From: a virus
IMG/VR virus record: IMGVR_UViG_3300045988_121676
Coordinates: 49,569-113,568 of that record
Length of the DNA: 64,000 nt
Reading direction: 5' to 3' (one strand)
Position numbers and translations under genes: made by a program
In this document: piece after piece, positions 1 to 64,000 of the stretch
Numbering within the stretch: position 1 is the stretch's first letter
How the letters are laid out: each line of letters opens with the position of its first letter
Notes under the pieces: generated by a model
Database searches by the model: none
What the model was told of the DNA's origin: nothing
Seen by the model: only the letters and a program-made list of their open reading frames with translations

Positions 1-3000
1 GAATCTGTTTTATCATCGCCTCTTTCTCCCATAAGTTCACAAGATGTAATAGAAGCCTATGATACGCTTGTGGCTTTTGATGATTATTTTAATGTAAAAT
101 CAAGACAGGAAAAGAAGTTTACAGCCAAAGACAAAGCCATGAGATCCTTGGTAAATGAATACCGAAGGAGTTTGATGGACTATAGGAATATGAATAACTT
201 CTTGTCTAAGATGCTTGATAAAAGATTCTTAGCTGAGGAAAACAGGGGATTTTCAAAAGCGCTGTCTTCTCTATGGTCTACTCCTTATAAGGGGGATGAT
301 AAGGTTCCTGATTTTGCAGAGCCTAATAAAGTTGGTGAATATGACACTGATGAGGTAGTAGATCAAGCTGTGTCAGAAGGTAAGATTTCGGAAGACGAAG
401 CTTGGACTATCAAGGCTTTTATGCATGCTCTTGATAAAGTAAGGGAAGATAGGATGAAGGAAGCAGAAGACGATATAAAAGAGTCACCGCTTACGGAGTC
501 TGTATCGGATGAAGATTATGAGGCTGCTATGGATAATCCTATTATGGTTCCGGTTGTAAGGCAGTCTATAATTGATAAACTATATACAGGTAATGCCGAT
601 CTTCTTACTGCGAGAGAAAAAGATGTGTATGATAAATACAAACAAGATTTTGATGATTATGTATCGTCTTTAGGTGATAGTCCTGTTAATCTCATTAAAT
701 CATTATCTGAAAAGGCTGATAGGCTTACAAGTCCGAGATCTGTGTATGAGGATAATAAAGCTATTATTGATATGGCTAAATCCAATTTGGAACCAGATCA
801 AAGGAAGGAACTTGATGATGCTATTTCTTCGTATGTTGATATAATGAACAGACGGGACAAAGGGGAGAAAGTTGACGAAGATAAGCTTGCTGATTCGGTA
901 TTTACCATAGAAGATCTTGGCCAGGTTGGAAACATCACGGATCTCCTTCCTTATGTTGAACAAAACAGGATTATTGATAAAGGTCGTATTTCCGAATCTA
1001 CGTTAAGTAATTTTGGGGAGGATGATGCTAATATAGATTCTCTTGTAAATGAATTAGACGAATCTGATAATACGCCGGGAGCCAATATAGATAGCGCCCA
1101 GAATCCAGAGACGTTGATGGTAAGAAGAATCTCCAATGACGGCGATGAAAGGTATGAAATTGCAGGTCTTAGAGCTGACAAATTTGTATCTTCGATAAAA
1201 TCATTGGTTCCTATTCAAATAAGTTCTGAAACGAACGCTAATGGCACTAAAAGGTATTCCCTTAACATAGGTGGAGAAACGGCTAATATAATGGAATTGC
1301 CTTATCATGCAAGATGGTCTATAGACAAAGAATCGGCTCGTGTTCTTAACCGTTACACAGATGTGTCTATCCAAGACGTGGGTAATTCCTATTCTTTGGT
1401 TTATAAGCGTCTTGATTCAGATGAGTTGGTTCCGTACAGAACAGGTGTTGGATTCGGGGAGAATGAAGTAGATAAAATAGACCAAGAAGCATTATCTTCT
1501 TTGAAGAAAGGAGATAAGGTTAATCTTGAGATAGATGTCAATGATACTTATAATCAGTCTCTTTTTACCGAATATGATAACGCTGTTCAGTCCGGAGATA
1601 GAAATAAAATAGAATCTGCCGAAAATAAGTTGGTATCCAATATGGTTATCAAGGTCATGAGTGGAAACAGATTCGTTTCTGTTGTAAAAGCTGACACGGG
1701 TGGCATAGATGGTATAAGTAAAATAAGGAGAACGGCCTTTAATAAGTGGAAGAAGGACGCCGGCCGGTCAGCTACCATCGGCGTCGGCACGCATGTTGTT
1801 GCCCAGACCCTTCCCGGAAGACCGGTGTTTAACATGAAGGTAAACGGTCAAGGATATGGCCAGGTAGAAAATCTCCCCATTACCGAAAAAGGTGCTGAAA
1901 AAGTATCTGATGTCGGATATGTATTAAATGGCAAAGTCGTGCTTAAGAACGGATCTAAATACACAGGATTCCCATTTGCTTATTCTATATTAAACGATAA
2001 GAAAAACAATTACAAAAATGTAAGAGTTCCGGTAGTCGTTATCAAGGGTAAAAATGGTCTTAATTATCTTTTCCCTGTTAGTCTACGTTCTGTAGAATCA
2101 GAGGAAGGGAATAAATGGATGTCTTTTATAGATATGCTACTTGAATCTGGTGATTCTGAATTGCTACAGATAGGTCAAGATGACATACAAGATCTCAATG
2201 CGTATCTAACCAAGTTAGGCCTTGATCCGGCTTCATATCAGGTATCGTATTTGAATCCTATTTCAGGGCTTAGGAAAGCTCGTGAGGCTATAGAAAAATT
2301 ATCTACGGTCCCTGATGTTGTTAAGTGGGTAGAAGATGGAAGTAGGAGTGTGAAAGATATTGTGACGTCTGAAGTAGAATCTGGAATAGATTTCGAAGGT
2401 GAGATGTTTGTTGCTCCTAAGATCAGGATTCAGTTTGGTAAATCATCTTCCAGCCCTAAGTCGCTTATAGAGGATGATCTTCCTTTCTATGATGAGGGTA
2501 AGACCGTTACTTCTAAAGAATACGTGGATGTTTATGAAGAGGAAATGCCAGAGGAAGAACAGCAGCCGGCTGCCGGCAAGACTGCCCCAGTACAGCAGCC
2601 TACAGCCACGAGCGGCTCGTCAGTTTCTTCTACTGGAACAACCAGGACTACAAGGAAGTCTTTTGCTGCAAGGTTAGAGGATATAGAATCTTATATAAAG
2701 GAAAACAACTTACCCCCTTTTGCTAATATCTATGATTTTATAGCAAGAAAGATTGTAGGTGGAGATATTAGATTTTTAAGACAAAGAGGTAATCCTAAAG
2801 ATCTTAAGTCTGAAATGGGGTTAGACCCTAAGGGTACTGTAGGTGATAGAATATCTTACAGTAAGGGTTTGACTATGGATGAATACGTTGATTACCTAAA
2901 GAAAAGCAAAGAGCAAGTAGTTGTAGATTATTTAAATAGTAGAAATGGCAACAACGAACAAATTATATCAGAGTTGAAAAACTTTTTGAAATATATTAAT

Positions 3001-4266
3001 TTTGTTCCAAGTAAGGCTTTGAATTATTCTCTTAGAGTCAATGGCATGGATATCCTAAAAGAATATGGCACAAAAGAGGAAGTAGAAAAAATGGAATCTG
3101 ATATCAATAGTTTGGTTTCTAAAGTTTTGCCTACGGTGGATAATAAAACTGTAGAAGATGTTTCTACTGCAATAAAATCAAACAACTTGCCTGCCATATG
3201 GGAGCCCGTGGAAAGCCTTGATATGACAAACGAGGAAAAAATAGAGTTTTTGAATAACGTAGCAGATTTCCTTAGCGGCATACCAGAGTATGATGCTGTC
3301 GTGGAGTCTATAGAGTCAGAATCAGATAATATTTTAAATGATGGAAAAGAAGGAAGTGCAGAAGGCGGTGCAGTACGCACTGAGGAAGATGGCGATAAAA
3401 AGGGAGATGGAGAAGGCAAAGGACAATCCAGAACAAATGTCGAAGTTAAAGGAAATGTCGAATTACCTGGATATGAAGAAGGAAGAGTAGATAACTATAG
3501 GAAGAACGGAGATAAGTTCTCTGACATTGCTGAAGTCACTTTATGGCTACTTAGAAGGGCTGCCGGCATAACCTCTATCCCGGAAGGAGAAGAGGTTTAT
3601 GTAGAGGGAGATGAGGTTAATAGTATTATGACCGATATGGAATCAAGGTATGGTATAGACACCATCAATCACTCGCATACGACTAAGGCTATAAGGGATC
3701 TTAACGGCGTATCAGGTTATAAAGTAGAATACGGCTTAACCTTTTTGACATACGATCCTTTTATTAGGATATCCAATCCAAGGGAAGAATATAAGGCTGC
3801 GAAAGACGAGCCTCGTATATCCGAAGAACCGCTTACTCACATATCAAGGGTGACAACCCCTTATTTCCTGTACGGCGGCGATGAAGCATATACATCTGTT
3901 CCGGCTAAGGTAGAACCTATACCGGAGAAGATAATGGGTCGTAATGGCATTAAATTTGGTATGAGTGTAGTCGAGTTAACCAAATTAGGGTACAAAAAAG
4001 CTGGTGGAAACTGGATATATAAATTCTATATGAACTCAGGTGTGTATGATTTGTATAATATCAGTACCGGTGAAGCGTTTAGGGCAAAACCGGATCTTGG
4101 AGTTAAGATAAGTTCCAGCGCATTCATCCATTCTTTATCTCAATCTGGTAGGAAAATACAAAATATGATTAGTAATATGAGCCAGGAAGAGATAGATAGG
4201 AATAAGAATCTTGTAGAAGGTTCTGATAATTCGGATTCGATAAATGAGTTAAATAAGGAGTGTTGA
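1..4266 (+). CDS. giant virion/cargo-like protein, 5'-partial (>1420 aa; open frame continues upstream of position 70)
   Basis: ORF 70..4266 has no stop between position 1 and 70 in the same frame; acidic low-complexity tracts; no catalytic motif recognised. Confidence 0.75.
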   Translation, partial: ESVLSSPLSPISSQDVIEAYDTLVAFDDYFNVKSRQEKKFTAKDKAMRSLVNEYRRSLMDYRNMNNFLSKMLDKRFLAEENRGFSKALSSLWSTPYKGDDKVPDFAEPNKVGEYDTDEVVDQAVSEGKISEDEAWTIKAFMHALDKVREDRMKEAEDDIKESPLTESVSDEDYEAAMDNPIMVPVVRQSIIDKLYTGNADLLTAREKDVYDKYKQDFDDYVSSLGDSPVNLIKSLSEKADRLTSPRSVYEDNKAIIDMAKSNLEPDQRKELDDAISSYVDIMNRRDKGEKVDEDKLADSVFTIEDLGQVGNITDLLPYVEQNRIIDKGRISESTLSNFGEDDANIDSLVNELDESDNTPGANIDSAQNPETLMVRRISNDGDERYEIAGLRADKFVSSIKSLVPIQISSETNANGTKRYSLNIGGETANIMELPYHARWSIDKESARVLNRYTDVSIQDVGNSYSLVYKRLDSDELVPYRTGVGFGENEVDKIDQEALSSLKKGDKVNLEIDVNDTYNQSLFTEYDNAVQSGDRNKIESAENKLVSNMVIKVMSGNRFVSVVKADTGGIDGISKIRRTAFNKWKKDAGRSATIGVGTHVVAQTLPGRPVFNMKVNGQGYGQVENLPITEKGAEKVSDVGYVLNGKVVLKNGSKYTGFPFAYSILNDKKNNYKNVRVPVVVIKGKNGLNYLFPVSLRSVESEEGNKWMSFIDMLLESGDSELLQIGQDDIQDLNAYLTKLGLDPASYQVSYLNPISGLRKAREAIEKLSTVPDVVKWVEDGSRSVKDIVTSEVESGIDFEGEMFVAPKIRIQFGKSSSSPKSLIEDDLPFYDEGKTVTSKEYVDVYEEEMPEEEQQPAAGKTAPVQQPTATSGSSVSSTGTTRTTRKSFAARLEDIESYIKENNLPPFANIYDFIARKIVGGDIRFLRQRGNPKDLKSEMGLDPKGTVGDRISYSKGLTMDEYVDYLKKSKEQVVVDYLNSRNGNNEQIISELKNFLKYINFVPSKALNYSLRVNGMDILKEYGTKEEVEKMESDINSLVSKVLPTVDNKTVEDVSTAIKSNNLPAIWEPVESLDMTNEEKIEFLNNVADFLSGIPEYDAVVESIESESDNILNDGKEGSAEGGAVRTEEDGDKKGDGEGKGQSRTNVEVKGNVELPGYEEGRVDNYRKNGDKFSDIAEVTLWLLRRAAGITSIPEGEEVYVEGDEVNSIMTDMESRYGIDTINHSHTTKAIRDLNGVSGYKVEYGLTFLTYDPFIRISNPREEYKAAKDEPRISEEPLTHISRVTTPYFLYGGDEAYTSVPAKVEPIPEKIMGRNGIKFGMSVVELTKLGYKKAGGNWIYKFYMNSGVYDLYNISTGEAFRAKPDLGVKISSSAFIHSLSQSGRKIQNMISNMSQEEIDRNKNLVEGSDNSDSINELNKEC

Positions 4267-4847
4267 GTATGAGAAGGAGATACGGAGATGTTTCAAGTTT
4301 TGTTCAGTATCAGTTGAAGACCAATCAGCAGGGGAATATAGAGGTTTATGTTGATGACAGGTTTGTTGGAAACGTAAGTGAAGGAGTCTGTAATTGGAAG
4401 GATATTGAATACAAGAGTAAGGTTACTATATCTTTGAAAGGAGTCGAGGATAAGGCTAAAACTTCAAGTAAAAGAGTCGGTCCTTATTGTCGCATTTATA
4501 GCATATTTGGAGAAAATGAATCTTATCATGCAGGTCCGGATAGTAATATAAAAAAGAGTCCGGTTACCACCTTTATAATGTATTGTTATAAAAATGGGGA
4601 TATTACAACTACCACTACTTATACTAAAAATTTATCTAGAACTCTTCAGATAGGTAAAACACAATTGACTATCAATTACAAACAAAGTAAAAGTCAGTAT
4701 TTCTCCGGTGGTCCTGGAGATTATGTAACATCCGTATCTGATTTCCCTTTTGTTACTGGTCCAGGAAATGATAGCGTTGAGTTCGAAGGAGAGGGAAGAT
4801 TGATAGTTGAGACAGAGGCTTCGCATTATGAAATAGAAGTTTCATAA
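4260..4847 (+). CDS. hypothetical protein (track start is GTG; ATG at ~4269 preceded by AAGGAG is the more likely start)
   Basis: 192-195 aa ORF whose start overlaps the stop of the upstream giant gene (coupled). Confidence 0.55.
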   Translation: MLSMRRRYGDVSSFVQYQLKTNQQGNIEVYVDDRFVGNVSEGVCNWKDIEYKSKVTISLKGVEDKAKTSSKRVGPYCRIYSIFGENESYHAGPDSNIKKSPVTTFIMYCYKNGDITTTTTYTKNLSRTLQIGKTQLTINYKQSKSQYFSGGPGDYVTSVSDFPFVTGPGNDSVEFEGEGRLIVETEASHYEIEVS

Positions 4848-4867
4848 TTTCTATTTTTATACTATCT

Positions 4868-7144
4868 TTGTCTAAAATATTTATCACTATGGGTGTCAAA
4901 TGTCAGATAGAAAAAAAGGAAAATGAAATAAAACGGGTTAAGGCTCCTAACGGGGAGCCTTCCGTTCTTTACGAAAGTGCTTTAAAAGTATTAGGAAACA
5001 GCGAGCGGGCTCTTCAGGTATGGGCTAAGGCTTACACTCCTGGTTTTTTGTCGTATTACGGTCATTGGAATAACCCGGCTCCAGGGGAGATGTTTGACAC
5101 CGATCCCAATGGCGAACCTCTTTTAGAAGATGTGCTGTCGTATATGAAGCGTCAGACTTATTTTGCTGATCCTTTAACGGCTCAGGATGTTAAGGATGTA
5201 AGAGATGTTATGATATCCAATTCCATATATAGCATACGATCTCTTATTAATAGAGTTAGAAGCTCTTTTTATGTGGATGGCAATCTTATCCTAAATGAAG
5301 AAAATCTAAGAAGATCCGGCTTGTATAATGAGACGGAAATAAGTAGGATATTAGATAATCCTTCTGTATTCAATGAGGTCAGCTCTTTTATGAGGCTATT
5401 ATTAGACTATTCTAATAACGAACACGATCTTGGGAAAGAGTTTTACTTCACAACCGTAGAAAAACCATACGGTCCTGTTGTGTATAAAAAAGGCGTCTTC
5501 AATAAATTAGGAAAGAGAGCATCATACAATCCGGCTGAAGTTTATGAGGCTATAAAAAATACAGTAGGAGGTATTAGTGTTGCTTCAGAGTTTGATGCTG
5601 CTTTCGGATCTTTATCTGATTCATATCCGGAGTTAGTTGAAAGATATCAGTCGGATAAGAGTTTTGCCTTGTCGATGTTCAACGAATTTTCGAATATGAA
5701 CATCGTTCCGGTTGTGGCTTTAGAAGATAATAATATCGTAGAAGGGAAGAGACGGTCATTATCAAAGTTGCAAGATTATGCTTATTACAGCCCTATTGGA
5801 TCTGAGTCATTACGAGCTCGTATATCAGCCTTTCTAAATAGGGTTAATGCTGATACAGAAGAAGACCTTAGAAGTATGATATGGGACGTAGAAGAGGCTT
5901 GTGTGGGTCTTGGTATAGATATCGTAGGCGTGTCTAAGGCATATGACGGAACAGAAGAATCGCTGAATAAAATTGATAGCTTGATGTTGGATCTTGATAT
6001 TTATGTAGCAAGGCGCAACGATGATACTTATGCTCCTACTTTAGCTTCTGCTATTGATGACGTTCTTGGAGATAGCAGGGATCGCCGTGTTATGTTTTTG
6101 CCAGAGTATATGGATAATATGAATATCGTTTATATGGAATCTGACATAGATCCAGTATCGGCATTTGAAAATCATTCTCTGCTTTATCTTGGTGGAAACC
6201 TATATCATAAGGTAGAAAGAGATAATTTAGGTGATTTGTACGATATGGCTGCCGAGCTTGCCAAGCAGAGCCTAACTTATTTCCCACCTGGCATCTATCC
6301 AGAATATTGTTTTAAAGATGGTGTTTTAGATAAGCTCCGCGTGAAAAACGTAGATAGTAAGGCCCTTGCTGATTCTATTAAAAAATACGTCCTGTCTTAT
6401 ACCGATTCTCAGAATACGGAAGAGATGAATGCTACCAGATTGGCGTTTGGTCATCTTGTTATTCCTGAAAGTCCGTATGTTAATGAAGAACGGGAGTTTA
6501 GCCGATACATAAACAGAAAGCAGGACAAAGAGAATCCTTTACTCTTATTCGATTTATACCAATCTTATCTTGAAAATAAGCTTCATAATACGGAAGTGTA
6601 TGAAGGGGCATACAAGTATCTTGACTTTAAACCAGATTATTTGCTGGGTCTTACCGTTTCAGATCCGGATACGTTAAAACAAATTGAACTATCTTTGGCA
6701 GGTAATGATCGTGAACAGCTATTTGAGTATAGCATGAGCAGTACCGATCCTTCTTTTACAGATCTGTTCTATTTGGATTATTATGATATGTTATATGCCG
6801 GTTCTGATTTCTATCACGATCTTTTCACAAAGCATCCTAATCTCTTAAATGAGGTTCGGGATCATAACATAACTAAGCAGGATGGTAATGTTATCGTAGA
6901 AGGGTTGTATAATAATTTTATCAGAATAGGGAACACAGTGTTCACTAAAGTCGGCGAGAGTAGTTCCGGCTCTATCTACCAAAATCTAACAGGAACCGAA
7001 TCGGAGGTGAAATACGATTCTACTCAGAAGGCTAAGACGGTAGAAACTGATTACGCTCCATACCAAAACAGATCTGGCTTGACGCAAGACATGACCGTAA
7101 GCAAGTCTGAATTGGATGATCTTAACAAATTGGAATGCAGGTAA
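4868..7144 (+). CDS. hypothetical large protein (758 aa), probable virion/cargo protein
   Basis: long intact ORF co-oriented with flanking giant genes; no recognisable motif. Confidence 0.7.
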   Translation: MSKIFITMGVKCQIEKKENEIKRVKAPNGEPSVLYESALKVLGNSERALQVWAKAYTPGFLSYYGHWNNPAPGEMFDTDPNGEPLLEDVLSYMKRQTYFADPLTAQDVKDVRDVMISNSIYSIRSLINRVRSSFYVDGNLILNEENLRRSGLYNETEISRILDNPSVFNEVSSFMRLLLDYSNNEHDLGKEFYFTTVEKPYGPVVYKKGVFNKLGKRASYNPAEVYEAIKNTVGGISVASEFDAAFGSLSDSYPELVERYQSDKSFALSMFNEFSNMNIVPVVALEDNNIVEGKRRSLSKLQDYAYYSPIGSESLRARISAFLNRVNADTEEDLRSMIWDVEEACVGLGIDIVGVSKAYDGTEESLNKIDSLMLDLDIYVARRNDDTYAPTLASAIDDVLGDSRDRRVMFLPEYMDNMNIVYMESDIDPVSAFENHSLLYLGGNLYHKVERDNLGDLYDMAAELAKQSLTYFPPGIYPEYCFKDGVLDKLRVKNVDSKALADSIKKYVLSYTDSQNTEEMNATRLAFGHLVIPESPYVNEEREFSRYINRKQDKENPLLLFDLYQSYLENKLHNTEVYEGAYKYLDFKPDYLLGLTVSDPDTLKQIELSLAGNDREQLFEYSMSSTDPSFTDLFYLDYYDMLYAGSDFYHDLFTKHPNLLNEVRDHNITKQDGNVIVEGLYNNFIRIGNTVFTKVGESSSGSIYQNLTGTESEVKYDSTQKAKTVETDYAPYQNRSGLTQDMTVSKSELDDLNKLECR

Positions 7145-7149
7145 TTTTT

Positions 7150-7172
7150 GTATATATATATATATAATATAG
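7150..7172. repeat. (TA)n microsatellite
   Basis: tgtatatatatatatataatata immediately after the 758-aa gene stop. Confidence 0.6.
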
Positions 7173-7196
7173 TTTTTTCATAGTTATAATTTGGGA

Positions 7197-7228
7197 AGTG
7201 AGGCTTGTGAAAGTCTCACTTTTCTTAT
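7197..7228 (+). terminator. rho-independent terminator-like hairpin (8-bp stem, GTGA tetraloop, U-run)
   Basis: tgaggctt-gtga-aagtctca followed by cttttctt, ~50 nt after the stop of the 758-aa gene. Confidence 0.45.
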
Positions 7229-7656
7229 ATATGCACGTATATCAATAACATACAAGAAAAGTTAGATTTTCATTGTTTATGAATTATTTTTGTTAAGTTT
7301 GCAATATTAGTTTCAGGAAGGGATTATGGAAATAAGGAAAAAGCAAGAACCGAACGTAACTAATAACAGTAGGAAATGAGAATCAGTACCATCAAACGTA
7401 ACAACAGCATTCATCTTATGTATAAAAACATTATGAATGATTTAGGTCAATTAAGAACTGTAGTTTCAAAATCCTATATTTATAATCTGATACAAAATCA
7501 AACCGGATTAAGTATCAGAATTATATCCCATGTCTTGAATCACACAAAAGAACAGGATACAGATTCTTTGTGAAAGGCATACATTTTCCTACATTTGTGT
7601 GTTCTTTAGTTTTTAGATTTAAGTTTTTCATGGTATTAGTTTAGATTAGTGTAGAT

Positions 7657-7690
7657 CAGGGCTCGCAGTGATGCGGGCCCTGGTTTGATT
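7657..7690 (+). promoter_or_regulatory. 11-bp stem hairpin with GTGA loop followed by a T-rich tract
   Basis: cagggctcgca-gtga-tgcgggccctg then gtttgattt; a terminator or structured RNA element. Confidence 0.3.
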
Positions 7691-7759
7691 TAAAAAGTAT
7701 TAAAATATTTGCTATTTAAGATCCTGTTCCTATCTTTGTTTCAGAAACAATGAACAACG

Positions 7760-7829
7760 AGATCCCACCTCTGGTTGTTTGATGTTGAAAGATATTTTTG
7801 GCTCATTAGGGTTTGTCATAGTGGGATCT
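7760..7829. promoter_or_regulatory. 9-bp inverted repeat (agatcccac / gtgggatct) spanning the region immediately upstream of the bro start
   Basis: perfect 9-bp arms about 50 nt apart, ending 30 nt before the ATG at 7861; candidate operator. Confidence 0.3.
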
Positions 7830-7860
7830 GACATTCTCTTTTGGGCCTATTTTTTTTATC

Positions 7861-8760
7861 ATGGATAAAGTTTCTGTTTTTGAAAGTTCGGATTTTGGAG
7901 AGCTTAGAATTATTGTAGATCCAAAAGGAGATGTTTGGTTTGTGGCGTCAGATGTGGCTAAATCTCTTGGATATATAAATGCTAAAGATGCGGTAAAAAG
8001 ACATGTAGATGATGATGATTCTATGCTTTTGCAAGTATCTGATAATCAATGGGGCGTAAAACGATCTATATTGAAAACCAGATATATAGATAGTATAAGA
8101 ATAATTAATGAATCTGGTTTATATTCTCTTATATTATCTTCAAAATTAGAGTCTGCTAAGAGATTTAAGAAATGGGTAACATCTGAGGTTCTTCCTTCTA
8201 TTCGTAAAACAGGAGAATACAAAACAAGTTCAGGCGGCAAGGGAATTTTGGTTCCTGACTTTTCTAATCCAGCAGATGCGGCAAGGGCATGGGCTGATCA
8301 GTATGAAGCTGCTCAGAGAGCTATAGCTGAAAAGTCGCAGGCAGAGGCAGAGAAGCAACAAGCCTTGAAAACAATAGAAGAGCATAAACCTGATGTGGAA
8401 TTTGCCGAGTCTTTTAGGAAAGTAGACCATAATAATATGTGGTTGATTCGTGATATTGCTAAAAAGTTAGAACAGAATGGTGTTATTATCGCCGAAAAGA
8501 ATCTTCGATCATTTCTTGAAGAAGCTAAGTTTATGTTTAGAAACGGTCTTGGAAAATGGGAACTATATAGCAATGTTGTAGCTAAAGGATATGGAGTATA
8601 TAGGTCTTATTTTGTTGATAAATATTCTGGTGAAAGAGTTAATCAACAAACTATCTACATGACAGGATCTGGATACGAAGTGACCCTCAATGGCATAAAA
8701 GGAAAACTCAAAAATGTATTTTTAAAATATGGTAAAATTCTACTTGCTTTATGCAGATAG
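7861..8760 (+). CDS. Bro-N domain / KilA-C phage antirepressor family protein
   Basis: N-terminal FGELRIIVDPKGDVWFVASDVAKSLGY is a Bro-N signature; C-terminal ANT/KilA-C-like region. Confidence 0.75.
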   Translation: MDKVSVFESSDFGELRIIVDPKGDVWFVASDVAKSLGYINAKDAVKRHVDDDDSMLLQVSDNQWGVKRSILKTRYIDSIRIINESGLYSLILSSKLESAKRFKKWVTSEVLPSIRKTGEYKTSSGGKGILVPDFSNPADAARAWADQYEAAQRAIAEKSQAEAEKQQALKTIEEHKPDVEFAESFRKVDHNNMWLIRDIAKKLEQNGVIIAEKNLRSFLEEAKFMFRNGLGKWELYSNVVAKGYGVYRSYFVDKYSGERVNQQTIYMTGSGYEVTLNGIKGKLKNVFLKYGKILLALCR

Positions 8761-9577
8761 TCTTTGATCTTGTTATTCCTTTTGTCGGTTAATGACCTTA
8801 TTTGTTTTGAAATCTGTTTATTGTCTTTTAACTTAGATTTTAAGAATGCTAACCTTTTGTTATAATATTGGTTAATAGACTTTAGTGGTCTACCATTGAT
8901 GATAAAACAAGAACCGGTGTTTGAAACACAAGATGCTAAATTATCCAATCCTATGTCGATGCCAAGATAGTTCCCATTATCGGACATAAGATTCTTTTCC
9001 TTCTTATTGTAAACTATTTCAAGAACAATATACCCATTCTTAGGAATGAATCTAAGTTGTTGAATATTTTGCTTGTTAGTTCTTGTTGTAAAGGAAAACT
9101 GTTTTGGTAACTTAACAATGCCTTGTTTTATCCATTTTTGAGAAAAAGCATTTGTTGCAAAAACAGCAGGAAACAAACCACCCTTGTTGAGATACCTTGG
9201 CATTCTTACTTCCTCAGAATACTCACCTCTATTCTTTTTATTAAAGAGATTGAAGAAAGATTTAAAGTTTCTATCAACCATCATCAATACTTGTTGAGCA
9301 ACCGGTGCTGGTAAAGCACCGGTTGCTCAACATCATTTTCTGTTCTTAACTTCTTTTCAAGAGAATAGTAGTTTAGGTACTTATACTTTACAGTATTATC
9401 ATCCTTGTATTGAAAATAATACTGTCTAACAACATATAACCCTTTATTGTATAAGTTTTTACACTTATGCAATAGATCATAAAGTTCATTGTAATAAACA
9501 GAACTTGGTTTGATCGTATGTTGTTCGACTAATCTCATGACACAAATATAGAAATTATTATTTATATATGAAAACAA
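8655..9577 (-). pseudogene. tnpB: decayed TnpB (IS605 OrfB) remnant: N-terminal HTH-like part (9284..9577) plus frameshifted middle part with RuvC-I (8655..9287); C-terminal half absent
   Basis: MRLVEQH..KNLYNKGLYVVRQ and IDIGLDNLA..INQYYNKR..DYLHKAS align to the intact TnpB at 22525..23736; homology stops where the bro gene ends (~8760). Confidence 0.7.
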
Positions 9578-9681
9578 ATTGGCGTATTTGTGGTGTAAAG
9601 TTGTATATAATTACCTAAAGATGTTAAAAATTGGCTCGAATCTTTACCCAAGATCTGAACCTATTTTTTTTCAATACCAGG

Positions 9682-9716
9682 CCCGATGCGATTTTAACGT
9701 ATCGGGTTTTTATTTT
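9682..9716 (+). terminator. terminator-like hairpin (cccgat/atcggg) plus T-run
   Basis: 6-bp stem, 13-nt loop, tttttatttt downstream; lies in the former left-end region of the decayed IS. Confidence 0.3.
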
Positions 9717-10010
9717 AATTCATATTGTTTTATTTTAAATCTAATTAATTCATGAATGTCGTACTTTTGTTGAAAAAGTATTCTATATGGAAAATAAGGA
9801 AGATTACGTTGGTTACGAAGATCAAGAACTGTGTAACCGGTATTACAAAGAGGCTGAAGCCATGAGGCAAAATCAGGACTGGCCTCGGCTTAGGGCTGTC
9901 CCTGCTCCGGCTAAGGGAACGCCATCGCCCGGCTGGGGACAGCTTGGACGTGGAAATGATGTCCGTGTTAAGTATGTTAGCATCAATTCAGGATTAGGAG
10001 GAGATAGGTT

Positions 10011-10226
10011 ATGACTGTAGAAGAATTGGTTAATAAAAGATACGGTGGCGAATTTGTTTTCATGTTTGGTCATCTTGAAGGTAGAACAAGATTCGTTTTT
10101 GAATGCTTTGATCCCAGACCTGATCACGAAGGTAAAAACACTTATATGGTTTCCTATTTTGATAAGGGACTTCGTAGAAGAGATGTGGTAGATGTGCCGT
10201 GTTATATGAATATTTTGCCAAAATAA
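10011..10226 (+). CDS. hypothetical small protein (71 aa)
   Basis: ORF in a co-oriented chain of small island genes. Confidence 0.35.
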   Translation: MTVEELVNKRYGGEFVFMFGHLEGRTRFVFECFDPRPDHEGKNTYMVSYFDKGLRRRDVVDVPCYMNILPK

Positions 10227-10429
10227 TGGAAACATTAATCTTAGATGTACCTGTATTTTCCGGTAAGATTATTTCTCCTATCTGGATTAAAGCCGTAAGA
10301 GATTTTCAATCCAAATCGAAGACAGAAAGAGACTCGTATTGTTTGATTTGTGGATGTACAGGAGGGTGTAACTTGTGCGATGATATAAGTAAATATAGGA
10401 TTTCAGAACAATTAAAATATTACAAATAA
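10199..10429 (+). CDS. hypothetical small Cys-rich protein (76 aa; CLICGCTGGCNLC)
   Basis: ORF whose stop overlaps the start of the downstream Tad2-like gene. Confidence 0.35.
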   Translation: MLYEYFAKIMETLILDVPVFSGKIISPIWIKAVRDFQSKSKTERDSYCLICGCTGGCNLCDDISKYRISEQLKYYK

Positions 10430-11160
10430 TGGAATTAAAAGATTCAGTCAGGGTAATGACTAAAGAAGAGTTCGAATCAGCAATCAACGAAGATATTAAA
10501 TTCGTTGAAGGAATTAAGCATTTTTTTAAACATGATGATGCTACGAGGGTAATGGAACACGTAAAGTCCGTGTTAGAGGCATCAGTAGACTACCACTACC
10601 CGAATCATCCTGAACCTGAAGCAGAACCTGGAGACATGGGAGAGGTTTCTGATGGATACCATACTTTCAATGAATTGTATCGGTACCGCATGTTGTATAA
10701 TGCCGCCTTCTTTAATCTATTAGCCAGAAACGGACAGGTTGAAGTTTGCAAATCAAGGAGACACAGCGATGGAGAAAAATGCTTCGGTTCTGATGATTGG
10801 TTTATTGTGATGGCGATCCTACCTACCGGTCAGGTATCTAATCACTATGAAAGCAAATACTGGGATTTGTTTGATGTTCCTGAAAGAGAAACCGCTTTCG
10901 AATACGATGGCCATACACCAAATGAAGCCTCCGACAGACTTGAAAAGTATCTCAAACTGCCTCGTCATGGCATGACATTCGAACAGGCTTTAGAACGGCT
11001 TAAATTAGGTCGTAAGATAAAAAGAATCGATTGGGGTAAAAAGTATATCTGTATGTTTGACGTAAATATATTGATGATAGATACAGGTCAAAAAGTAGCA
11101 TCAAATTGGAATCCAACCGAACATGATATTATGTCTAATGACTGGGAGATTGCGGGATGA
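10429..11160 (+). CDS. DUF2829 / Tad2-like (Thoeris anti-defence 2 family) domain protein with an unknown N-terminal domain
   Basis: C-terminal MTFEQALERLKLGRKIKRIDWGKK...WNPTEHDIMSNDWEI matches the DUF2829 pattern (F.EAL..LK.GKK..R..W ... W.P...D....DWEI), recognised from memory. Confidence 0.55.
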   Translation: MELKDSVRVMTKEEFESAINEDIKFVEGIKHFFKHDDATRVMEHVKSVLEASVDYHYPNHPEPEAEPGDMGEVSDGYHTFNELYRYRMLYNAAFFNLLARNGQVEVCKSRRHSDGEKCFGSDDWFIVMAILPTGQVSNHYESKYWDLFDVPERETAFEYDGHTPNEASDRLEKYLKLPRHGMTFEQALERLKLGRKIKRIDWGKKYICMFDVNILMIDTGQKVASNWNPTEHDIMSNDWEIAG

Positions 11161-11451
11161 GTTTGTATATCCGAAATAACATTAAAACAATATAATTTTA
11201 TTATAAGGTTTTAATGTACCATAAATGGTCCGGATATTAGCCTAAGCCTTGAAACGAAGGCTACGTTATTTAAGAATAGATAGTTACCTACGGATGTTTA
11301 CCCAAGTCTGTAGCTCTAAGGTAAGTGATTAAACAGTTCTGGTATTCAGGAACGGTGTTGCTTACTAAAAACCTTAAATAACATTGGCGATGGGTACTAA
11401 CAGAGTTTTACTCTGACTTATGTTGAATAAACATTAAAAACGTTTGTAGAT
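11161..11451 (+). ncRNA. candidate IscB omegaRNA (guide expected at the 5' end, scaffold up to the iscB ATG)
   Basis: 291-nt ORF-free, stem-rich interval filling the gap between the Tad2-like stop and the iscB ATG, where IscB omegaRNAs are encoded. Confidence 0.5.
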
Positions 11452-12672
11452 ATGGTGTACGTACAAGACATAAATGGTAAACCTTTGATGCCCACAACAA
11501 GGCATGGTAAGGTAAGACGACTGCTTAAAGACAAAAAGGCAGTCGTTGTAAACCTATGTCCGTTTACCATCAAATTAATGTACGTTACATCTGATTACAA
11601 ACAGGAAATTGTTTTAGGCGTTGATGCTGGAACTAAACATGTTGGTCTATCAGCAACGACGAAAAGCAAAGAACTTTACAGCAGTGAAGTAATTCTTAGA
11701 AATGATATCGTAGATCTTTTGTCTACCAGAAGAGAGCTACGGAAAGCAAGACGGAACAGGTTAAGATATAGAAAACCTCGTTTTGATAACAGAGTAAAAA
11801 GCAAGCGTCCAGGATGGATAGCACCTTCGGTGAAATACAAAGTAGACGCCCATATTCGTGTTGTTGAAAATGTTTGCTCTATATTACCAATATCTCGTAT
11901 TGTTATTGAAGTAGCTCAATTCGATACTCAAAAGATTAAGAATCCTGAAATATTAGGTAAAGAATACCAGGAAGGTGATCAACTTGAGTTTTGGAACACA
12001 AGGGAGTATGTTTTAGCAAGAGATGGACATAAATGTCAGTATTGTAAAGGAAAGTCAAAAGATTCTATACTGAATGTTCATCATATTGAGTCTCGAAAAA
12101 CCGGAGGGGATTCCCCTTCTAATCTTATAACTTTATGTGAAACCTGTCATAAGGAATACCATAAAGGTAATATAGATTTAAAGATCAGAAGAGGCAAGTC
12201 GCTTCGCGACGCAGCCGTAATGGGAATTATGAAATGGAGGTTGTATGAAGAGTTAAAATCCAGATACGACAGAGTTTTTATGACGTTTGGTTACATTACG
12301 AAACATAATCGGATTAAATATGGGATTGAAAAATCCCATACATCCGACGCGTTTGTCATTTCTAAGAATATTAATGCGAAACGAATCGAACGTCAATATT
12401 TAAAACGTTTAATTCGTAGACATAATAGACAAATACATAAAATGAAAATTTTAAAAGGGGGGAAGAAGAAAAACAATCAAGCTCCTTTTGAGGTTTTCGG
12501 TTTTAGGTTGTTTGATAAAGTGTTGTATAACAATAAAATATTCTTTGTTTATGGAAGGAGAAAATCAGGGAGTTTCAATATCAGGGATTTCAACGGAGAA
12601 AATTCAAAAGATGTTTCACGCAAAAAGTTTAAACTCATTAGAGGGAAGAGGCATCCGATTATATTAAAGTAA
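11452..12672 (+). CDS. iscB: IscB, OMEGA RNA-guided RuvC/HNH nuclease (Cas9 ancestor)
   Basis: N-terminal PLMP motif (GKPLMPT), RuvC-I GVDAGTKHVGLS, Arg-rich bridge helix RRELRKARRNRLRYRKPRFDNR, RuvC-II IVIEVAQFD, HNH CQYC..NVHHIESRKTGG..CETCH, RuvC-III HTSDAFVIS; 406 aa. Confidence 0.9.
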   Translation: MVYVQDINGKPLMPTTRHGKVRRLLKDKKAVVVNLCPFTIKLMYVTSDYKQEIVLGVDAGTKHVGLSATTKSKELYSSEVILRNDIVDLLSTRRELRKARRNRLRYRKPRFDNRVKSKRPGWIAPSVKYKVDAHIRVVENVCSILPISRIVIEVAQFDTQKIKNPEILGKEYQEGDQLEFWNTREYVLARDGHKCQYCKGKSKDSILNVHHIESRKTGGDSPSNLITLCETCHKEYHKGNIDLKIRRGKSLRDAAVMGIMKWRLYEELKSRYDRVFMTFGYITKHNRIKYGIEKSHTSDAFVISKNINAKRIERQYLKRLIRRHNRQIHKMKILKGGKKKNNQAPFEVFGFRLFDKVLYNNKIFFVYGRRKSGSFNIRDFNGENSKDVSRKKFKLIRGKRHPIILK

Positions 12673-12709
12673 ATGAACGGATTTAATAAATTTAATAGAA
12701 AAACGTATC

Positions 12710-13015
12710 ATGTATAATAAAGAAATAGTAATATGCGCGGCCATCTGGGTGCAGGACGGCAAGAAGCGTCCTCATCAGCCCACCAATATACCATCCGGCG
12801 CCGTATTTTGTGGATTGAGACATTGTTCTATCATTTCTCAGTTTGCGGCATACGGTATAGCTCATAAAAACCGCAGTGTTCAAGGATTTTTGACAAGCAA
12901 GAACCGGTTTCTGACGAGAGAAGAAGCGTCTGAGCTTGTTAAGAACAATAATCAGGAGATGGTAGTAGATAGGAATGCTATTAGAGAACAATTGTATTCA
13001 GAAGATTTATATTAA
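12710..13015 (+). CDS. hypothetical protein (101 aa)
   Basis: ORF 37 nt after the iscB stop; no stretch I can place with confidence. Confidence 0.45.
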   Translation: MYNKEIVICAAIWVQDGKKRPHQPTNIPSGAVFCGLRHCSIISQFAAYGIAHKNRSVQGFLTSKNRFLTREEASELVKNNNQEMVVDRNAIREQLYSEDLY

Positions 13016-13032
13016 CTAAAAAACAAAACAAC

Positions 13033-13308
13033 ATGGGGTTTAAAATCAAAAAGTCAATCATTTATAATATGATGAACGGCAATCAGTTAGAGTATGTATT
13101 TGACAACATTAATTTAGATCATATCACATTTAAAGGTAATGGTAAAGAATCTTTTTCATTTAACAGAGCCCTTGTTGAAAATTTAATTGAGACATTTGAT
13201 ACTATGCAGGATATATACTCTGATAATTACGGAATTAAGGTTTATACCGGTAATTGCATAATTCAACTGAATGTAAATCCAAAGAACTTAAGTGAATCCT
13301 TTTTTTGA
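13033..13308 (+). CDS. hypothetical protein (91 aa)
   Basis: co-oriented ORF in the island. Confidence 0.4.
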   Translation: MGFKIKKSIIYNMMNGNQLEYVFDNINLDHITFKGNGKESFSFNRALVENLIETFDTMQDIYSDNYGIKVYTGNCIIQLNVNPKNLSESFF

Positions 13309-13443
13309 CGTATATGATAGAGATGAGATGAAATTGATATATAGTATAAAAAATAGTATCTTGAAAGAAATGTTTATCATATGATTACCAAGCAGGACAT
13401 ATCATAAAAAATGGCGGAATTGAACTATTTAAACAAATAATAA

Positions 13444-13477
13444 AGTCGGGTACGTAAGTTATCCGACTTTTTTTTAT
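13444..13477 (+). terminator. rho-independent terminator (agtcgg/ccgact stem + T8)
   Basis: 6-bp stem, 13-nt loop, eight Ts. Confidence 0.5.
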
Positions 13478-13486
13478 ATTTGTGGC

Positions 13487-13810
13487 ATGGCAAGAGGTTA
13501 TTATTGGATACCGCAGACAGATGAAACGTTAAATGGCAGAAGCTATTACGTGGCTAAGATAGTAGGAGATATCACGTTTGATACTAAACGAAAAAGAATC
13601 GTATTTCAAGCTGATAGGTATTTCCCTGTAGGATCTGTTTTCCATTTTACGCACAATTGCTTCAACTATATCATAACTTGCCGACTTCGTAAGCCGGGGC
13701 TTTGGTTTGAAGCCAGAAGAGAGGATTCGGGCCCTATTTGCCCTGAAGATATTGAGCGCTTTGAATCGGGAAGGTTTATACACCGAGATGGGTACATGCA
13801 TTACATATAA
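13487..13810 (+). CDS. hypothetical protein (107 aa)
   Basis: ORF bounded by terminators. Confidence 0.4.
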   Translation: MARGYYWIPQTDETLNGRSYYVAKIVGDITFDTKRKRIVFQADRYFPVGSVFHFTHNCFNYIITCRLRKPGLWFEARREDSGPICPEDIERFESGRFIHRDGYMHYI

Positions 13811-13814
13811 GCCG

Positions 13815-13852
13815 AACTTGACAATTGGCGTCAAGTTATAATTATTTTTTTT
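13815..13852 (+). terminator. rho-independent terminator (aacttgac/gtcaagtt + T-run); a second hairpin aagctatc/gatagctt at ~13865-13904
   Basis: 8-bp stems followed by T tracts, just after the 107-aa ORF. Confidence 0.45.
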
Positions 13853-13925
13853 CATATCATTTTTAAGCTATCAGACTGAGAAGTTAGATAGCTTTATTTT
13901 TTATGATATGCTTGATTTTTAACTA

Positions 13926-13940
13926 CCTTTGTCTTATAAC
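13926..13940 (+). promoter_or_regulatory. candidate Bacteroidota-type -7 box (TAccTTTG matches TAnnTTTG) for the 2140-aa gene
   Basis: tacctttg about 22 nt upstream of the ATG at 13955; no Shine-Dalgarno present. Confidence 0.25.
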
Positions 13941-13954
13941 AAAAATGTTTTACT

Positions 13955-16900
13955 ATGACATCAACGTGTATTATTAAAAGAGATAATAGAAAGAAAGTTG
14001 TTTCTGTCTCTACCAGATCAGGGGACAGGTCTATGTTGTTTGATAAAATAGCATCTATTCCTCTTATGGAGAATAGGGAACGGGCTACTACTGTTTTTAA
14101 AACCGTATTTTCTAATAAGTTCTTAAAGGCTTTTGGCGACTGGAGAAAGAGAGTGCCTATCAATAAACAGGCCTACAATAAGGTGAAATCCAACATCTAT
14201 CTTATTCCGGAAGCTTATAGAGAAAGGGTGCTGGATAAGGCTTCTAAGATGAGTAATCCTGTTCTTGTATCAAAATCAGATGCACCTTATGGGATTCAAG
14301 AATCAGGCTTCGGATTCTATAGCCAAGATCTGGGTGATAATATTATGTTGGTGGATGCTATGGTTCCGTCAAGTATTTCCGTACCGGAAGGACCTGGAAT
14401 AGACGCCGGACAGTATCTACAAGATGCTATATCTTCGGACTTTACTCCCGTATTTATGGTACAGGATAAGGGTGTTAATTATATGGTTATAAAAGACGGT
14501 CTTAAGATATTTAGCCCAGAAGAGTTACCAGAAACAGATTCTAATCCTGTGGGTGTAACGTATCAGACCGGAGAGCCTCGTTTGTTTTTCATGAACGATC
14601 GTAATCAATTATTTGAAGATTACGGAGAAGCTCTTCGCTCTGGCGGGAATGATATTAGAATAGGATTCTTATCCGGCACCGTTCAAGAATCTACCGTGGA
14701 TGGCGTGGCAGACATTACTTACAAGGCTGGAAAGTATGTTCTTAATAATCCCAAGTCTTTTATACCGGTCATGACCGCTTCTGCTTCTACTTCTTTATCA
14801 ACGAAAGGCGGGATAATTAACTACCTTATAAAGAAAGGTCTTTTGTCCGGATCCAAGATATTCGATCCTGAAACAAGGAGCTATTATCTTACAGGAGAAG
14901 GACATACAGGACAAATTAGACTTTTCAATTCAGCATTATCCTACACCGAGCTCCGTAATCATTTTGGTTCCGATGTTTCCATGAACGACCAAGGTATGAT
15001 AACCATAAGCTCGTTGGATAATAGTAAGGTAACTATGAGGCTCGCTACCGGAGGAACGGAGAGGGTTAGCAAGGAGCAGATAAAGAACGATCTCAAGTCA
15101 GGAAGATACAATGAATTGGATGCTAAGTACGATCATTTTGATGCGCTTGTAGTTTCATTCATATTAGAAGACAACGATCTTTATGCTGATACTAAAGCTA
15201 AGATCGTATCAGATTATAGCAGGCAGGAACGTGATCAACGAAATTCTATTGTCGAGATACTGAAAACGCTTGGCGTTAGTGTCATAGGTATGACCGATTA
15301 TATAGAGAAGTACCAAACCAAATACGGGCATGAACCTTCTGCTAAGGCATTGGCGGATATTGCTAATAACGTAATAGCAGTTGGTGAAGATGCTACTTTA
15401 TCTGATTTAGTAGAAGAAACAGCCCACTTCCTTGTAGAGGCATACAGAGATCAGAATGCTGTTGAGGCTGTTCTGCAAGATGTGGAAGGTACGGAAGAGT
15501 GGAACCAATATGCAGGTCAGTATTATAATACATACGGTAAAGTATATGAAGGAGCTGAGCTTGATAATGCTGTTAGGAGAGAAATTCTTGGAAAGATCCT
15601 CGCCAGGGAGATGCAGACCGGCACAGCACAGGCGCCGGTAGAGCCCACCTCCTTCCTGGGGCGCGTCCGGCAGCTTTTCTCTGGAATCGTAAGCTGGCTT
15701 AAATCAGCTTTATCAACCCAAAGACAAGATTTGAATAACGTTATTAAAAACATTCGTGATCTTGCCATTACTGACATAGATAAAGGATTTGACACCTCTC
15801 TGTTAAAGGATAATGACTTTACATTATACTCCCTTTCTTCTATGAACAAGAACAAGTTTCTTGAGTCCAAGATCAGATCACTAAGAAAAACATTAAGAGA
15901 CTTACGTCAGATAAGCTCTGATAGGGCTGTAACTACGTCTATGACCCTTGCTCAGCTTAAGACCATAGAAGATAAGATAAATAAGGTAGAGACCGAAATA
16001 GACAAGAATGAGATGGCGGCTGCCATGAACAGCATGATCTCCACAGCCGAAGCTCAGGTCAGATACTTAAGTAATGTGGTGAACACCATCCTTCATGGTG
16101 ATACCAAAGACGGTAAGCTTCACTTCAATACCAATGATCGAAAGAACGTAGATATTATCAACAATCAGGTTCTTCCGATCATGAACGATCTTCGAGGATA
16201 TATCCGTAACAGAAGTACCGAATTTGATGAACGTGAAAAGCAGGATTATACAAATAGGATCAATACCGTCATTGCCGACATCAATGGTATTCAGTCTGAT
16301 ATTAAATCAGTACAAGACCTTGATGAAAGTACGTTGCTTGATAAGTTAATGAACGAACTTCATGTGCCGGCAGATAAGGTAAAGAGAGTAAAAGAATTTT
16401 TTGACAAGGTTCAACACGATGTTTCTTGGATAAGTAGGTGGTTTGGTATATTAGAGCATTCTTCCAGTCCGTTCAATAACGCTCTTGGAGCTATGATTGC
16501 CAAAGACAATTACAATGCGATGGTGAATGCCCAGCCCGCCATATCCGACTTCCTGGCATATGCGAAAAAGCATGGTTTTAACAAATCTGAATTTGAAAAA
16601 CTGCTTCAGAAAGTAGACGGCAAAACTTCTAATTACCTTCGTAGTGCTCTTGATATGGCTAAATACGATCGTAATAAGAAGCTGGCGCAGATGCGAGCGT
16701 TTGCGACTGCCATGAACATAGAGATATCAGAAGAAGAAATTGGTGATGTGGTTGACAATAACCGTAATTACGTATTTAAAAGAGAAGTAGTTGACAAGGA
16801 TGGAAATACGGTTACTGAAAACGCTAAATTCAAACCATCGTCTGATAGAGTTAATACCGATATTTTTACCATCGAGCAGGAAAAGATCTATACAGAGCAG

Positions 16901-19900
16901 ATGGAAAAGTGGGATGCTGAAAATTCGGAACTGGAATTTAGTGAAAGTTATGCCACAAGAATGGAATCCATATACAAAAAGGCTGAAGAAGAATTAGGGC
17001 ATCCAGTTTCTCAAACAACTAAAGAATATCTTAATGCTCTTTCCCGGCAAAAACGAATACTGAGGCAGCCTTTTATTGATAGCGGTGGTAATTTTGATGA
17101 GGTTGCTTACTATAAGAGTAGTAACTACGAAGAAGAAGGACTGCTTCGTAAACAACGTAAGGAAGCAGCTTCGGAATACATATATGTTGGTACCAGACGT
17201 GTTGAAAAAACCGGCGACCAACTTAAGATGGCTAAAGAAATACAAGCCATAAATGAAGTTTGGAGAAAAGAATCAAATAATGTCACTAATGCCGTATCAG
17301 AATCATTTTTGGAAAGATTGAGAACGATTCAGCGTGAGTCTGGAGGAGAAGCTGCGCTGAAGACACTTATGTTGGGAGGTCACCTGTCATTTAATGATCG
17401 GTTTTGGAATGATGTAGAATCGGAACAGTCGGCACGTACCGAATCAAATAACAAGGCTTCGTATCTCAAAATGGCGCATGATATCATTAGTTCTACAACA
17501 AGTGATAGAGATGCGACTGACGTGGATTCTATTGTGAAAGATATAGAAAAAAATAAGGCTATTATCAAGGAAATAATCGGAAACAATCGCGATGTGGCTG
17601 ATATCGGAGAGATTAACGAAGCGACATTTACCTCATCTGAAAGAGATGCTTTTAGGGCCGCATCTGAAGCTATTGAAGCCGATTACGCTATTTTGATAGA
17701 TTATGCTAAGATGGTGGGTCTTGAAGATATTGATAAGTACCTTACTAAAAGCAGTAAGGCTGAAAACGAAGTAAATCAGTCTTATTTAAATGCTCTTGCT
17801 GACTCCAAGGAAGTGGAATGGAAGTTCGTACAACGTCATACTACGGCGAAGAAAGCAAAAAGGATTCAGGCTTTAAGGGATAAGCTGTTTGAGGCTGCTG
17901 ATAACCGATATTTGTTTACCGTATCTGAAACCAACTACCTGTCAGAAAAGCTTGGTATAAGCAAAGAATTAGACGGTAGAGATTTTAGGAATGCTGTTAA
18001 TGCTAAGATGGCCAGCTTGTTTTTAAATAATACAAGAGAAGAGGGCATAGAAGAAGCTAATGCTATTGTTAACGAATTTGCCAGGAGCCAGGTCTTTTCG
18101 TACTATAAACGCATGGCGCCTACCGGATATGCGGCTATGATCGACAAAATAGGTCGAGGTGAGATAGATGTGGCGCAGATGGTTAAGGACGTACAAAACG
18201 GTACATCCACCCAAGATTATGGCATGGACATATCGTACCTGTCTTTCGACCCTGCAAGGGCATGGGTGGCTGAATCTGAAGCCGAAAATAGCGGCCGTAA
18301 TCCTGATTATGTAAAAGATCATGGGTATGGTCATCGAATGCCTAAGAAAAGCCTATATCGTGATGAATCGTATTTCAATGACTTTGGTATCAAGTATGAT
18401 GCTGACGGTAATGAAGTTGCTACTAAAAACGTAGAGCAGTGGAATATGATTCAAAAACTCAAGGAAATAAAAAGACAATCCCTTGATCTATACAAAGAGC
18501 AGAGCCCGAACCTGTATGCTATTCCACAGATATCAAAACAAGACATAGAACGTATGGAAGGATTGGGTATTAACTTCAAAAATACGGTTCGTAATTTTGT
18601 ATCAGATCTGTGCCTGGACAGAGTAGACGATTCTCTATACGGTAAAACCAGGCAAGGAGAAGTGTATGATCCGGAAGACAGACTTAGGTCTATACCCAAA
18701 TACTACATATATGAATTGGAGAACCAAGATGATGTATCTCACGATTTTGGCTACTCTTATTCTATGCTTATGATGCAGTCATCGTTATATAACGAAAAGC
18801 AGAAGTCTATAGAGCTTGCCCAAGGACTGGAGCAGATGTTACTGAATAAACAATTTGAAGGCGGTAAGAAGGCTGAAGCAACCCAAGCATATCAGATGTT
18901 CAGGGACTTCTTCAACGATCATTATTATGGCATTAGGATGAACACCAAAAAACTTACGGTGAACATCGGAGGATATACGGTAGACCTTACAAGAATTATG
19001 ATGGCTGTTGAAAGATTTATGTCGGTCATGAACTTGGCACTGTCTCCGTTTGTGGCAGCTACCGGCGCCCTGACAGGTCATATCAACCTCATCATGGAAT
19101 CTGCCGTAGGACAGTATATAAGCAAAGACTCCCTTAAATACGCATCGGCTGAATTTTCACGCCTTGCTCCATCTTGTATAGCAGAAACCGGAGACATAGA
19201 TAGGAAAAGCAAATTATATGTCATAGGTGAGAGAATGGGGATATTCAATATCCGAAATCGTATGTATGGTGCCGGATACAATAGAGTGGCCAGGACCTTA
19301 ATGCGTTCACCTATGTATGCTTTTATGGAAATCCTGAACTACCCTCTTGATCCGCAGGTTATGATTGCTACTATGGACAATGTTCGTTATTACAAAGGCC
19401 GGTTCTACACGTTCCAAGATTTCAAGATGGAAAAAGAACGCAATAAAGAACAGAGTACCATAAAAAGAGAATGGAATGCATTAAAAGATCGTACTTTATG
19501 GAGTATGGTAGATGTCGTGGATGGGAAGGTGGTTGTAAAGCCCGGATCAGGTGTTACTGTTGAGGAAGTTGAAACCCAGATGGCTATAACCAGGAATCAA
19601 GTCCGTAGCTTGTCGCAGATATGTAACGGATCTTTGAATGAAGAAAACCGAACTGCCGCATCGCGCAACTGGATAGCCAGGTTCATGACCGCCCACCGAG
19701 GCTGGCTGGTGCTGGCAGCTCAACGTCTGTGGAAAAGACGTGGCTTCAATTTCCAGACAATGCAAGAAGAGGAAGGGTTGTCAATTACGTTAAAGAATAT
19801 GATAGCCAAAACATTTAGCCTGGCTTCCGAGTCTGGTATGAAAAACATCATAGATGCCTGGAACGAAAATAAAGACAATATGAATGAGGTAGAAAAAACT

Positions 19901-20377
19901 AATCTCAAACGCCTCAGTGTCTATGCCGGCACGTTCCTTATCATGCAGGCCGTATCTATGCTTCTTGCCGGATGGCGTGATGATGATGAAAACGAAGAAA
20001 GTTGGCTTACTCAATTTGGATCCTATGTCGGATTCAGAACCATAAACGAAATAGCTTCACAGATGCCGTTTATTATGGAGCTTAACGTGGTAGATATCAT
20101 TAACGATCCGTTTGTTATGGGGCGAAAACTGAAGGATCTTACCGATCTTAGGAATTATTCACTTGATAAAGTAACATCCGGTACATACAAGGGAGAGTCT
20201 AAGTTATTTAGGCAACTCGCCAAACAGACGTTTATCAAACAATGGTATAATATCAAGACGCCGGAAGACGTAGCGCGCGCCTATAATTGGTGGCAGCAGA
20301 CGAACAACAAGTCAATGATGTTCTTCATCGGCGCTACTCCTGATTCGGAAGGAGACGATGACGTTAGTTACAAATAG
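13955..20377 (+). CDS. giant protein (2140 aa), probable virion-packaged cargo/ejection protein
   Basis: 6.4-kb intact ORF; no DxDGD RNA-polymerase motif found by eye. Confidence 0.8.
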   Translation: MTSTCIIKRDNRKKVVSVSTRSGDRSMLFDKIASIPLMENRERATTVFKTVFSNKFLKAFGDWRKRVPINKQAYNKVKSNIYLIPEAYRERVLDKASKMSNPVLVSKSDAPYGIQESGFGFYSQDLGDNIMLVDAMVPSSISVPEGPGIDAGQYLQDAISSDFTPVFMVQDKGVNYMVIKDGLKIFSPEELPETDSNPVGVTYQTGEPRLFFMNDRNQLFEDYGEALRSGGNDIRIGFLSGTVQESTVDGVADITYKAGKYVLNNPKSFIPVMTASASTSLSTKGGIINYLIKKGLLSGSKIFDPETRSYYLTGEGHTGQIRLFNSALSYTELRNHFGSDVSMNDQGMITISSLDNSKVTMRLATGGTERVSKEQIKNDLKSGRYNELDAKYDHFDALVVSFILEDNDLYADTKAKIVSDYSRQERDQRNSIVEILKTLGVSVIGMTDYIEKYQTKYGHEPSAKALADIANNVIAVGEDATLSDLVEETAHFLVEAYRDQNAVEAVLQDVEGTEEWNQYAGQYYNTYGKVYEGAELDNAVRREILGKILAREMQTGTAQAPVEPTSFLGRVRQLFSGIVSWLKSALSTQRQDLNNVIKNIRDLAITDIDKGFDTSLLKDNDFTLYSLSSMNKNKFLESKIRSLRKTLRDLRQISSDRAVTTSMTLAQLKTIEDKINKVETEIDKNEMAAAMNSMISTAEAQVRYLSNVVNTILHGDTKDGKLHFNTNDRKNVDIINNQVLPIMNDLRGYIRNRSTEFDEREKQDYTNRINTVIADINGIQSDIKSVQDLDESTLLDKLMNELHVPADKVKRVKEFFDKVQHDVSWISRWFGILEHSSSPFNNALGAMIAKDNYNAMVNAQPAISDFLAYAKKHGFNKSEFEKLLQKVDGKTSNYLRSALDMAKYDRNKKLAQMRAFATAMNIEISEEEIGDVVDNNRNYVFKREVVDKDGNTVTENAKFKPSSDRVNTDIFTIEQEKIYTEQMEKWDAENSELEFSESYATRMESIYKKAEEELGHPVSQTTKEYLNALSRQKRILRQPFIDSGGNFDEVAYYKSSNYEEEGLLRKQRKEAASEYIYVGTRRVEKTGDQLKMAKEIQAINEVWRKESNNVTNAVSESFLERLRTIQRESGGEAALKTLMLGGHLSFNDRFWNDVESEQSARTESNNKASYLKMAHDIISSTTSDRDATDVDSIVKDIEKNKAIIKEIIGNNRDVADIGEINEATFTSSERDAFRAASEAIEADYAILIDYAKMVGLEDIDKYLTKSSKAENEVNQSYLNALADSKEVEWKFVQRHTTAKKAKRIQALRDKLFEAADNRYLFTVSETNYLSEKLGISKELDGRDFRNAVNAKMASLFLNNTREEGIEEANAIVNEFARSQVFSYYKRMAPTGYAAMIDKIGRGEIDVAQMVKDVQNGTSTQDYGMDISYLSFDPARAWVAESEAENSGRNPDYVKDHGYGHRMPKKSLYRDESYFNDFGIKYDADGNEVATKNVEQWNMIQKLKEIKRQSLDLYKEQSPNLYAIPQISKQDIERMEGLGINFKNTVRNFVSDLCLDRVDDSLYGKTRQGEVYDPEDRLRSIPKYYIYELENQDDVSHDFGYSYSMLMMQSSLYNEKQKSIELAQGLEQMLLNKQFEGGKKAEATQAYQMFRDFFNDHYYGIRMNTKKLTVNIGGYTVDLTRIMMAVERFMSVMNLALSPFVAATGALTGHINLIMESAVGQYISKDSLKYASAEFSRLAPSCIAETGDIDRKSKLYVIGERMGIFNIRNRMYGAGYNRVARTLMRSPMYAFMEILNYPLDPQVMIATMDNVRYYKGRFYTFQDFKMEKERNKEQSTIKREWNALKDRTLWSMVDVVDGKVVVKPGSGVTVEEVETQMAITRNQVRSLSQICNGSLNEENRTAASRNWIARFMTAHRGWLVLAAQRLWKRRGFNFQTMQEEEGLSITLKNMIAKTFSLASESGMKNIIDAWNENKDNMNEVEKTNLKRLSVYAGTFLIMQAVSMLLAGWRDDDENEESWLTQFGSYVGFRTINEIASQMPFIMELNVVDIINDPFVMGRKLKDLTDLRNYSLDKVTSGTYKGESKLFRQLAKQTFIKQWYNIKTPEDVARAYNWWQQTNNKSMMFFIGATPDSEGDDDVSYK

Positions 20378-20514
20378 ACGAAGAATATCGGACTTGCATT
20401 GTTTTTGTATGATTCCAATATGTTATATTAGCATCGTCAAAGAGTAGATTGTACGTTTTTTGTTCTTACTTGAAAGATTATGTAGGTTTAATTTTTTCTG
20501 AAATTGTTTTCTTA

Positions 20515-20557
20515 CCGGTTCTCAGTCAGAGATAATAGAGAACCGGTTTCTTTTATG
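20515..20557 (+). terminator. rho-independent terminator (ccggttctc/gagaaccgg + U-run)
   Basis: 9-bp perfect stem, 15-nt loop, tttcttttat, about 140 nt after the giant-gene stop. Confidence 0.55.
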
Positions 20558-20567
20558 TTGTCAATTA

Positions 20568-21211
20568 TTGCTATCTTGCAAACAAAAAATCATGAAACGA
20601 AGATTTCAAATAGGGATGGGGGTAAATCCCTCGCTTATAATCAATAAAGGCATATACATCCAACATGTAGATGGAGGATTATATACAAAAGAAAATTGGT
20701 CTAATAAAGGATATTCCAATGATCTATGCAATGGAATAGCTCTTGTAGATAAAGTGTGTTTTGTTATAGCCACCGAATATATTGGCACATTTCGTTGGGG
20801 TAAGGATGGAGAAATAGAAAATATATTTGCACAAGATAGTTCTCATATGGGAACTATTAAAAAGGATTATTGGGGGGCGTGAAAATCAGAATGCGTATCT
20901 TGAATATGATACCAGTAATACAGATTACGCTTTTAATAAAGCTAATAGCTATTTATTTAAAAATGGTCAAAATGGATATGTAGGTGGCGCCGGAGAGTTT
21001 TTTTTTGATATCATTGTATGCTAATGAAATAAACGAATGCCTTTTAATGGTAGGAGGTACGATAATGAGTAATAGAATGTGGACATCCACTCGAAATGAA
21101 AAATTTTCCTATTCGTGGTATTATGATATAAACATCCAAGGAGATCATTTGGATACAGGTTCAAGGGGTAGTTCACATTATGTCCGTCCTTTTACTGAAT
21201 TAATTTTATAA
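20568..21211 (+). pseudogene. possible frameshifted gene: three consecutive overlapping ORFs in frames 0/+1/+2 (20568-20882, 20827-21024, 20984-21211); likely start MKRRFQIG at ~20592
   Basis: ORF chain crosses all three frames within 640 nt; N-terminus MKRRFQIGMG resembles MRRRFENINTVAGG of the downstream gene. Confidence 0.3.
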
Positions 21212-21215
21212 AATT

Positions 21216-21665
21216 ATGAGAAGAAGATTTGAAAATATTAATACAGTTGCTGGCGGCAAGATCCCTGTTTTTGCTTGTTCGATTGTGGCCCCTACAACCA
21301 CATGGCGAAATCCTGTACCTATTCTTGGTTGTAGATACCGATCTAATGGAGCAACTATGGCGGCTTCCTATGTTTTAGATGAAATTAATAATAGCAAGGT
21401 ATGTACGATGGGCGGTAATCCTATAAATTGTACGATATCAAATTCTGGACAATATATCCAGGCTTACTTTAATGAAGGATCGGTAACAGGTGATATTATG
21501 TTACAGTTTACGATTAGAGACGTTTTTTATTATTTCTTTATTACAAAAGGACCCAATCAAGTACCTCAACTGAAATTAAGTCCAAGTACTCACCTTATTC
21601 ATTCAATATATAAGATAAGTACAATTGGCAGCTTTGTTCCTATTGACACCTATGTAGAATTATAA
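21216..21665 (+). CDS. hypothetical protein (149 aa)
   Basis: ORF; last gene of the + arm. Confidence 0.45.
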   Translation: MRRRFENINTVAGGKIPVFACSIVAPTTTWRNPVPILGCRYRSNGATMAASYVLDEINNSKVCTMGGNPINCTISNSGQYIQAYFNEGSVTGDIMLQFTIRDVFYYFFITKGPNQVPQLKLSPSTHLIHSIYKISTIGSFVPIDTYVEL

Positions 21666-21729
21666 TAAAAGATATAAAAATAGTACTAAAATGTATTAGT
21701 ATAAGATAAGACGGTTATTAATCATATAT

Positions 21730-21778
21730 TACAATAATCCCCAACCGTACACCTATTGTATGGCCGGGGATTATTGTA
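21730..21778. terminator. 13-bp perfect inverted repeat (tacaataatcccc / ggggattattgta), candidate bidirectional terminator between the convergent arms
   Basis: 13-bp arms, 23-nt loop, T-rich tracts on both sides. Confidence 0.4.
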
Positions 21779-22020
21779 GTTACCATCTTTTCTTGTAACA
21801 AGAATCCACTACCTTTACCTTTTCTTCTTTGTTCTTACCATAATTAAATTCATACGCATCTTCGAATGAATAAAAAACAGCATAACACGACATGCCAAAC
21901 ATATCGTATTTTATCCTGTTTTTCCATTTCCCAAAAATGTTTTGATATTGGCATCAATATTCTACTTCCCCATTAGTTAATTTCCTTTCAACTATTCTAA
22001 GAGGAATATGAAACAAGTTT

Positions 22021-22440
22021 CTAAGCATTAACTTCATGACCTTCCCTATCTGTGAAAACTAAACCAATACCTTCTACAATATATCCTACTACAGGAGCTT
22101 TGTCAAATTCCTCCTTCGTAGCCCAAGTAGCATTATCAGGCATCAGATCCTTGAATGCGTCCGAAACATCACCTTGGCACCAGCAGTTATTTGATACAAC
22201 AATGCCTTTCCCTTCGATATTGATATACATCTTTCTTCCACCACATCCAAGGCTGTTCCATCCGCTCGGTACGTTTTCCACCATAGGCTTAAGCACCCAG
22301 CTTTCACCGTCTATCCTAACCCATCCTGGATCGTCTTTGTGCTTGTCGTACATATTTTGCCAAAAAGAGCATTCGTAGCACCACCCCCTGTCTTCCATGA
22401 CAGTTCTTATCTCACACCTTTCAAATCCATCTGCATCCAT
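22021..22440 (-). CDS. hypothetical Cys/Trp-rich protein (139 aa)
   Basis: ORF abutting the TnpB right-end region; GWCYECSFW..CGGRK..CWCQGD. Confidence 0.45.
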   Translation of the reverse strand: MDADGFERCEIRTVMEDRGWCYECSFWQNMYDKHKDDPGWVRIDGESWVLKPMVENVPSGWNSLGCGGRKMYINIEGKGIVVSNNCWCQGDVSDAFKDLMPDNATWATKEEFDKAPVVGYIVEGIGLVFTDREGHEVNA

Positions 22441-22524
22441 CGTGTGCGGAGAATGAGGCTGGTGAGGGGTGCCACATTTTGGACATACGAGTTGGTAATT
22501 ATATACAAGTTTACACCTGTAATA
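22400..22524 (-). ncRNA. expected position of the TnpB right-end omegaRNA (reRNA) tail and guide-adjacent segment
   Basis: 84-nt non-coding gap after the tnpB stop, where IS605 reRNAs end; structure not verified. Confidence 0.25.
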
Positions 22525-23736
22525 TTAGTTAATAAATTTCTTAACCGGGTTATACCCAAACCCTGTATAGGGTGGCATTACTGCATCCCCTTTTACTTTT
22601 CTCATAATATTATAACTTCCGTTGACATCAGCGTTTAACAACACACCGTCTTTTGTCCTAAAGATTCCTCTTTTCAACCTTTTACCAACGTAAGTATTAT
22701 GATGACATACTTTCTCCAAATCATAAGAACTGCATTTTGACGTATGAGACTCATTTACTACAAAGAATCTTAGTCCTTGTCTTTCTGATTTGTACTTTAA
22801 CATTGATATAAAATCACCAAATGGGATAAAAACAAAATTCTGGTTGCTTCTCTTACCTATATTAACTTCCTGTTTCCATCCGTCATTATGACCTATTATC
22901 AATGTAGTTATATTATCTTCAACACAAATATCTATGATTTTTTTACTTGCTTTATGAAGATAATCCCTTACCTTGCTATTTCTTTTTCTTGTTAAAGACG
23001 CTAACCGTCTCGAATTTTTCTTGCCATTTACTTTCTCCAATTTACTTTGTAAAAACGAACGTTTCTTATTATAATATTGATTGATGGATTTCAACTTTCT
23101 TCCATCTATCAATACCGGTTTGTTACTAACGTTAGTAACAACAGAAGCAAGGTTATTAACACCTAAGTCTATAGACATTATCCTATTGTTGTCAACTTTT
23201 TGTTTTTTACAACAAGATTCGTAAACTAATTCAATAACATAACATCCTTGTCTTGGTATTATCCTAACTTGTTTAACACTACCTTCTTCACACTTTGTTT
23301 TTAAGGGAGGTAGTCCTTCTTTCTTAGGGAAATAAATATATTCACCTCTATGCCGTATTTGGGCATAAGAATAGTTAAAAACATTCCTGCCCTTTACCTT
23401 ATCCTTGTACTTAGGGAACTTAGGACATCCTGTGAATTTCTTGTTATCCCTTTTCCAAGCCTTAATAGAAGAGAAATAAGATTTTAGATTCTTATCTAAT
23501 CCCATCAATATCTGTTGTGAAGAAGATCCACTTAATGCCCTGAAATCAGGATTGTTTTCAGATACCATTTTCTTGTTAAGATCCGTACATCTAATCCACT
23601 TTCCTGTATTAAGGAACTCTTGTTTGATAACATAAAGTCCAGCATTATACAGGTTCTTTGACAAGAAACAGATACGATCTAACATCTTATATCTCCTATC
23701 ACCTTGGGTAATTATATGTTGTTCTACCAAATACAT
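22525..23736 (-). CDS. tnpB: TnpB (IS200/IS605-family OrfB, IS1341-like, no TnpA) RNA-guided nuclease
   Basis: 403 aa; RuvC-I IDLGVNNLA, zinc finger CSSYDLEKVCHHNTY, RuvC-III DVNGSYNIMRK; N-terminus paralogous to the 9284..9577 fragment. Confidence 0.9.
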   Translation of the reverse strand: MYLVEQHIITQGDRRYKMLDRICFLSKNLYNAGLYVIKQEFLNTGKWIRCTDLNKKMVSENNPDFRALSGSSSQQILMGLDKNLKSYFSSIKAWKRDNKKFTGCPKFPKYKDKVKGRNVFNYSYAQIRHRGEYIYFPKKEGLPPLKTKCEEGSVKQVRIIPRQGCYVIELVYESCCKKQKVDNNRIMSIDLGVNNLASVVTNVSNKPVLIDGRKLKSINQYYNKKRSFLQSKLEKVNGKKNSRRLASLTRKRNSKVRDYLHKASKKIIDICVEDNITTLIIGHNDGWKQEVNIGKRSNQNFVFIPFGDFISMLKYKSERQGLRFFVVNESHTSKCSSYDLEKVCHHNTYVGKRLKRGIFRTKDGVLLNADVNGSYNIMRKVKGDAVMPPYTGFGYNPVKKFIN

Positions 23737-23768
23737 GCTGCAAACATAAATAGAATATTTTAAATACG

Positions 23769-24002
23769 CTATTTATATTTCACGATCTTAATAGAATCTC
23801 CGATATTGTATTCCCCTTGGTATCCAACGAATTTTATAAGCCTATTATTATAAAATATTGAAATTCTTTCGTCTTCAGCATAATACATCACACGTTCACC
23901 CTGTAAAGGACGTAGATCATATATAACCCATCCGTCATTAACCTGATGATTATTTGAACATGATGATAATACTAATGTCATCAATAAAATAAAATACTTC
24001 AT
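23769..24002 (-). CDS. small lipoprotein (77 aa; MKYFILLMTLVLSSC lipobox); the track start at 24065 is probably too far upstream
   Basis: internal Met followed by a hydrophobic segment and an LSSC lipobox. Confidence 0.5.
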   Translation of the reverse strand: MKYFILLMTLVLSSCSNNHQVNDGWVIYDLRPLQGERVMYYAEDERISIFYNNRLIKFVGYQGEYNIGDSIKIVKYK

Positions 24003-24009
24003 ATTATTT

Positions 24010-24201
24010 TCAGCATAAAAATTTGTAACCAGGCTTAACTGCTTCCGCCTTTTCTTTAGTATCAAACATTAATATAGCAGTGGATTCCATACCCTCACAA
24101 AAGTAAGATACTTTTATTCGCCACTTAAAAACATCCGGGCCGTAATCATTATAATACGGCTCGGAAATAACTTCTTTCACGTACCCATATAAGTAATTCA
24201 T
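24010..24201 (-). CDS. hypothetical protein (63 aa)
   Basis: ORF in a tight co-oriented array. Confidence 0.35.
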   Translation of the reverse strand: MNYLYGYVKEVISEPYYNDYGPDVFKWRIKVSYFCEGMESTAILMFDTKEKAEAVKPGYKFLC

Positions 24202-24908
24202 GACACTTCCTTGTTTTTAGATTCTGCTTCTTCCAGTATGCTGATCACCTTATCAACAATATACGAATCAGACATCTTTTCAATAAAAACATCCATTGCC
24301 GAAGCTACCCTATCCGCTTCCTCTTTCGTAAGAGGGACCTCACCGCCGGTAATAATATCTGACAGCGAAACAGACAACCTTCTTATTTTATCGATACTCA
24401 TAAACATAAATGGGTTACCACCTTGTCCTCCACCCATTTCTTTCATAATCTTATACCCGTCAGAGATAAGTCTTCCAGAGGTAGTGGCCAGGCTGGAGAT
24501 AACGATAGCCAGGACCGCCACCTCCGTCCTCTCCTCCGACAGACCCTTCGACGACACGCCGGCTTTTATGGCGCCGGCCAGGTCGTTTATGTATGGCATG
24601 AGACAGTCTTCCATGACCTGTGTTATATCAGCAATAACCTCACTACGCTCTTTGTTTATGTAGTAGATAGAAGCATTGTACCTTTTTATCTCTTTGTCCA
24701 TCTCATTTAAAAAACGCTTAACATTATGTCTGTACATAGGACCGCTCTTAACCACTCCCTTCAGCTTAAGAATGTAATTATAAGCCTGGTCGTTTACGAA
24801 CAACGTCATGGTCTCAACCGTCGAATGAAGCGTGTTAAGACTGTTAAGAATCTTATCGAAATTATTTATCAAATAAGCTTTTCTGGCTTTTGCTGCATAG
24901 TTAATCAT
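24198..24908 (-). CDS. hypothetical protein (236 aa)
   Basis: ORF; 4-nt overlap coupling with its neighbours. Confidence 0.55.
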   Translation of the reverse strand: MINYAAKARKAYLINNFDKILNSLNTLHSTVETMTLFVNDQAYNYILKLKGVVKSGPMYRHNVKRFLNEMDKEIKRYNASIYYINKERSEVIADITQVMEDCLMPYINDLAGAIKAGVSSKGLSEERTEVAVLAIVISSLATTSGRLISDGYKIMKEMGGGQGGNPFMFMSIDKIRRLSVSLSDIITGGEVPLTKEEADRVASAMDVFIEKMSDSYIVDKVISILEEAESKNKEVS

Positions 24909-25431
24909 CGCATTTAAATTTTAGATTTTCAAGTTCATTCAATTGTTTCTTAGTAGACTCGATCAGGTACGTTCTCCGTTTCTCTGCATGTTTTAAAGCT
25001 TCTTCTTTGCTCTCAAAAGCATCCCTTCCTATTTCATAAGGAGTAAACCTATCAGGAATGTCGGCTAACAAAAGACCATCATACTCTTCTATCTTAGCTT
25101 TTACTTTTCTTATTATACCGTCTCTCATGCACGCATCTGTAATCCATATGAATCTATTATATTTTTCTAATTCCTTTTCGTACAATTCATACCATTCCGG
25201 CTTAGGAAATCTTAATGTGAATCTAATTTCGGTATCTTTCTCTAAGACATTAATCTCATACGCCTCCGGCCACAGTTCTTTTATGCTGTCTTCATCTTCA
25301 GCATACGCCACCAATACAAATGAATTACTGGATTCTGCACTACACCAATATGGATATTTTATAGGCCATTTGACTGGACGGTAGTCATTACCGCAGTCGG
25401 ATTTTTTAATGTAGAATCTTGCTCTAATCAT
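24901..25431 (-). CDS. hypothetical protein (176 aa)
   Basis: ORF in a tight array. Confidence 0.55.
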   Translation of the reverse strand: MIRARFYIKKSDCGNDYRPVKWPIKYPYWCSAESSNSFVLVAYAEDEDSIKELWPEAYEINVLEKDTEIRFTLRFPKPEWYELYEKELEKYNRFIWITDACMRDGIIRKVKAKIEEYDGLLLADIPDRFTPYEIGRDAFESKEEALKHAEKRRTYLIESTKKQLNELENLKFKCDD

Positions 25432-25438
25432 ATCGTTA

Positions 25439-25750
25439 TTAATCTAATAATTTTTCTATTTTAATTGATTTTGATGATAGATACATATTCCATGTTCCTC
25501 TGCCTCTATCACCTTTTTCGTTTTGTTTTTGTATTGTCAAGTACAGATCTCCGTCTTCACATACTTCAACTTTTTTCAAGAAGCCTATCATTTCATCTCC
25601 TGCTTCGTGTAAAATACGGATCTTATCTCCTTCTTTTAACCCATAATTGGAATCAAAATATTCTTTTTTGATTCTATCAATATTGTCTTTATGTTTTTTT
25701 ATAGCATAAAGCTCTTTTCTTAATAAATAATTTAGTTGTTCTATTGTCAT
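25439..25750 (-). CDS. hypothetical protein (103 aa)
   Basis: ORF. Confidence 0.5.
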   Translation of the reverse strand: MTIEQLNYLLRKELYAIKKHKDNIDRIKKEYFDSNYGLKEGDKIRILHEAGDEMIGFLKKVEVCEDGDLYLTIQKQNEKGDRGRGTWNMYLSSKSIKIEKLLD

Positions 25751-26292
25751 TTCTTTTCCTCCTTATTTAATGGTATTAATCCTTTCCCGTGCTTATCATA
25801 CCACAGCATAGCTATACAATTCCATGCACATTGTGCAAGATGAAAAGCTCCTGTATCTGAGTCTATTCTTTCCCCTTTCATGTATTCCATTAGGTGTCTG
25901 GCAGCCGCAGCACGATACCGTTCAAACCCGTTGTCAAGGTTCTGCCATTTATTGGGTCCGTACTTCTTTGCACCAGCATGATAGACTCTTACAATATCCT
26001 CAATCTCTTCCATTGGAAGCAAATCCCATCGTAGTTTGTCGTCAATGATGTCATTCTTTACCGACTTACTTTCTTTATTTTCAAAAAGAGTATTATCACT
26101 CTTAGATATATATTCAATTGGTATATCGAACTCCATACGACCTTCGTACGACAGTGTAACTTCTGTATCTCCTTTTTTGATATCCTTTTCACATGCAACC
26201 TTAAGTCCTTTTCTGGCTACTGTTACTTCACGAACATTAAGATCTCTGTTAAGAACTACATCGGTTCCTTTTTTAATAATAATATCGTCCAT
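25747..26292 (-). CDS. protein with a C-terminal dATP/dGTP diphosphohydrolase-like (DUF5664-type) domain
   Basis: DDKLRWDLLP..YHAGAKKYGPNKWQNL..RYRAAAARHLMEYMKGERIDSDTGAFHLAQCAWNCIAMLWY matches the phage dNTP pyrophosphohydrolase N-domain pattern, recognised from memory. Confidence 0.5.
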   Translation of the reverse strand: MDDIIIKKGTDVVLNRDLNVREVTVARKGLKVACEKDIKKGDTEVTLSYEGRMEFDIPIEYISKSDNTLFENKESKSVKNDIIDDKLRWDLLPMEEIEDIVRVYHAGAKKYGPNKWQNLDNGFERYRAAAARHLMEYMKGERIDSDTGAFHLAQCAWNCIAMLWYDKHGKGLIPLNKEEKK

Positions 26293-26328
26293 CTTTTATT
26301 TTGTTTTATCGTTATTTTAATTAACTGT

Positions 26329-26706
26329 CTAATAATATCGTCCATCATCTCCTACAAAGCGATCAAATTCTTCTCCGCTCATAACAATGCGGTTAATGAT
26401 AATTATGCCGTTATTGCTATAATTATCACTTTTAACTCCCATATCATCAAGCTCCTTCTTTAAGTCTTCAAATGTGGGACCTTTCTTGTCTTTAAAAAAT
26501 AAAGTAGCATGTGCAACCTTTCCGTTGTTTAGTTTTACCCTCACGGTATAGATATACCCTTTTTCCTCTTCATCCTTTTTGTTGACACCATCAAGGATGC
26601 TATTTATCATATCCTTGTCCTCACGTGATAGGTTGGATATGGCTATTCTGCCCTTTAATCTAAATATTTCGTTTTCGTTCATGACTTTCTGTTTTATTGT
26701 TTTCAA
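26329..26706 (-). CDS. hypothetical protein (125 aa)
   Basis: ORF. Confidence 0.5.
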   Translation of the reverse strand: MKTIKQKVMNENEIFRLKGRIAISNLSREDKDMINSILDGVNKKDEEEKGYIYTVRVKLNNGKVAHATLFFKDKKGPTFEDLKKELDDMGVKSDNYSNNGIIIINRIVMSGEEFDRFVGDDGRYY

Positions 26707-26965
26707 AATATTGTCTTACGGCTTCTATGGCTTTATCATCATCAAAAGCTTCTTCAAACTCCGTGTAGAACCTATCTCGCTCCATGCAGAATGTGTTTTT
26801 CCCTTCCGGTATAGGACGGAACACAACCACCCTCTCTTTGTCGTGATTGGTTCCTATTATGTTATTATCTAAGATAATAGAATACCTTCTTGAACTTTTG
26901 TTGATAACAACATCATGTTGAAGACCACACAATTTAAGTATTTCCCTTAATTCATTTGTTTTCAT
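26660..26965 (-). CDS. hypothetical protein (101 aa)
   Basis: ORF; 47-nt overlap with the downstream gene suggests the true start of the neighbour is later. Confidence 0.4.
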   Translation of the reverse strand: MKTNELREILKLCGLQHDVVINKSSRRYSIILDNNIIGTNHDKERVVVFRPIPEGKNTFCMERDRFYTEFEEAFDDDKAIEAVRQYFENNKTESHERKRNI

Positions 26966-27322
26966 TTATATTACTCCTTCCAAATTTACTTTAATAGAAC
27001 CATTTATGGTTTTAATGCTCCCATCTATGGTTGAAATCACATCATCTATATCATTTATAATACTTTCCATGTCATCAACCACCTCCTCCATATTAGTTAC
27101 AGCCTGATCTGATTCCCAATATCTTTCTGAGTCTTGTAACGATTCCGGTATATTATCTCTCGCCTCAGTCTCTTCATCTAAAATCATATCAACATCATCT
27201 TTGGCTGAATTTATGTTGTACTTCAACTCCGATAACTTTGATTTGATGTATTCAAAATCTGTTTTATACTTATTTACGTTGTTAATAACATCCGATATTT
27301 TTTTTCTTCTCTTGTTGTTCAT
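26966..27322 (-). CDS. hypothetical acidic protein (118 aa)
   Basis: ORF. Confidence 0.5.
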   Translation of the reverse strand: MNNKRRKKISDVINNVNKYKTDFEYIKSKLSELKYNINSAKDDVDMILDEETEARDNIPESLQDSERYWESDQAVTNMEEVVDDMESIINDIDDVISTIDGSIKTINGSIKVNLEGVI

Positions 27323-37151: not shown

Positions 37152-37396
37152 ACTCTATCCTTTTGTTTCTCTTTAAACTTTTCATACAAACTGCTTTCAG
37201 TTTCCATTTCCGAGATCTCCACCTCTACGTCCTCTCTTTTGAAAATTACTTTCTTGGCTGTAGGATACGCACATTTAGAGATACGAATAGCATTACGAAT
37301 AGCGTAAACAAAATACGTTTCTGGTGATGATTCGATCACCACTACCTCGTTTAAAGTGTTTTTATAATTTTCCATGTTGTTATCTACTTGCTTCAA
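37118..37396 (-). CDS. hypothetical protein (92 aa)
   Basis: ORF. Confidence 0.45.
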   Translation of the reverse strand: MKQVDNNMENYKNTLNEVVVIESSPETYFVYAIRNAIRISKCAYPTAKKVIFKREDVEVEISEMETESSLYEKFKEKQKDRVWNSMCGNNGF

Positions 37397-37733
37397 TTAC
37401 ACACCCTGGATTATCTTCACATGCCTCTTTGTATTCGATAAGAAACTTAAGAAATGAATCATAAGACCCCCATCCGTTTTCTGGTTCGTATCTCAAAAGA
37501 CTCTTTCTCTTGGAGATCATAATATATATACCTTTTGTGAGTATCTTCACCATCTCCTTAGTATCTATTTCCCTGCCCAATTCTTCCGGTCTCCAAACAT
37601 AATCGTATAGTGTTTCTTTGTTTTCTGATACGAATATTTTTTGTGCCATCTTGTTCATGTTGTGGGTGATGTTTGCAACCCATTTACGATCCTCTTCTTT
37701 CTTCTTGCTCTTAATATAAACGTCCAGGCTCAT
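37380..37733 (-). CDS. hypothetical protein (117 aa)
   Basis: ORF. Confidence 0.5.
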   Translation of the reverse strand: MSLDVYIKSKKKEEDRKWVANITHNMNKMAQKIFVSENKETLYDYVWRPEELGREIDTKEMVKILTKGIYIMISKRKSLLRYEPENGWGSYDSFLKFLIEYKEACEDNPGCVIEASR

Positions 37734-38724
37734 AATATTTCTCTTTTACTTTGTTATTAATTATCAAATCTGCCACATCATCTCCGTCCCCTACATTCTC
37801 AACACTCTGAAGATAGTCCGATACTTTTATCCTTGACTTCATCATCATCCCATCTATCTTTTTACTCCATGTGTCAAATGCTTGTCCTTTGTCCGGAAAA
37901 GCTACAGTCTTTCTATCTTTTAAAACATCTATCACTTCCGGTCTTAAGTTCTGCAACCCACCGGTAGCTACAAACAACTCATCTGGTTTATTCACGGCGC
38001 ATATAATAGCCGTCTTTTCTGACTCCACCAAATTAACTACCTTATCTGGATACTGGCTTAGAAGATGTTCTCCAAACAGGCATTGTCTAAACAAGAAGTC
38101 TCTTGCATGCAACGAGTGATAAAACATGACATGAGGTCGCTCATTGTCACCGTCTTTTTCCTTCACTCTTTTTACATCAATCTCATTCCCCTGGCTGTCG
38201 GTCTTTATATAAAAATCCATAATCTTGCCGGTTCTGCATACAAAGTCCTTATCTATCTGCCAGAATATACAACACCCTTTCCATCCCCATAAGTCCATTG
38301 TTCCAACATGATACCTTCTAAATACGTCAGATACCCTTTCTTTTCCCCATAGAGACGATAAAAATCTAAATACGGTGTTTCTATCGTCTGGAACTACAGT
38401 CCTCTCAAACTCGCTAAAAGGTATGTAATTTACAACGTCAGGATTTACAGGAGGACGATAAGCTCTTATGCACTTATTTCCCGAAATCCAAAGATCTTTG
38501 TCACCTACATCCTTGCCGGTAGGTCGTTTATCATAACCGCAAGTTCGTTCATGATCGCATCTTCCAAACTCATTGCCAACGACCTGACCGGTCGCCACAT
38601 CAATATAAGGGGTAAGGCACCGGCTTTTCCCGCAAGCCGGGCAGGTTAGCTTCAGTCGGCTCCTGCCAGGCCTGCGGTCAAGTTGAAACCGAGGTACGTT
38701 TTCGTATTTTCTAAAATCAAGCAT
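37711..38724 (-). CDS. DNA primase (N-terminal zinc finger plus TOPRIM-like core)
   Basis: CPACGKSRC..CDHERTCGY zinc finger; LVESEKTAI (Glu) and VAFPDKGQA (DxD-like) TOPRIM motifs. Confidence 0.55.
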   Translation of the reverse strand: MLDFRKYENVPRFQLDRRPGRSRLKLTCPACGKSRCLTPYIDVATGQVVGNEFGRCDHERTCGYDKRPTGKDVGDKDLWISGNKCIRAYRPPVNPDVVNYIPFSEFERTVVPDDRNTVFRFLSSLWGKERVSDVFRRYHVGTMDLWGWKGCCIFWQIDKDFVCRTGKIMDFYIKTDSQGNEIDVKRVKEKDGDNERPHVMFYHSLHARDFLFRQCLFGEHLLSQYPDKVVNLVESEKTAIICAVNKPDELFVATGGLQNLRPEVIDVLKDRKTVAFPDKGQAFDTWSKKIDGMMMKSRIKVSDYLQSVENVGDGDDVADLIINNKVKEKYYEPGRLY

Positions 38725-38746
38725 CCTTAGCTCCTCTCATTGCTTT

Positions 38747-40075
38747 TTATATCATGAACCTTTTAGATATTTCCTCTGCAATATCATATACAACCGTATG
38801 ATCCTCTTCATTGTATGGTTTATTGATATTCAACACTCCTTTTCTCACTTTGAATTTCTTATCTTTTCTAAGGTGATTCAACATACCTTGTTGGAACACA
38901 CAGTCCGCCTTTTCAAGTGCTACACTGTCTTCTGTCCATTCTTTCAGCGTATATCCTTTACTGCTCGTGCTTTTTGGAGAAAAGTTCATAATACGTGCAT
39001 CAATGCCATACCATGCTTTAACCATTCTTCTTTCAGCTTCCAATTGGAATGCATATGATTCCCATATTCCTCCCGATTTAAAGTCAAGAATGACCACTTC
39101 TTCTTTTTCCACTTCTCTTACTTCCTTCTTCGGATCACCTTTTTTGAACTGTCCGGTAGCCCTTTGATACACGGCTCCAAAATAACCTTCTTCTTTGTAT
39201 TTGAATGTCATTTTAACCATCGCATCAATAGGTGTTGCTACAAGGTAATCCTCTAAAGAGAGGATTCTTTCTATCATCATCGGTTTCACCTTGTAATCAG
39301 AACAGAATTTGGCAAACTTCATGACCCTGACAATCATATCGTCAAGATCATCTATGCTATTAAAGAACCGATCAAGATTTTTCTTAGATATCTTCAGCTT
39401 GCCTTCTTGCACTGTCTTAACCACAAAGCTTCGATTTAAGACCATATCTCTACCTGTTAGGTACAATCCGTATAAGTAGTGCATGATCGTTCCCTTATCG
39501 GCTTCATACTGCGCTACCTCTTCTGGATTGCGACCAAGCATCTTTATCTCTTGCTTCCATTCCTGAAGTGCTGTCTTATCATCTACATACCCATCTTTGA
39601 TTAAAGTTGTTACCGAAGCATATATCTTAGCCGTCCCATCATCCATCTTTCTTACATAAAAACGATTATCGTCTAATGTCAATCTTACGAATTTGGGGGT
39701 CTCAATCTTCTTTAACTCATCACAGATATAAAACGGCTCTAATGTTTCCTGATTTTCTGTAAACGGATTCGAATCTTCTTCTCCAGGGTTAGGAGCGGCT
39801 TCCTCCGCCTGAGCTTCCGGTTCCTCCTTCTGGGCCTGCTCTGTCTCAGGCGCCGGCTCTTCAACTACTGGAACCTGTTCGCCTCTTTCTGCTATGTCTT
39901 TGTTTTTTATTAAAGACATAACCTCCTTCTTCAACTGCTCTGGTGTTTGGTTAGGATCTGACACCGACATCACAACATCGTTCATTCTAAACAACGTATT
40001 TCCCTCTCCTTTCACCATAGGTACAAACCCTAAATCTATTAATATTTTAATCTTTTCTTCTATCATACCTATCAA
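38747..40075 (-). CDS. PD-(D/E)xK (RecB-family) nuclease with acidic low-complexity N-terminal linker
   Basis: VILDFKSG and AFQLEAERRM (QxxxY-like) motifs. Confidence 0.45.
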   Translation of the reverse strand: MIGMIEEKIKILIDLGFVPMVKGEGNTLFRMNDVVMSVSDPNQTPEQLKKEVMSLIKNKDIAERGEQVPVVEEPAPETEQAQKEEPEAQAEEAAPNPGEEDSNPFTENQETLEPFYICDELKKIETPKFVRLTLDDNRFYVRKMDDGTAKIYASVTTLIKDGYVDDKTALQEWKQEIKMLGRNPEEVAQYEADKGTIMHYLYGLYLTGRDMVLNRSFVVKTVQEGKLKISKKNLDRFFNSIDDLDDMIVRVMKFAKFCSDYKVKPMMIERILSLEDYLVATPIDAMVKMTFKYKEEGYFGAVYQRATGQFKKGDPKKEVREVEKEEVVILDFKSGGIWESYAFQLEAERRMVKAWYGIDARIMNFSPKSTSSKGYTLKEWTEDSVALEKADCVFQQGMLNHLRKDKKFKVRKGVLNINKPYNEEDHTVVYDIAEEISKRFMI

Positions 40076-40565
40076 TTATTTCAATAATCAACCTACCTCT
40101 TTCCTTGATCATTCCTCTGCTTTCCATATCCAGTACCTTCTTTACCGCATACTTCCACACAAAAGGAAATTCTGTTTCAAGTTTATCAAATTCCATCCGG
40201 TCAAGATACATGTCGAATACCGTATGCTCCGATTCATGAAGGAAAACTATATTATCCCTGCAAGTAGCAACCGACTTATATATCCTTTTCGGAAGTATGT
40301 GACAGACGTTACATACTGTAGGAAAATGAATAGCCTTACCGGTCATAGACATCCGACTATTATTTAACTCTTCCAGCATAAGACGAAAAAACCCGGATAA
40401 ATCCGGGTTCTCTAACTTTTTCTTCTTGCTGCTGTTTTTAATGGATGTAATTCTGTCTTTTTTCTTCGGAGTCAACTCTTTACTCCTGCAAGCCTGGCAT
40501 AAGCCATGACTTCTTATCATCACTTTTCGTCCGCATCTTTCGCAGACGTACAATTTCTTTTCCAC
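40047..40565 (-). CDS. zinc-ribbon protein (172 aa)
   Basis: CERCG...CQAC near the N-terminus. Confidence 0.5.
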   Translation of the reverse strand: MEKKLYVCERCGRKVMIRSHGLCQACRSKELTPKKKDRITSIKNSSKKKKLENPDLSGFFRLMLEELNNSRMSMTGKAIHFPTVCNVCHILPKRIYKSVATCRDNIVFLHESEHTVFDMYLDRMEFDKLETEFPFVWKYAVKKVLDMESRGMIKERGRLIIEIIDRYDRRKD

Positions 40566-40750
40566 TCTCTATATTTCAATACAAGTGATATAATTGAAAA
40601 GGATACTGCCGTTAAAGATAACGTATATGGTAAGTTCATTAACCATCTCGGTACCTCTTCTGTCTTAATCACTATCAGCAAAATAGCACCTGCTACTACC
40701 AATAATACAATTGCCGTCGCAAGTGCTACACGGGAAACAACATCACTCAT
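40520..40750 (-). CDS. small membrane protein (76 aa, two TM helices)
   Basis: hydrophobic ORF. Confidence 0.4.
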   Translation of the reverse strand: MSDVVSRVALATAIVLLVVAGAILLIVIKTEEVPRWLMNLPYTLSLTAVSFSIISLVLKYREWKRNCTSAKDADEK

Positions 40751-41213
40751 CAGTTTTCTTTTCTCCCAATTTTTCTACGCCTTTTTGCAGATCGTATTTA
40801 AACACTTCAATGATTTTCGTTTCTGCAATAGACTCACAATTCCAGTCTCCTAACGTGCCCTGCATACCTTTAGTCAACACAGCCTCAGCGTCTTTCGGAT
40901 TGCCGGCCTGGACATACATATAGCATGGCGTTTTCTTTTCTTTACCTTTCTTTTCATTCAGTGTAATGTAATTCACCTTACACTTATACCAGTACTCAGC
41001 TTCTCCGTTGAAGAAGATTTCCGACACTTTAATAGGATTAATTTTTACAACCTCGAAAGATTTGTACAAATCCTTGAAGATTTCCAACGATCTTGATTCT
41101 GCCTCTGTATAAGACAAGGCATCCACTAAATACTTTTCAGTTACTTTCTTTTTTTTGCCGTTCTCGATATTATCAATCTCGGCTTTTACCGTAATTTCAA
41201 ACCAGCGATTCAT
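40743..41213 (-). CDS. hypothetical protein (156 aa)
   Basis: ORF. Confidence 0.5.
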   Translation of the reverse strand: MNRWFEITVKAEIDNIENGKKKKVTEKYLVDALSYTEAESRSLEIFKDLYKSFEVVKINPIKVSEIFFNGEAEYWYKCKVNYITLNEKKGKEKKTPCYMYVQAGNPKDAEAVLTKGMQGTLGDWNCESIAETKIIEVFKYDLQKGVEKLGEKKTDE

Positions 41214-41224
41214 TGTATTAATAT

Positions 41225-41533
41225 TTAATTAGTTGATTTCTTTCCTTTCTCTATACTGTTTTTAAATCTTTCAGAACACCACTGCAAAACGTCCATCATC
41301 ATCATCTCATTATTAGATAAGATACCTTTTATAACTAACGCCAATTGATGCTGTGACATTCGTTGGCTCATATCAAATCTTCTTTCCTCTTCATTTACTA
41401 TCGTAGCCACGAAATACTTACACCCCTCTAAGTGCGTCAGGGCTTCAATCATAGCTTCTTTTATCTCTTTTTCTTCCATTATGTTTGTTTTTTTTGGACA
41501 AAGATATGTCTTTCGATAATAAAAAAGATTCAA
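41225..41533 (-). CDS. hypothetical protein (102 aa)
   Basis: ORF. Confidence 0.45.
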   Translation of the reverse strand: MNLFYYRKTYLCPKKTNIMEEKEIKEAMIEALTHLEGCKYFVATIVNEEERRFDMSQRMSQHQLALVIKGILSNNEMMMMDVLQWCSERFKNSIEKGKKSTN

Positions 41534-41559
41534 AATGATTTAATTTAGCTTAATTGCTG

Positions 41560-42198
41560 CTATTTTAATTCGTCAGGTATAGGAACTGGTATAAACATGT
41601 CGAACTTTTTTCTGATAAACACCTCTGTTTCTTCATTGAATGGATAGGCCTCCTTGATAAAATTCATAGCCACCTCCATGTCGCCATCTGCTATATCCTT
41701 ATACCTCTCAAAGATGCCAACCATGTCATTGTTATATGAACGCTCTTGTTTTATATTGTACACGTATTTCAATACCCTATCTTTGATTTCATTGGCTTTT
41801 TTCACGGTGTCATTGAAGGTATTTATACCTGTCAATTCAGGGTTTTTATTTTTCTCATCTATCTTATCAAACTCTTCCTCGCTATATCCTGTTTCTCCTT
41901 TAACAGCCGGGCAAACACTCTCCTTCATGATCCAAAACTGTTCATACGATCCTGCCAGATATCTCGATTCTGTTTTAAATGCATTATACTTGACAAGCAA
42001 ATTAGCCACCTCAGTTGCACCTTCTATGGTTCTAAAACCGATGCCGATATCTTTTAACATAAATACCGGAACTCCAGTTCTTGGATACACGACTTCTTTT
42101 TTGTTCTTTATATTCCAGTTTTTAGCTTCAATTGGAATACCTTTATTAGCAAGCTCTTTGTCTATATACAGACTTATGTCTTCGTCTGTCAATGCCAC
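41560..42198 (-). CDS. hypothetical protein (212 aa)
   Basis: ORF. Confidence 0.55.
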   Translation of the reverse strand: MALTDEDISLYIDKELANKGIPIEAKNWNIKNKKEVVYPRTGVPVFMLKDIGIGFRTIEGATEVANLLVKYNAFKTESRYLAGSYEQFWIMKESVCPAVKGETGYSEEEFDKIDEKNKNPELTGINTFNDTVKKANEIKDRVLKYVYNIKQERSYNNDMVGIFERYKDIADGDMEVAMNFIKEAYPFNEETEVFIRKKFDMFIPVPIPDELK

Positions 42199-42232
42199 AA
42201 TCTCATCTCTGCTTAAATCAAAAAAACTGTTT

Positions 42233-42436
42233 TCATTTCTTTTTATTTATTAAATTAAACAATCTACCTCTTTGTTCAGGCTCCGTATATTCTACCCATA
42301 TATCGGCTGCCACATTTCTAAGAAATTCCATAAAGTCTTGATGATCCCTGTATTCAGCAGAATCAACTTTTCTCACAAAACTTAGAATTTCCTTTAACAT
42401 CTTATTGTTTTCTTCAAGAAGTTCTCTGTCGGTCAT
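42233..42436 (-). CDS. hypothetical protein (67 aa)
   Basis: ORF. Confidence 0.4.
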   Translation of the reverse strand: MTDRELLEENNKMLKEILSFVRKVDSAEYRDHQDFMEFLRNVAADIWVEYTEPEQRGRLFNLINKKK

Positions 42437-42442
42437 AACCTT

Positions 42443-42691
42443 TCAAATTTTCTTCTTATGGTGTTGATTCTTTACCGCTCTGGCTACCTCCGACAACTCC
42501 ACGTCCCTTTCCATTGTTACCCGAAAATCTTCTTCTGTTAAAGAAAAAGACATAGTTAATGTAGGAGTATCCTTAAAATACCAATCACATAATTCTTTTA
42601 ACTCTTTACGTTCATCCTCGTTTTTACATTTATGAATGGTAAGGTAATTCATTCTTTCCTCTTTTTCTTTGTCTGTTAAATCTTTTTTCAT
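42443..42691 (-). CDS. hypothetical protein (82 aa)
   Basis: ORF. Confidence 0.45.
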   Translation of the reverse strand: MKKDLTDKEKEERMNYLTIHKCKNEDERKELKELCDWYFKDTPTLTMSFSLTEEDFRVTMERDVELSEVARAVKNQHHKKKI

Positions 42692-42724
42692 AATTCTAAC
42701 TTTTAAAATTGAGTATATAATTAC

Positions 42725-43039
42725 CTAAGGTAATAGATCATCCAAATAAGCCCATGATTCCATTTCATCTAATCTGCATAAAATACATCCTGGACGGCTG
42801 GATATAAAAGTTCTGTTCTCTTCCAATATACCCATAATTGGATTCTTTGATCCTATTGTTGATTTCTTAGGGAGAAACACAATAAAACGGTGGCAATTTG
42901 GAATTACTGTTATAGAATGCCACACAGAGTTGATGCGCCACTCCGCACCAGCTTTAAAAAGAGGAACAGCAAATTCATGAAGTTCTTGCGTAACTTTCTC
43001 ACGTTCAATTCTTGACGCCACTTCTATATCTTGTTTCAT
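42725..43039 (-). CDS. hypothetical protein (104 aa)
   Basis: ORF. Confidence 0.45.
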   Translation of the reverse strand: MKQDIEVASRIEREKVTQELHEFAVPLFKAGAEWRINSVWHSITVIPNCHRFIVFLPKKSTIGSKNPIMGILEENRTFISSRPGCILCRLDEMESWAYLDDLLP

Positions 43040-43192
43040 ATCTTTTTAAAGTTTATCTATTATTTTATCACCCATTTCCTGCCATTCATCACTCACGCTT
43101 ATAACCAATCCTATGACAGTGAATGATAATAACAACGTAAAAATAAGCCATAACAGAAAGCAGATAAAAACACATACATACCTCATGATTTT

Positions 43193-43939
43193 TTAGTTGT
43201 TAGATAAAAGCAAAATCGGTTCATTTGACTCCGCAATTGCTTTTATTTGTTCTGGATTGATAAAACTCTTAACTTGTTCGCTTATATTACAAATGGACTT
43301 GATCATATCAACGAATAATTTCGAGGTACATTCGTTACACTCCACTTCCATTACCTGTTTATGTCTATTGTATGATATGCTCGTTACACAATTCAGCCAG
43401 TGCGCATAAGTTCCTTTTTCTGTATTTAACCTGCCGTATTCTACTTTTGTCTCTCCATTTCCATATTCAATTACTCTTTTTAGAAATGGTTTTGCATAAA
43501 CACTAAAACCGAAAGGTTGGGTGTTTAAGGCATCTAAACGGGAAGTTCCATCTCTCCATTTTCCATTTTCATCGCCTCCTGTCCATTCCTTAGAGGGGTT
43601 AGGGACAATATTTCCGTTTTTGTCATAGGAAAACACGCAATTCGTTTCCAGTTGATACTTAATAACAGGCACTTCTTCTACTATTTTATAACTCAAACAT
43701 CTCTTCAGAACTTCCCTGATTTGACTTTCCAAATCAGAAAGTGCTATACTATTGAAATATCCTTCGTTGCCTAATCTGTTTGTAGGTAATTTGATCCCAT
43801 AAGAATGAATCTTGTCCACATCTTCTTTTGACAAGGTAGTGGTAAACACTCCTTCTTTGGTGACATTCACTTTAGCAGTTACAGACAAACTGTTATTAGC
43901 GTTCTTTTCCGTTATATTTAGTGTTGTTAATGCTGCCAT
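43193..43939 (-). CDS. hypothetical protein (248 aa)
   Basis: ORF. Confidence 0.55.
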   Translation of the reverse strand: MAALTTLNITEKNANNSLSVTAKVNVTKEGVFTTTLSKEDVDKIHSYGIKLPTNRLGNEGYFNSIALSDLESQIREVLKRCLSYKIVEEVPVIKYQLETNCVFSYDKNGNIVPNPSKEWTGGDENGKWRDGTSRLDALNTQPFGFSVYAKPFLKRVIEYGNGETKVEYGRLNTEKGTYAHWLNCVTSISYNRHKQVMEVECNECTSKLFVDMIKSICNISEQVKSFINPEQIKAIAESNEPILLLSNN

Positions 43940-43957
43940 AATCAGATCTTTTTAAAA

Positions 43958-44209
43958 TCAATTCGAATAAATATAATACATTCCTGCTTCATATACCTTA
44001 TATACATCAGGGTCATTCTTGTCTTCCGGTTCCAATTCACTCTCTTCACAAGTATAATCCCATTCAGAGTTGTAGTACATATCCTCGTCTGTTTTCTCCA
44101 AGGAACAATCTTTCATTAGATTCATATTTTCTCCCCATACTGCAACTTCTTGTCGTTGCTCTTCTTCCGTCATAAGGGATATTTTGTCTTTCAATTCTTT
44201 CCAGGTCAT
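43958..44209 (-). CDS. hypothetical acidic protein (83 aa)
   Basis: ORF. Confidence 0.45.
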   Translation of the reverse strand: MTWKELKDKISLMTEEEQRQEVAVWGENMNLMKDCSLEKTDEDMYYNSEWDYTCEESELEPEDKNDPDVYKVYEAGMYYIYSN

Positions 44210-44233
44210 GATTTTTAAAAGTTGATTAATAGT

Positions 44234-44617
44234 TTATTCTACATCAAAAAGCTGATCTAACACCAACAATTCCGCATTCATATCTTCATCTTTCGGGAAA
44301 CGAACTTTTATATTTCCAAACTTAGATGTCTTAAACAAGATGTAGGGGTTCATGTCTTCGGCAGTCACCGGCTTATACTCCTTAACTTCCGACATCTTGA
44401 GATACCAGTCACCTATTTTTACAAACCCCGAAAAGATAGAACACAGATGCGCTTTCACGGACAGTATTTCCCTTTTATCTTTAAGGGGTATAATTTCCTC
44501 CTTCCCTCTTATCCTGATTGACAGGAAAGGACGAATGTTGTCTGTTTCATTTTGGAATCTGAAGCCTGTTATGGCTTGCTTGGGGATTCTTCTTCCCATT
44601 AATATAAAATAGCTCAT
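44234..44617 (-). CDS. hypothetical protein (127 aa)
   Basis: ORF. Confidence 0.5.
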   Translation of the reverse strand: MSYFILMGRRIPKQAITGFRFQNETDNIRPFLSIRIRGKEEIIPLKDKREILSVKAHLCSIFSGFVKIGDWYLKMSEVKEYKPVTAEDMNPYILFKTSKFGNIKVRFPKDEDMNAELLVLDQLFDVE

Positions 44618-44619
44618 TG

Positions 44620-44961
44620 TTATAAGTGATTTTGTTTTATATCAGGTAAGTAATTTGTAATAACATCAAGTGATATCCATAACTCTGGCTCTATGCTGTT
44701 TTTTATTCTATCACTAAAAAGCGAATTATCATCACAATCACAATGAGAGATTGTGATATAACAATCTTGATAATCCCACCAATGAGCCGATTTAAAATCG
44801 TCCCCTCCATTCCAGAATCCTATTCTTATACCTCTTGGGTTGAAATCTTCATCTATCCAACTTGGATGATAAGCCAACACTTCTTCTCCCTCTGGAGGTT
44901 TTTCCTCTTTGTATTTCTTCCAGTTCATATTACTTTTAATTAGTTGGACACAAATGTACAA
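44620..44961 (-). CDS. hypothetical Trp/Cys-rich protein (113 aa)
   Basis: ORF. Confidence 0.5.
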   Translation of the reverse strand: MYICVQLIKSNMNWKKYKEEKPPEGEEVLAYHPSWIDEDFNPRGIRIGFWNGGDDFKSAHWWDYQDCYITISHCDCDDNSLFSDRIKNSIEPELWISLDVITNYLPDIKQNHL

Positions 44962-45740
44962 GTTTTATTAAGATACCCTTCTATCATCTCTATGAAATTC
45001 ACACAATCTAATTTGCTTAACTTGTAAATCAATGCCGGATTGTGTACTATGGCTATAATTTGTGTTTGTGGTTTATGGAATGACAATACATTATAAATTT
45101 GCATTATGTTGTCAATGTCAAGATTCCTGTCTGGCTCATCCATGAGAACCGTGTATTCAAAACTGCTTTCTGTTAATGTTATGCGGTTTCTTTCATAATA
45201 CTTCAACAGGTTATCAATTCTTTTAATCCAAAACGCATTTGATTTTTTCTTGTATTCTACAAGATCTTGTATTGGAAATGTATAATCCTTTTGACCGAAC
45301 ATTAAATTGAAAAGTGATTCCAATGACAACACCACTTTCTCTCCATAAGATCTTCGAATATTATTCACATACAAATCTAAGTTGCTGATGTTTTTCAATA
45401 CGCTATCTCGATTCATCTCCGCCGATGGCAATAAACGGAATACTTTCCCTGCATAATCGGATGATATGTCAATCCCATCAAGAACCTTGTCATCATCATC
45501 ATCAAATATAGGTGGAAAATCCAGTGCCTCGATCGGTATTTCAGAACACATGGATTTCTCACATAACGCATACATTGATATGATGTTAAGCAAGGTTGAT
45601 TTTCCACTACCGTTTTTACCTATAATTACATTCACTCCTGGCTTGAAAATAAATTCTCTGCCATTTTCAAATGCTTCTATATTAGAAACGTATTCAAATG
45701 GAGTTTTTGTATTGTCTTTTATTTTTACCGATGTTATCAT
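44940..45740 (-). CDS. ABC-type/AAA_21-like P-loop ATPase (266 aa)
   Basis: Walker A GKNGSGKSTLLN, Walker B VLMDEPDRNLD, D-loop/H-loop IAIVHNP. Confidence 0.7.
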   Translation of the reverse strand: MITSVKIKDNTKTPFEYVSNIEAFENGREFIFKPGVNVIIGKNGSGKSTLLNIISMYALCEKSMCSEIPIEALDFPPIFDDDDDKVLDGIDISSDYAGKVFRLLPSAEMNRDSVLKNISNLDLYVNNIRRSYGEKVVLSLESLFNLMFGQKDYTFPIQDLVEYKKKSNAFWIKRIDNLLKYYERNRITLTESSFEYTVLMDEPDRNLDIDNIMQIYNVLSFHKPQTQIIAIVHNPALIYKLSKLDCVNFIEMIEGYLNKTCTFVSN

Positions 45741-45752
45741 ATGTAATCCTTT

Positions 45753-46592
45753 TTAAAAATCAATTACCGCCCGAACCCTGTAACTATTGTACTCAATGTT
45801 GCTGTGCGTGCCGCCAATGGAGAAGCTCACGAACCATGCGCTGACCTTGCTGTACTCGGTACTGGACCAATACCGCGCCGAGGAGAGGGGAGATGCCGAA
45901 ACATAAGCGAATGCTTTGTTTAGTTCGTCCATATGATGGACCATTAAATTTAATTGACCAAGAGATGGTATATACTCGTCATCTTCCAGCAGATTTCTCA
46001 ATTTTGGATTTCTGGCTACAAGGCGTTCCGTATTGCCGCGTCCGTCAATATCAAACAGCGCATCACATTCACGTTTGTAATATGTCTCACTTCCGGATTC
46101 TTTACGGCTATCATTGTCAAGCAACCGTACACTATCATGCTCCTCCAGCGAGATAGCAAACGATACGTCTTTGTGTTTTAATCCGATATAACGCACATTC
46201 TCTTTAATATTCTCTCCAGTAAACGGCTCAGCGTGTCCGTTTCCGTAGATTAGATACAAACCATCTTTTCTTGATGGTACTCTATTTTCACATACACATC
46301 TTTCATTTTTGGGACTTACAATTATGTTCAACTTATTCAACACATGATCTTTTATAACCTCCTTACATATTTTACCTACAAAACCATAGTCTTCTTTTTG
46401 TTTAAGTTCGTCATTCACCATACATCTAATCCAATACTCTATCTTATTGTTTCCTCCGTATGTATTAAGCATACACTGTTTTACGAGTTTTTCCAATAAT
46501 GGCTCTATGTTTTTGATTATATCTTCTTTGGTAAGGTGAAGTTCATTTAATATGCAGTTCCTTACCGCCTTGTATTCTTTACTTGCGCTCAT
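45753..46592 (-). CDS. protein with C-terminal DUF1566 (Lcl C-terminal) domain
   Basis: SARYWSSTEYSKVSAWFVSFSIGGTHSN..YRVRAV matches the DUF1566 YWSST..AW.V.F..G pattern. Confidence 0.5.
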   Translation of the reverse strand: MSASKEYKAVRNCILNELHLTKEDIIKNIEPLLEKLVKQCMLNTYGGNNKIEYWIRCMVNDELKQKEDYGFVGKICKEVIKDHVLNKLNIIVSPKNERCVCENRVPSRKDGLYLIYGNGHAEPFTGENIKENVRYIGLKHKDVSFAISLEEHDSVRLLDNDSRKESGSETYYKRECDALFDIDGRGNTERLVARNPKLRNLLEDDEYIPSLGQLNLMVHHMDELNKAFAYVSASPLSSARYWSSTEYSKVSAWFVSFSIGGTHSNIEYNSYRVRAVIDF

Positions 46593-46749
46593 AATATATC
46601 TACTTAATACTGTGAATTATATTTTTTTTTCTCTCTCTCACTATCTTCCCCTATAGGATTATTCCATCCGTATTTTACAGCCGTAGCTTTAAATAGAGGA
46701 AGTCTATAAAATCTATAATCATTCTCAAGATGAGCATATACTGTTGATT

Positions 46750-47412
46750 TCATTTCAGTTCTTTAATTAAAGCATCCGCATATATTACAGCTAATTCAGC
46801 CGCCTTATCACACGTTTCCAATATTAATTCACCGTGAGGTCCACGTCCTGATACGGATGTGATCGGAAGTATGGTTTTTGCTATCTCGTATCTACGTTGT
46901 TCCCAATCTACATGGGTGTTACACGGTTCTTGATTGACCTGTATATATCTTTCTTCAATATTAGAAGATCTTAATGTTTCCGCATTCTCTTCGCCGAATG
47001 CAACCAGAATAGACCCACATCCTGGACTTTCACCTATTGTTCCATCTTCTCTGTGAAATTTTATCCTTCCTTTCATGAACAATATACCTTTTGCTTTCGG
47101 GAATACAACATTCTGAAACATCTTATTGTCAAGACGATTAAAAAGAAGAGCTATTCCATTATTGTGCTCTACCATACGAGTAATAAAATGCTCTATAGTC
47201 GGTCTTGAATAAGGTGGGTTTAACCATACCCTTCCTTCCCATTTTTGTTTTAATCCATCTTGCTCTTTGTTATACATAACCCTGGCTGTCCTCCATAACG
47301 GACGCATAGGCGCACATGGATCTAAATCAAATTCCCCTAAAGCGTCTATAATTTCTTTAGGTGTGTACCATTCATCTGTACTGTTTTTAGATTTCTCAAA
47401 TGATGTATTCAT
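46750..47412 (-). CDS. dam: phage-type Dam DNA N6-adenine methyltransferase
   Basis: DEWYTP near the N-terminus and NPPY catalytic motif. Confidence 0.75.
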   Translation of the reverse strand: MNTSFEKSKNSTDEWYTPKEIIDALGEFDLDPCAPMRPLWRTARVMYNKEQDGLKQKWEGRVWLNPPYSRPTIEHFITRMVEHNNGIALLFNRLDNKMFQNVVFPKAKGILFMKGRIKFHREDGTIGESPGCGSILVAFGEENAETLRSSNIEERYIQVNQEPCNTHVDWEQRRYEIAKTILPITSVSGRGPHGELILETCDKAAELAVIYADALIKELK

Positions 47413-47430
47413 ATATCTATGTTTTATAAG

Positions 47431-48093
47431 TTAATCCCATCCTCCAGTAGTGTACAAAGATACATCTTCCTCCTCTACGTTTACCCCTTTAATAGCCTGT
47501 AGAAGTTTTTTCTTTGTCTCCCGGCACATATTGTAACCATATCCTTTATACCGATATGAGCGCTCCCATGTGCTTACTGGAAAAGGAATATTTTCGTCAA
47601 TGACCAGCCTCTTCATATGAAGATGTTCGAAGAATTTCTCATGATAGAATAGTTTGTACTCGTATGCTACTATGCTTACGGATGAGAATGGAAAATAATC
47701 ATCTTCTTTTTCTTCGTATTTGGGCTCCTTATAGTAAGCCATTTTTGTCACAGTAAAATCGAAGCTCCTAAGAATCTCTTTCGGCTTTCCAAACTCTGAC
47801 TCTATGAACTCTATCCATACCTTTTCTCCCTCTTTCTGGAACGCACATGCCTTCTCATTTCTGTACTTAAATTTCCATCCTTCTTTCTGATGTTTTTCAT
47901 CATTGAACGAATCAATAGCCTCCTGAAAATCGCTTTCACTTTCAAAGAAAATATCAATGTCTTTTACTCTTTCTCCGGAAAGGATATTTTTAAAACATCC
48001 ACCAGCTATGAATCCTTTGTGGCCTTCCATATACTTGTCAAGCCATCTTATTTGCCAGAAATTATCTGGAGTATCTATTACAAAATTATTCAT
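47431..48093 (-). CDS. putative Pol-beta-superfamily nucleotidyltransferase (220 aa)
   Basis: GGCFKNILSGERVKDIDIFF matches the G[GS]...[DE]h[DE]h NTase signature; third acidic residue downstream. Confidence 0.45.
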   Translation of the reverse strand: MNNFVIDTPDNFWQIRWLDKYMEGHKGFIAGGCFKNILSGERVKDIDIFFESESDFQEAIDSFNDEKHQKEGWKFKYRNEKACAFQKEGEKVWIEFIESEFGKPKEILRSFDFTVTKMAYYKEPKYEEKEDDYFPFSSVSIVAYEYKLFYHEKFFEHLHMKRLVIDENIPFPVSTWERSYRYKGYGYNMCRETKKKLLQAIKGVNVEEEDVSLYTTGGWD

Positions 48094-48111
48094 ATTGTTT
48101 ATGTTTTGCCG

Positions 48112-48366
48112 TTACCAAGCGAGATAAAAATTCCGCTTCACAATAATACAATGAGTGTAATTACTCAGGTCGATTCCGTTGTCCGTAAATGCATCCAGGA
48201 CCCGTTTTTCCACGTATTTGAGTTTTACTGTTATCCCCTTCTTAAACACTTCTATTAACTTCTCATTGCACTCAATAGGTCCAATAAGACAGTATCTATT
48301 CGAAGGACTGTCTGATATACAATATGTCTGACATCCTAACATGTTGCTTAAAATTACTTCGTTCAT
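48112..48366 (-). CDS. hypothetical protein (84 aa)
   Basis: ORF. Confidence 0.45.
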   Translation of the reverse strand: MNEVILSNMLGCQTYCISDSPSNRYCLIGPIECNEKLIEVFKKGITVKLKYVEKRVLDAFTDNGIDLSNYTHCIIVKRNFYLAW

Positions 48367-48373
48367 AATTTCT

Positions 48374-48850
48374 CTATGATTCTAATATGGTGTCTACAAA
48401 CTCCGTTATTTTATCAACGGATTCTTTTGATAAGGTATATCTTCTCCAATCCCATCTAAAATGCGCTTTTGGGAGATTTTTAGTAGAATATTTTTCATTT
48501 CCGTCCTTGTTAGTCCATTCGTAATTATCCTCTGGATCCGCCACTTTTATCCCCGATTTAGGTCCGTTACGAAAGCTATATAGCATTCTTATAACCGATT
48601 CAAAATCCGAACCTATATCAAATAGCATATGATACACCTTGTTTATTAAAGCCCTATCAGCTTGTTCCAAGTCTTCACCAAACAACTCTCTTACACTCCA
48701 ATTTTTCATTTCTGAATAACGAATGAAATTAAGTTTCCCTTTTTCTATATTAGGATTTTTTCTTGATAATACAAGCTCCAAATCTTTCACAAATGATTCT
48801 TTTAGCTTCTGTTGTCCTAACAAGGCGGTGTATTTACTTACTATATCCAT
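48374..48850 (-). CDS. hypothetical protein (158 aa)
   Basis: ORF. Confidence 0.5.
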   Translation of the reverse strand: MDIVSKYTALLGQQKLKESFVKDLELVLSRKNPNIEKGKLNFIRYSEMKNWSVRELFGEDLEQADRALINKVYHMLFDIGSDFESVIRMLYSFRNGPKSGIKVADPEDNYEWTNKDGNEKYSTKNLPKAHFRWDWRRYTLSKESVDKITEFVDTILES

Positions 48851-49149
48851 TATCCAAAGTTTTTTAATATTACTCCAAACGAATCATATTTAACCCCTAA
48901 TATATCATGTGCCTTTTGGGATCCACATTCACATTTTCCTACCTTCTGTCCTGATCCACACCCGCATAAGCCTATTCCCCAATGGTTGATACAGTGGTCG
49001 CAGCAGTAGGACTGGTGAAGCCATGTGGCATCACCAGTATCCAAATCCAATTTTTCAAATGTTTCCCAAAACATGCTATTCGAAGCACTATTATCAAATC
49101 TGATAGTGACTGCACCGCATTTACATTTTTGTATGTATTCTATTTTCAT
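48850..49149 (-). CDS. Cys-rich small protein (99 aa; 12 Cys)
   Basis: CKC...CCDHCINHWGIGLCGCGSGQKVGKCECG. Confidence 0.5.
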   Translation of the reverse strand: MKIEYIQKCKCGAVTIRFDNSASNSMFWETFEKLDLDTGDATWLHQSYCCDHCINHWGIGLCGCGSGQKVGKCECGSQKAHDILGVKYDSFGVILKNFG

Positions 49150-49209
49150 ATATGTTCCATTTTCAAAATATCTGGGGACAGATATTCTTGCAACTCCAAT
49201 TTGCGTACA

Positions 49210-49953
49210 TTAAAGCGCCTCATCGGTTCCTAAAAGATGCTCATTTCCTTGGTATGGAATACACTCTTTGTATCTCAAACCTCCCAAGCATTCATATTTG
49301 TATTCTTCTTCTCTTACTCTGGCAAATAAGTGTAGATTCCAATTTCCCAAATTGCTTGCTCTCACCAAGACTTGATCGAATGGCTTAAAATCGCATTTCT
49401 TTTCTTTAGTCAGCAAGTATTCGTACTCACTTAGATATTGTTTTATTATTCCTGCTTTTTTAAGGTTTTCTGTATTAGCAATTCTTTCAGCAAAAGATTT
49501 TTTCTCTTCCTCTGTGGCTAATCTAACATACTTGGATTTATCCTCACCACACACACTTGTCCATATTGGAACTTCTTCAGATGTAATCTCGCCATATGCC
49601 GATATACCATATATGCATCCCATATCTCCTTCTCTATTAATAATACCATTATATATAAATGGGTTCCCAAGCGTGCTTATTAATACATCTCCTTTCTTAA
49701 AATACGCTCCAGCCTCTACTTCCAATTCCAGAACGTTGTTGAAAAAAGTACGACCTTCTGTATCGGCATATATAGCACTTATCCCAGATTCATCTTTTTT
49801 TACAAAAAGTAAATTATAACGATCTGCACAGTCTTTTGACTCATATACAAATTCTATTTTAATATTACCAATTAATACTGAACCTTCTATTTCTCCGCTT
49901 TTAATTTTTCTCGCCGTATTTAAATCAAACGGAACAATAATTGGATTTTCCAT
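49210..49953 (-). CDS. hypothetical protein (247 aa)
   Basis: ORF. Confidence 0.55.
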   Translation of the reverse strand: MENPIIVPFDLNTARKIKSGEIEGSVLIGNIKIEFVYESKDCADRYNLLFVKKDESGISAIYADTEGRTFFNNVLELEVEAGAYFKKGDVLISTLGNPFIYNGIINREGDMGCIYGISAYGEITSEEVPIWTSVCGEDKSKYVRLATEEEKKSFAERIANTENLKKAGIIKQYLSEYEYLLTKEKKCDFKPFDQVLVRASNLGNWNLHLFARVREEEYKYECLGGLRYKECIPYQGNEHLLGTDEAL

Positions 49954-49999
49954 ATCTTTTTATTTTTAATTATGTAATCAATAAAACAAGATGGGTTAC

Positions 50000-51058
50000 T
50001 TAAACCCATCCCAGTTGTTTTGCTATTCTCTCCATTTCGTTATATGCTATCCTATGACATCCAGCGGTTAGCAAATCGTTTTCGTACCGATTTAGACTCC
50101 ACTGGTGACCGGTGATGTCCTCCACCAGACCGTGCCGAAACTCGGCGCCCCGGTGCATTGCCGACACAGCCCTCCGCAGTTTTCTGGCTTCTGCTATTCC
50201 AATCTTTATCTGTTTACTTGTCTCAATAATATTTCCTTTTATACGAATCCAGGCGTTAGGTTTTTCACCAGGAATATAGAAAGGTGTATTCAAGAAATTG
50301 ATTTCTCCTGACTTCCACTCTTCCAGTTTTTCATCAAAATCCTTGTAACGGGCTTCTTCCTTTCTTAATCTCTCTAATTTTATTCTTTCTCTTTCTTCCT
50401 CACCCTTTCTCCATCTTTCAGATCTTTCTGAATACTTAATCCATGTACCTTCCCCGCAAACTTCATCAACAATCACATTTACGGTCCCTAACACTTTTAA
50501 TCCTTGATGATCCAATAAAATTTGAAAGATGCGTTTTAATTCATGTACGTGCTTACGCTTGATACTATCTCCGCTCTTGGATAATTCATGATTGGTTCCA
50601 AGCCAATCATTAGCACTCTTTTTAAGGATACTCTTAGCAGTCCCCATGTTAAAGAACTGAATGTAATCCATCATATTCCCAAAAGCGCCCCAAATATCTG
50701 TATAAGATAATTCTGTTTTAGCTCTTTTGTATTTTTCAATAGACTTCTTAATTGATTCCAGTTTGCTGGCAACAAACCTCATATTACCAGTATCCGATAT
50801 ATTATCCCCTACACTGAAAACCATTGCCCAAGTTGGTATCGCATTACGAACATAGCATTGATGTTTGCTCGTGGTAGCAGAATAATAATCTTCATTTATC
50901 AGGTATGCTTTCTTCCCTTGTTTGTTTTTTACTATTCTCCCGACTTCAAAGTGATGCCCATAAGAATAAATACTTGTACCTACAAAGAAGAAATTGCTCC
51001 CTGATGCTGATTCTTCTTGTTCATGAGCCCACAAGTGAGCGACCATTGAATTGTTCAT
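50000..51058 (-). CDS. hypothetical protein (352 aa)
   Basis: ORF. Confidence 0.55.
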   Translation of the reverse strand: MNNSMVAHLWAHEQEESASGSNFFFVGTSIYSYGHHFEVGRIVKNKQGKKAYLINEDYYSATTSKHQCYVRNAIPTWAMVFSVGDNISDTGNMRFVASKLESIKKSIEKYKRAKTELSYTDIWGAFGNMMDYIQFFNMGTAKSILKKSANDWLGTNHELSKSGDSIKRKHVHELKRIFQILLDHQGLKVLGTVNVIVDEVCGEGTWIKYSERSERWRKGEEERERIKLERLRKEEARYKDFDEKLEEWKSGEINFLNTPFYIPGEKPNAWIRIKGNIIETSKQIKIGIAEARKLRRAVSAMHRGAEFRHGLVEDITGHQWSLNRYENDLLTAGCHRIAYNEMERIAKQLGWV

Positions 51059-51070
51059 ATAAATATCTTT

Positions 51071-51385
51071 TTAATTGTTTAACTTACCTCTACTATATAA
51101 TCCTCTTTGTTCATATTTTTCAATACATTCGGTTATCATATCGCAGAACACTTGCCCTTCTTTTTCGGAACCTCTGAAGTAACCAATCATCTTCAGGATA
51201 TTCCCGTTAAACTCATGGACAAACTTGTTGTAATAATGTTCCCCCATAACTTTCCCGTATTTTTCCATGAACAAATCTTTGTCCAACGACTCATCCTTAA
51301 AACAACGGTTGTAATCCCATCTTACAACACGAAACAATGTTTCAAAATTCAATCTTTCCATATCCTGTATTTTATTTAAGCTCAA
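51071..51385 (-). CDS. hypothetical protein (104 aa)
   Basis: ORF. Confidence 0.5.
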   Translation of the reverse strand: MSLNKIQDMERLNFETLFRVVRWDYNRCFKDESLDKDLFMEKYGKVMGEHYYNKFVHEFNGNILKMIGYFRGSEKEGQVFCDMITECIEKYEQRGLYSRGKLNN

Positions 51386-52268
51386 ACCTAATATCTTCCG
51401 GCAACTGAGAGCGGTCCACCTTGTTCACAAAATCATCAAACTCTTCCTGTGTGATTTTTTCTCCATAACTGTTCCAGTTGAAAGATAAAGTATTTAAGTG
51501 AGGGTAATATATAGCATTATCAGTAGACAACCCATAATCAAACACACAGAGCATTATCTTTTTTTCTGCTTCTGCTTGTCTGATTCTCTTATCGTATCGC
51601 TCACAAATTTCAGCACGCTTTTTCAACATCTCTGCCTTATGATCCTCTTCCCTACGTTTTTCGATATTTTCTGCGGAATAATACCTGGCTTTAACGCGCT
51701 CTTCAATAAGAGATCGTTCCTCGTCCGTTAATGTCAAAGTAAGCCTTTCCTTTTCCGGCGTATGCGGATTTACCCATTTCTTGCCACACAGGTCTTCAAG
51801 TTCAACAAGAAGCTCGTCTGATTCACGTTTCCATCTATCCACAATCCCCAGATTGAAAAGCATATATTTGAAATACAGCTCATCCTCAGAAGCTATATAT
51901 AATTTTACGCATTCTTGTTCTGATATACGCAGATACTTCATTGCCACAGATATACCACTTTTTCTAATATGATATATTCCATTTCTAACCGGATACATAG
52001 GAGCACCATAATGATTACTGCAATGCAATGGTATAAATTTCGCCAATTCCGGAAAATGTTTTGCAACCTCACCGTGGCAGCAACCTCCCATATACTCTAC
52101 ATACGTTCCTTGTTGATCTTTCTGTCTAATATCATCCGTTACGCTCCAGTCACACATATTGTTATGACAATCATCATCTAAAGATATTGTGACTGTTATT
52201 CTGTATTCTTCTTTGTTTTCTATAAAGAATTTTGTGCTTGAATAAATTAGTTTGTTTGCAGTTTCCAT
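51372..52268 (-). CDS. hypothetical protein (298 aa)
   Basis: ORF. Confidence 0.55.
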   Translation of the reverse strand: METANKLIYSSTKFFIENKEEYRITVTISLDDDCHNNMCDWSVTDDIRQKDQQGTYVEYMGGCCHGEVAKHFPELAKFIPLHCSNHYGAPMYPVRNGIYHIRKSGISVAMKYLRISEQECVKLYIASEDELYFKYMLFNLGIVDRWKRESDELLVELEDLCGKKWVNPHTPEKERLTLTLTDEERSLIEERVKARYYSAENIEKRREEDHKAEMLKKRAEICERYDKRIRQAEAEKKIMLCVFDYGLSTDNAIYYPHLNTLSFNWNSYGEKITQEEFDDFVNKVDRSQLPEDIRFELK

Positions 52269-52279
52269 ATTATTTTAGT

Positions 52280-52516
52280 TTAATCATTACGCTTGTAAAA
52301 AATAAAATCTGCACATTCTCCCGGTGTATTATTAGCGTTATTGTACCAATAAAAACCTTCTGTTTTCCAGTCTACATCTACGGGATCTTCTTTTACTCGT
52401 TCCAAGAAATTCCTTATTTCTCGTTCTTCATTATCTGACAAACCTGTATAATCACCATTTATCAGAGCACGAGCCCAATAAACTGGAAGCCTGTATCTTG
52501 TTACCTTTATACTCAT
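52280..52516 (-). CDS. hypothetical protein (78 aa)
   Basis: ORF. Confidence 0.45.
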   Translation of the reverse strand: MSIKVTRYRLPVYWARALINGDYTGLSDNEEREIRNFLERVKEDPVDVDWKTEGFYWYNNANNTPGECADFIFYKRND

Positions 52517-52905
52517 AGCTTCATTAGTTTACAATTACTATCTTCAAATACAGGGACCATGCCCTGTCCCCTGAAATAAGCAGTAGCTAACTTAAAAGCG
52601 TACAGCGGATTCACTTTCTTAATTTCTCGCTGTGATTTATAGAAAGATAACGGCTGACATATATAGAAATTTTCATTGCCAAGACTCCCAAAAAGCCAAT
52701 CCATACTACCTTCATCACAATTAGTGCCACCCAGTATTATTAAATCACATCCGGTCTTACGGGTCCCTAAGATGAATGTCTTGTTCTTATTCTCTGGCCG
52801 CATAAATATCTCTTTATCAATATTAAACCAATCACTTTGGCAACTTTCTACATCCCTTAGAACGATCTCGTCAATCTCACGGGCATATTCTTCTTGTGTT
52901 TTCAT
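52513..52905 (-). CDS. hypothetical protein (130 aa)
   Basis: ORF. Confidence 0.5.
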   Translation of the reverse strand: MKTQEEYAREIDEIVLRDVESCQSDWFNIDKEIFMRPENKNKTFILGTRKTGCDLIILGGTNCDEGSMDWLFGSLGNENFYICQPLSFYKSQREIKKVNPLYAFKLATAYFRGQGMVPVFEDSNCKLMKL

Positions 52906-52917
52906 AAGGCATGTTAT

Positions 52918-53460
52918 TTAAAAGAAACTCCAACAATATGTCACAATAAATTCCCTCATTCCGTATTCAGCAAGCTGCTGAAACGATTCTATCCCATTAC
53001 AATAATAAAAAACATTATCATTATCATCATCGTTGATACTCAGCGATAGTTTGATTGTCACTCTTTTATCGTCTCCTGTTTCTTTCCACACAATCTGACA
53101 TTCTACGTATTCAGGCTCCTTACCTGTTCTTTCTACAAATTTAAGGAATCTTAAATCAATTTCATATTTGACTCCTTCAACATTAGATATCACTACCTCG
53201 TTTTCACAATCACTGCAAATAGCATGCATGAAAGCTCCATCAAAATAATCTATTATTTTTCCGGTATTCGGATTTACTATAGCTTCACAGGCAACATTTG
53301 TTCCACCACATCTTGTACATATATATCCCATAATTATCTGTTTTTTAAAATGTTCAACAATTTCATCTACTGTAGCCTTACGCCACGCAAAGCAGGCCCC
53401 GTCTCCCCTGAACCGGAGCTCTTCGCACTTTACCCACCTGTCTCCTGTGGCGTCCGTCAC
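52918..53460 (-). CDS. Cys-rich hypothetical protein (180 aa; CTRCGG..C and C..C..C)
   Basis: ORF. Confidence 0.5.
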   Translation of the reverse strand: MTDATGDRWVKCEELRFRGDGACFAWRKATVDEIVEHFKKQIIMGYICTRCGGTNVACEAIVNPNTGKIIDYFDGAFMHAICSDCENEVVISNVEGVKYEIDLRFLKFVERTGKEPEYVECQIVWKETGDDKRVTIKLSLSINDDDNDNVFYYCNGIESFQQLAEYGMREFIVTYCWSFF

Positions 53461-53476
53461 TATCAGCCATTATAAC

Positions 53477-54286
53477 CTATTCTTCTAAGCCATTCTCTAT
53501 CATGACTTCCTTTATCAATTCATCTGTCTCCTCGTAACATCCCCAGCAAGAATCAACCTCTTCCCATTCTTCACAATCTTCATCCTCTCTTGATTCGTCT
53601 TTGTATTTCTTGGTAAATGCTACCTTCTTTTCAAGAACGTACCCTTTTACATCTCCCCACATCCACATACCTATGGACTTTACTTCATTATCTATAATTT
53701 TGGCACAATCTTCTTTCCAGTCTCCTTCCTTATCGCAGACTTCATTATCATATTTTTCTTTTGTAACGTATGCTATCCCTTTTATATAATCACCTTGACT
53801 ATAACCCCTTGTTGACCACTCTATAGCCACCACATCTTTTCCGTATTTGGATATGATATCTAACAAATCTTCGTCATCCAGATCCTCTATTAATTCTCCT
53901 CTGTAATCAAAGTCCGTCAAATCACTTGGAAAAAACTCTTGACCTATATATGGACTTGTCTTATGCTTCAACTCCCATACATTGTCACCTCTGTTGTATG
54001 TAAATGAGATCTCATTCGCTTCCCCTTTCTTTAAATATTTTACAATGTCTTTCTGTTTTATATGCTTCATTACAATAGCATCAATAACATCTCTAAGATC
54101 ATGCTTGTTATCGTAGAAGAAAGTTTTCCAATTGCATTCATCATGCAATCGATGCGTATCAGAGTATTCAAAAAAGAATGACCCAAACAAACCCCAATTA
54201 GTTATAGGGCATTCTGAATCATGACAATAATACACTTTAATGCGATAATCGCCTACTTCTTTTGTTGTAATAAGATCGTCTTCCAT
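53477..54286 (-). CDS. hypothetical protein (269 aa)
   Basis: ORF. Confidence 0.55.
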   Translation of the reverse strand: MEDDLITTKEVGDYRIKVYYCHDSECPITNWGLFGSFFFEYSDTHRLHDECNWKTFFYDNKHDLRDVIDAIVMKHIKQKDIVKYLKKGEANEISFTYNRGDNVWELKHKTSPYIGQEFFPSDLTDFDYRGELIEDLDDEDLLDIISKYGKDVVAIEWSTRGYSQGDYIKGIAYVTKEKYDNEVCDKEGDWKEDCAKIIDNEVKSIGMWMWGDVKGYVLEKKVAFTKKYKDESREDEDCEEWEEVDSCWGCYEETDELIKEVMIENGLEE

Positions 54287-54297
54287 GTCTTTATATT

Positions 54298-54756
54298 TTA
54301 AATAGTTCCTAACTTTTTATCAATAAATTCATCTATTTCATCATAGTATGATCCATCGAAATCATAATTCCCATATTTCTCTGTAAACTCTTTAGCCCAC
54401 TCTCGAATGATGTTAAATGCCTGTTCCCTGCTATATTCTTTTGGTCCTGTTAGATACTCCACAGCTTCCACCGATAACTCTTGCAGATTTCGTAAGTAAT
54501 TTAAACCTATGCTATATGGTAGCTTACCTACTTCTATACATACATGATGACCTTGTTTAAAGGCATCCTGTAAATCTTCCAAACTTTCTATCAATGACTC
54601 GGACTCATCATCTACTCTCACCTTGTATAACTCAAAATCTTCATTTTCTGCCGACACCCATATCTTGTAGGCTTTTTCGTTGGACAATCTTTTCCAAACA
54701 AATCCGTCACTGAATACAATTAGGCTGCCTGTTACTATCGTATTTTTCATAATCAC
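54298..54756 (-). CDS. hypothetical protein (152 aa)
   Basis: ORF. Confidence 0.5.
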   Translation of the reverse strand: MIMKNTIVTGSLIVFSDGFVWKRLSNEKAYKIWVSAENEDFELYKVRVDDESESLIESLEDLQDAFKQGHHVCIEVGKLPYSIGLNYLRNLQELSVEAVEYLTGPKEYSREQAFNIIREWAKEFTEKYGNYDFDGSYYDEIDEFIDKKLGTI

Positions 54757-54759
54757 TTT

Positions 54760-55074
54760 CTAATCTGTTACTCTGTAATAATAATCAAGTTCTTCTCCCT
54801 TAAAGTTGTTCATGGCATACTCGTCAGCTTCCCGCCACAACCGGTCATACAATGCAGCCAGTTCACGATTGCTTTTATAATGTTGCCAGATTTTATGATT
54901 CAATACCAGCGTCAATTCTGTAAAGAACTTATAATCGTCTTTCCATTCGCTGAACGCACGTTTGTAGGTATCTTTGACACCTGCTATACCATACTTGTCG
55001 GCTATGCTGAAATCTTCCCAAAAGGTAGTTATCAGGTCATAGCCGTTCTCTTGCATAAATTCTTTAAATGTCAT
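54760..55074 (-). CDS. hypothetical protein (104 aa)
   Basis: ORF. Confidence 0.5.
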   Translation of the reverse strand: MTFKEFMQENGYDLITTFWEDFSIADKYGIAGVKDTYKRAFSEWKDDYKFFTELTLVLNHKIWQHYKSNRELAALYDRLWREADEYAMNNFKGEELDYYYRVTD

Positions 55075-55081
55075 ATACTAA

Positions 55082-55777
55082 CTATTTAAAGGCAATTCCA
55101 TAATTACTCCAAAACTTTACTTGTTGAGACAGATTCCACGGCATAGTTTTATATGCTTGGAAATATTCCCACTCGATTTTATCCTCAAAGCCGGGACAAT
55201 AATGTTTGACGTAAGCATAAAACTCATCATGCTTCTGTTTTGCAAAATCATCCCCTTCTTCATCCAGCATGACAATTTTTGGTTTGTTTGCCTCCCGACA
55301 TTGTTTTGCGGTTTGATAGAATCGCCGAAAGTGTTCGGCATAATACTCGTTTCCACTATAATCAACGAAGGTAACTTTACCTCCATAAATTTTGCAAACC
55401 CTTAAAGGTTCCCGTGTTGCTCTCTTTACCGGTCTTGAACCATCCCATAGCCAACCACAGAACTGTATGCCATCCCAGACAAGACACGGTAAGTATTTTA
55501 AAGAAAAAGACTCTATATTCAACACCTCATATTGTACAGGATTGGTTTCTTGTGCTGCATCTTCAGCGGTTTTGTATATGGGCATACTTACCTTAAATTT
55601 TTCCTCTCCCAATTTGCTGCCAAACCAAAAGATATGTTCGGTATCCACGTTGTTTCCACAAATACCGGTATCTTTTATTCTCATGCCGCGATATTCTGCT
55701 TCACGAATCACTCCGTTTCTGTGCATAAATACCCTTGTTCCAAAGGGGAACGGGTAAACTGATACTTTTCTTTCCAT
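55082..55777 (-). CDS. hypothetical protein (231 aa)
   Basis: ORF. Confidence 0.55.
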   Translation of the reverse strand: MERKVSVYPFPFGTRVFMHRNGVIREAEYRGMRIKDTGICGNNVDTEHIFWFGSKLGEEKFKVSMPIYKTAEDAAQETNPVQYEVLNIESFSLKYLPCLVWDGIQFCGWLWDGSRPVKRATREPLRVCKIYGGKVTFVDYSGNEYYAEHFRRFYQTAKQCREANKPKIVMLDEEGDDFAKQKHDEFYAYVKHYCPGFEDKIEWEYFQAYKTMPWNLSQQVKFWSNYGIAFK

Positions 55778-55827
55778 ATTGTTTTATTTATAGATTAAAA
55801 TTCAGCAATATAACTATATACATAATT

Positions 55828-56583
55828 TTATTTTCCCCAGCACCAAAAATTTACAGCGTATTTCCCGGTAGTTATAAATATCTTACCTCCTCCTATCTCC
55901 GCAAGTATGTTCTCTCCAAATATCCTTGTAAGAAGCGGTATGTACTTTGCATCTATAGGTAAATCCTGGGTTTCTTTTATAGGTCTATATGGCACAAACG
56001 CTTTGTTCTCATATACCATCTCAATATACAGCCCATCTGGTGATTCAAACACGTCTTTCCTTTTCTGCCTCATCCCAGATCGTATTAACTGTTCTTTCCA
56101 AGATTGAATATATAATTTTCTACGGGTCTCATTTATCTTATTAATAACCTCTTCCTTAAATTCGTAATACTCATATATACGACCTTTGTATTCGGCTATC
56201 ATTTCTTTAATCTTACTTTCAGATGCCCATAACCCACAATACACATAGCAATCCAGTAATCTATCTACTGAAGAAACACCGATCAACATCATCTTAGAAA
56301 ATGGATTCCCTTCTTTTTCCAATTCTTCTCTTGCTCTGTCTGTCACTGCATCCCACCATTGTCCTTCACACTTCTCTACCTTTCCGTTGTCAAGTACGAT
56401 ATCGAACTTTCTACCTCCGAAAGCTTCTCTTCTCTCATTTCTCTTTGCAAGGAAATCATAGAATATACCTCCTATCCTTCCAATAATGGTATCATCTCCG
56501 TACTTTGTGCTAATTTTATCAGGCATTTCGTCGAAGACAAGGTACTTATAGTCTCCTGATTCAACTACGTATAATAAATTCAT
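55828..56583 (-). CDS. hypothetical protein (251 aa)
   Basis: ORF. Confidence 0.55.
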   Translation of the reverse strand: MNLLYVVESGDYKYLVFDEMPDKISTKYGDDTIIGRIGGIFYDFLAKRNERREAFGGRKFDIVLDNGKVEKCEGQWWDAVTDRAREELEKEGNPFSKMMLIGVSSVDRLLDCYVYCGLWASESKIKEMIAEYKGRIYEYYEFKEEVINKINETRRKLYIQSWKEQLIRSGMRQKRKDVFESPDGLYIEMVYENKAFVPYRPIKETQDLPIDAKYIPLLTRIFGENILAEIGGGKIFITTGKYAVNFWCWGK

Positions 56584-56594
56584 GATTTATTTCT

Positions 56595-56960
56595 TTAGAT
56601 GTAAGTTATTCCTCCAACCTTGATCTGCATTATATCGTTTTCAAGCATAATGAAATTATTTTGTTTTATGGATCCAAATATCAATCCATATACACTTACC
56701 GTATTAAACAGCCTAACAGTGTGAAAATCTTCATTTAGCCTTACTCTGTTTTTATTCCAATATCCCAAATCGTTGATAGTTATCGGGAATCCTTCTATGT
56801 TGTTATACCTGTAGTAATTGTTTTCATTGAAAACTATTTTCTTTATTAACAGGTTCCCGATGCTTTTCATGTTGAATCCGGACAACTCTATCGTATTCCT
56901 TTTTCGGACCCTTGCTCCAGAATTTCCATTCGTTTGTAATATCGTTCCCATATTTATCAA
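56595..56960 (-). CDS. hypothetical protein (121 aa); overlaps 56824..57057 in another frame
   Basis: ORF; the overlap suggests a frameshift or an incorrect start. Confidence 0.35.
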   Translation of the reverse strand: MINMGTILQTNGNSGARVRKRNTIELSGFNMKSIGNLLIKKIVFNENNYYRYNNIEGFPITINDLGYWNKNRVRLNEDFHTVRLFNTVSVYGLIFGSIKQNNFIMLENDIMQIKVGGITYI

Positions 56961-57057
56961 ACCAATAGATATAATATACTACGTTACCGTATAAATCCAC
57001 TTTGTTTCTCTCCTGTATGATTACCTCGTAAGGCATTTCCTTGTCTCTTTTCTCCAT
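56824..57057 (-). CDS. hypothetical protein (77 aa)
   Basis: ORF overlapping the downstream ORF by 137 nt. Confidence 0.35.
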   Translation of the reverse strand: MEKRDKEMPYEVIIQERNKVDLYGNVVYYIYWFDKYGNDITNEWKFWSKGPKKEYDRVVRIQHEKHREPVNKENSFQ

Positions 57058-57131
57058 CTTTATCCTCCTTTCTTAAAAAAAACGACACCTATCTTCACAG
57101 ACCAGTGCCGGCAACTAACTTACATGGAAAA

Positions 57132-57542
57132 CTACTTAACCTCAACTAATTCTACAGAGTTGTAGAATTTAGTGAAGCTACCAACAAATTCTCTTATGTT
57201 TTTATATTCTTCTGGTCGTTTTCTGTTACCGTCTTTTATATAATTTACCCACAGTCTATCCTCTATGCTCTTAATCGCATTCTCTATAGTAAATTCGTCG
57301 CTGACACACATTAAGCACGAAGACCCGGTTTTCTTATGCGGTTTATACACCCTTGAAAAAGACCACATTTTTATCCTGTCGTATATATATCCGTTGTTGG
57401 GATAAACGAATCCTATCCGGCTGTCACCTTCTTTGGCGTAAAATACACCCGGCTCCTTTCCTCCCTTTCTATATACCACAAATCCTTTTTCTTTTAGGAT
57501 CTTAACCACTTTATCTAATTTATTTTCTACGTTCATTTTCAT
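57132..57542 (-). CDS. hypothetical protein (136 aa)
   Basis: ORF. Confidence 0.5.
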   Translation of the reverse strand: MKMNVENKLDKVVKILKEKGFVVYRKGGKEPGVFYAKEGDSRIGFVYPNNGYIYDRIKMWSFSRVYKPHKKTGSSCLMCVSDEFTIENAIKSIEDRLWVNYIKDGNRKRPEEYKNIREFVGSFTKFYNSVELVEVK

Positions 57543-57993
57543 GCAAAAATTTAAAAACGACCCTCATTATATCTCCAAAGTTCTCCACCTTAACCCACTC
57601 ATGAGCTACTGCTCTAAGTACGGATGTTTCGTATGTTGGAATATTATCTTCTTCAACCACCTTACAGGAAGCCAGAACTCCTTCGGTCGGCTTCAGCCCA
57701 CGGTCATGCAGCTCGCAGAGACCGTCCGGCTGGCGGAATGCGCACCACCCGTCTTTCACTGTTGGCTGGATCATCGCTATTGGTTTTTCTTTCACTGCAA
57801 GATACCCTACCATCCACATTGTTTCTTTTAGCCTGTCAGCGTATCCGGCATCTATGATAGCTTCTATGTCTTTTGGCGTACCAATACAAGGAACCTCACA
57901 CATGTTCTTGCATTTATCACATGTACAAGGCTGCTCCCATCTATTATGATCTATGCCAACCAACTTCTTTATCCGTTCTACTTCCTCTTTCAT
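57520..57993 (-). CDS. Cys-rich hypothetical protein (157 aa)
   Basis: CTCDKCKNMCEVPC. Confidence 0.5.
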   Translation of the reverse strand: MKEEVERIKKLVGIDHNRWEQPCTCDKCKNMCEVPCIGTPKDIEAIIDAGYADRLKETMWMVGYLAVKEKPIAMIQPTVKDGWCAFRQPDGLCELHDRGLKPTEGVLASCKVVEEDNIPTYETSVLRAVAHEWVKVENFGDIMRVVFKFLHENERRK

Positions 57994-57994
57994 A

Positions 57995-58276
57995 TTATAC
58001 TGTCTCTGTTAGTTTTTCGTAATACAACTTCATTTCCGGTGAAGCGTATTCCATGAATGCTTCGAATAAGTGTGGTACCTCTATTATCATATTCACATTA
58101 CAACCTTCTGTCTGTGAAAGCGATTCAAGATCATTACTGTACAGGCACGTAACATAGGCACCTACATTAAACACATGTAAATCTAATCTTACATATTCCA
58201 TACATAAATCTAACACTTTAAACAAGTTCTCTACCTCAATCTCCTGAAATAGGTCTATAAACATCCTTAAATCCAT
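57995..58276 (-). CDS. hypothetical protein (93 aa)
   Basis: ORF. Confidence 0.45.
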   Translation of the reverse strand: MDLRMFIDLFQEIEVENLFKVLDLCMEYVRLDLHVFNVGAYVTCLYSNDLESLSQTEGCNVNMIIEVPHLFEAFMEYASPEMKLYYEKLTETV

Positions 58277-58659
58277 TATTTTACCACCCTTTCCACGTGT
58301 TTAATTAATACTACTGCTATTCCCTTACCGGTTTTTATCGCACATTCCGATCCTTTTATCCATTCTACACACCCTACATACTTTTCCGTAGCATGAAATC
58401 CGGGATTGTATTTTCCAGATGTACTGAACTCTACCGTATCCCCTACCTTCAGATCATCAAAAGCGACAGACCATGTGGTCCAAATTCTATCATGTCTCCC
58501 AGGCTGAATGGCCCCAATTACGCCCTTCTTACGACCGTTTTTTATTGCCCTTAGTATTATCTTTCTATCACCTTCAATAAGGCTGCAAAAACGCCCGTAA
58601 AAGGTCAAATCAACCTGTTTTCCTCCTATTTCTTCTCTTATTTTTGTTATTCTGTTCAT
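58276..58659 (-). CDS. hypothetical protein (127 aa)
   Basis: ORF. Confidence 0.5.
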   Translation of the reverse strand: MNRITKIREEIGGKQVDLTFYGRFCSLIEGDRKIILRAIKNGRKKGVIGAIQPGRHDRIWTTWSVAFDDLKVGDTVEFSTSGKYNPGFHATEKYVGCVEWIKGSECAIKTGKGIAVVLIKHVERVVK

Positions 58660-58673
58660 TTTCTGATTTTGTT

Positions 58674-58904
58674 TTATTTTTTTCTTTGTTTTTTTCTATC
58701 TTCTATAGAAGATGATAATAACATTATCTTTTCTATGTTACTTTTTGACTGTAAAAAAGAATCGCATTTCATTACTACTACCACCTTCTTAAGTTCCCCA
58801 TTATCGTATAGCGATACACGCATCATGTTTTGCACCTCGTCCACTATCAGACCTGGAGTAGTCTTAGCCATTTTGCGTAGCTTATTATACTCCGGTCTTT
58901 CCAT
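58674..58904 (-). CDS. hypothetical protein (76 aa)
   Basis: ORF; alternative to + ORF 58669..58983. Confidence 0.35.
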   Translation of the reverse strand: MERPEYNKLRKMAKTTPGLIVDEVQNMMRVSLYDNGELKKVVVVMKCDSFLQSKSNIEKIMLLSSSIEDRKKQRKK

Positions 58905-59169
58905 TTCCTCTGTTTATTACTCTATAGTATTTATCCTTATCCCCTTCTTTCAACTTCTCCAGATAGAAAATTCCATCATGTAAATGAGACAAACAAAACC
59001 TGTATCCGTATTTCTGTACTCTTCTTACATGATCCCGCAGTCTTATCTCTTCACTTTTGTCTTGTACTTTGATTTTAATACTGTCTCCTTCTTTGATTGT
59101 GTATAAAATAGTTTGAATCTCTTCTTTTTTCATCTTATAAAATATTTTAACGGCAGCACCTATACTCAC
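58885..59169 (-). CDS. hypothetical protein (94 aa)
   Basis: ORF. Confidence 0.45.
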   Translation of the reverse strand: MSIGAAVKIFYKMKKEEIQTILYTIKEGDSIKIKVQDKSEEIRLRDHVRRVQKYGYRFCLSHLHDGIFYLEKLKEGDKDKYYRVINRGNGKTGV

Positions 59170-59196
59170 GCACCACTACTGCCTTATGTTTAACAA

Positions 59197-60006
59197 TTAA
59201 ATACTTAACTCTTCAATGGTCAAGCCTTTTTCTTTTGCCCACTTTAGCATCGCGCATAATTCTGTTTCTGACTTATATTTCGGATCACGCCACGCCCATC
59301 CGAATTTATCCAGGACATGATGATATAATTCGTCGGCCTTTGCCGTGTAAATGTCTTTGAATAAATGCTCCGAACCTTCCGGTATAAGCATCTCTGTTGT
59401 TGCAAAATCGGAATACGATAAACATCCGTAAGCATATTCTGTTATTTCACTCCATGCTTCTCCGGCTTTAAATCCAAATTCTTTTACAAAAGCCAAAGTT
59501 AGATACATATTTAATAATATTGTTACATCATATCCGGAATCCGACTTTCTTTCTATTATTTCCTTTTCAAATTCCTTTAAATCTTCAGGCCCTAAAAAGA
59601 TGTATCCTGATACCGACCGGTAATTAGTCTCCGCATACTTCTTGCATTTATCATCATTGACAATCTTACTAATGTTAGATAACATCTTTTGCCTCCATTC
59701 ATCACAAAACTCTACCTCTACGTTCATCCAATCAGTACCATAATTATATTCTTTCGGATATCCGACCGATGTTACCTTTATACTATTCACGCCATATCCG
59801 TAAAGGCGTTCACTTACCTCATTCGCCCATTCCTGTACAAAAGGAATAAACTTATTGTAATAAGAATCAAAATCAAAATCCGATTCCTCCTCATATTCTG
59901 GCATCTCTTCATAATCCTGTTCAAAGAAATGACGAGGATCTGCTATTGTTTCGTAGAAACTTACGTTAATGAAACAAAACTCGTTGGTTGTCGTTTTTAA
60001 TATCAT
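59197..60006 (-). CDS. hypothetical protein (269 aa)
   Basis: ORF. Confidence 0.55.
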   Translation of the reverse strand: MILKTTTNEFCFINVSFYETIADPRHFFEQDYEEMPEYEEESDFDFDSYYNKFIPFVQEWANEVSERLYGYGVNSIKVTSVGYPKEYNYGTDWMNVEVEFCDEWRQKMLSNISKIVNDDKCKKYAETNYRSVSGYIFLGPEDLKEFEKEIIERKSDSGYDVTILLNMYLTLAFVKEFGFKAGEAWSEITEYAYGCLSYSDFATTEMLIPEGSEHLFKDIYTAKADELYHHVLDKFGWAWRDPKYKSETELCAMLKWAKEKGLTIEELSI

Positions 60007-60257
60007 AACTTTTTGTATTTACGTACATTTTTCTTGCCATAGAATCTACACATGGCACGAATCTGACTATAAAATACTTTTGTCCTCCTGGCCTCAAAGT
60101 ATTTAAACATTTCTTCATTCTTTGTTTCCCAAACGTAATCCGTTTGGGAACTCATGCGATCTTTCTCCTTGCGTGAATAATGGTAATATGATACCACAAC
60201 ACGTTTCATACCATTCTTTACAGGTACGATATTTACGTCTATACTATTCTCTGTCAT
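60003..60257 (-). CDS. hypothetical protein (84 aa)
   Basis: ORF. Confidence 0.45.
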   Translation of the reverse strand: MTENSIDVNIVPVKNGMKRVVVSYYHYSRKEKDRMSSQTDYVWETKNEEMFKYFEARRTKVFYSQIRAMCRFYGKKNVRKYKKL

Positions 60258-60277
60258 ATTATTATTGTTTTATGCAT

Positions 60278-60321
60278 TATACAAATACAAAGAGCGCATA
60301 CCTTCACAGGCCGGCGCTCCT
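60278..60321 (-). terminator. terminator-like hairpin (gagcgc/gcgctc) with a downstream U-run on the minus strand
   Basis: 6-bp GC stem, 16-nt loop, followed on the minus strand by tttgtatttgtat; lies after the stop of the 77-aa gene. Confidence 0.3.
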
Positions 60322-60376
60322 TTCAATAAAAATGAAAAAACTAATATTACATAAACATATTGTTTTCTACTCTTTA

Positions 60377-60610
60377 TTACAATACTTTTGTTCCGCAATT
60401 ATTATATCTTCCGTACTCTTTTTTCGTATCATTCAAGATTTCAAAAACCATCTTCTTGTGATCTTCGTTTGGTAACCTATCCTTAACAGCCGATATTACG
60501 CCCGCTATAGACGTAAAGCCTGAATCTGTTATTGAACACAGCAACACGCCTCTGTCGGCTCCGGTGCTTATTGCTGACGCCTTTATAATATCATTCTTAT
60601 ATATTCTCAT
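60377..60610 (-). CDS. hypothetical protein (77 aa)
   Basis: ORF; preceded about 13 nt upstream by tRNA-like element E1. Confidence 0.45.
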   Translation of the reverse strand: MRIYKNDIIKASAISTGADRGVLLCSITDSGFTSIAGVISAVKDRLPNEDHKKMVFEILNDTKKEYGRYNNCGTKVL

Positions 60611-60622
60611 AACTTTTTTGTT

Positions 60623-60718
60623 TTATTGTTTGTGAGATGCCCAGAATCGAACCAGGACCGGCACATACGCACCGGCACGCCGCGTCATCCCCTCTATGAT
60701 GCAGAAATAGGCATGCCT
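60623..60718 (-). other. tRNA-like element E1: canonical T-arm (GGTTCGATTCT) plus acceptor-like 3' end (ATCTCACA); possible 95-nt type-II tRNA or tRNA-derived motif
   Basis: minus strand reads ...cctgg-ttcgatt-ctgggcatctcaca; a 6-bp acceptor pairing is possible with gtgagga at ~60712-60718, but I could not fold the D and anticodon arms by hand. Confidence 0.35.
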
Positions 60719-60912
60719 ATCCTCACGAACCGACATGCCAAAACCCAAAACTTAATTTGATGAATAAAATAGATTAACAAAAATACTATTCTAATTCTTT
60801 TATAATATTCTTAACGCAACACATATGTATTCCCCATCCTCTAACCTATCAATCATCTCATATACCTTTTTCCATATGAATAATCGCTCTTCTTTTGTAA
60901 ACATATCTTTCT

Positions 60913-61260
60913 TTATTTTTGTGGTATTATTTGACTGTACGCAGACTTTTCCATGTACACAATACTATGCTCCTGTCCAAGTATTTTCTTTGCTGCTTCT
61001 TTCTTTATCGCGCAATATCTCCCTGTACGATACGGATTCTTTTGATCTGATCCATCCTCAACTTCGATAATAAAACAACCTCCGTCATCTATTATCTTTT
61101 TGCAATTGTCACATATTTCTCCCGTGCATATATAATGCGGCGCCTGCCCTTTGATGTTATTCCCTAATAAAGCAATCCCCATCTCTTCACCGCATACTAT
61201 GCATAGTTCTATGGATGGATTCAACCCATGCTCTGGATGCAATACAATACCGTCTTTCAT
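60913..61260 (-). CDS. zinc-binding hypothetical protein (115 aa)
   Basis: CIVCGEE..C..C..C. Confidence 0.5.
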   Translation of the reverse strand: MKDGIVLHPEHGLNPSIELCIVCGEEMGIALLGNNIKGQAPHYICTGEICDNCKKIIDDGGCFIIEVEDGSDQKNPYRTGRYCAIKKEAAKKILGQEHSIVYMEKSAYSQIIPQK

Positions 61261-61659
61261 TTTCTATCCTCCTTTATTAATTCTATTATAAACTTTTTAT
61301 CTTGTTCCCACAATGGCAGCCCTTCTTTTACTGTGTATGCCACTGTTTCCCTCTCTCCTATTAATCGCACGGCAATCTCTCTTGCTTTCAAGTCATCCTC
61401 CTCATGCGATTTGTTTATTAAATCATAGGCACATGATTCCACCTTTTGCCTTTCGATTATTATCGAACCCATTAACTCGCTTATATGCGATCCTAAAAAC
61501 GATAAGACATTAATAGCTTTCCCAATATCATTTGAAATAGCACTTGCTAAATACATCTTATCCATATACTCCGGCAAAGCCTCGTATGCCGTTTCTATGT
61601 TTTTATACTGATTTTCGTTTACCTCCCTTTTAATCAGTTCTTCAAATTCTTCTTTTAAC
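61257..61659 (-). CDS. hypothetical protein (134 aa); the track ORF extends to 61808, but the first 49 codons translate the tRNA-like element E2
   Basis: internal Met (MLKEEFEEL) at ~61659 sits about 25 nt after E2, mirroring the E1/gene arrangement. Confidence 0.5.
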
Positions 61660-61682
61660 ATGTTCTTCCCTATTTTAATGTT

Positions 61683-61760
61683 GTGTGAGATCGCCGGAAT
61701 CGAACCGACTTGCTGCACCATGAATCCCATAAAGCAAATGCTCCGATCTTCGCAGATGGG
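61683..61760 (-). other. tRNA-like element E2, paralogous to E1 (perfect T-arm gtcgg-ttcgatt-ccggc + gatctcaca)
   Basis: shares the 30-nt motif tgtgagatNccNgaatcgaacc (plus strand) with E1; no complete cloverleaf found by hand. Confidence 0.35.
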
Positions 61761-62302
61761 AGCATTCTGTCTAAAGCATAAGAAAATTAATGAAGAAATT
61801 TTTCTCACTTACGCCATAGCATCTAAAATAGCTATCAGCACTATTTCTATGACAAACATAATAGAAAATATCTTAAATGCCTTTTTCATATCGCTATCTC
61901 CTCCTTTTTATTTTTTTTAGTTCCACAATAAACTGTTCCGGCTCTGCTCCGACCTACGTTCCACCTACAACCGCAGGCCTTAGCCCAAGGCGCCGCCTAC
62001 TCCCCCTCTATGGCAGCCTGTTCGTACCTACAAATCCAATCTCCATCTATACAACTATCACTACGCGATAATAAACATTTATCCTTATAACAATCATAAA
62101 AAATACACCTATCACAACTGTAATCCTTAACGTCTACACAGCTAACTACCTTAGCATATACTATTCCATCACTGCCTTCTATTCCTTTTACCCCGAAAAT
62201 AGAACCTTCTACCTCCTTACTCAAATCTAAGTCAGGCTTAAAAAAAAATACTCACATAATGCAGTCCTCAACCCTTAATCTGTTGGAAGGAACCTATATA
62301 AT

Positions 62303-62578
62303 GCTGTTTTAAACCCTTATCATATTGAATTTTGTGGAAATGATCTACAGAACACTGTTTTAAAACGCTTATCTATTGAATTTTGTTGGTAGGGAGTGCT
62401 TTAAAACGCTTATCTATTGAATAGTGTTTTAAAACGCTTATCTATTGAATTTTGTTGGTAGGGAGTGTTTTAAAACGCTTATCTATTGAACACTGTTTTA
62501 AAACGCTTATCTATTGAATAGTGTTGGTAGGGAGTGCTTTAAAACGCTTATCTATTGAATTTTGTTGGTAGGGAGTGT
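62303..62578. repeat. iteron-like tandem array: 6 copies plus 1 degenerate copy of gttttaaaacgcttatctattgaa, interleaved with 4 copies of ttggtagggagtg
   Basis: the 24-bp unit contains the 10-bp palindrome gttttaaaac; connectors alternate between 4-5 nt and ~19 nt. Confidence 0.85.
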
Positions 62579-63537
62579 CCTCCCTCTCCCCCTCTCCAAC
62601 TCCCGCTAATCCTCCGGCTTTCCGCATAGAACCTGCGCTATCAGCCTCGCCACAGGCATACGGAGAGCGCTACAAGCTTATACTCTGGCATGAAGTGTGG
62701 GGTGTTTAGAGATAATATCATTCCATAGAGAGAATAGAGAGTCTTCAGCCCACGCCCTACCGTCTGCTCCTCCTATCCAAATAGATATTCAAACCTATAA
62801 CACAAGCTAAAAACGAAAAACAAAAGACCATCACAATATTATACTGATCCGATCCGTACTCTAACATAGAACGAATACCAACCGACAGAAAATACAAGTC
62901 AGCTACTAATAAAAACCACCACATAAAATAAAAAAATACAATAAGTATGTCCGAAAATACGGGGATTATAAAACCTAACTAATTGATAATCAAGCATACC
63001 TTATTTTTAAGAAAAATACAATAAGCCTAATTTTCAATCCATAGAGACGAAAAAGGCGGCATCTGACGCCCTATTTTGGGTCAGAAAACCGCCTCAAGTT
63101 TCGTTTTAGACCAATTTTAACGACATGATATAGACAAAATACCGGAATTATATCCGAACGCTCCTATTTTAGTTTCGTTTTAGACCAATATGGCTCACAT
63201 CCGACGTTCACTCTCAGAATATCCTACCCATGAATATAAAGAGTAAGATACAAAAATAGGGCTGCTCCGATATTCGGAACAACCCTACTCCTGTTTAAAT
63301 ACTGTTTATGTTTTCCTTAACGTACGTTCTTGACGTATGAACTTTACGCTTGCACTTTTCTTTTCCGGTATCGGAATGATACGCTTCTTTAAGGTCACGA
63401 TACAACATAAATTCACGATACGCCGCATTACGTTTCTTTGCAGCCTCTTTGCGTGACAGGCCGCGAACATCTACCCGGTGATTTTTAAATTTCCTTTCCA
63501 TATCAAATTAATTTTGTATATAGAGGTTGTTCCGGGC

Positions 63538-63601
63538 TCGAACCGGACGCGCATTCCTATCCTATGCGAATTTTATGCTACAACCAACAGCCCGTAATTA
63601 G
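63538..63601 (-). other. tRNA-like element E3 (6-bp acceptor-like pairing, anticodon-like 5-bp stem, perfect T-arm tccgg-ttcgagc-ccgga; no D-arm, 64 nt)
   Basis: folded by hand on the minus strand; resembles the 3' two-thirds of a tRNA, possibly a tRNA-derived att-like remnant. Confidence 0.25.
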
Positions 63602-64000
63602 TACGTAGTTCTTGCGTACGGGCCCGTACTATGTTGTTATTATATTTTCCGTCTGCTACACAACTTAGCCACAAATAAAGGCAATTGTGTCCTTGCGTTT
63701 TGACGTTCCGTGTTCCTACATGGTAGGCTACATGTTTGCGCCCTGCGATTCTCCGCAGCCCGATCCTATTTAACGTGTAGATCAGTAAGACACGTTCCCG
63801 AACGGAGACAAACCGCGTACAACGGTATGTTTTCTAAACTATACTCACATACCTAACATAAACCATACTTATTCGGATAGTCCATGCAGTAATACCGGCC
63901 CTTTAATTGCCAACGGCAAGGGCAACGGTATATTTATCCCCAATATGTAAAATAACTCTCTGTTTTGTCAGCTTCAGTCTAAAGCATACGCGGGACGTGC

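What the first reader, a model, noticed from the sequence alone, without database searches (positions are those of the whole stretch)
7145..13954. A 6.8-kb accessory island splitting the giant-protein block
Three giant co-oriented ORFs (>1398, 758 and 2140 aa) form what is normally a contiguous virion/cargo block. They are separated by an island packed with mobile-element and moron-type genes and bounded by terminator hairpins at 7197, 13444 and 13815. Its contents are a Bro-N antirepressor, a TnpB relic, six small ORFs, a DUF2829/Tad2-like protein and IscB with its RNA. This is the architecture of phage anti-defence/moron islands. The small ORFs at 10011-10429 and 12710-13810 are therefore prime candidates for new anti-defence proteins.
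Basis: inference. Interest (0 to 1): 0.7.

Follow-up and report, generated by a model that had tools for sequence, protein, structure and literature searches.

The report
Variable gene island in gut phage
A 6-kb stretch between the giant virion-protein genes of a ~150-kb human-gut phage is a dispensable, heavily reshuffled cassette region, and in this copy it has been cut down and remodelled by two RNA-guided-nuclease transposons (a dead TnpB and an intact IscB), with no direct evidence that its small genes block bacterial defences.

Summary
Every listed item sits at the stated coordinates: Bro-N/KilAC, a broken TnpB, seven small ORFs, WDGH+Tad2-like, HEARO/ωRNA plus IscB, and three hairpins.

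The island is accessory. Among 72 relatives with both flanks it ranges from 641 bp to 9.8 kb, in 68 gene orders. One natural variant joins window 7217 to 13377. A distant relative, Cellulophaga phage phi17:2, has the three giant genes adjacent with a single small ORF between them.

Two corrections apply. o107 (13487-13810) is present in all 72 complete relatives, so it is core. o65 is nearly universal.

The window's island is a reduced version:
- A 3.7-kb deletion fuses Bro to the middle of TnpB.
- IscB+ωRNA replaces a 91-aa zinc-finger gene.
- A further 458 bp is missing.

The IscB unit (11167-12672) is a non-autonomous IS605-family element followed by ATGAA, the reverse complement of TTCAT. 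Across relatives its ωRNA end is joined to at least 12 different upstream sequences in the island. In element-free siblings, 11 of 13 such sites continue with ATG, so the guides change and upstream genes are lost.

The anti-defence reading is untested. Only the truncated Tad2-like domain supports it. I rate this a new member of a known kind, of moderate interest.

The parts
4868..7144 (+). 758-aa virion-block protein; left flank of the island
   Evidence: ORF. Weak homology to phi17:2 gp038, a virion structural protein (E 5e-5). Relatives carry two allele classes, about 96% and about 70% aa identity, next to near-identical islands.
7193..7224 (+). Terminator-like hairpin after the 758-aa gene. 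The left edge of the dispensable segment lies inside it: the L026 deletion starts at 7217.
   Evidence: 14-bp stem, -19.2 kcal/mol, near full-length match in 68 relatives. L026 junction.
7376..7573 (+). o65, a small conserved gene that is nearly core. Two TAnnTTTG motifs lie 74-83 nt upstream.
   Evidence: Present in 71 of 79 relatives with pN/pS 0.15. Motifs. No family match.
7861..8760 (+). Bro-N + KilAC (ANT) antirepressor-type gene. The last 2 residues are replaced by a 7-residue tail created by the deletion junction.
   Evidence: Pfam and PHROGs. C-terminal comparison. Present in 32 of 79 relatives. In others the same slot holds an AntA+T5orf172 gene or a third, small unannotated ORF family (f42).
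8734..8739 (.). Junction of a 3,705-bp deletion relative to L071/L045, with a 6-nt overlap. It removed about ten genes (f2 to f6), the TnpB C-terminus and the TnpB ωRNA/right end.
   Evidence: blastn break points. Against csAssE-Sib, 880 bp here replace 3,245 bp.
8740..9615 (-). TnpB relic: about 268 of 407 codons plus the left end of a 1,348-bp TnpB element that has about 26-bp imperfect terminal inverted repeats
9292..9332 (.). Perfect 18-bp palindrome inside the TnpB relic. An imperfect palindrome in the intact gene was made perfect (+2 nt), which breaks the frame.
   Evidence: Alignment to the intact L018 TnpB. Repeat I6. No full-length match in relatives.
9787..10014 (+). o75, a small gene. 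A TAnnTTTG motif lies 17 nt upstream and hairpin 9679-9709 precedes it.
   Evidence: 67 of 79 relatives, pN/pS 0.10.
10011..10226 (+). o71, a small gene. It contains one of the alternative IscB junction sites (10046-10061, followed by ATG).
   Evidence: 61 of 79 relatives, pN/pS 0.19. Junction of L041/L071/L096.
10226..10429 (+). o76, a small Cys-rich gene (67 aa from the ATG). It is variable.
   Evidence: 21 of 79 relatives, pN/pS 0.25.
10429..11160 (+). 243-aa WDGH + short Tad2-like (DUF2829) protein
   Evidence: Pfam. Alignment to SPO1 Tad2 (8sme) covers residues 5-34 and 60-89 only. Present in 46 of 79 relatives, with alleles from 185 to 298 aa.
11151..11166 (+). Guide-equivalent 16 nt upstream of the ωRNA scaffold (TGCGGGATGAGTTTGT). 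It is 4 nt (TTGT) short of the canonical junction.
   Evidence: No ATG-adjacent target in IMG/VR.
11167..11401 (+). ωRNA (HEARO) scaffold. Its true 5' end is at 11167, which is the element's right end.
   Evidence: Rfam hit at 11192-11401. The P1 helix pairs 11167-73 with 11232-38 and shows compensatory changes in other copies. Homology between copies stops at exactly this base.
11452..12672 (+). IscB, 406 aa, apparently intact (PLMP, RuvC D58, HNH HH210-211, RuvC-III)
   Evidence: pN/pS 0.15 over 38 distinct alleles.
12673..12677 (+). ATGAA, the reverse complement of TTCAT. This is the transposon-adjacent motif next to the element's left end.
   Evidence: Sequence. Constant right junction. 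GstIscB TAM TTCAT in Meers et al., bioRxiv 10.1101/2023.03.14.532601.
12710..13015 (+). o101, a member of a widespread phage family of unknown function (phrog_839; PF26092 in a precomputed table)
   Evidence: AF2 model pLDDT 89.5. No PDB match. BFVD hits to uncharacterised phage proteins and polyvalent-protein domains.
13033..13308 (+). o91, 91 aa here against a modal 116 aa. The adjacent genes f5 and f22 (458 bp in Sib) are missing.
13442..13470 (+). Terminator-like hairpin with a T-run; it ends the variable unit
   Evidence: Retained in the minimal variant L026.
13487..13810 (+). o107, a conserved beta-barrel protein that is part of the core block, not the island
13815..13837 (+). Hairpin after o107. 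A TAnnTTTG motif at 13924 lies 23 nt before the 2140-aa gene.
13955..20377 (+). 2140-aa virion structural protein; right flank of the island
   Evidence: phrog_37651, 1.2e-77. phi17:2/phi4:1 virion structural protein, 22% identity over 87% of the length, E 1e-68.

Best explanation
Window 7218-13376 is a dispensable, recombination-prone cassette region. It sits at a transcription-unit boundary inside the virion-protein gene block of a ~150-kb human-gut phage. The nearest named relative is csAssE-Sib. The phage is distantly related to Cellulophaga Lightbulbvirus and, in part, to crAss-like phages.

The lineage's usual island is about 7-9 kb with about 22 small genes in a loosely conserved order. 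Individual genomes differ in three ways: allele swaps by homologous recombination, microhomology deletions, and the activity of IS605-family transposons that carry RNA-guided nucleases.

The window carries a reduced version:
1. One 3.7-kb deletion fused the Bro gene to the middle of a TnpB element. A palindrome-perfecting frameshift had also hit that element.
2. A non-autonomous IscB+ωRNA element (11167-12672, TAM ATGAA at 12673) occupies the place of a 91-aa zinc-finger gene.
3. A further 458 bp (two genes) is gone.

In the population, the ωRNA end of this IscB element has repeatedly been re-joined to new sites up to 1.1 kb upstream. Each new site lies directly 5' of an ATG (CAT on the transposon strand). 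The TAM-side junction stays fixed. Each event deletes the DNA in between, including Tad2-like, o76 and o71, and installs a new guide that matches element-free siblings.

The most likely route (inferred) is TnpA-type target choice supplied in trans. This could be a short hop followed by recombination between the two direct copies, or a one-ended reaction.

The small genes are real, selected genes of unknown role. o107 belongs to the core block.
For: Shown directly:
- Island length is 641-9,767 bp in 72 complete relatives, with 68 gene orders in 73 islands.
- Minimal variant L026 joins 7217 to 13377.
- phi17:2 has the homologous giant genes adjacent.
- The window differs from Sib by four indels inside the island.
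- The deletion junction at 8734-8739 and the chimeric Bro tail, and the palindrome frameshift.
- IscB is intact and under selection.
- The ωRNA 5' end at 11167 is supported by P1 covariation.
- There are 14 junction types. In 11 of the 13 that have element-free counterparts, the empty site continues with ATG. P = 1e-15 against the ATG frequency, and P = 3.5e-5 even given the shared AT.
- The right junction ATGAA|AACGG is constant.
- The TAM equals the GstIscB TTCAT, and the ωRNA is bounded by the IS right end (paper).
- A Y1 TnpA plus TnpB element occurs in a more distant relative phage.
- At least three other TnpB families occur in the island of relatives, in both orientations.
- IscB-linked divergence is confined to the first ~100 nt of o101, which points to intense recombination.
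- pN/pS is 0.10-0.34 for all the small genes.
Against: - No TnpA is present in the 64-kb window. No genome with two tandem IscB copies in the island was seen, so the hop-and-recombine intermediate is inferred.
- The window's own guide is out of register with the ATG, and no target for it exists in IMG/VR. This particular copy may therefore be unable to cut siblings.
- The relatives are metagenome-assembled contigs. The viability of the short-island variants is assumed.
- The island is not the only variable region: other indels against Sib occur at 22.5, 25.4, 43-44, 49 and 53-57 kb.
- Nothing here tests what the small genes do.
Confidence: 0.75

Rival explanations
1. One reading: this is an anti-defence/moron island whose small ORFs (o71, o76, o101, o91, o107) encode new inhibitors of bacterial immunity.
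For: - A Tad2-like (DUF2829) domain scores above the Pfam threshold. Four of the five Tad2 homologs tested in Yirmiya et al., bioRxiv 10.1101/2023.05.01.538930, inhibited Thoeris.
- The genes are small, selected, and variably present among close relatives.
- The o101 fold recurs as a domain in 'large polyvalent proteins' of phages.
- Promoter-like and terminator-like signals flank the units.
Against: - Only one gene has any anti-defence link. Its domain lacks the central ~25 residues of SPO1 Tad2 and is fused to a WDGH domain.
- o107 is core, not accessory.
- No other known anti-defence family turned up among the 10 consensus island families of relatives that were scanned.
Confidence: 0.3
2. 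IscB acts as an RNA-guided homing nuclease between co-infecting phages. It cuts element-free alleles at the guide-matching site next to ATG and is copied in by recombination. On this view the observed junction spectrum reflects selection for guides that have a usable TAM, not TnpA target choice.
For: - The guides of 11 junction types match sibling islands perfectly and lie next to ATG.
- IscB is under strong purifying selection.
- IscB and the 91-aa gene behave as alternative alleles with shared flanks.
- There is a short IscB-linked tract in o101.
- Non-restorative transposon homing has been proposed in a review for phages and plasmids (PMC13565253).
Against: - The same pattern arises by construction from TnpA-type insertion next to a TAM.
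- Only 7 of 79 relatives keep a full IscB in the island and 6 hold 5'-truncated fragments, which argues against an efficient drive.
- The window's own guide is out of register.
Confidence: 0.3
3. The alternative junctions are ordinary random deletions by 2-nt (AT) microhomology that happen to end at the element.
For: - The element starts with AT, and every junction can be drawn with a shared AT.
- Other deletions do end inside the element: L011, L021, L023, L024 and L019.
Against: - At least 12 in-island junction types end at exactly the same base of the element.
- The base after AT in the empty site is G in 11 of 13 cases, although the element itself has A there (P = 3.5e-5).
Confidence: 0.1
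4. The island is conserved core content with structural roles.
For: - o107 and o65 are near-universal.
- A loosely conserved gene order exists across relatives.
Against: Every gene between 7218 and 13376 is absent from some relatives that have 95-98% identical flanks. L026 lacks them all. phi17:2 has no island.
Confidence: 0.05

Closest known systems
IS200/IS605-family non-autonomous IscB (OMEGA) elements, e.g. ISGst IscB of Geobacillus stearothermophilus (Meers et al. 2023) and OgeuIscB (PDB 7utn/7xht)
   Same: - IscB has PLMP, RuvC and HNH.
- A HEARO ωRNA lies upstream on the same strand, and its 5' end is the transposon right end.
- The guide is taken from the flank.
- A TTCAT-type TAM abuts the other end.
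- There is no tnpA in cis.
- The element has the same orientation as the upstream gene.
   Different: - It lives in a lytic-type phage genome and is abundant there: 342 hits in IMG/VR, and several genomes carry two copies.
- One locus shows a series of at least 12 alternative guide-side junctions with a fixed TAM-side junction, each tied to loss of the neighbouring genes.
- The first ωRNA hairpin is longer than in the Rfam model.
Phage hypervariable / accessory ('moron', anti-defence) regions, e.g. the anti-Gabija locus of SPbeta-like phages (Yirmiya et al.)
   Same: - It occupies a fixed position between conserved genes.
- It holds small genes of unknown function that vary among close relatives.
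- The units have their own promoter-like and terminator-like signals.
- One member has an anti-defence domain.
   Different: - Only one anti-defence-linked domain is present.
- Much of the variation is loss, driven or accompanied by IS elements.
- The island sits inside the giant virion-protein block.
Free-standing homing endonuclease loci of T-even phages (SegF, MobE; intronless homing)
   Same: - A nuclease gene alternates with an unrelated small gene at the same site between conserved neighbours.
- Only a short linked tract accompanies it.
- Decayed copies are frequent.
   Different: Target recognition would be by RNA guide plus TAM. Cleavage and biased inheritance have not been shown.
Tad2 (SPO1 Gp34.65, PDB 8sme), the anti-Thoeris gcADPR sponge
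   Same: The DUF2829 domain is recognised by Pfam. The N- and C-terminal segments align.
   Different: - The domain is 62 aa against 89 aa, and the central ~25 residues are missing.
- It is fused behind a WDGH domain in a 243-aa protein.
- Binding has not been tested.

Membership tests
IS200/IS605-family IscB (OMEGA) element | IscB protein with PLMP, split RuvC and HNH | tested here: met
   NCBIfam guided_IscB equivalog, 359 bits against a 175 cut-off. Pfam RRXRR + HNH. OgeuIscB, E 8.6e-42, with the D, E, HH and RuvC-III motifs aligned. D58 and HH210-211 located.
IS200/IS605-family IscB (OMEGA) element | HEARO/ωRNA directly upstream on the same strand | tested here: met
   Rfam RF02033, 107.7 bits against 83, full model length.
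IS200/IS605-family IscB (OMEGA) element | The ωRNA scaffold begins at the transposon end and the guide lies in the flank | tested here: met
   Copies are homologous down to 11167 and differ upstream, giving 14 junction types. The P1 helix starts at base 1 of the element and has compensatory pairs.
IS200/IS605-family IscB (OMEGA) element | TAM abutting the opposite (left) end, shared with insertion-site choice | tested here: met
   ATGAA (reverse complement TTCAT) follows the element. 11 of 13 empty sites continue with ATG. The use of this motif by the enzymes themselves was not tested.
IS200/IS605-family IscB (OMEGA) element | Y1 TnpA transposase in the element (autonomous form) | tested here: not met
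   There is no TnpA in the element or in the 64-kb window, so the element is non-autonomous, as most IscB elements are. A TnpA was seen in a distant relative phage.
IS200/IS605-family IscB (OMEGA) element | RNA-guided DNA cleavage | not testable with these tools
   Requires a biochemical or plasmid-interference assay.
Tad2 anti-Thoeris sponge | DUF2829/Tad2-like domain | tested here: met
   PF11195, 43.3 bits against 25, profile positions 1-72 of 73.
Tad2 anti-Thoeris sponge | Complete ~89-aa single-domain architecture | tested here: not met
   The protein is 243 aa with a WDGH domain. Its alignment to 8sme covers residues 5-34 and 60-89 only.
Tad2 anti-Thoeris sponge | Binds gcADPR and rescues phage from Thoeris | not testable with these tools
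   -
Phage anti-defence island | Clustering of two or more recognised anti-defence genes | tested here: not met
   Only the Tad2-like domain was found. The other window genes and 10 consensus families from relatives show no such match.
Phage accessory / hypervariable region | Presence/absence polymorphism among close relatives at a fixed position between conserved genes | tested here: met
Moron | Own promoter and terminator | tested here: inconclusive
   8 of the 9 TAnnTTTG motifs lie in about 1 kb of intergenic DNA just upstream of genes, and hairpins are present. These are motif matches only.
TnpB (functional) | Full RuvC plus zinc-ribbon and a 3' ωRNA | tested here: not met
   Only residues 1-71 and 74-268 of 407 remain. 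The frame is broken at the palindrome, and the 3' end and ωRNA are deleted.
Homing endonuclease locus | The nuclease's target is present in element-free alleles | tested here: inconclusive
   True for 11 junction types. Not true for the window's own guide. Biased inheritance was not tested.

The most novel reading that the evidence does not exclude
In this gut-phage lineage, IscB elements may work as RNA-guided homing nucleases in phage-against-phage competition. They would re-arm themselves by TAM-directed re-joining of their ωRNA end to nearby upstream sites. Each such event gives a new guide against element-free siblings and deletes neighbouring accessory genes. IS605-family elements would then be a main engine of turnover in the phage's accessory island.
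Probability: 0.3. Interest if true: 0.75.

Novelty: new member of a known kind. Interest (0 to 1): 0.5.

Why it matters
For phage biology, this marks a clear, naturally dispensable site inside the virion-gene block of an abundant ~150-kb gut phage group. It also separates the truly variable genes from a conserved small gene, o107, that a screen for accessory functions should not include.

For transposon and genome-editing biology, it offers a natural population series. A single IscB element at one locus shows a dozen guide variants, all obeying an ATG/TTCAT-type TAM rule. Decayed copies and intact TnpB relatives sit nearby. This is ready material for testing whether OMEGA nucleases home between co-infecting phages, and how guides are renewed without a transposase in cis.

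Tried and rejected
- **ωRNA 5' end.** I first took it from Rfam (11192). I rejected that: the first helix was poorly paired in that alignment, and comparison plus covariation place it at 11167.
- **o65 and the 91-aa gene as paralogues.** I first read them that way. This was a clustering artefact caused by a fusion ORF in L055.
- **Microhomology alone for the junctions.** Rejected because of the excess of G after AT.
- **A natural target for the window's guide next to ATG.** None in IMG/VR.
- **PDB fold search for o101.** No significant match.
- **Sequence link between o107 and phi17:2 gp037.** None.
- **PDB sequence search with the 2140-aa protein.** None.
- **Literature.** Nothing relevant for 'csAssE' and nothing for 'WDGH domain'.
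- **Hairpin conservation by blastn-short.** Unreliable for the two short AT-rich hairpins at 13442 and 13815. A fuzzy-regex version timed out.
- **Bacterial source of the IscB.** The nearest hit is an 86% copy on a 20-kb 'Vibrio olivae' contig whose flanks match phage loci, which is probably phage DNA. The next is 69% in a Phocaeicola MAG. No clear donor emerged.

Full report
**What is in the sequence.**
The flanks are three co-oriented giant ORFs: 70-4266, 4868-7144 and 13955-20377. Between them lie:
- o65 (7376-7573);
- a Bro-N + KilAC protein (7861-8760);
- a frame-broken TnpB on the minus strand (8655-9577);
- o75, o71 and o76 (9787-10429);
- a WDGH + Tad2-like protein (10429-11160);
- a HEARO RNA (Rfam 107.7 bits, 11192-11401);
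- IscB (11452-12672);
- o101, o91 and o107.

IscB matches the NCBIfam equivalog 'RNA-guided endonuclease IscB' (359 bits) and OgeuIscB structures (E 8.6e-42). Terminator-like hairpins lie at 7193-7224, 13442-13470 and 13815-13837, with 10 hits in the region against 3.5 +/- 2.0 in shuffles. GC content does not set the island apart sharply.

**What the phage is.**
The nearest GenBank record is phage csAssE-Sib (OR575929.1, 151 kb, human gut), at 86-97% nucleotide identity. The 2140-aa protein matches phrog_37651 'virion structural protein'. It also matches the virion structural protein of Cellulophaga phages phi17:2 and phi4:1 (22% identity over 87% of its length, E 1e-68), and in part proteins of crAss-like phages.

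In phi17:2 the homologues are adjacent: gp039 for the >1398-aa ORF (E 4e-13), gp038 for the 758-aa ORF (E 5e-5) and gp036 for the 2140-aa ORF. Only a 119-aa ORF sits before gp036.

**Is the island accessory?**
A scan of IMG/VR with the 758-aa protein returned 80 loci, each with up to 10 kb of flank.
- In 72 loci with both flanks, the distance between the giant genes runs from 641 to 9,767 bp (median 7.3 kb). Some truncated loci exceed 10 kb.
- There are 68 different gene orders among 73 islands.
- L026 joins window-equivalent 7217 directly to 13377 and keeps only o107. Intermediate sizes of 1.5, 2.3, 2.8, 2.9 and 3.2 kb also occur.

The modal order is o65 - [Bro | AntA+T5orf172 | a third small ORF family, f42] - f2 - f20 - f16 - f15 - f7 - f9 - f8 - f6 - [TnpB] - o75 - o71 - [o76] - [f31] - Tad2-like - [91-aa zinc-finger gene | IscB] - o101 - o91 - f5 - f22 - o107.

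Gene frequencies among 79 relatives:

| Gene | Relatives carrying it |
|---|---|
| o107 | 74 (all 72 complete islands) |
| o65 | 71 |
| o75 | 67 |
| o71 | 61 |
| o91 | 56 |
| o101 | 55 |
| Tad2-like | 46 |
| Bro | 32 |
| o76 | 21 |
| TnpB (407-aa family) | 20 |
| Full IscB | 7 |
| IscB fragments | 6 |

The segment 7218-13376 is therefore dispensable in nature, while o107 with its flanking hairpins and promoter-like motif belongs to the conserved block. All the small ORFs are under purifying selection (pN/pS 0.10-0.34), so they are real genes.

**Recombination.**
The 758-aa gene has two allele classes, about 96% and about 70% aa identity to the window. Both sit next to islands and 2140-aa genes that are 95-100% identical to the window. 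This puts a recombination boundary at the island's left edge. Downstream of IscB, IscB-bearing loci differ from the rest only in the first ~100 nt of o101: 92.9% within the group against 80.1% between groups. Beyond that the two groups cannot be told apart. Linkage therefore decays within about 100 nt.

**The window's island is a reduced derivative.**
- Against csAssE-Sib there are four indels inside the island: 880 bp against 3,245 bp, 187 against 52, 1,540 against 266, and 38 against 458.
- Against L071 and L045, a single 3,705-bp deletion with a 6-nt overlap at 8734-8739 joins the Bro gene, two codons before its stop, to the middle of the TnpB gene. It removes about ten genes, the TnpB C-terminus and its ωRNA.
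- The remaining TnpB also carries a +2 frameshift. An imperfect palindrome of the intact gene (GTTGACTATCGTGCT...AGCACCGGTTGCTCAAC) has become a perfect 18-bp palindrome at 9292-9332.
- The intact element in relatives is 1,348 bp with about 26-bp imperfect terminal inverted repeats. It occurs in both orientations and at other sites.
- Relatives also carry at least two further TnpB families in the island (379 aa and 380 aa), plus fragments of others.

**The IscB element.**
In element-free relatives, 275 bp between the Tad2-like gene and o101 encode a 91-aa zinc-finger protein (phrog_11861). In the window, 1.5 kb replaces it.

*Left boundary.* All copies are homologous down to ATATCCGAAATAAC at 11167 and differ upstream of it. 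Rfam starts the RNA at 11192 but pairs the first helix poorly. Folding and comparison show that helix P1 is 11167-11173 paired with 11232-11238, enclosing a long first hairpin (11179-11218) and a second one (11220-11231). Other copies keep P1 through compensatory changes: T-A to A-T, C-G to T-A, and G-C to C-G. The scaffold therefore begins exactly at the element's end and the guide is the flanking 16 nt. This is the published geometry, with the ωRNA bounded by the IS right end (Meers et al., bioRxiv 10.1101/2023.03.14.532601).

*Right boundary.* The element ends at the IscB stop codon (12672) and is followed by ATGAA. This is the reverse complement of TTCAT, the TAM reported for G. stearothermophilus IscB in the same paper.

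*State of the protein.* IscB is intact, with D58, HH210-211 and the RuvC-II/III motifs. It is strongly constrained, with pN/pS 0.15 over 38 distinct alleles. The family is abundant in IMG/VR, with 342 hits and several ~150-kb contigs carrying two copies at different sites.

**Guide turnover by nested re-joining.**
Across the loci there are 14 junction types on the ωRNA side. At least 12 of them lie in this island and share the same TAM-side junction (ATGAA|AACGGATTTAAT, just upstream of o101). Mapped onto the window, the alternative junctions fall at 11166, 11156, 11073, 11052, 11048, 10792, 10669, 10225 and 10061. Each therefore removes part or all of the Tad2-like gene, o76 or o71.

For 13 types, element-free siblings contain the same 16-18-mer. 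In 11 of these the sibling continues with ATG (ATGAT, ATGGT, ATGTT, ATGCT, ATGAG or ATGAA). The chance of this is 1e-15 from the ATG frequency. It is 3.5e-5 even after allowing for the AT shared with the element's first two bases.

This is the target rule of IS200/IS605 insertion, 3' of the TAM on the transposon strand. I therefore infer TnpA-type chemistry supplied in trans. No TnpA is in the window, but a Y1 TnpA plus TnpB element occurs in a more distant relative phage. The route could be a short hop followed by recombination between the two direct copies, or a one-ended reaction. I could not tell these apart, and I saw no two-copy intermediate.

Other copies are decayed by deletions that run into the element (L011, L021, L023, L024), or by an inverted duplication that replaces the ωRNA 5' end (L019, L022, L095).

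**The window's own guide.**
The canonical junction at this site is GAGTTTGTTTGT|ATATCC (L083, L089, L090, L129), which matches siblings that read ...GTTTGTTTGT|ATGTTC. The window, L034 and L072 lack one TTGT. Their guide, TGCGGGATGAGTTTGT, is followed in siblings by TTGTATG or TTGTTTG rather than ATG. The guide placed next to ATG has no match in IMG/VR. A second type, L087, likewise equals a canonical junction minus CTGT. I have no explanation for these two 4-nt losses.

**Function of the genes.**
- *Tad2-like protein.* The Tad2-like domain is the only link to anti-defence. It aligns with SPO1 Tad2 (PDB 8sme) over residues 5-34 and 60-89 only, and it follows a WDGH domain. Four of the five Tad2 homologs tested in the original study inhibited Thoeris, but this architecture is untested.
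- *o101.* It belongs to a conserved family with invariant RH, QGFLTS and SEDLY motifs, phrog_839 and PF26092 in a precomputed table. A confident model (pLDDT 89.5) has no PDB match. It does match uncharacterised phage proteins and domains of 'large polyvalent proteins'.
- *Other small ORFs.* o65, o75, o71, o76 and o91 match nothing.
- *Promoter-like motifs.* The Bacteroidota-type -7 motif TAnnTTTG occurs 9 times on the plus strand of 7001-14100. Eight of these lie in about 1 kb of intergenic DNA just upstream of o65, Bro, o75, o107 and the 2140-aa gene. This fits separate transcription units and a Bacteroidota host. Both points are inference.

**Verdict.**
- o107 is not accessory.
- 'Anti-defence' rests on one atypical domain.
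- The mobile elements are the most informative part rather than relics.

As a kind of thing, both the island and the IscB element are new members of known kinds. The population series of guide-changing junctions at one locus is the part a specialist would find worth following.

Noticed in passing
window 22525-23736 (minus strand); insertion 22503-23777 relative to csAssE-Sib: A second TnpB, apparently intact (403 aa, 42% identical to the island's TnpB family). It is present in the window but absent from Sib.
   Followed up: partly
window 53105-56883: 3.8 kb with six or seven minus-strand ORFs (104-269 aa) replaces 237 bp of csAssE-Sib. This is another variable cassette region.
   Followed up: no
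window ~25431-25450 against Sib 113300-114435: Sib carries a DNA (cytosine-5)-methyltransferase gene (1.1 kb) that the window lacks.
   Followed up: no
window 4868-7144 and loci L046-L081: The 758-aa virion-block gene exists as two allele classes (~96% and ~70% aa identity). Both sit next to near-identical islands and 2140-aa genes, so there is a sharp recombination boundary at about 7145-7375.
   Followed up: partly
window 9292-9332: An imperfect palindrome in the TnpB gene has been made perfect (18-bp arms, +2 nt). This looks like a template-switch mutation and breaks the reading frame.
   Followed up: yes
L019/L022/L095, ωRNA 5' end: The first ~26 nt of the ωRNA are replaced by an inverted copy of downstream sequence (CTAATATCCGGACCATAAATGGTCCGGATATTAG). 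This is a second palindrome-making event that disables an OMEGA part.
   Followed up: partly
window 11163-11166; L087 junction: Two independent junction types equal a canonical TAM-adjacent junction minus exactly 4 nt (TTGT, CTGT) at the guide-scaffold border. This puts the guide out of register with the ATG.
   Followed up: partly
window 13398-13412 and 13896-13910: A perfect 15-nt inverted repeat (CATATCATAAAAAAT / ATTTTTTATGATATG) flanks the conserved o107 cassette.
   Followed up: no
window 9568-9583 and 10048-10063: A 16-nt inverted match (94%) links the TnpB leader and the o71 site (GCGAATTTGTTTTCAT) that serves as an IscB junction in L041/L071/L096. It may be chance.
   Followed up: no
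proteins P0006, P0017, P0032, P0043, P0054 and others: Public protein sets contain many o101 fusions with IscB (PF14239), TnpB zinc-ribbon (PF07282) or Bro-N (PF02498) pieces. These are traces of further deletions in this island in the wider population.
   Followed up: no
L184/L186 13277-14843: A more distant relative phage (o107 homologue 53% identical) carries an autonomous IS605-type pair, Y1 TnpA plus TnpB. In that phage the giant gene lies on the opposite strand to the o107 homologue.
   Followed up: partly
L161 ('Vibrio olivae' NZ_JBHMEP010000019.1, 20-kb contig): It holds an 86%-identical IscB with the same flanks as phage loci L113-L116. This is probably phage DNA in a bacterial assembly rather than a bacterial copy.
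   Followed up: no
window 7285-7800, 9762, 13475, 13924: TAnnTTTG (Bacteroidota -7 promoter motif) is concentrated in the intergenic DNA of the island, about 13 times the window average per kb. The same TATATTTGTG(G/T)CATG string precedes the start codons of both o107 and TnpB.
   Followed up: partly

Follow-up and report, generated by a model that had tools for sequence, protein, structure and literature searches.

An IscB omegaRNA upstream of a phage iscB gene and the ends of the element that carries it

What is encoded in the 291-nt gap (11161-11451) that separates the TGA of a Tad2-like gene from the ATG of an iscB gene in a viral genome, and, if it is the RNA partner of the nuclease, where do its guide and the boundary of its element lie? 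All positions are coordinates of the window, i.e., the whole 64,000-nt stretch analysed here (record IMGVR_UViG_3300045988_121676, positions 49,569-113,568). An initial annotation, made from the letters of this stretch, had proposed an ORF-free spacer between the two genes that carries a candidate omegaRNA 5' of iscB. Coordinates and ORF scan agree on the spacer: no ORF of at least 40 aa was found on the + strand within 11161-11451, and the ORF immediately upstream (10429-11160) is WDGH/Tad2-like (Pfam WDGH 4.5e-36, Tad2-like 5.6e-11).

A scan of the entire window against Rfam at the gathering threshold returned a single match, HEARO (RF02033), at 11192-11401 (+), with 107.7 bits (E=3e-21) against a HEARO cut-off of 83 bits and an alignment spanning the full length of the model (positions 1-211 of 211). 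In current usage HEARO is called the IscB omegaRNA (PMC10055086, PMC9755519). The scaffold is co-oriented with iscB and ends ~36 nt 5' of the ATG at 11452. The covariance-model search that the initial annotation had suggested thus bears out its candidate, and the full-length match, the adjoining intact co-oriented IscB and the covariation described below together support the conclusion that the interval encodes an IscB omegaRNA. It is a further member of RF02033/IscB, an RNA kind already known, and phage-borne HEARO/IscB has been published before.

The gene behind the interval is as follows:

11452-12672, + strand: iscB, 406 aa, intact (Pfam, NCBIfam and PDB matches, catalytic residues)

Its product contains the Pfam domains RRXRR (1.3e-60) and HNH (4.7e-11), scores 359 bits with the NCBIfam equivalog NF040563 (RNA-guided endonuclease IscB; cutoff 175), and matches the IscB chains of the PDB, including OgeuIscB 7UTN/7XHT, at E~1e-42. 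The PLMP motif occupies residues 11-14, the RuvC residues D58/E153/H296/D299 and the HNH residues H210/H211 are all there, and CxxC pairs are found at 195/198 and 229/232; the dead mutant of GstIscB is D58A/H209A/H210A (Meers et al., PMC10055086). The C-terminal 89 aa (residues 318-406), where a TAM-interacting domain would be expected, have no sequence match in the PDB and are conserved among homologs. An AlphaFold2 model had a mean pLDDT of 35.5, having been computed from an alignment of 18 sequences of 86-95% identity. Homologs of 406 aa number in the thousands (87-99% identity, on contigs of up to ~160 kb), a single one of them being found on 547 contigs under the name 'RRXRR protein [Bacteriophage sp.]'. 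Homologs are also present in isolated phages of Ralstonia, Staphylococcus and Clostridium, where GenBank gives them as HNH endonuclease. Bacterial relatives are 37-69% identical and have HEARO in the same position in 13 of 18 cases. An IscB of 86% identity, together with HEARO, is also encoded on a 20-kb contig of a marine assembly named 'Vibrio olivae' (L136, NZ_JBHMEP010000019.1), probably a stray phage contig, as the remaining close relatives all come from gut phages.

The extent of the element was defined by comparing 79 related IMG/VR loci (L-numbered below), among them contigs with two copies at different positions, and by blastn against csAssE-Sib (OR575929.1, 151 kb, human gut), the sole GenBank phage with nucleotide similarity, for which a literature search found no relevant paper. 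Its features are:

11167-12709, + strand: complete IscB-omegaRNA element, 1,543 bp (blastn against OR575929.1; shared unit at unrelated sites)
12673-12709, + strand: distal tail ATGAACGGATTTAATAAATTTAATAGAAAAACGTATC, 37 nt, the LE-equivalent end, conserved past the stop codon at unrelated sites
12710-12712, + strand: flanking ATG, candidate TAM, start codon of the next phage gene (12710-13015)

The DNA common to loci at unrelated sites runs from ~11167 to 12709-12713, and the conserved part opens precisely with ATATCCG (11167), with at least 12 different flanks on its upstream side; a second subtype of the element begins with ATAATCG. Relative to csAssE-Sib, window 11167 to 12706 (~12709) stands in place of 266 bp containing a small Cys-rich ORF, whose opening bases (ATGAGTTTGT) are still present in the window. 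At the other end, the tail stops just 5' of the flanking ATG, the start codon of whichever gene comes next. Two clean occupied/empty pairs without target duplication, L044/L012 and L025/L029 (empty sites GTTTGTATC^ATGAAAG and AAGGAA^ATGAAAG), display the mode of insertion: the element enters immediately 5' of ATG, with neither a target-site duplication nor terminal inverted repeats. Unoccupied versions of several sites are present both among the related loci and within the window itself.

All 12 distinct distal flanks open with ATG, and the same triplet directly follows the guide match at 14 of 14 unoccupied reference sites, the base after it never being C (P ~1e-16 to 1e-18 for ATG at flanks/unoccupied sites and nested junctions). 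The TAM is known to abut LE, that of GstIscB being TTCAT 5' of LE, or ATGAA in iscB orientation (PMC10055086), and the flanking ATG is a candidate TAM. Its enrichment could in part stem from selection for harmless insertion before start codons; however, a number of the ATGs at junctions are internal ones that are not in frame. Strong folding was obtained for either strand of the omegaRNA-side end (z -3.9 and -4.6), and no significant hairpin was found on either strand of the distal end (z +0.25 and +0.66). Nor was a Y1 (HUH) TnpA detected inside the element or among the 20 window ORFs of 117-402 aa, which is usual for iscB, given that only ~1.5% of iscB genes are tnpA-linked (PMC10055086).

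Two further stretches of the window, ~29437-29608 (-) and ~41213-41482 (-), are empty here and contain IscB elements in related phages (L019; L041, L050, L051, L062, L069 and L070), in which the small ORF of the window sites is absent. In one family of the element (L025 and L032-L036), the tail closes with ~15 nt that match the 15-17 nt left flank (guide region), resembling a guide-length duplication; the unoccupied alleles (L029 and L039) hold a single copy.

The architecture of the RNA, together with the leader that follows the scaffold, is given below, all on the + strand:

11167-11415 (3' end approximate), + strand: omegaRNA scaffold (HEARO), from RF02033, flank breakpoints, P1 covariation and folding
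11167-11173/11231-11237, + strand: helix P1, enclosing hairpins 11179-11217 and 11218-11229
11240-11244/11384-11388, + strand: long-range helix, HEARO architecture
11245-11262, + strand: P2, HEARO architecture
11265-11274/11373-11382, + strand: P3, HEARO architecture
11284-11319, + strand: P4, HEARO architecture
11321-11365, + strand: P5, HEARO architecture
11401-11415, + strand: P6, additional 3' hairpin with 2 compensatory pairs, beyond the end of the Rfam model
11420-11451, + strand: conserved leader from scaffold to iscB ATG, almost invariant in 32 sequences

In P1, ATATCCG (11167-11173) pairs with CGGATAT (11231-11237); other subtypes have ATAATCG/CGATTAT, ATAATCT/GGATTAT and ATAATTG/CGATTAT, making four sequence combinations in all, and pairing is kept at 6-7 of the 7 positions in 43 of 51 unique sequences. 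Minimum-energy folds computed separately for each subtype yield an identical 5' domain (z=-3.9), with P1 around one long and one short hairpin, and this predicted three-part domain is that of the HEARO architecture. The break in conservation behind the 12 or more flanks and the P1 helix together place the start of both scaffold and element at 11167, and not at the Tad2-like stop (11160), where the initial annotation had tentatively drawn the boundary. The position that cmscan assigns to P1 (11192) was rejected in favour of 11167 on the strength of flank breakpoints, subtype folds and P1 covariation; the misplacement, by 25 nt in the 3' direction, is due to the unusual length of the first hairpin within P1 here.

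When the HEARO helices were imposed on an alignment of 32 related sequences, standard pairs occupied 92.6% of cells, as against 36-44% with the partners slid, and 13 pairs had compensatory changes on both sides. Cells with changes on both sides numbered 93, compared with ~32 in shuffles, and 0 of 500 shuffles reached 93. The conserved secondary structure and covariation on which the earlier proposal had been made to depend are therefore present, and the two hairpins it had singled out, agcctt/aaggct and ctacgg/ctgtag, recur at 11245-11262 and 11288-11313 as stems of the HEARO model. The covariation of P6 beyond the model end accords with the remark of Meers et al. (PMC10055086) that RF02033 lacks 3' elements. 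The leader hairpin P7 (11420-11434) consists of pairs that are invariant in the 32-sequence alignment, so that covariation is uninformative about it either way. On a MAFFT alignment, RNAalifold wrongly joined the long-range helix P3 to the A/T-rich 5' region; its result was set aside, the HEARO architecture being scored instead. No signal that would explain transcription of the omegaRNA rose above background when sigma-70 promoters and terminators were scanned for, Bacteroidota-type promoters lying outside these scans.

Following published IscB work, the guide is taken to be 16 nt long. Counted back from the scaffold start, this gives:

11151-11166, + strand: predicted guide TGCGGGATGAGTTTGT, the 16 nt 5' of the scaffold start, outside the element

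The predicted guide shares its DNA with the final codons and the TGA stop of the Tad2-like gene, and the sequence of this stretch differs among insertion sites. An IscB guide lies beyond the transposon end, directly 5' of the scaffold derived from RE, and it requires transcription read through from upstream (PMC10055086); from this rule and the boundary at 11167 we infer that the guide is 11151-11166, i.e., 16 bases upstream of the earlier proposal. That proposal, the first 16 nt of the interval (gtttgtatatccgaaa, 11162-11177), was rejected, 11167-11173 being the conserved and paired 5' strand of the scaffold helix P1.

The window site is unoccupied, as GCGGGATGAGTTTGTTTGT^ATGTTC, on 55 phage contigs, and all 55 of these alleles have GTTTGTTTGT where the window, L002 and L006 have GTTTGT. 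The window guide is a version, slipped by 4 nt (GTTT), of the guide in L003, L009, L010 and L049, which reads GGATGAGTTTGTTTGT, and the csAssE-Sib allele is GGATGAGTTTGTTTGT^ATGTTC. Owing to the slip, the window guide agrees with the common unoccupied allele only at 6 TAM-proximal positions and a few scattered ones, and no further matches to it were found within the window. The guide thus probably no longer matches its natural target well, and homing of this particular copy is probably impaired by the 4-nt slip. Deletions of 4, 6, 10 and ~25 nt recur in the guide region beside the omegaRNA end (window 11158-11166, L007, L062 and L070), and such deletions could reflect replication slippage or repair after weak self-cleavage.

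Across the loci occupied at the window site, the distal junction is constant, whereas the omegaRNA-side junction lies at no fewer than 8 positions between 10010 and 11166, the nested junctions removing part or all of the WDGH/Tad2-like (anti-Thoeris-like) gene together with its upstream neighbours (deletions relative to window 10010-11166 in L005, L007, L008, L013, L014, L016, L018 and L020-L023). The same nested pattern recurs at a second locus, ~41.2-41.6 kb, which is unoccupied in the window. Nearly every nested junction is directly followed by ATG in the undeleted sequence, for which reason random deletion was rejected as their origin; the three junctions that lack ATG appear to reflect small deletions that arose secondarily within the guide region. 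L011 and L020 are chimeric, with a 5' end of subtype 2 and a 3' end of subtype 1, which shows that copies recombine, and L032 carries two co-oriented copies 2.7 kb apart. The simplest reading is that the element inserted independently at several ATG sites and that copies then recombined, deleting the DNA between them, and transposase-mediated adjacent deletion may be an alternative source of the nested junctions. Among decayed relatives, L048, L049, L072 and L074 have premature stops. In L019 (~1000-1234), an omegaRNA of a third subtype (P1 ATAACCC/GGGTTAT) stands alone, not followed by an iscB; L015 (~2740-2790) has a rearranged omegaRNA whose 5' part is duplicated in inverted orientation, and L017 has an iscB without omegaRNA.

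Elsewhere in the window, a full-length TnpB gene (402 aa, 22525-23736 (-); Pfam OrfB_IS605 and Cas12f1-like TNB, 182 bits with NCBIfam guided_TnpB at a cutoff of 100) means that the phage carries two kinds of OMEGA nuclease. Part of another TnpB, distributed over two ORFs (8655-9577 (-); OrfB_IS605 1.4e-18), falls within 8736-9615. This segment of 880 bp takes the place of ~3.2 kb in csAssE-Sib, and among the genes replaced is one annotated there as spike protein/glycoprotein.

Taken together, 11167-12709 is very probably a non-autonomous IS200/IS605-type OMEGA element of a ~140-150 kb human-gut phage, for which we propose a cycle of homing or retention. Read-through from the co-oriented Tad2-like gene would give an RNA that, upon processing, bears the predicted guide (11151-11166) at its 5' end and a scaffold that binds IscB. 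The resulting complex would cut guide-matching DNA followed by ATG, i.e., the unoccupied allele of a co-infecting related phage or the joint left by excision, and recombinational repair from the occupied genome would then copy the element in.

How far this cycle applies to the window copy is less certain, and it is quite conceivable, if somewhat less than probable, that RNA and IscB are real but the copy is a stranded passenger without a cleavable target, inherited vertically until it decays. The 4-nt slip of its guide against all 55 unoccupied alleles would be expected of such a passenger, as would the decayed relatives L048, L049, L072, L074, L017, L015 and L019; yet the window copy retains an undamaged ORF, its catalytic residues and all helices, and IscB binding is reported to tolerate guide mismatches (Meers et al., PMC10055086). 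The slipped flank is moreover shared by L002 and L006, which marks the slipped guide as an inherited variant. That the element serves as a phage weapon or exclusion system, killing rivals with the unoccupied allele rather than mainly copying itself, is unlikely: its natural target is indeed the genome of a related phage and the homing-endonuclease literature describes both outcomes (PMC13565253), but the occupation of so many orthologous sites, with sharp ends common to them, speaks for copying and not for killing alone, the two roles not being mutually exclusive. The view that the interval is just the structured 5' UTR or the promoter region belonging to a gene for an HNH homing endonuclease, devoid of any guide function, agrees with the GenBank annotation of phage homologs as simply 'HNH endonuclease' and is disfavoured to the point of being scarcely credible in view of the full-length HEARO match, the covariation, the IscB equivalog and the coincidence of the element boundary with P1.

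A broader conjecture, offered tentatively and rather less likely to be right than wrong, is that the IscB cassettes of this gut-phage lineage behave as RNA-guided homing elements that are reprogrammed by junction deletions and drive the loss of accessory genes. The ATG motif would place the cassettes directly before start codons, and recombination of co-oriented copies, or a transposase joining the omegaRNA end to another ATG, would repeatedly delete the intervening DNA. Each deletion would supply a new guide, again with an ATG-flanked target in naive phages. If this is true, the elements reprogram themselves and spread accessory-gene loss, including that of the Tad2-like anti-defence gene, through phage populations.

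What is worth following is how the element behaves at the population level within this lineage. Occupied and unoccupied versions of many sites, multi-copy genomes, chimeras and nested deletions within one lineage form a natural dataset, which suggests that such elements reshape the accessory gene content of phages and would permit co-infection tests of the homing model of OMEGA nucleases in phages. There is also a practical gain, namely the exact predicted position of the guide and a candidate target motif for a compact 406-aa phage IscB, as well as a correction to annotation, genomes usually saying only 'HNH endonuclease' and leaving the RNA unmarked.

The RNA described here has the same helices, including the long-range one, and the same position, strand and variable 5' flank as HEARO RF02033 and the OgeuIscB omegaRNA (7UTN, 7XHT). 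In contrast with the HEARO model, its first hairpin inside P1 is much longer, its long-range helix contains one U-U mismatch that is invariant in this element family, and an extra covarying 3' hairpin (P6) follows past the model end. The element also recalls ISGst5 IscB of Geobacillus stearothermophilus (PMC10055086), which is likewise non-autonomous, with the omegaRNA at RE and a co-oriented upstream gene; the motif adjacent to LE ends in CAT in both (TTCAT in ISGst5, and ATG in iscB orientation here), and the catalytic numbering is nearly the same, D58, H209/H210 in GstIscB compared with D58, H210/H211 here. However, ISGst5 resides in a bacterial chromosome, whereas the present element sits in a phage genome; the conserved motif comprises five bases for ISGst5 and only ATG plus 'not C' here, and unlike in ISGst5 neither an LE hairpin nor a cognate TnpA was found in distal-end folding and among the window ORFs.

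IscB with HEARO RNA on viral contigs was likewise reported by Goltsman et al. 2022 (PMC9755519), who assigned more than 16% of the fragments that encode HEARO to viruses or prophages. While that study was carried out without site-level analysis, ends, empty sites, motif and multiple and chimeric copies are described here for one lineage of gut phages. A further parallel is offered by the free-standing Seg/Mob homing endonucleases of T4, likewise intergenic nuclease cassettes, flanked by conserved phage genes, whose presumed target is co-infecting relatives without the cassette. In contrast with Seg/Mob, recognition here is predicted to be carried out by an RNA guide copied from the flank rather than by the protein, and the cassette has sharp, transposon-like ends.

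Follow-up and report, generated by a model that had tools for sequence, protein, structure and literature searches.

A non-autonomous IscB-omegaRNA element resident in human-gut phages of the Epsilon crAss-like group

We analysed a stretch of viral DNA 64,000 nucleotides long (the window), which carries the gene for a compact IscB, a structured RNA directly upstream of it and two sharp element ends (Table 1). The original prediction, made from the letters alone, had described a complete IscB of 406 amino acids with the PLMP domain, the split RuvC, the bridge helix and an HNH with a zinc-binding CxxC..CxxC in that order, and had proposed HMM searches with IscB-type profiles. The coordinates and every motif that it named were recovered: PLMP at residues 11 to 14, GVDAGT at 56 to 61 (D58), IEVAQ at 152 (E153), CQYC at 195, VHHI at 209 (H210/H211), CETCH at 229 and HTSDAF at 296 (H296, D299), with C195/C198, C229/C232 and H210/H211 invariant in 15 family members. 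The profile searches agreed, with Pfam RRXRR (PF14239) matching residues 2 to 175 over model positions 1 to 174 of 174 (204.6 bits), Pfam HNH matching residues 195 to 238 (43 bits) and the NCBIfam equivalog guided_IscB ("RNA-guided endonuclease IscB") reaching 359.2 bits against a cutoff of 175. The ORF also aligned over residues 2 to 333 with IscBs of solved structure, among them OgeuIscB, at E values of 1e-42 to 1e-46. Residues 335 to 406 are conserved inside the phage IscB family, and the C terminus, searched as 82 amino acids alone or as a family profile, gave no alignment to the solved chains. An AlphaFold model built from the 15-sequence family alignment had a mean pLDDT of 41. By its motifs, profile matches and alignments, the ORF is a genuine, intact, full-length IscB with the complete catalytic set and the PLMP, split RuvC, bridge-helix and HNH architecture. 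A Cas9/CRISPR reading was dropped, as no repeat array lies within several kb and the protein has 406 amino acids and no REC lobe; Cas9d and YnpsCas9 gave weak, partial matches.

Table 1. Coordinates of the element, its parts and its predicted target motif in the window
Feature	Position	Strand	Basis or remark
Whole non-autonomous IscB/omegaRNA element, 1543 bp	11167..12709	+	Comparison of 79 related phage loci
Predicted 16-nt guide, TGCGGGATGAGTTTGT	11151..11166	+	Directly 5' of the element's first conserved base
omegaRNA scaffold (HEARO RNA), also transposon end (RE of Meers et al.)	11167..11451	+	Rfam, covariation, fold
iscB CDS, 406 aa	11452..12672	+	Motifs, profile matches, alignment with solved IscBs
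PLMP domain of IscB	aa 1-50		
RuvC-I D58 of IscB	11623-11625	+	
Arg-rich bridge helix of IscB	aa 93-111		
RuvC-II E153 of IscB	11908-11910	+	
HNH of IscB	aa 193-240; H210/H211 at 12079-12084	+	
RuvC-III H296/D299 of IscB	12337-12348	+	
C-terminal region of IscB	aa 335-406		
Other element end (left end in the TnpA frame), ending ...AAAAACGTATC	12673..12709	+	Conserved across insertion sites
ATG, predicted TAM and insertion-site motif	12710..12712	+	Also serves the downstream 101-aa phage gene (12710-13015) as start codon

An omegaRNA was absent from the list of the original prediction, yet one lies directly upstream of iscB on the same strand. Rfam HEARO (RF02033) matched positions 11192 to 11401 (+) over model positions 1 to 211 of 211 and reached 107.7 bits, the gathering score being 83; 16 base pairs of the RNA show compensatory changes across the phage copies. 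Its first seven nucleotides, ATATCCG, are paired to a CGGATAT that follows about 70 nt downstream; at the positions of this pairing, a second subfamily has ATAATCG and CGATTAT. The RNA end is strongly structured from its first base, and the fold is stable (z = -5.2). Directly 5' of this first conserved base, a 16-nt flank stands in approximately 35 different contexts, and we take it to be the guide; its exact length of 16 nt is inferred from the published architecture of IscB systems. In the window, the predicted guide is phage flank, in which the end of a Tad2-like gene is joined to the initial codons of a Zn-ribbon ORF that has been deleted. It occurs a single time in the window and is 4 nt shorter than the guides of sister copies, such as that of copy L005 (GGATGAGTTTGTTTGT).

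The window and the GenBank entry "Phage csAssE-Sib, complete genome" share 96% identity, and related contigs encode a terminase, a portal, a crAss capsid and a muzzle protein. The setting in a phage genome, which the original prediction had assumed, is confirmed by these matches, and the source of the window is an Epsilon crAss-like phage of the human gut. The claim that candidate anti-defence genes lie nearby was fair: the gene upstream of the cassette (10429 to 11160) has WDGH and Tad2-like (Thoeris anti-defence 2-like) domains. The crAssE-Sib genome lacks the cassette, with window positions 11167 to 12706 represented by only 266 bp.

The element ends were drawn from at least 35 left and approximately 13 right junctions. 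They are sharp and without terminal inverted repeats, in keeping with IS200/IS605 elements. When 79 loci are aligned at their 3' junctions, conservation ends right before ATG, and ATG opens every one of the 24 distinct sequences from junctions or empty sites; the fourth position is never C, and the fifth and sixth are mostly A or T. The orientation is constant, with the iscB-distal end always against the ATG and the 16 nt on the omegaRNA side varying by site; for the end at 12673 to 12709, no more than a weak, nonsignificant hairpin is predicted (z of -0.1 to -0.3). Empty alleles are known for 14 sites, and in 14 of 14 the guide sequence is followed by ATG, an outcome with a chance probability of approximately 3e-25 given the ATG frequency of 0.0176 in the window. 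The TAM ATG, the guide length and the nuclease activity of the phage family are predictions drawn from sequence comparison.

Clean insertions without target duplication were found at loci L046 and L044/45, where the empty allele equals the left flank joined to the right flank. Most occupied sites are replacements instead of clean insertions, which classical peel-and-paste transposition does not predict. In the window haplotype, the element replaces a 91-amino-acid Zn-ribbon ORF carried by most relatives: of the 80 loci with the neighbouring gene, the Zn-ribbon ORF is present in approximately 70 and the element takes its place in 6, the two never occurring together, and among 160 loci there was none with a simple insertion at 12710 beside a retained Zn-ribbon ORF. 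Microhomology-mediated end joining (MMEJ) through a shared AT was considered for the large left deletions and rejected, as the third base of the empty allele was G in each case examined and not the A that microhomology with ATATCC favours.

IMG/VR holds 342 relatives of the element, the best 80 of the 342 at 82 to 100% identity, and some contigs have two copies. At least 35 different guides occur in the family, and one identical IscB protein is indexed in 987 assembly blocks. Cellular homologues among 185,579 species representatives reached at most 69% identity, with a single match at 86% that proved to be a phage contig. Between copies, the dN/dS of iscB was 0.06 to 0.19, with dS values of up to 1.1 to 1.7. 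[quoted passage not shown] The numbers of copies and guides, the low dN/dS and the lack of any cellular relative above 69% therefore identify the element as a phage-resident, non-autonomous IS200/IS605-type (ISC-type) IscB element. An IscB in a phage is nevertheless less unusual than had been assumed, since two PHROG families labelled "HNH endonuclease" already match it (residues 1 to 313 and 2 to 324). The literature search found no published description of an IscB family in phages or crAss-like phages, and the crAssE-Sib paper mentions only two TnpB genes; the element is of a known kind in an undescribed setting.

A TnpA in cis was not found by tblastn in the window and the 160 loci with three Y1 transposase sequences, which are weak probes. 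Similarly, none was annotated in the crAssE-Sib record over positions 1 to 50000 and 60001 to 151256, no Y1_Tnp Pfam match lay within 10 kb of 8 further copies, and none was found within 6 to 10 kb of other element copies. The element is considered non-autonomous because it has no TnpA in cis, the usual state for iscB; tnpA lies near approximately 1.5% of iscB genes (PMC10055086). A pattern scan of IMG/VR for the precise excision joint (left flank, 0 to 8 nt and ATGTRTAATAAAG) gave 0 matches.

Evidence bearing on homing by the element came from the alleles at and around its sites. For the guides of four sister copies (L010, L015, L018 and L021), the window itself contains perfect 16/16 matches with ATG directly behind them; three of these target sites lie at 11037 (L015), 10654 (L010) and 10046 (L018), just left of its own element. 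In flanks that are otherwise near-identical, the guide/scaffold junction is the exact place of independent deletions of 4 to 25 nt and of one duplication, which hints that they are traces of activity. Horizontal movement is suggested by some element-free genomes that match the window at 99.6% identity on the left flank and at only 84% over the first 700 bp on the right, and the right-flank allele common to carriers has a median identity of 92%, compared with 87% in non-carriers; this linkage could reflect common descent instead of co-conversion. At three of six sites, the element is much less diverged (98.5 to 99.4%) than its flanks (92 to 97%), and at the other three it is no younger than the flanks, a mixed result that lends support without settling the matter. 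One insertion seems to be fixed and to descend vertically. The most likely activity suggested by these comparisons is RNA-guided homing, with alleles of co-infecting phages that are older or lack the element as its targets. Of the functions guessed at originally, homing is the one that gained support, from guides that equal the element's own flank and empty alleles that carry guide and ATG; that the phage uses the nuclease as a tool did not.

The copy in the window departs from this pattern. Its guide has lost 4 nt on the TAM-proximal side, and the exact match of this guide in empty alleles is followed by TTG instead of ATG; in the ATG-adjacent register, 9 of 16 positions match by hand alignment, 6 of them contiguous. 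With this deletion, the window copy probably cannot cut the common empty allele and may be unable to home. Its homing is therefore doubtful, the guide being out of register with the ATG.

We regard the following account as probable: a non-autonomous, ISC-type element of omegaRNA and iscB that homes in Epsilon crAss-like gut phages. Read-through from co-oriented phage genes would produce an omegaRNA whose 5' 16 nt derive from the flank, and the IscB-omegaRNA complex would recognize this 16-mer followed 3' by ATG(D). The combination would be present only in genomes without the element at that site, because in carriers the 16-mer is followed by the ATA of the scaffold. When a carrier and a non-carrier co-infect, or after excision, IscB would cut the empty allele, and recombinational repair would copy the element and linked flank into the cut allele, amounting to homing or gene drive. 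New sites would be reached through a Y1 transposase (TnpA) supplied in trans that inserts the element beside CAT/ATG. Recombination between copies at neighbouring ATGs, or one-ended events, would delete the intervening DNA, and new guides made by such deletions could also attack older carrier alleles.

Against this account stands the view that the window copy, or the whole family, is inactive and persists by vertical descent and ordinary phage recombination. The out-of-register guide of the window copy would fit such a passenger, as would the failure to find TnpA (in the window, the 160 loci, the viewed crAssE-Sib annotation and the copy neighbourhoods), the lack of an excision joint in IMG/VR and, at half of the sites (3/6), a divergence of the element that equals that of its flanks. 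However, a dN/dS this low, maintained over dS values of up to 1.7, is unexpected for a dead element, as are an intact catalytic set and covarying omegaRNA pairs, and at least 35 left and approximately 13 right junctions amount to repeated movement. We consider inactivity rather improbable overall and unlikely for the family as a whole; for the window copy taken singly, it may hold.

A domesticated IscB with which the phage destroys competing phages, plasmids or host DNA, to the benefit of the phage and not of the element, is likewise an improbable reading. It draws on the strongly purifying selection on IscB, on one copy that is near-fixed beside the capsid module in an abundant lineage and on the position of the cassette in an accessory region beside the Tad2-like gene; in cutting element-free relatives at co-infection, IscB would also exclude their markers as a side effect, which phage homing endonucleases are known to do (PMC13565253). 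However, the guide equals the adjacent flank in every copy examined, no repeat or guide array was found within several kb of the cassette, and the element is polymorphic in both presence and position, with several decayed copies (L019, L017, L026, L050, L051, L074 and L076). Additionally, it is tied to the loss of the Tad2-like gene in several relatives, which is a cost and not a service. The earlier suggestion that competing phages, plasmids or the host are cut gained no support as far as hosts, plasmids or unrelated phages are concerned, with no guide that differs from its own flank and no CRISPR-like array.

A recent passive IS insertion from a bacterial host into one phage genome is very unlikely. 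Gut bacteria do commonly carry IS200/IS605 elements, and a non-autonomous copy depends on a TnpA from the host, but the 185,579 species representatives include no cellular copy above 69%, compared with hundreds of viral copies at 82 to 100%, and the same cassette sits at the same site in many phage contigs. Phage annotation pipelines would make this an ordinary HNH homing endonuclease guided by its protein (PHROGs and GenBank label such proteins "HNH endonuclease" or "RRXRR protein"), which is barely credible for an HNH embedded in a full RuvC, bridge-helix and PLMP context with an IscB equivalog match and an adjacent full-length omegaRNA.

Homing by the element may extend to a natural RNA-guided gene drive in the phage population, with variants driving over one another, an idea that we put forward tentatively and do not hold to be the likelier outcome. 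If it is true, each new left junction would create a guide that matches element-free genomes as well as older, less-deleted copies; because new guides match older carrier alleles, newer variants could overwrite older ones, and this would progressively erode accessory neighbours such as the Tad2-like gene. The indels at the guide/scaffold junction would then be repair scars of cutting. An ATG-to-TTG change was present in approximately one-quarter of the sampled empty alleles, and under a drive it would be a resistance allele.

Homing experiments with OMEGA nucleases have used laboratory bacteria and plasmids, and a 2026 review treats homing between co-infecting phages as merely theoretical. The natural alleles of this phage family number in the hundreds and include empty, occupied, deleted and decayed forms; with the guides that fit them and a single simple motif, they make RNA-guided gene drive in viral populations testable. 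In crAss-like phages, genes seem to be lost repeatedly through the element from an accessory region with a candidate anti-defence gene. As this family shows, many phage annotations of the type "HNH endonuclease" or "RRXRR protein" hide IscB-omegaRNA systems. For genome editing, a human-gut IscB of 406 amino acids whose predicted motif is the 3-nt ATG makes a compact candidate.

Compared by published layout, the phage element resembles the IS605-family GstIscB transposon of Geobacillus stearothermophilus (Meers et al. 2023, PMC10055086), which encodes a compact IscB with catalytic residues D58 and H209/H210, against D58 and H210/H211 in the phage protein. In both, the omegaRNA lies directly upstream of iscB and abuts the transposon end, the guide is flanking DNA and the copies are non-autonomous, without tnpA; the selfish logic of a guide that equals the flank was shown by the same authors for the IscB and TnpB of IS605 elements (PMC10055086). 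The GstIscB TAM, TTCAT, reads ATGAA in the IscB orientation, compared with ATG(D)(W) in the phage family (PMC10055086). The phage copies differ in residing in phage genomes instead of a bacterial chromosome and in the adjacent deletion or replacement at most occupied sites, and GstIscB has been studied by experiment, the phage family by sequence comparison. OgeuIscB and the other solved IscBs (PDB 7utn, 7xht, 8csz and 11hr) share the PLMP domain, split RuvC, bridge helix, HNH and HEARO-type omegaRNA. The phage protein is, however, approximately 90 amino acids shorter (406 versus 496), and its C-terminal 70 amino acids do not align with the TAM-interaction domain. The TAM of OgeuIscB is NWRRNA, in contrast to the ATG predicted for the phage IscB.

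A gene drive by the TnpB of IS605 elements has been described in plasmids (Mears et al. 2025, bioRxiv), and according to the account of that work in PMC13565253 it is a "non-restorative" homing in which an element-free co-resident replicon is converted without TnpA. The putative IscB drive would be of the same type, with phages in place of plasmids and comparative genomics in place of experiment as its basis. A parallel in phages is with the free-standing homing endonucleases of T4, Seg and Mob, known for intronless homing and marker exclusion, which also are nuclease genes between conserved phage genes, with presence/absence polymorphism, a linked flanking allele and, as predicted for the IscB element, cutting of the element-free allele at co-infection (PMC13565253). 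Unlike Seg and Mob, in which the protein recognizes the target, the phage IscB would rely on a guide RNA copied from the flank, which places it outside that class. Self and non-self would be told apart by the interruption of the target and TAM, as in intron homing.

The profile search suggested with the original prediction matched the ORF to RRXRR, the PLMP/RuvC N-terminal module of IscB (204.6 bits, entire model covered), and HNH (43 bits) in Pfam and to the NCBIfam equivalog "RNA-guided endonuclease IscB" (359 bits; cutoff, 175), and solved IscB structures, among them OgeuIscB, matched residues 2 to 333 with E values of 1e-42 to 1e-46. These matches confirmed that the ORF encodes a complete IscB. 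All of the motifs that had been named for it, PLMP through HTSDAF, were found in the protein, and the motif residues showed no variation across 15 family members. The C-terminal domain (residues 335 to 406) aligned to no solved chain by sequence. The 3' part of the gene also contains a 16-nt unit present 1.9 times (window 12564 to 12593, plus strand; ATCAGGGAGTTTCAAT), for which we suggest no role.

Features of the iscB locus and predicted targets of sister guides (window nucleotides, or residues of IscB where marked aa)
Feature	Position	Strand	Details
Predicted target of L018 guide	10046-10061	+	16/16, then ATG
Gene upstream of the cassette	10429-11160	+	WDGH and Tad2-like (Thoeris anti-defence 2-like, formerly DUF2829) domains
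Predicted target of L010 guide	10654-10669	+	16/16, then ATG
Predicted target of L015 guide	11037-11052	+	16/16, then ATG
omegaRNA (Rfam HEARO)	11192-11401	+ (strand of iscB)	107.7 bits; gathering score, 83; full model
iscB ORF	11452-12672	+	406 aa
PLMP motif	aa 11-14		IscB
D58	aa 58		within GVDAGT
Arg-rich helix	aa 93-111		IscB
E153	aa 153		within IEVAQ
C195/C198 and C229/C232	aa 195/198 and 229/232		IscB
H210/H211	aa 210/211		IscB
H296/D299	aa 296/299		within HTSDAF
Predicted target of L021 guide	29608-29623	-	16/16, then ATG

HEARO, the omegaRNA of IscB, was matched in full ahead of the gene, and no CRISPR-like array was found near the cassette. When the 5' sides of 79 loci were aligned, conservation started sharply at window position 11167 (ATATCCGAAATAAC...; ATAATCGCGAAT in a second subfamily), in approximately 35 distinct contexts. 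The first 7 nt of the element are complementary to a heptamer located some 70 nt farther on, and the subfamilies differ by compensatory changes in this pair (ATATCCG/CGGATAT versus ATAATCG/CGATTAT); the fold of the omegaRNA region had a z score of -5.2, and covariation was seen at 16 further pairs besides the terminal heptamer. From the abrupt conservation, heptamer pairing, fold, and covariation, the scaffold is predicted to start at 11167, with the preceding 16 nt (11151 to 11166) as the guide. At the 3' side, conservation extends 37 nt beyond the iscB stop codon and stops right before an ATG, which mostly is the start of a phage ORF of at least 80 aa. Empty alleles, that is, sites lacking the element, were obtained for 14 sites from the fetched loci or the window itself, and at all 14 the left flank continued directly into ATG; given the ATG frequency of 0.0176 in the window, the probability of this by chance is approximately 3e-25. 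Across 24 distinct junctions, the motif was ATG, a next base other than C, and then mostly A/T. In L046 and L044/45 (L numbers denote the related loci compared), the element is cleanly inserted between the flank and the ATG, and nothing is duplicated. The guide followed by ATG was found only in element-free alleles; carriers have ATA after the guide.

Window positions 9000 to 21000 are 96% identical to GenBank OR575929, "Phage csAssE-Sib" (crAssE-Sib), a 151-kb human-gut phage annotated with terminase, portal, major capsid, ring, and muzzle proteins. Its published analysis assigns this phage to the Epsilon crAss-like phages (Epsilonunovirus being the genus proposed; Bacteroidia hosts predicted) and mentions two TnpB genes and not IscB (PMC11054128). 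The cassette is absent from crAssE-Sib, which has 266 bp in place of the 1540 bp at 11167 to 12706; these 266 bp encode a 91-aa Zn-ribbon protein from its fourth codon onward and reach the start codon of the gene that follows. A gene downstream of the cassette encodes a virion structural protein of 2140 aa. Among 80 IMG/VR loci with the neighbouring Tad2-like gene, about 70 had the Zn-ribbon ORF, 6 had the IscB cassette, and none had both. The window phage has another OMEGA element, unrelated to the first: an intact 403-aa TnpB with OrfB_IS605 and Cas12f1-like TNB domains (22525 to 23736, minus strand). It is an insertion relative to crAssE-Sib, in which 22503 to 23777 corresponds to 17 bases between flanking alignments, with about 30 nt differing around the junctions. 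A TnpB remnant (8655 to 9577, minus strand) consists of a 210-aa ORF matching OrfB_IS605 and a 97-aa ORF without a Pfam match that was assigned by eye, and it lies within an 880-bp stretch that replaces 3.2 kb of crAssE-Sib (a "spike protein" gene and several small genes).

A scan of IMG/VR returned 342 relatives, the best 80 of which were 82 to 100% identical and mostly on contigs of about 80 to 160 kb, several with two copies. Most family ORFs were intact (406 to 408 aa), and a few had premature stops or lacked part of the RNA; dN/dS between copies was 0.06 to 0.19, with dS up to 1.1 to 1.7. Among genomes representing 185,579 bacterial and archaeal species, the best match was 86%, the next was 69%, and the others were at most 60%. 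The contig with the 86% match (L163; NZ_JBHMEP010000019.1, 20 kb, labelled Vibrio olivae CECT 8064) is 96% identical to gut crAss-like phage contigs over 10.8 kb and most likely represents contamination or misbinning, not Vibrio sequence. The dN/dS and dS values, the abundance in IMG/VR, and the distant cellular matches argue that the family is old, functional, and essentially restricted to these crAss-like phages. It is abundant in a large protein collection, where one exact sequence is indexed in 987 assembly blocks, adjoining the crAss capsid module; NR labels the family only as "RRXRR protein [Bacteriophage sp.]". Two IscB-like PHROGs families (matching residues 1 to 313 and 2 to 324) are named "HNH endonuclease"; thus, phage IscB-like genes are common but mislabelled. 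Literature searches found no description of this IscB family in its crAss-like phage setting. L013 and L022 are chimeric, with the 5' part of the omegaRNA of the subfamily 2 type and iscB and the right junction of the window type, which indicates recombination between the subfamilies. Stand-alone omegaRNA copies, 77 to 89% identical to that of the window, occur at L021:3999-4234, L014:1118-1359, L044:613-855, and L082:9451-9692, and none in the window; the L021 copy, the sole one inspected, is not followed by iscB, and these copies may be mini-elements using IscB in trans.

The original prediction had suggested that the phage uses IscB for homing or inter-element conflict. That interpretation is partly supported: homing is the best reading, but as a selfish strategy of the element rather than a phage tool, and we found no evidence of use against hosts or plasmids. 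The IscB-omegaRNA ribonucleoprotein would cut alleles with guide and ATG, and recombination would copy the element in; such copying would be restorative after excision and nonrestorative, amounting to gene drive, if a carrier and a noncarrier coinfected one cell. According to a 2026 review, nonrestorative drive in phages is a theoretical case only, having been demonstrated solely for TnpB on plasmids (PMC13565253). Some element-free genomes shared 99.6% identity with the window over the left flank but 84% over the initial 700 bp of the right flank, and carriers had a right-flank allele in common (median identity, 92% versus 87% in noncarriers); other flanking bins did not separate the two groups. 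Of 6 sites compared, 3 had elements 98.5 to 99.4% identical between genomes whose flanks were 92 to 97% identical, and at the remaining 3 the element was not younger than its flanks. The value of the finding lies in the natural allele series, through which RNA-guided drive from phage to phage can be tested, and in a compact IscB whose inferred TAM is simple.

Most occupied sites were replacements rather than clean insertions. Two right junctions (the window ATG at 12710 and ATGAATCGTT in subfamily 2) were each combined with more than 10 left junctions, the new left junction lying directly 5' of an ATG wherever an empty allele was available, so that DNA to the left was progressively lost: part of the Tad2-like gene is deleted in five loci (L007, L010, L015, L016, and L020), and in other variants the left junction is upstream of it. 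Replacements could arise by TnpA-type one-ended adjacent deletion or by independent insertions at neighbouring ATGs and subsequent recombination of the copies; in L034, two direct copies lie 2.7 kb apart. Microhomology joining through a shared AT was rejected, since every third base was G. The guide/scaffold junction is the exact site of independent deletions (4, 6, 10, 14, and 25 nt) and of a single 13-nt duplication (L006, L009, L061, L064, L071, L072, and window 11163 to 11166), the adjacent 110 nt being otherwise indel free except for poly-A length changes. This junction is the expected place of nuclease cutting, and the indels may be repair scars.

The window copy has an intact protein and scaffold. 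Its pre-element sequence, like that of L004 and L008, is GAGTTTGT where L005, L011, L012, L051, and the empty alleles read GAGTTTGTTTGT, and the empty-allele match of its guide (TGCGGGATGAGTTTGT) therefore precedes TTGTATG. The guide was next to ATG in no sampled allele; in the ATG-adjacent register, a hand alignment gave only 9 matches over 16 positions, with a seed of 6 nt. It is therefore doubtful that this copy can home, unless TTG is tolerated. Judging from guide matches, the window genome is itself a predicted target of four sister variants (L018, L010, L015, and L021), with 15/16 matches for the L007, L025, and L052 guides, and these perfect targets with ATG suggest that newer variants could overwrite the window allele. 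Among L083 to L162, the TAM position (counterpart of window 11166/11167) reads TTG rather than ATG in about one-quarter of the empty alleles sampled, owing to a GTA-to-GTT change that is synonymous in the Zn-ribbon ORF; in a few others, the target contains expanded TTTG repeats. Such variants may be resistant to cutting or may have arisen by chance.

Searches for a Y1 transposase in the window, in the annotation of crAssE-Sib (record positions 1 to 50000 and 60001 to 151256), and within 6 to 10 kb around other copies found none, which is the normal state for iscB since only about 1.5% of iscB genes have a nearby tnpA (PMC10055086). A pattern scan of IMG/VR found no excision joint. The prevalence of replacements, the junction indels, the targets of sister guides in the window, and the TTG alleles are not predicted by the textbook model. 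The element is a canonical nonautonomous IscB-omegaRNA IS element. GstIscB was inactivated by D58A/H209A/H210A (Meers et al., PMC10055086), a catalytic numbering nearly equal to that of the window protein. In the Geobacillus element, the omegaRNA abuts the transposon end named RE, the flank supplies the guide, and TTCAT, or ATGAA in IscB orientation, serves as the TAM (PMC10055086); the phage element has the same architecture, with the RNA at its end and a predicted flank-derived guide and ATG-type TAM.
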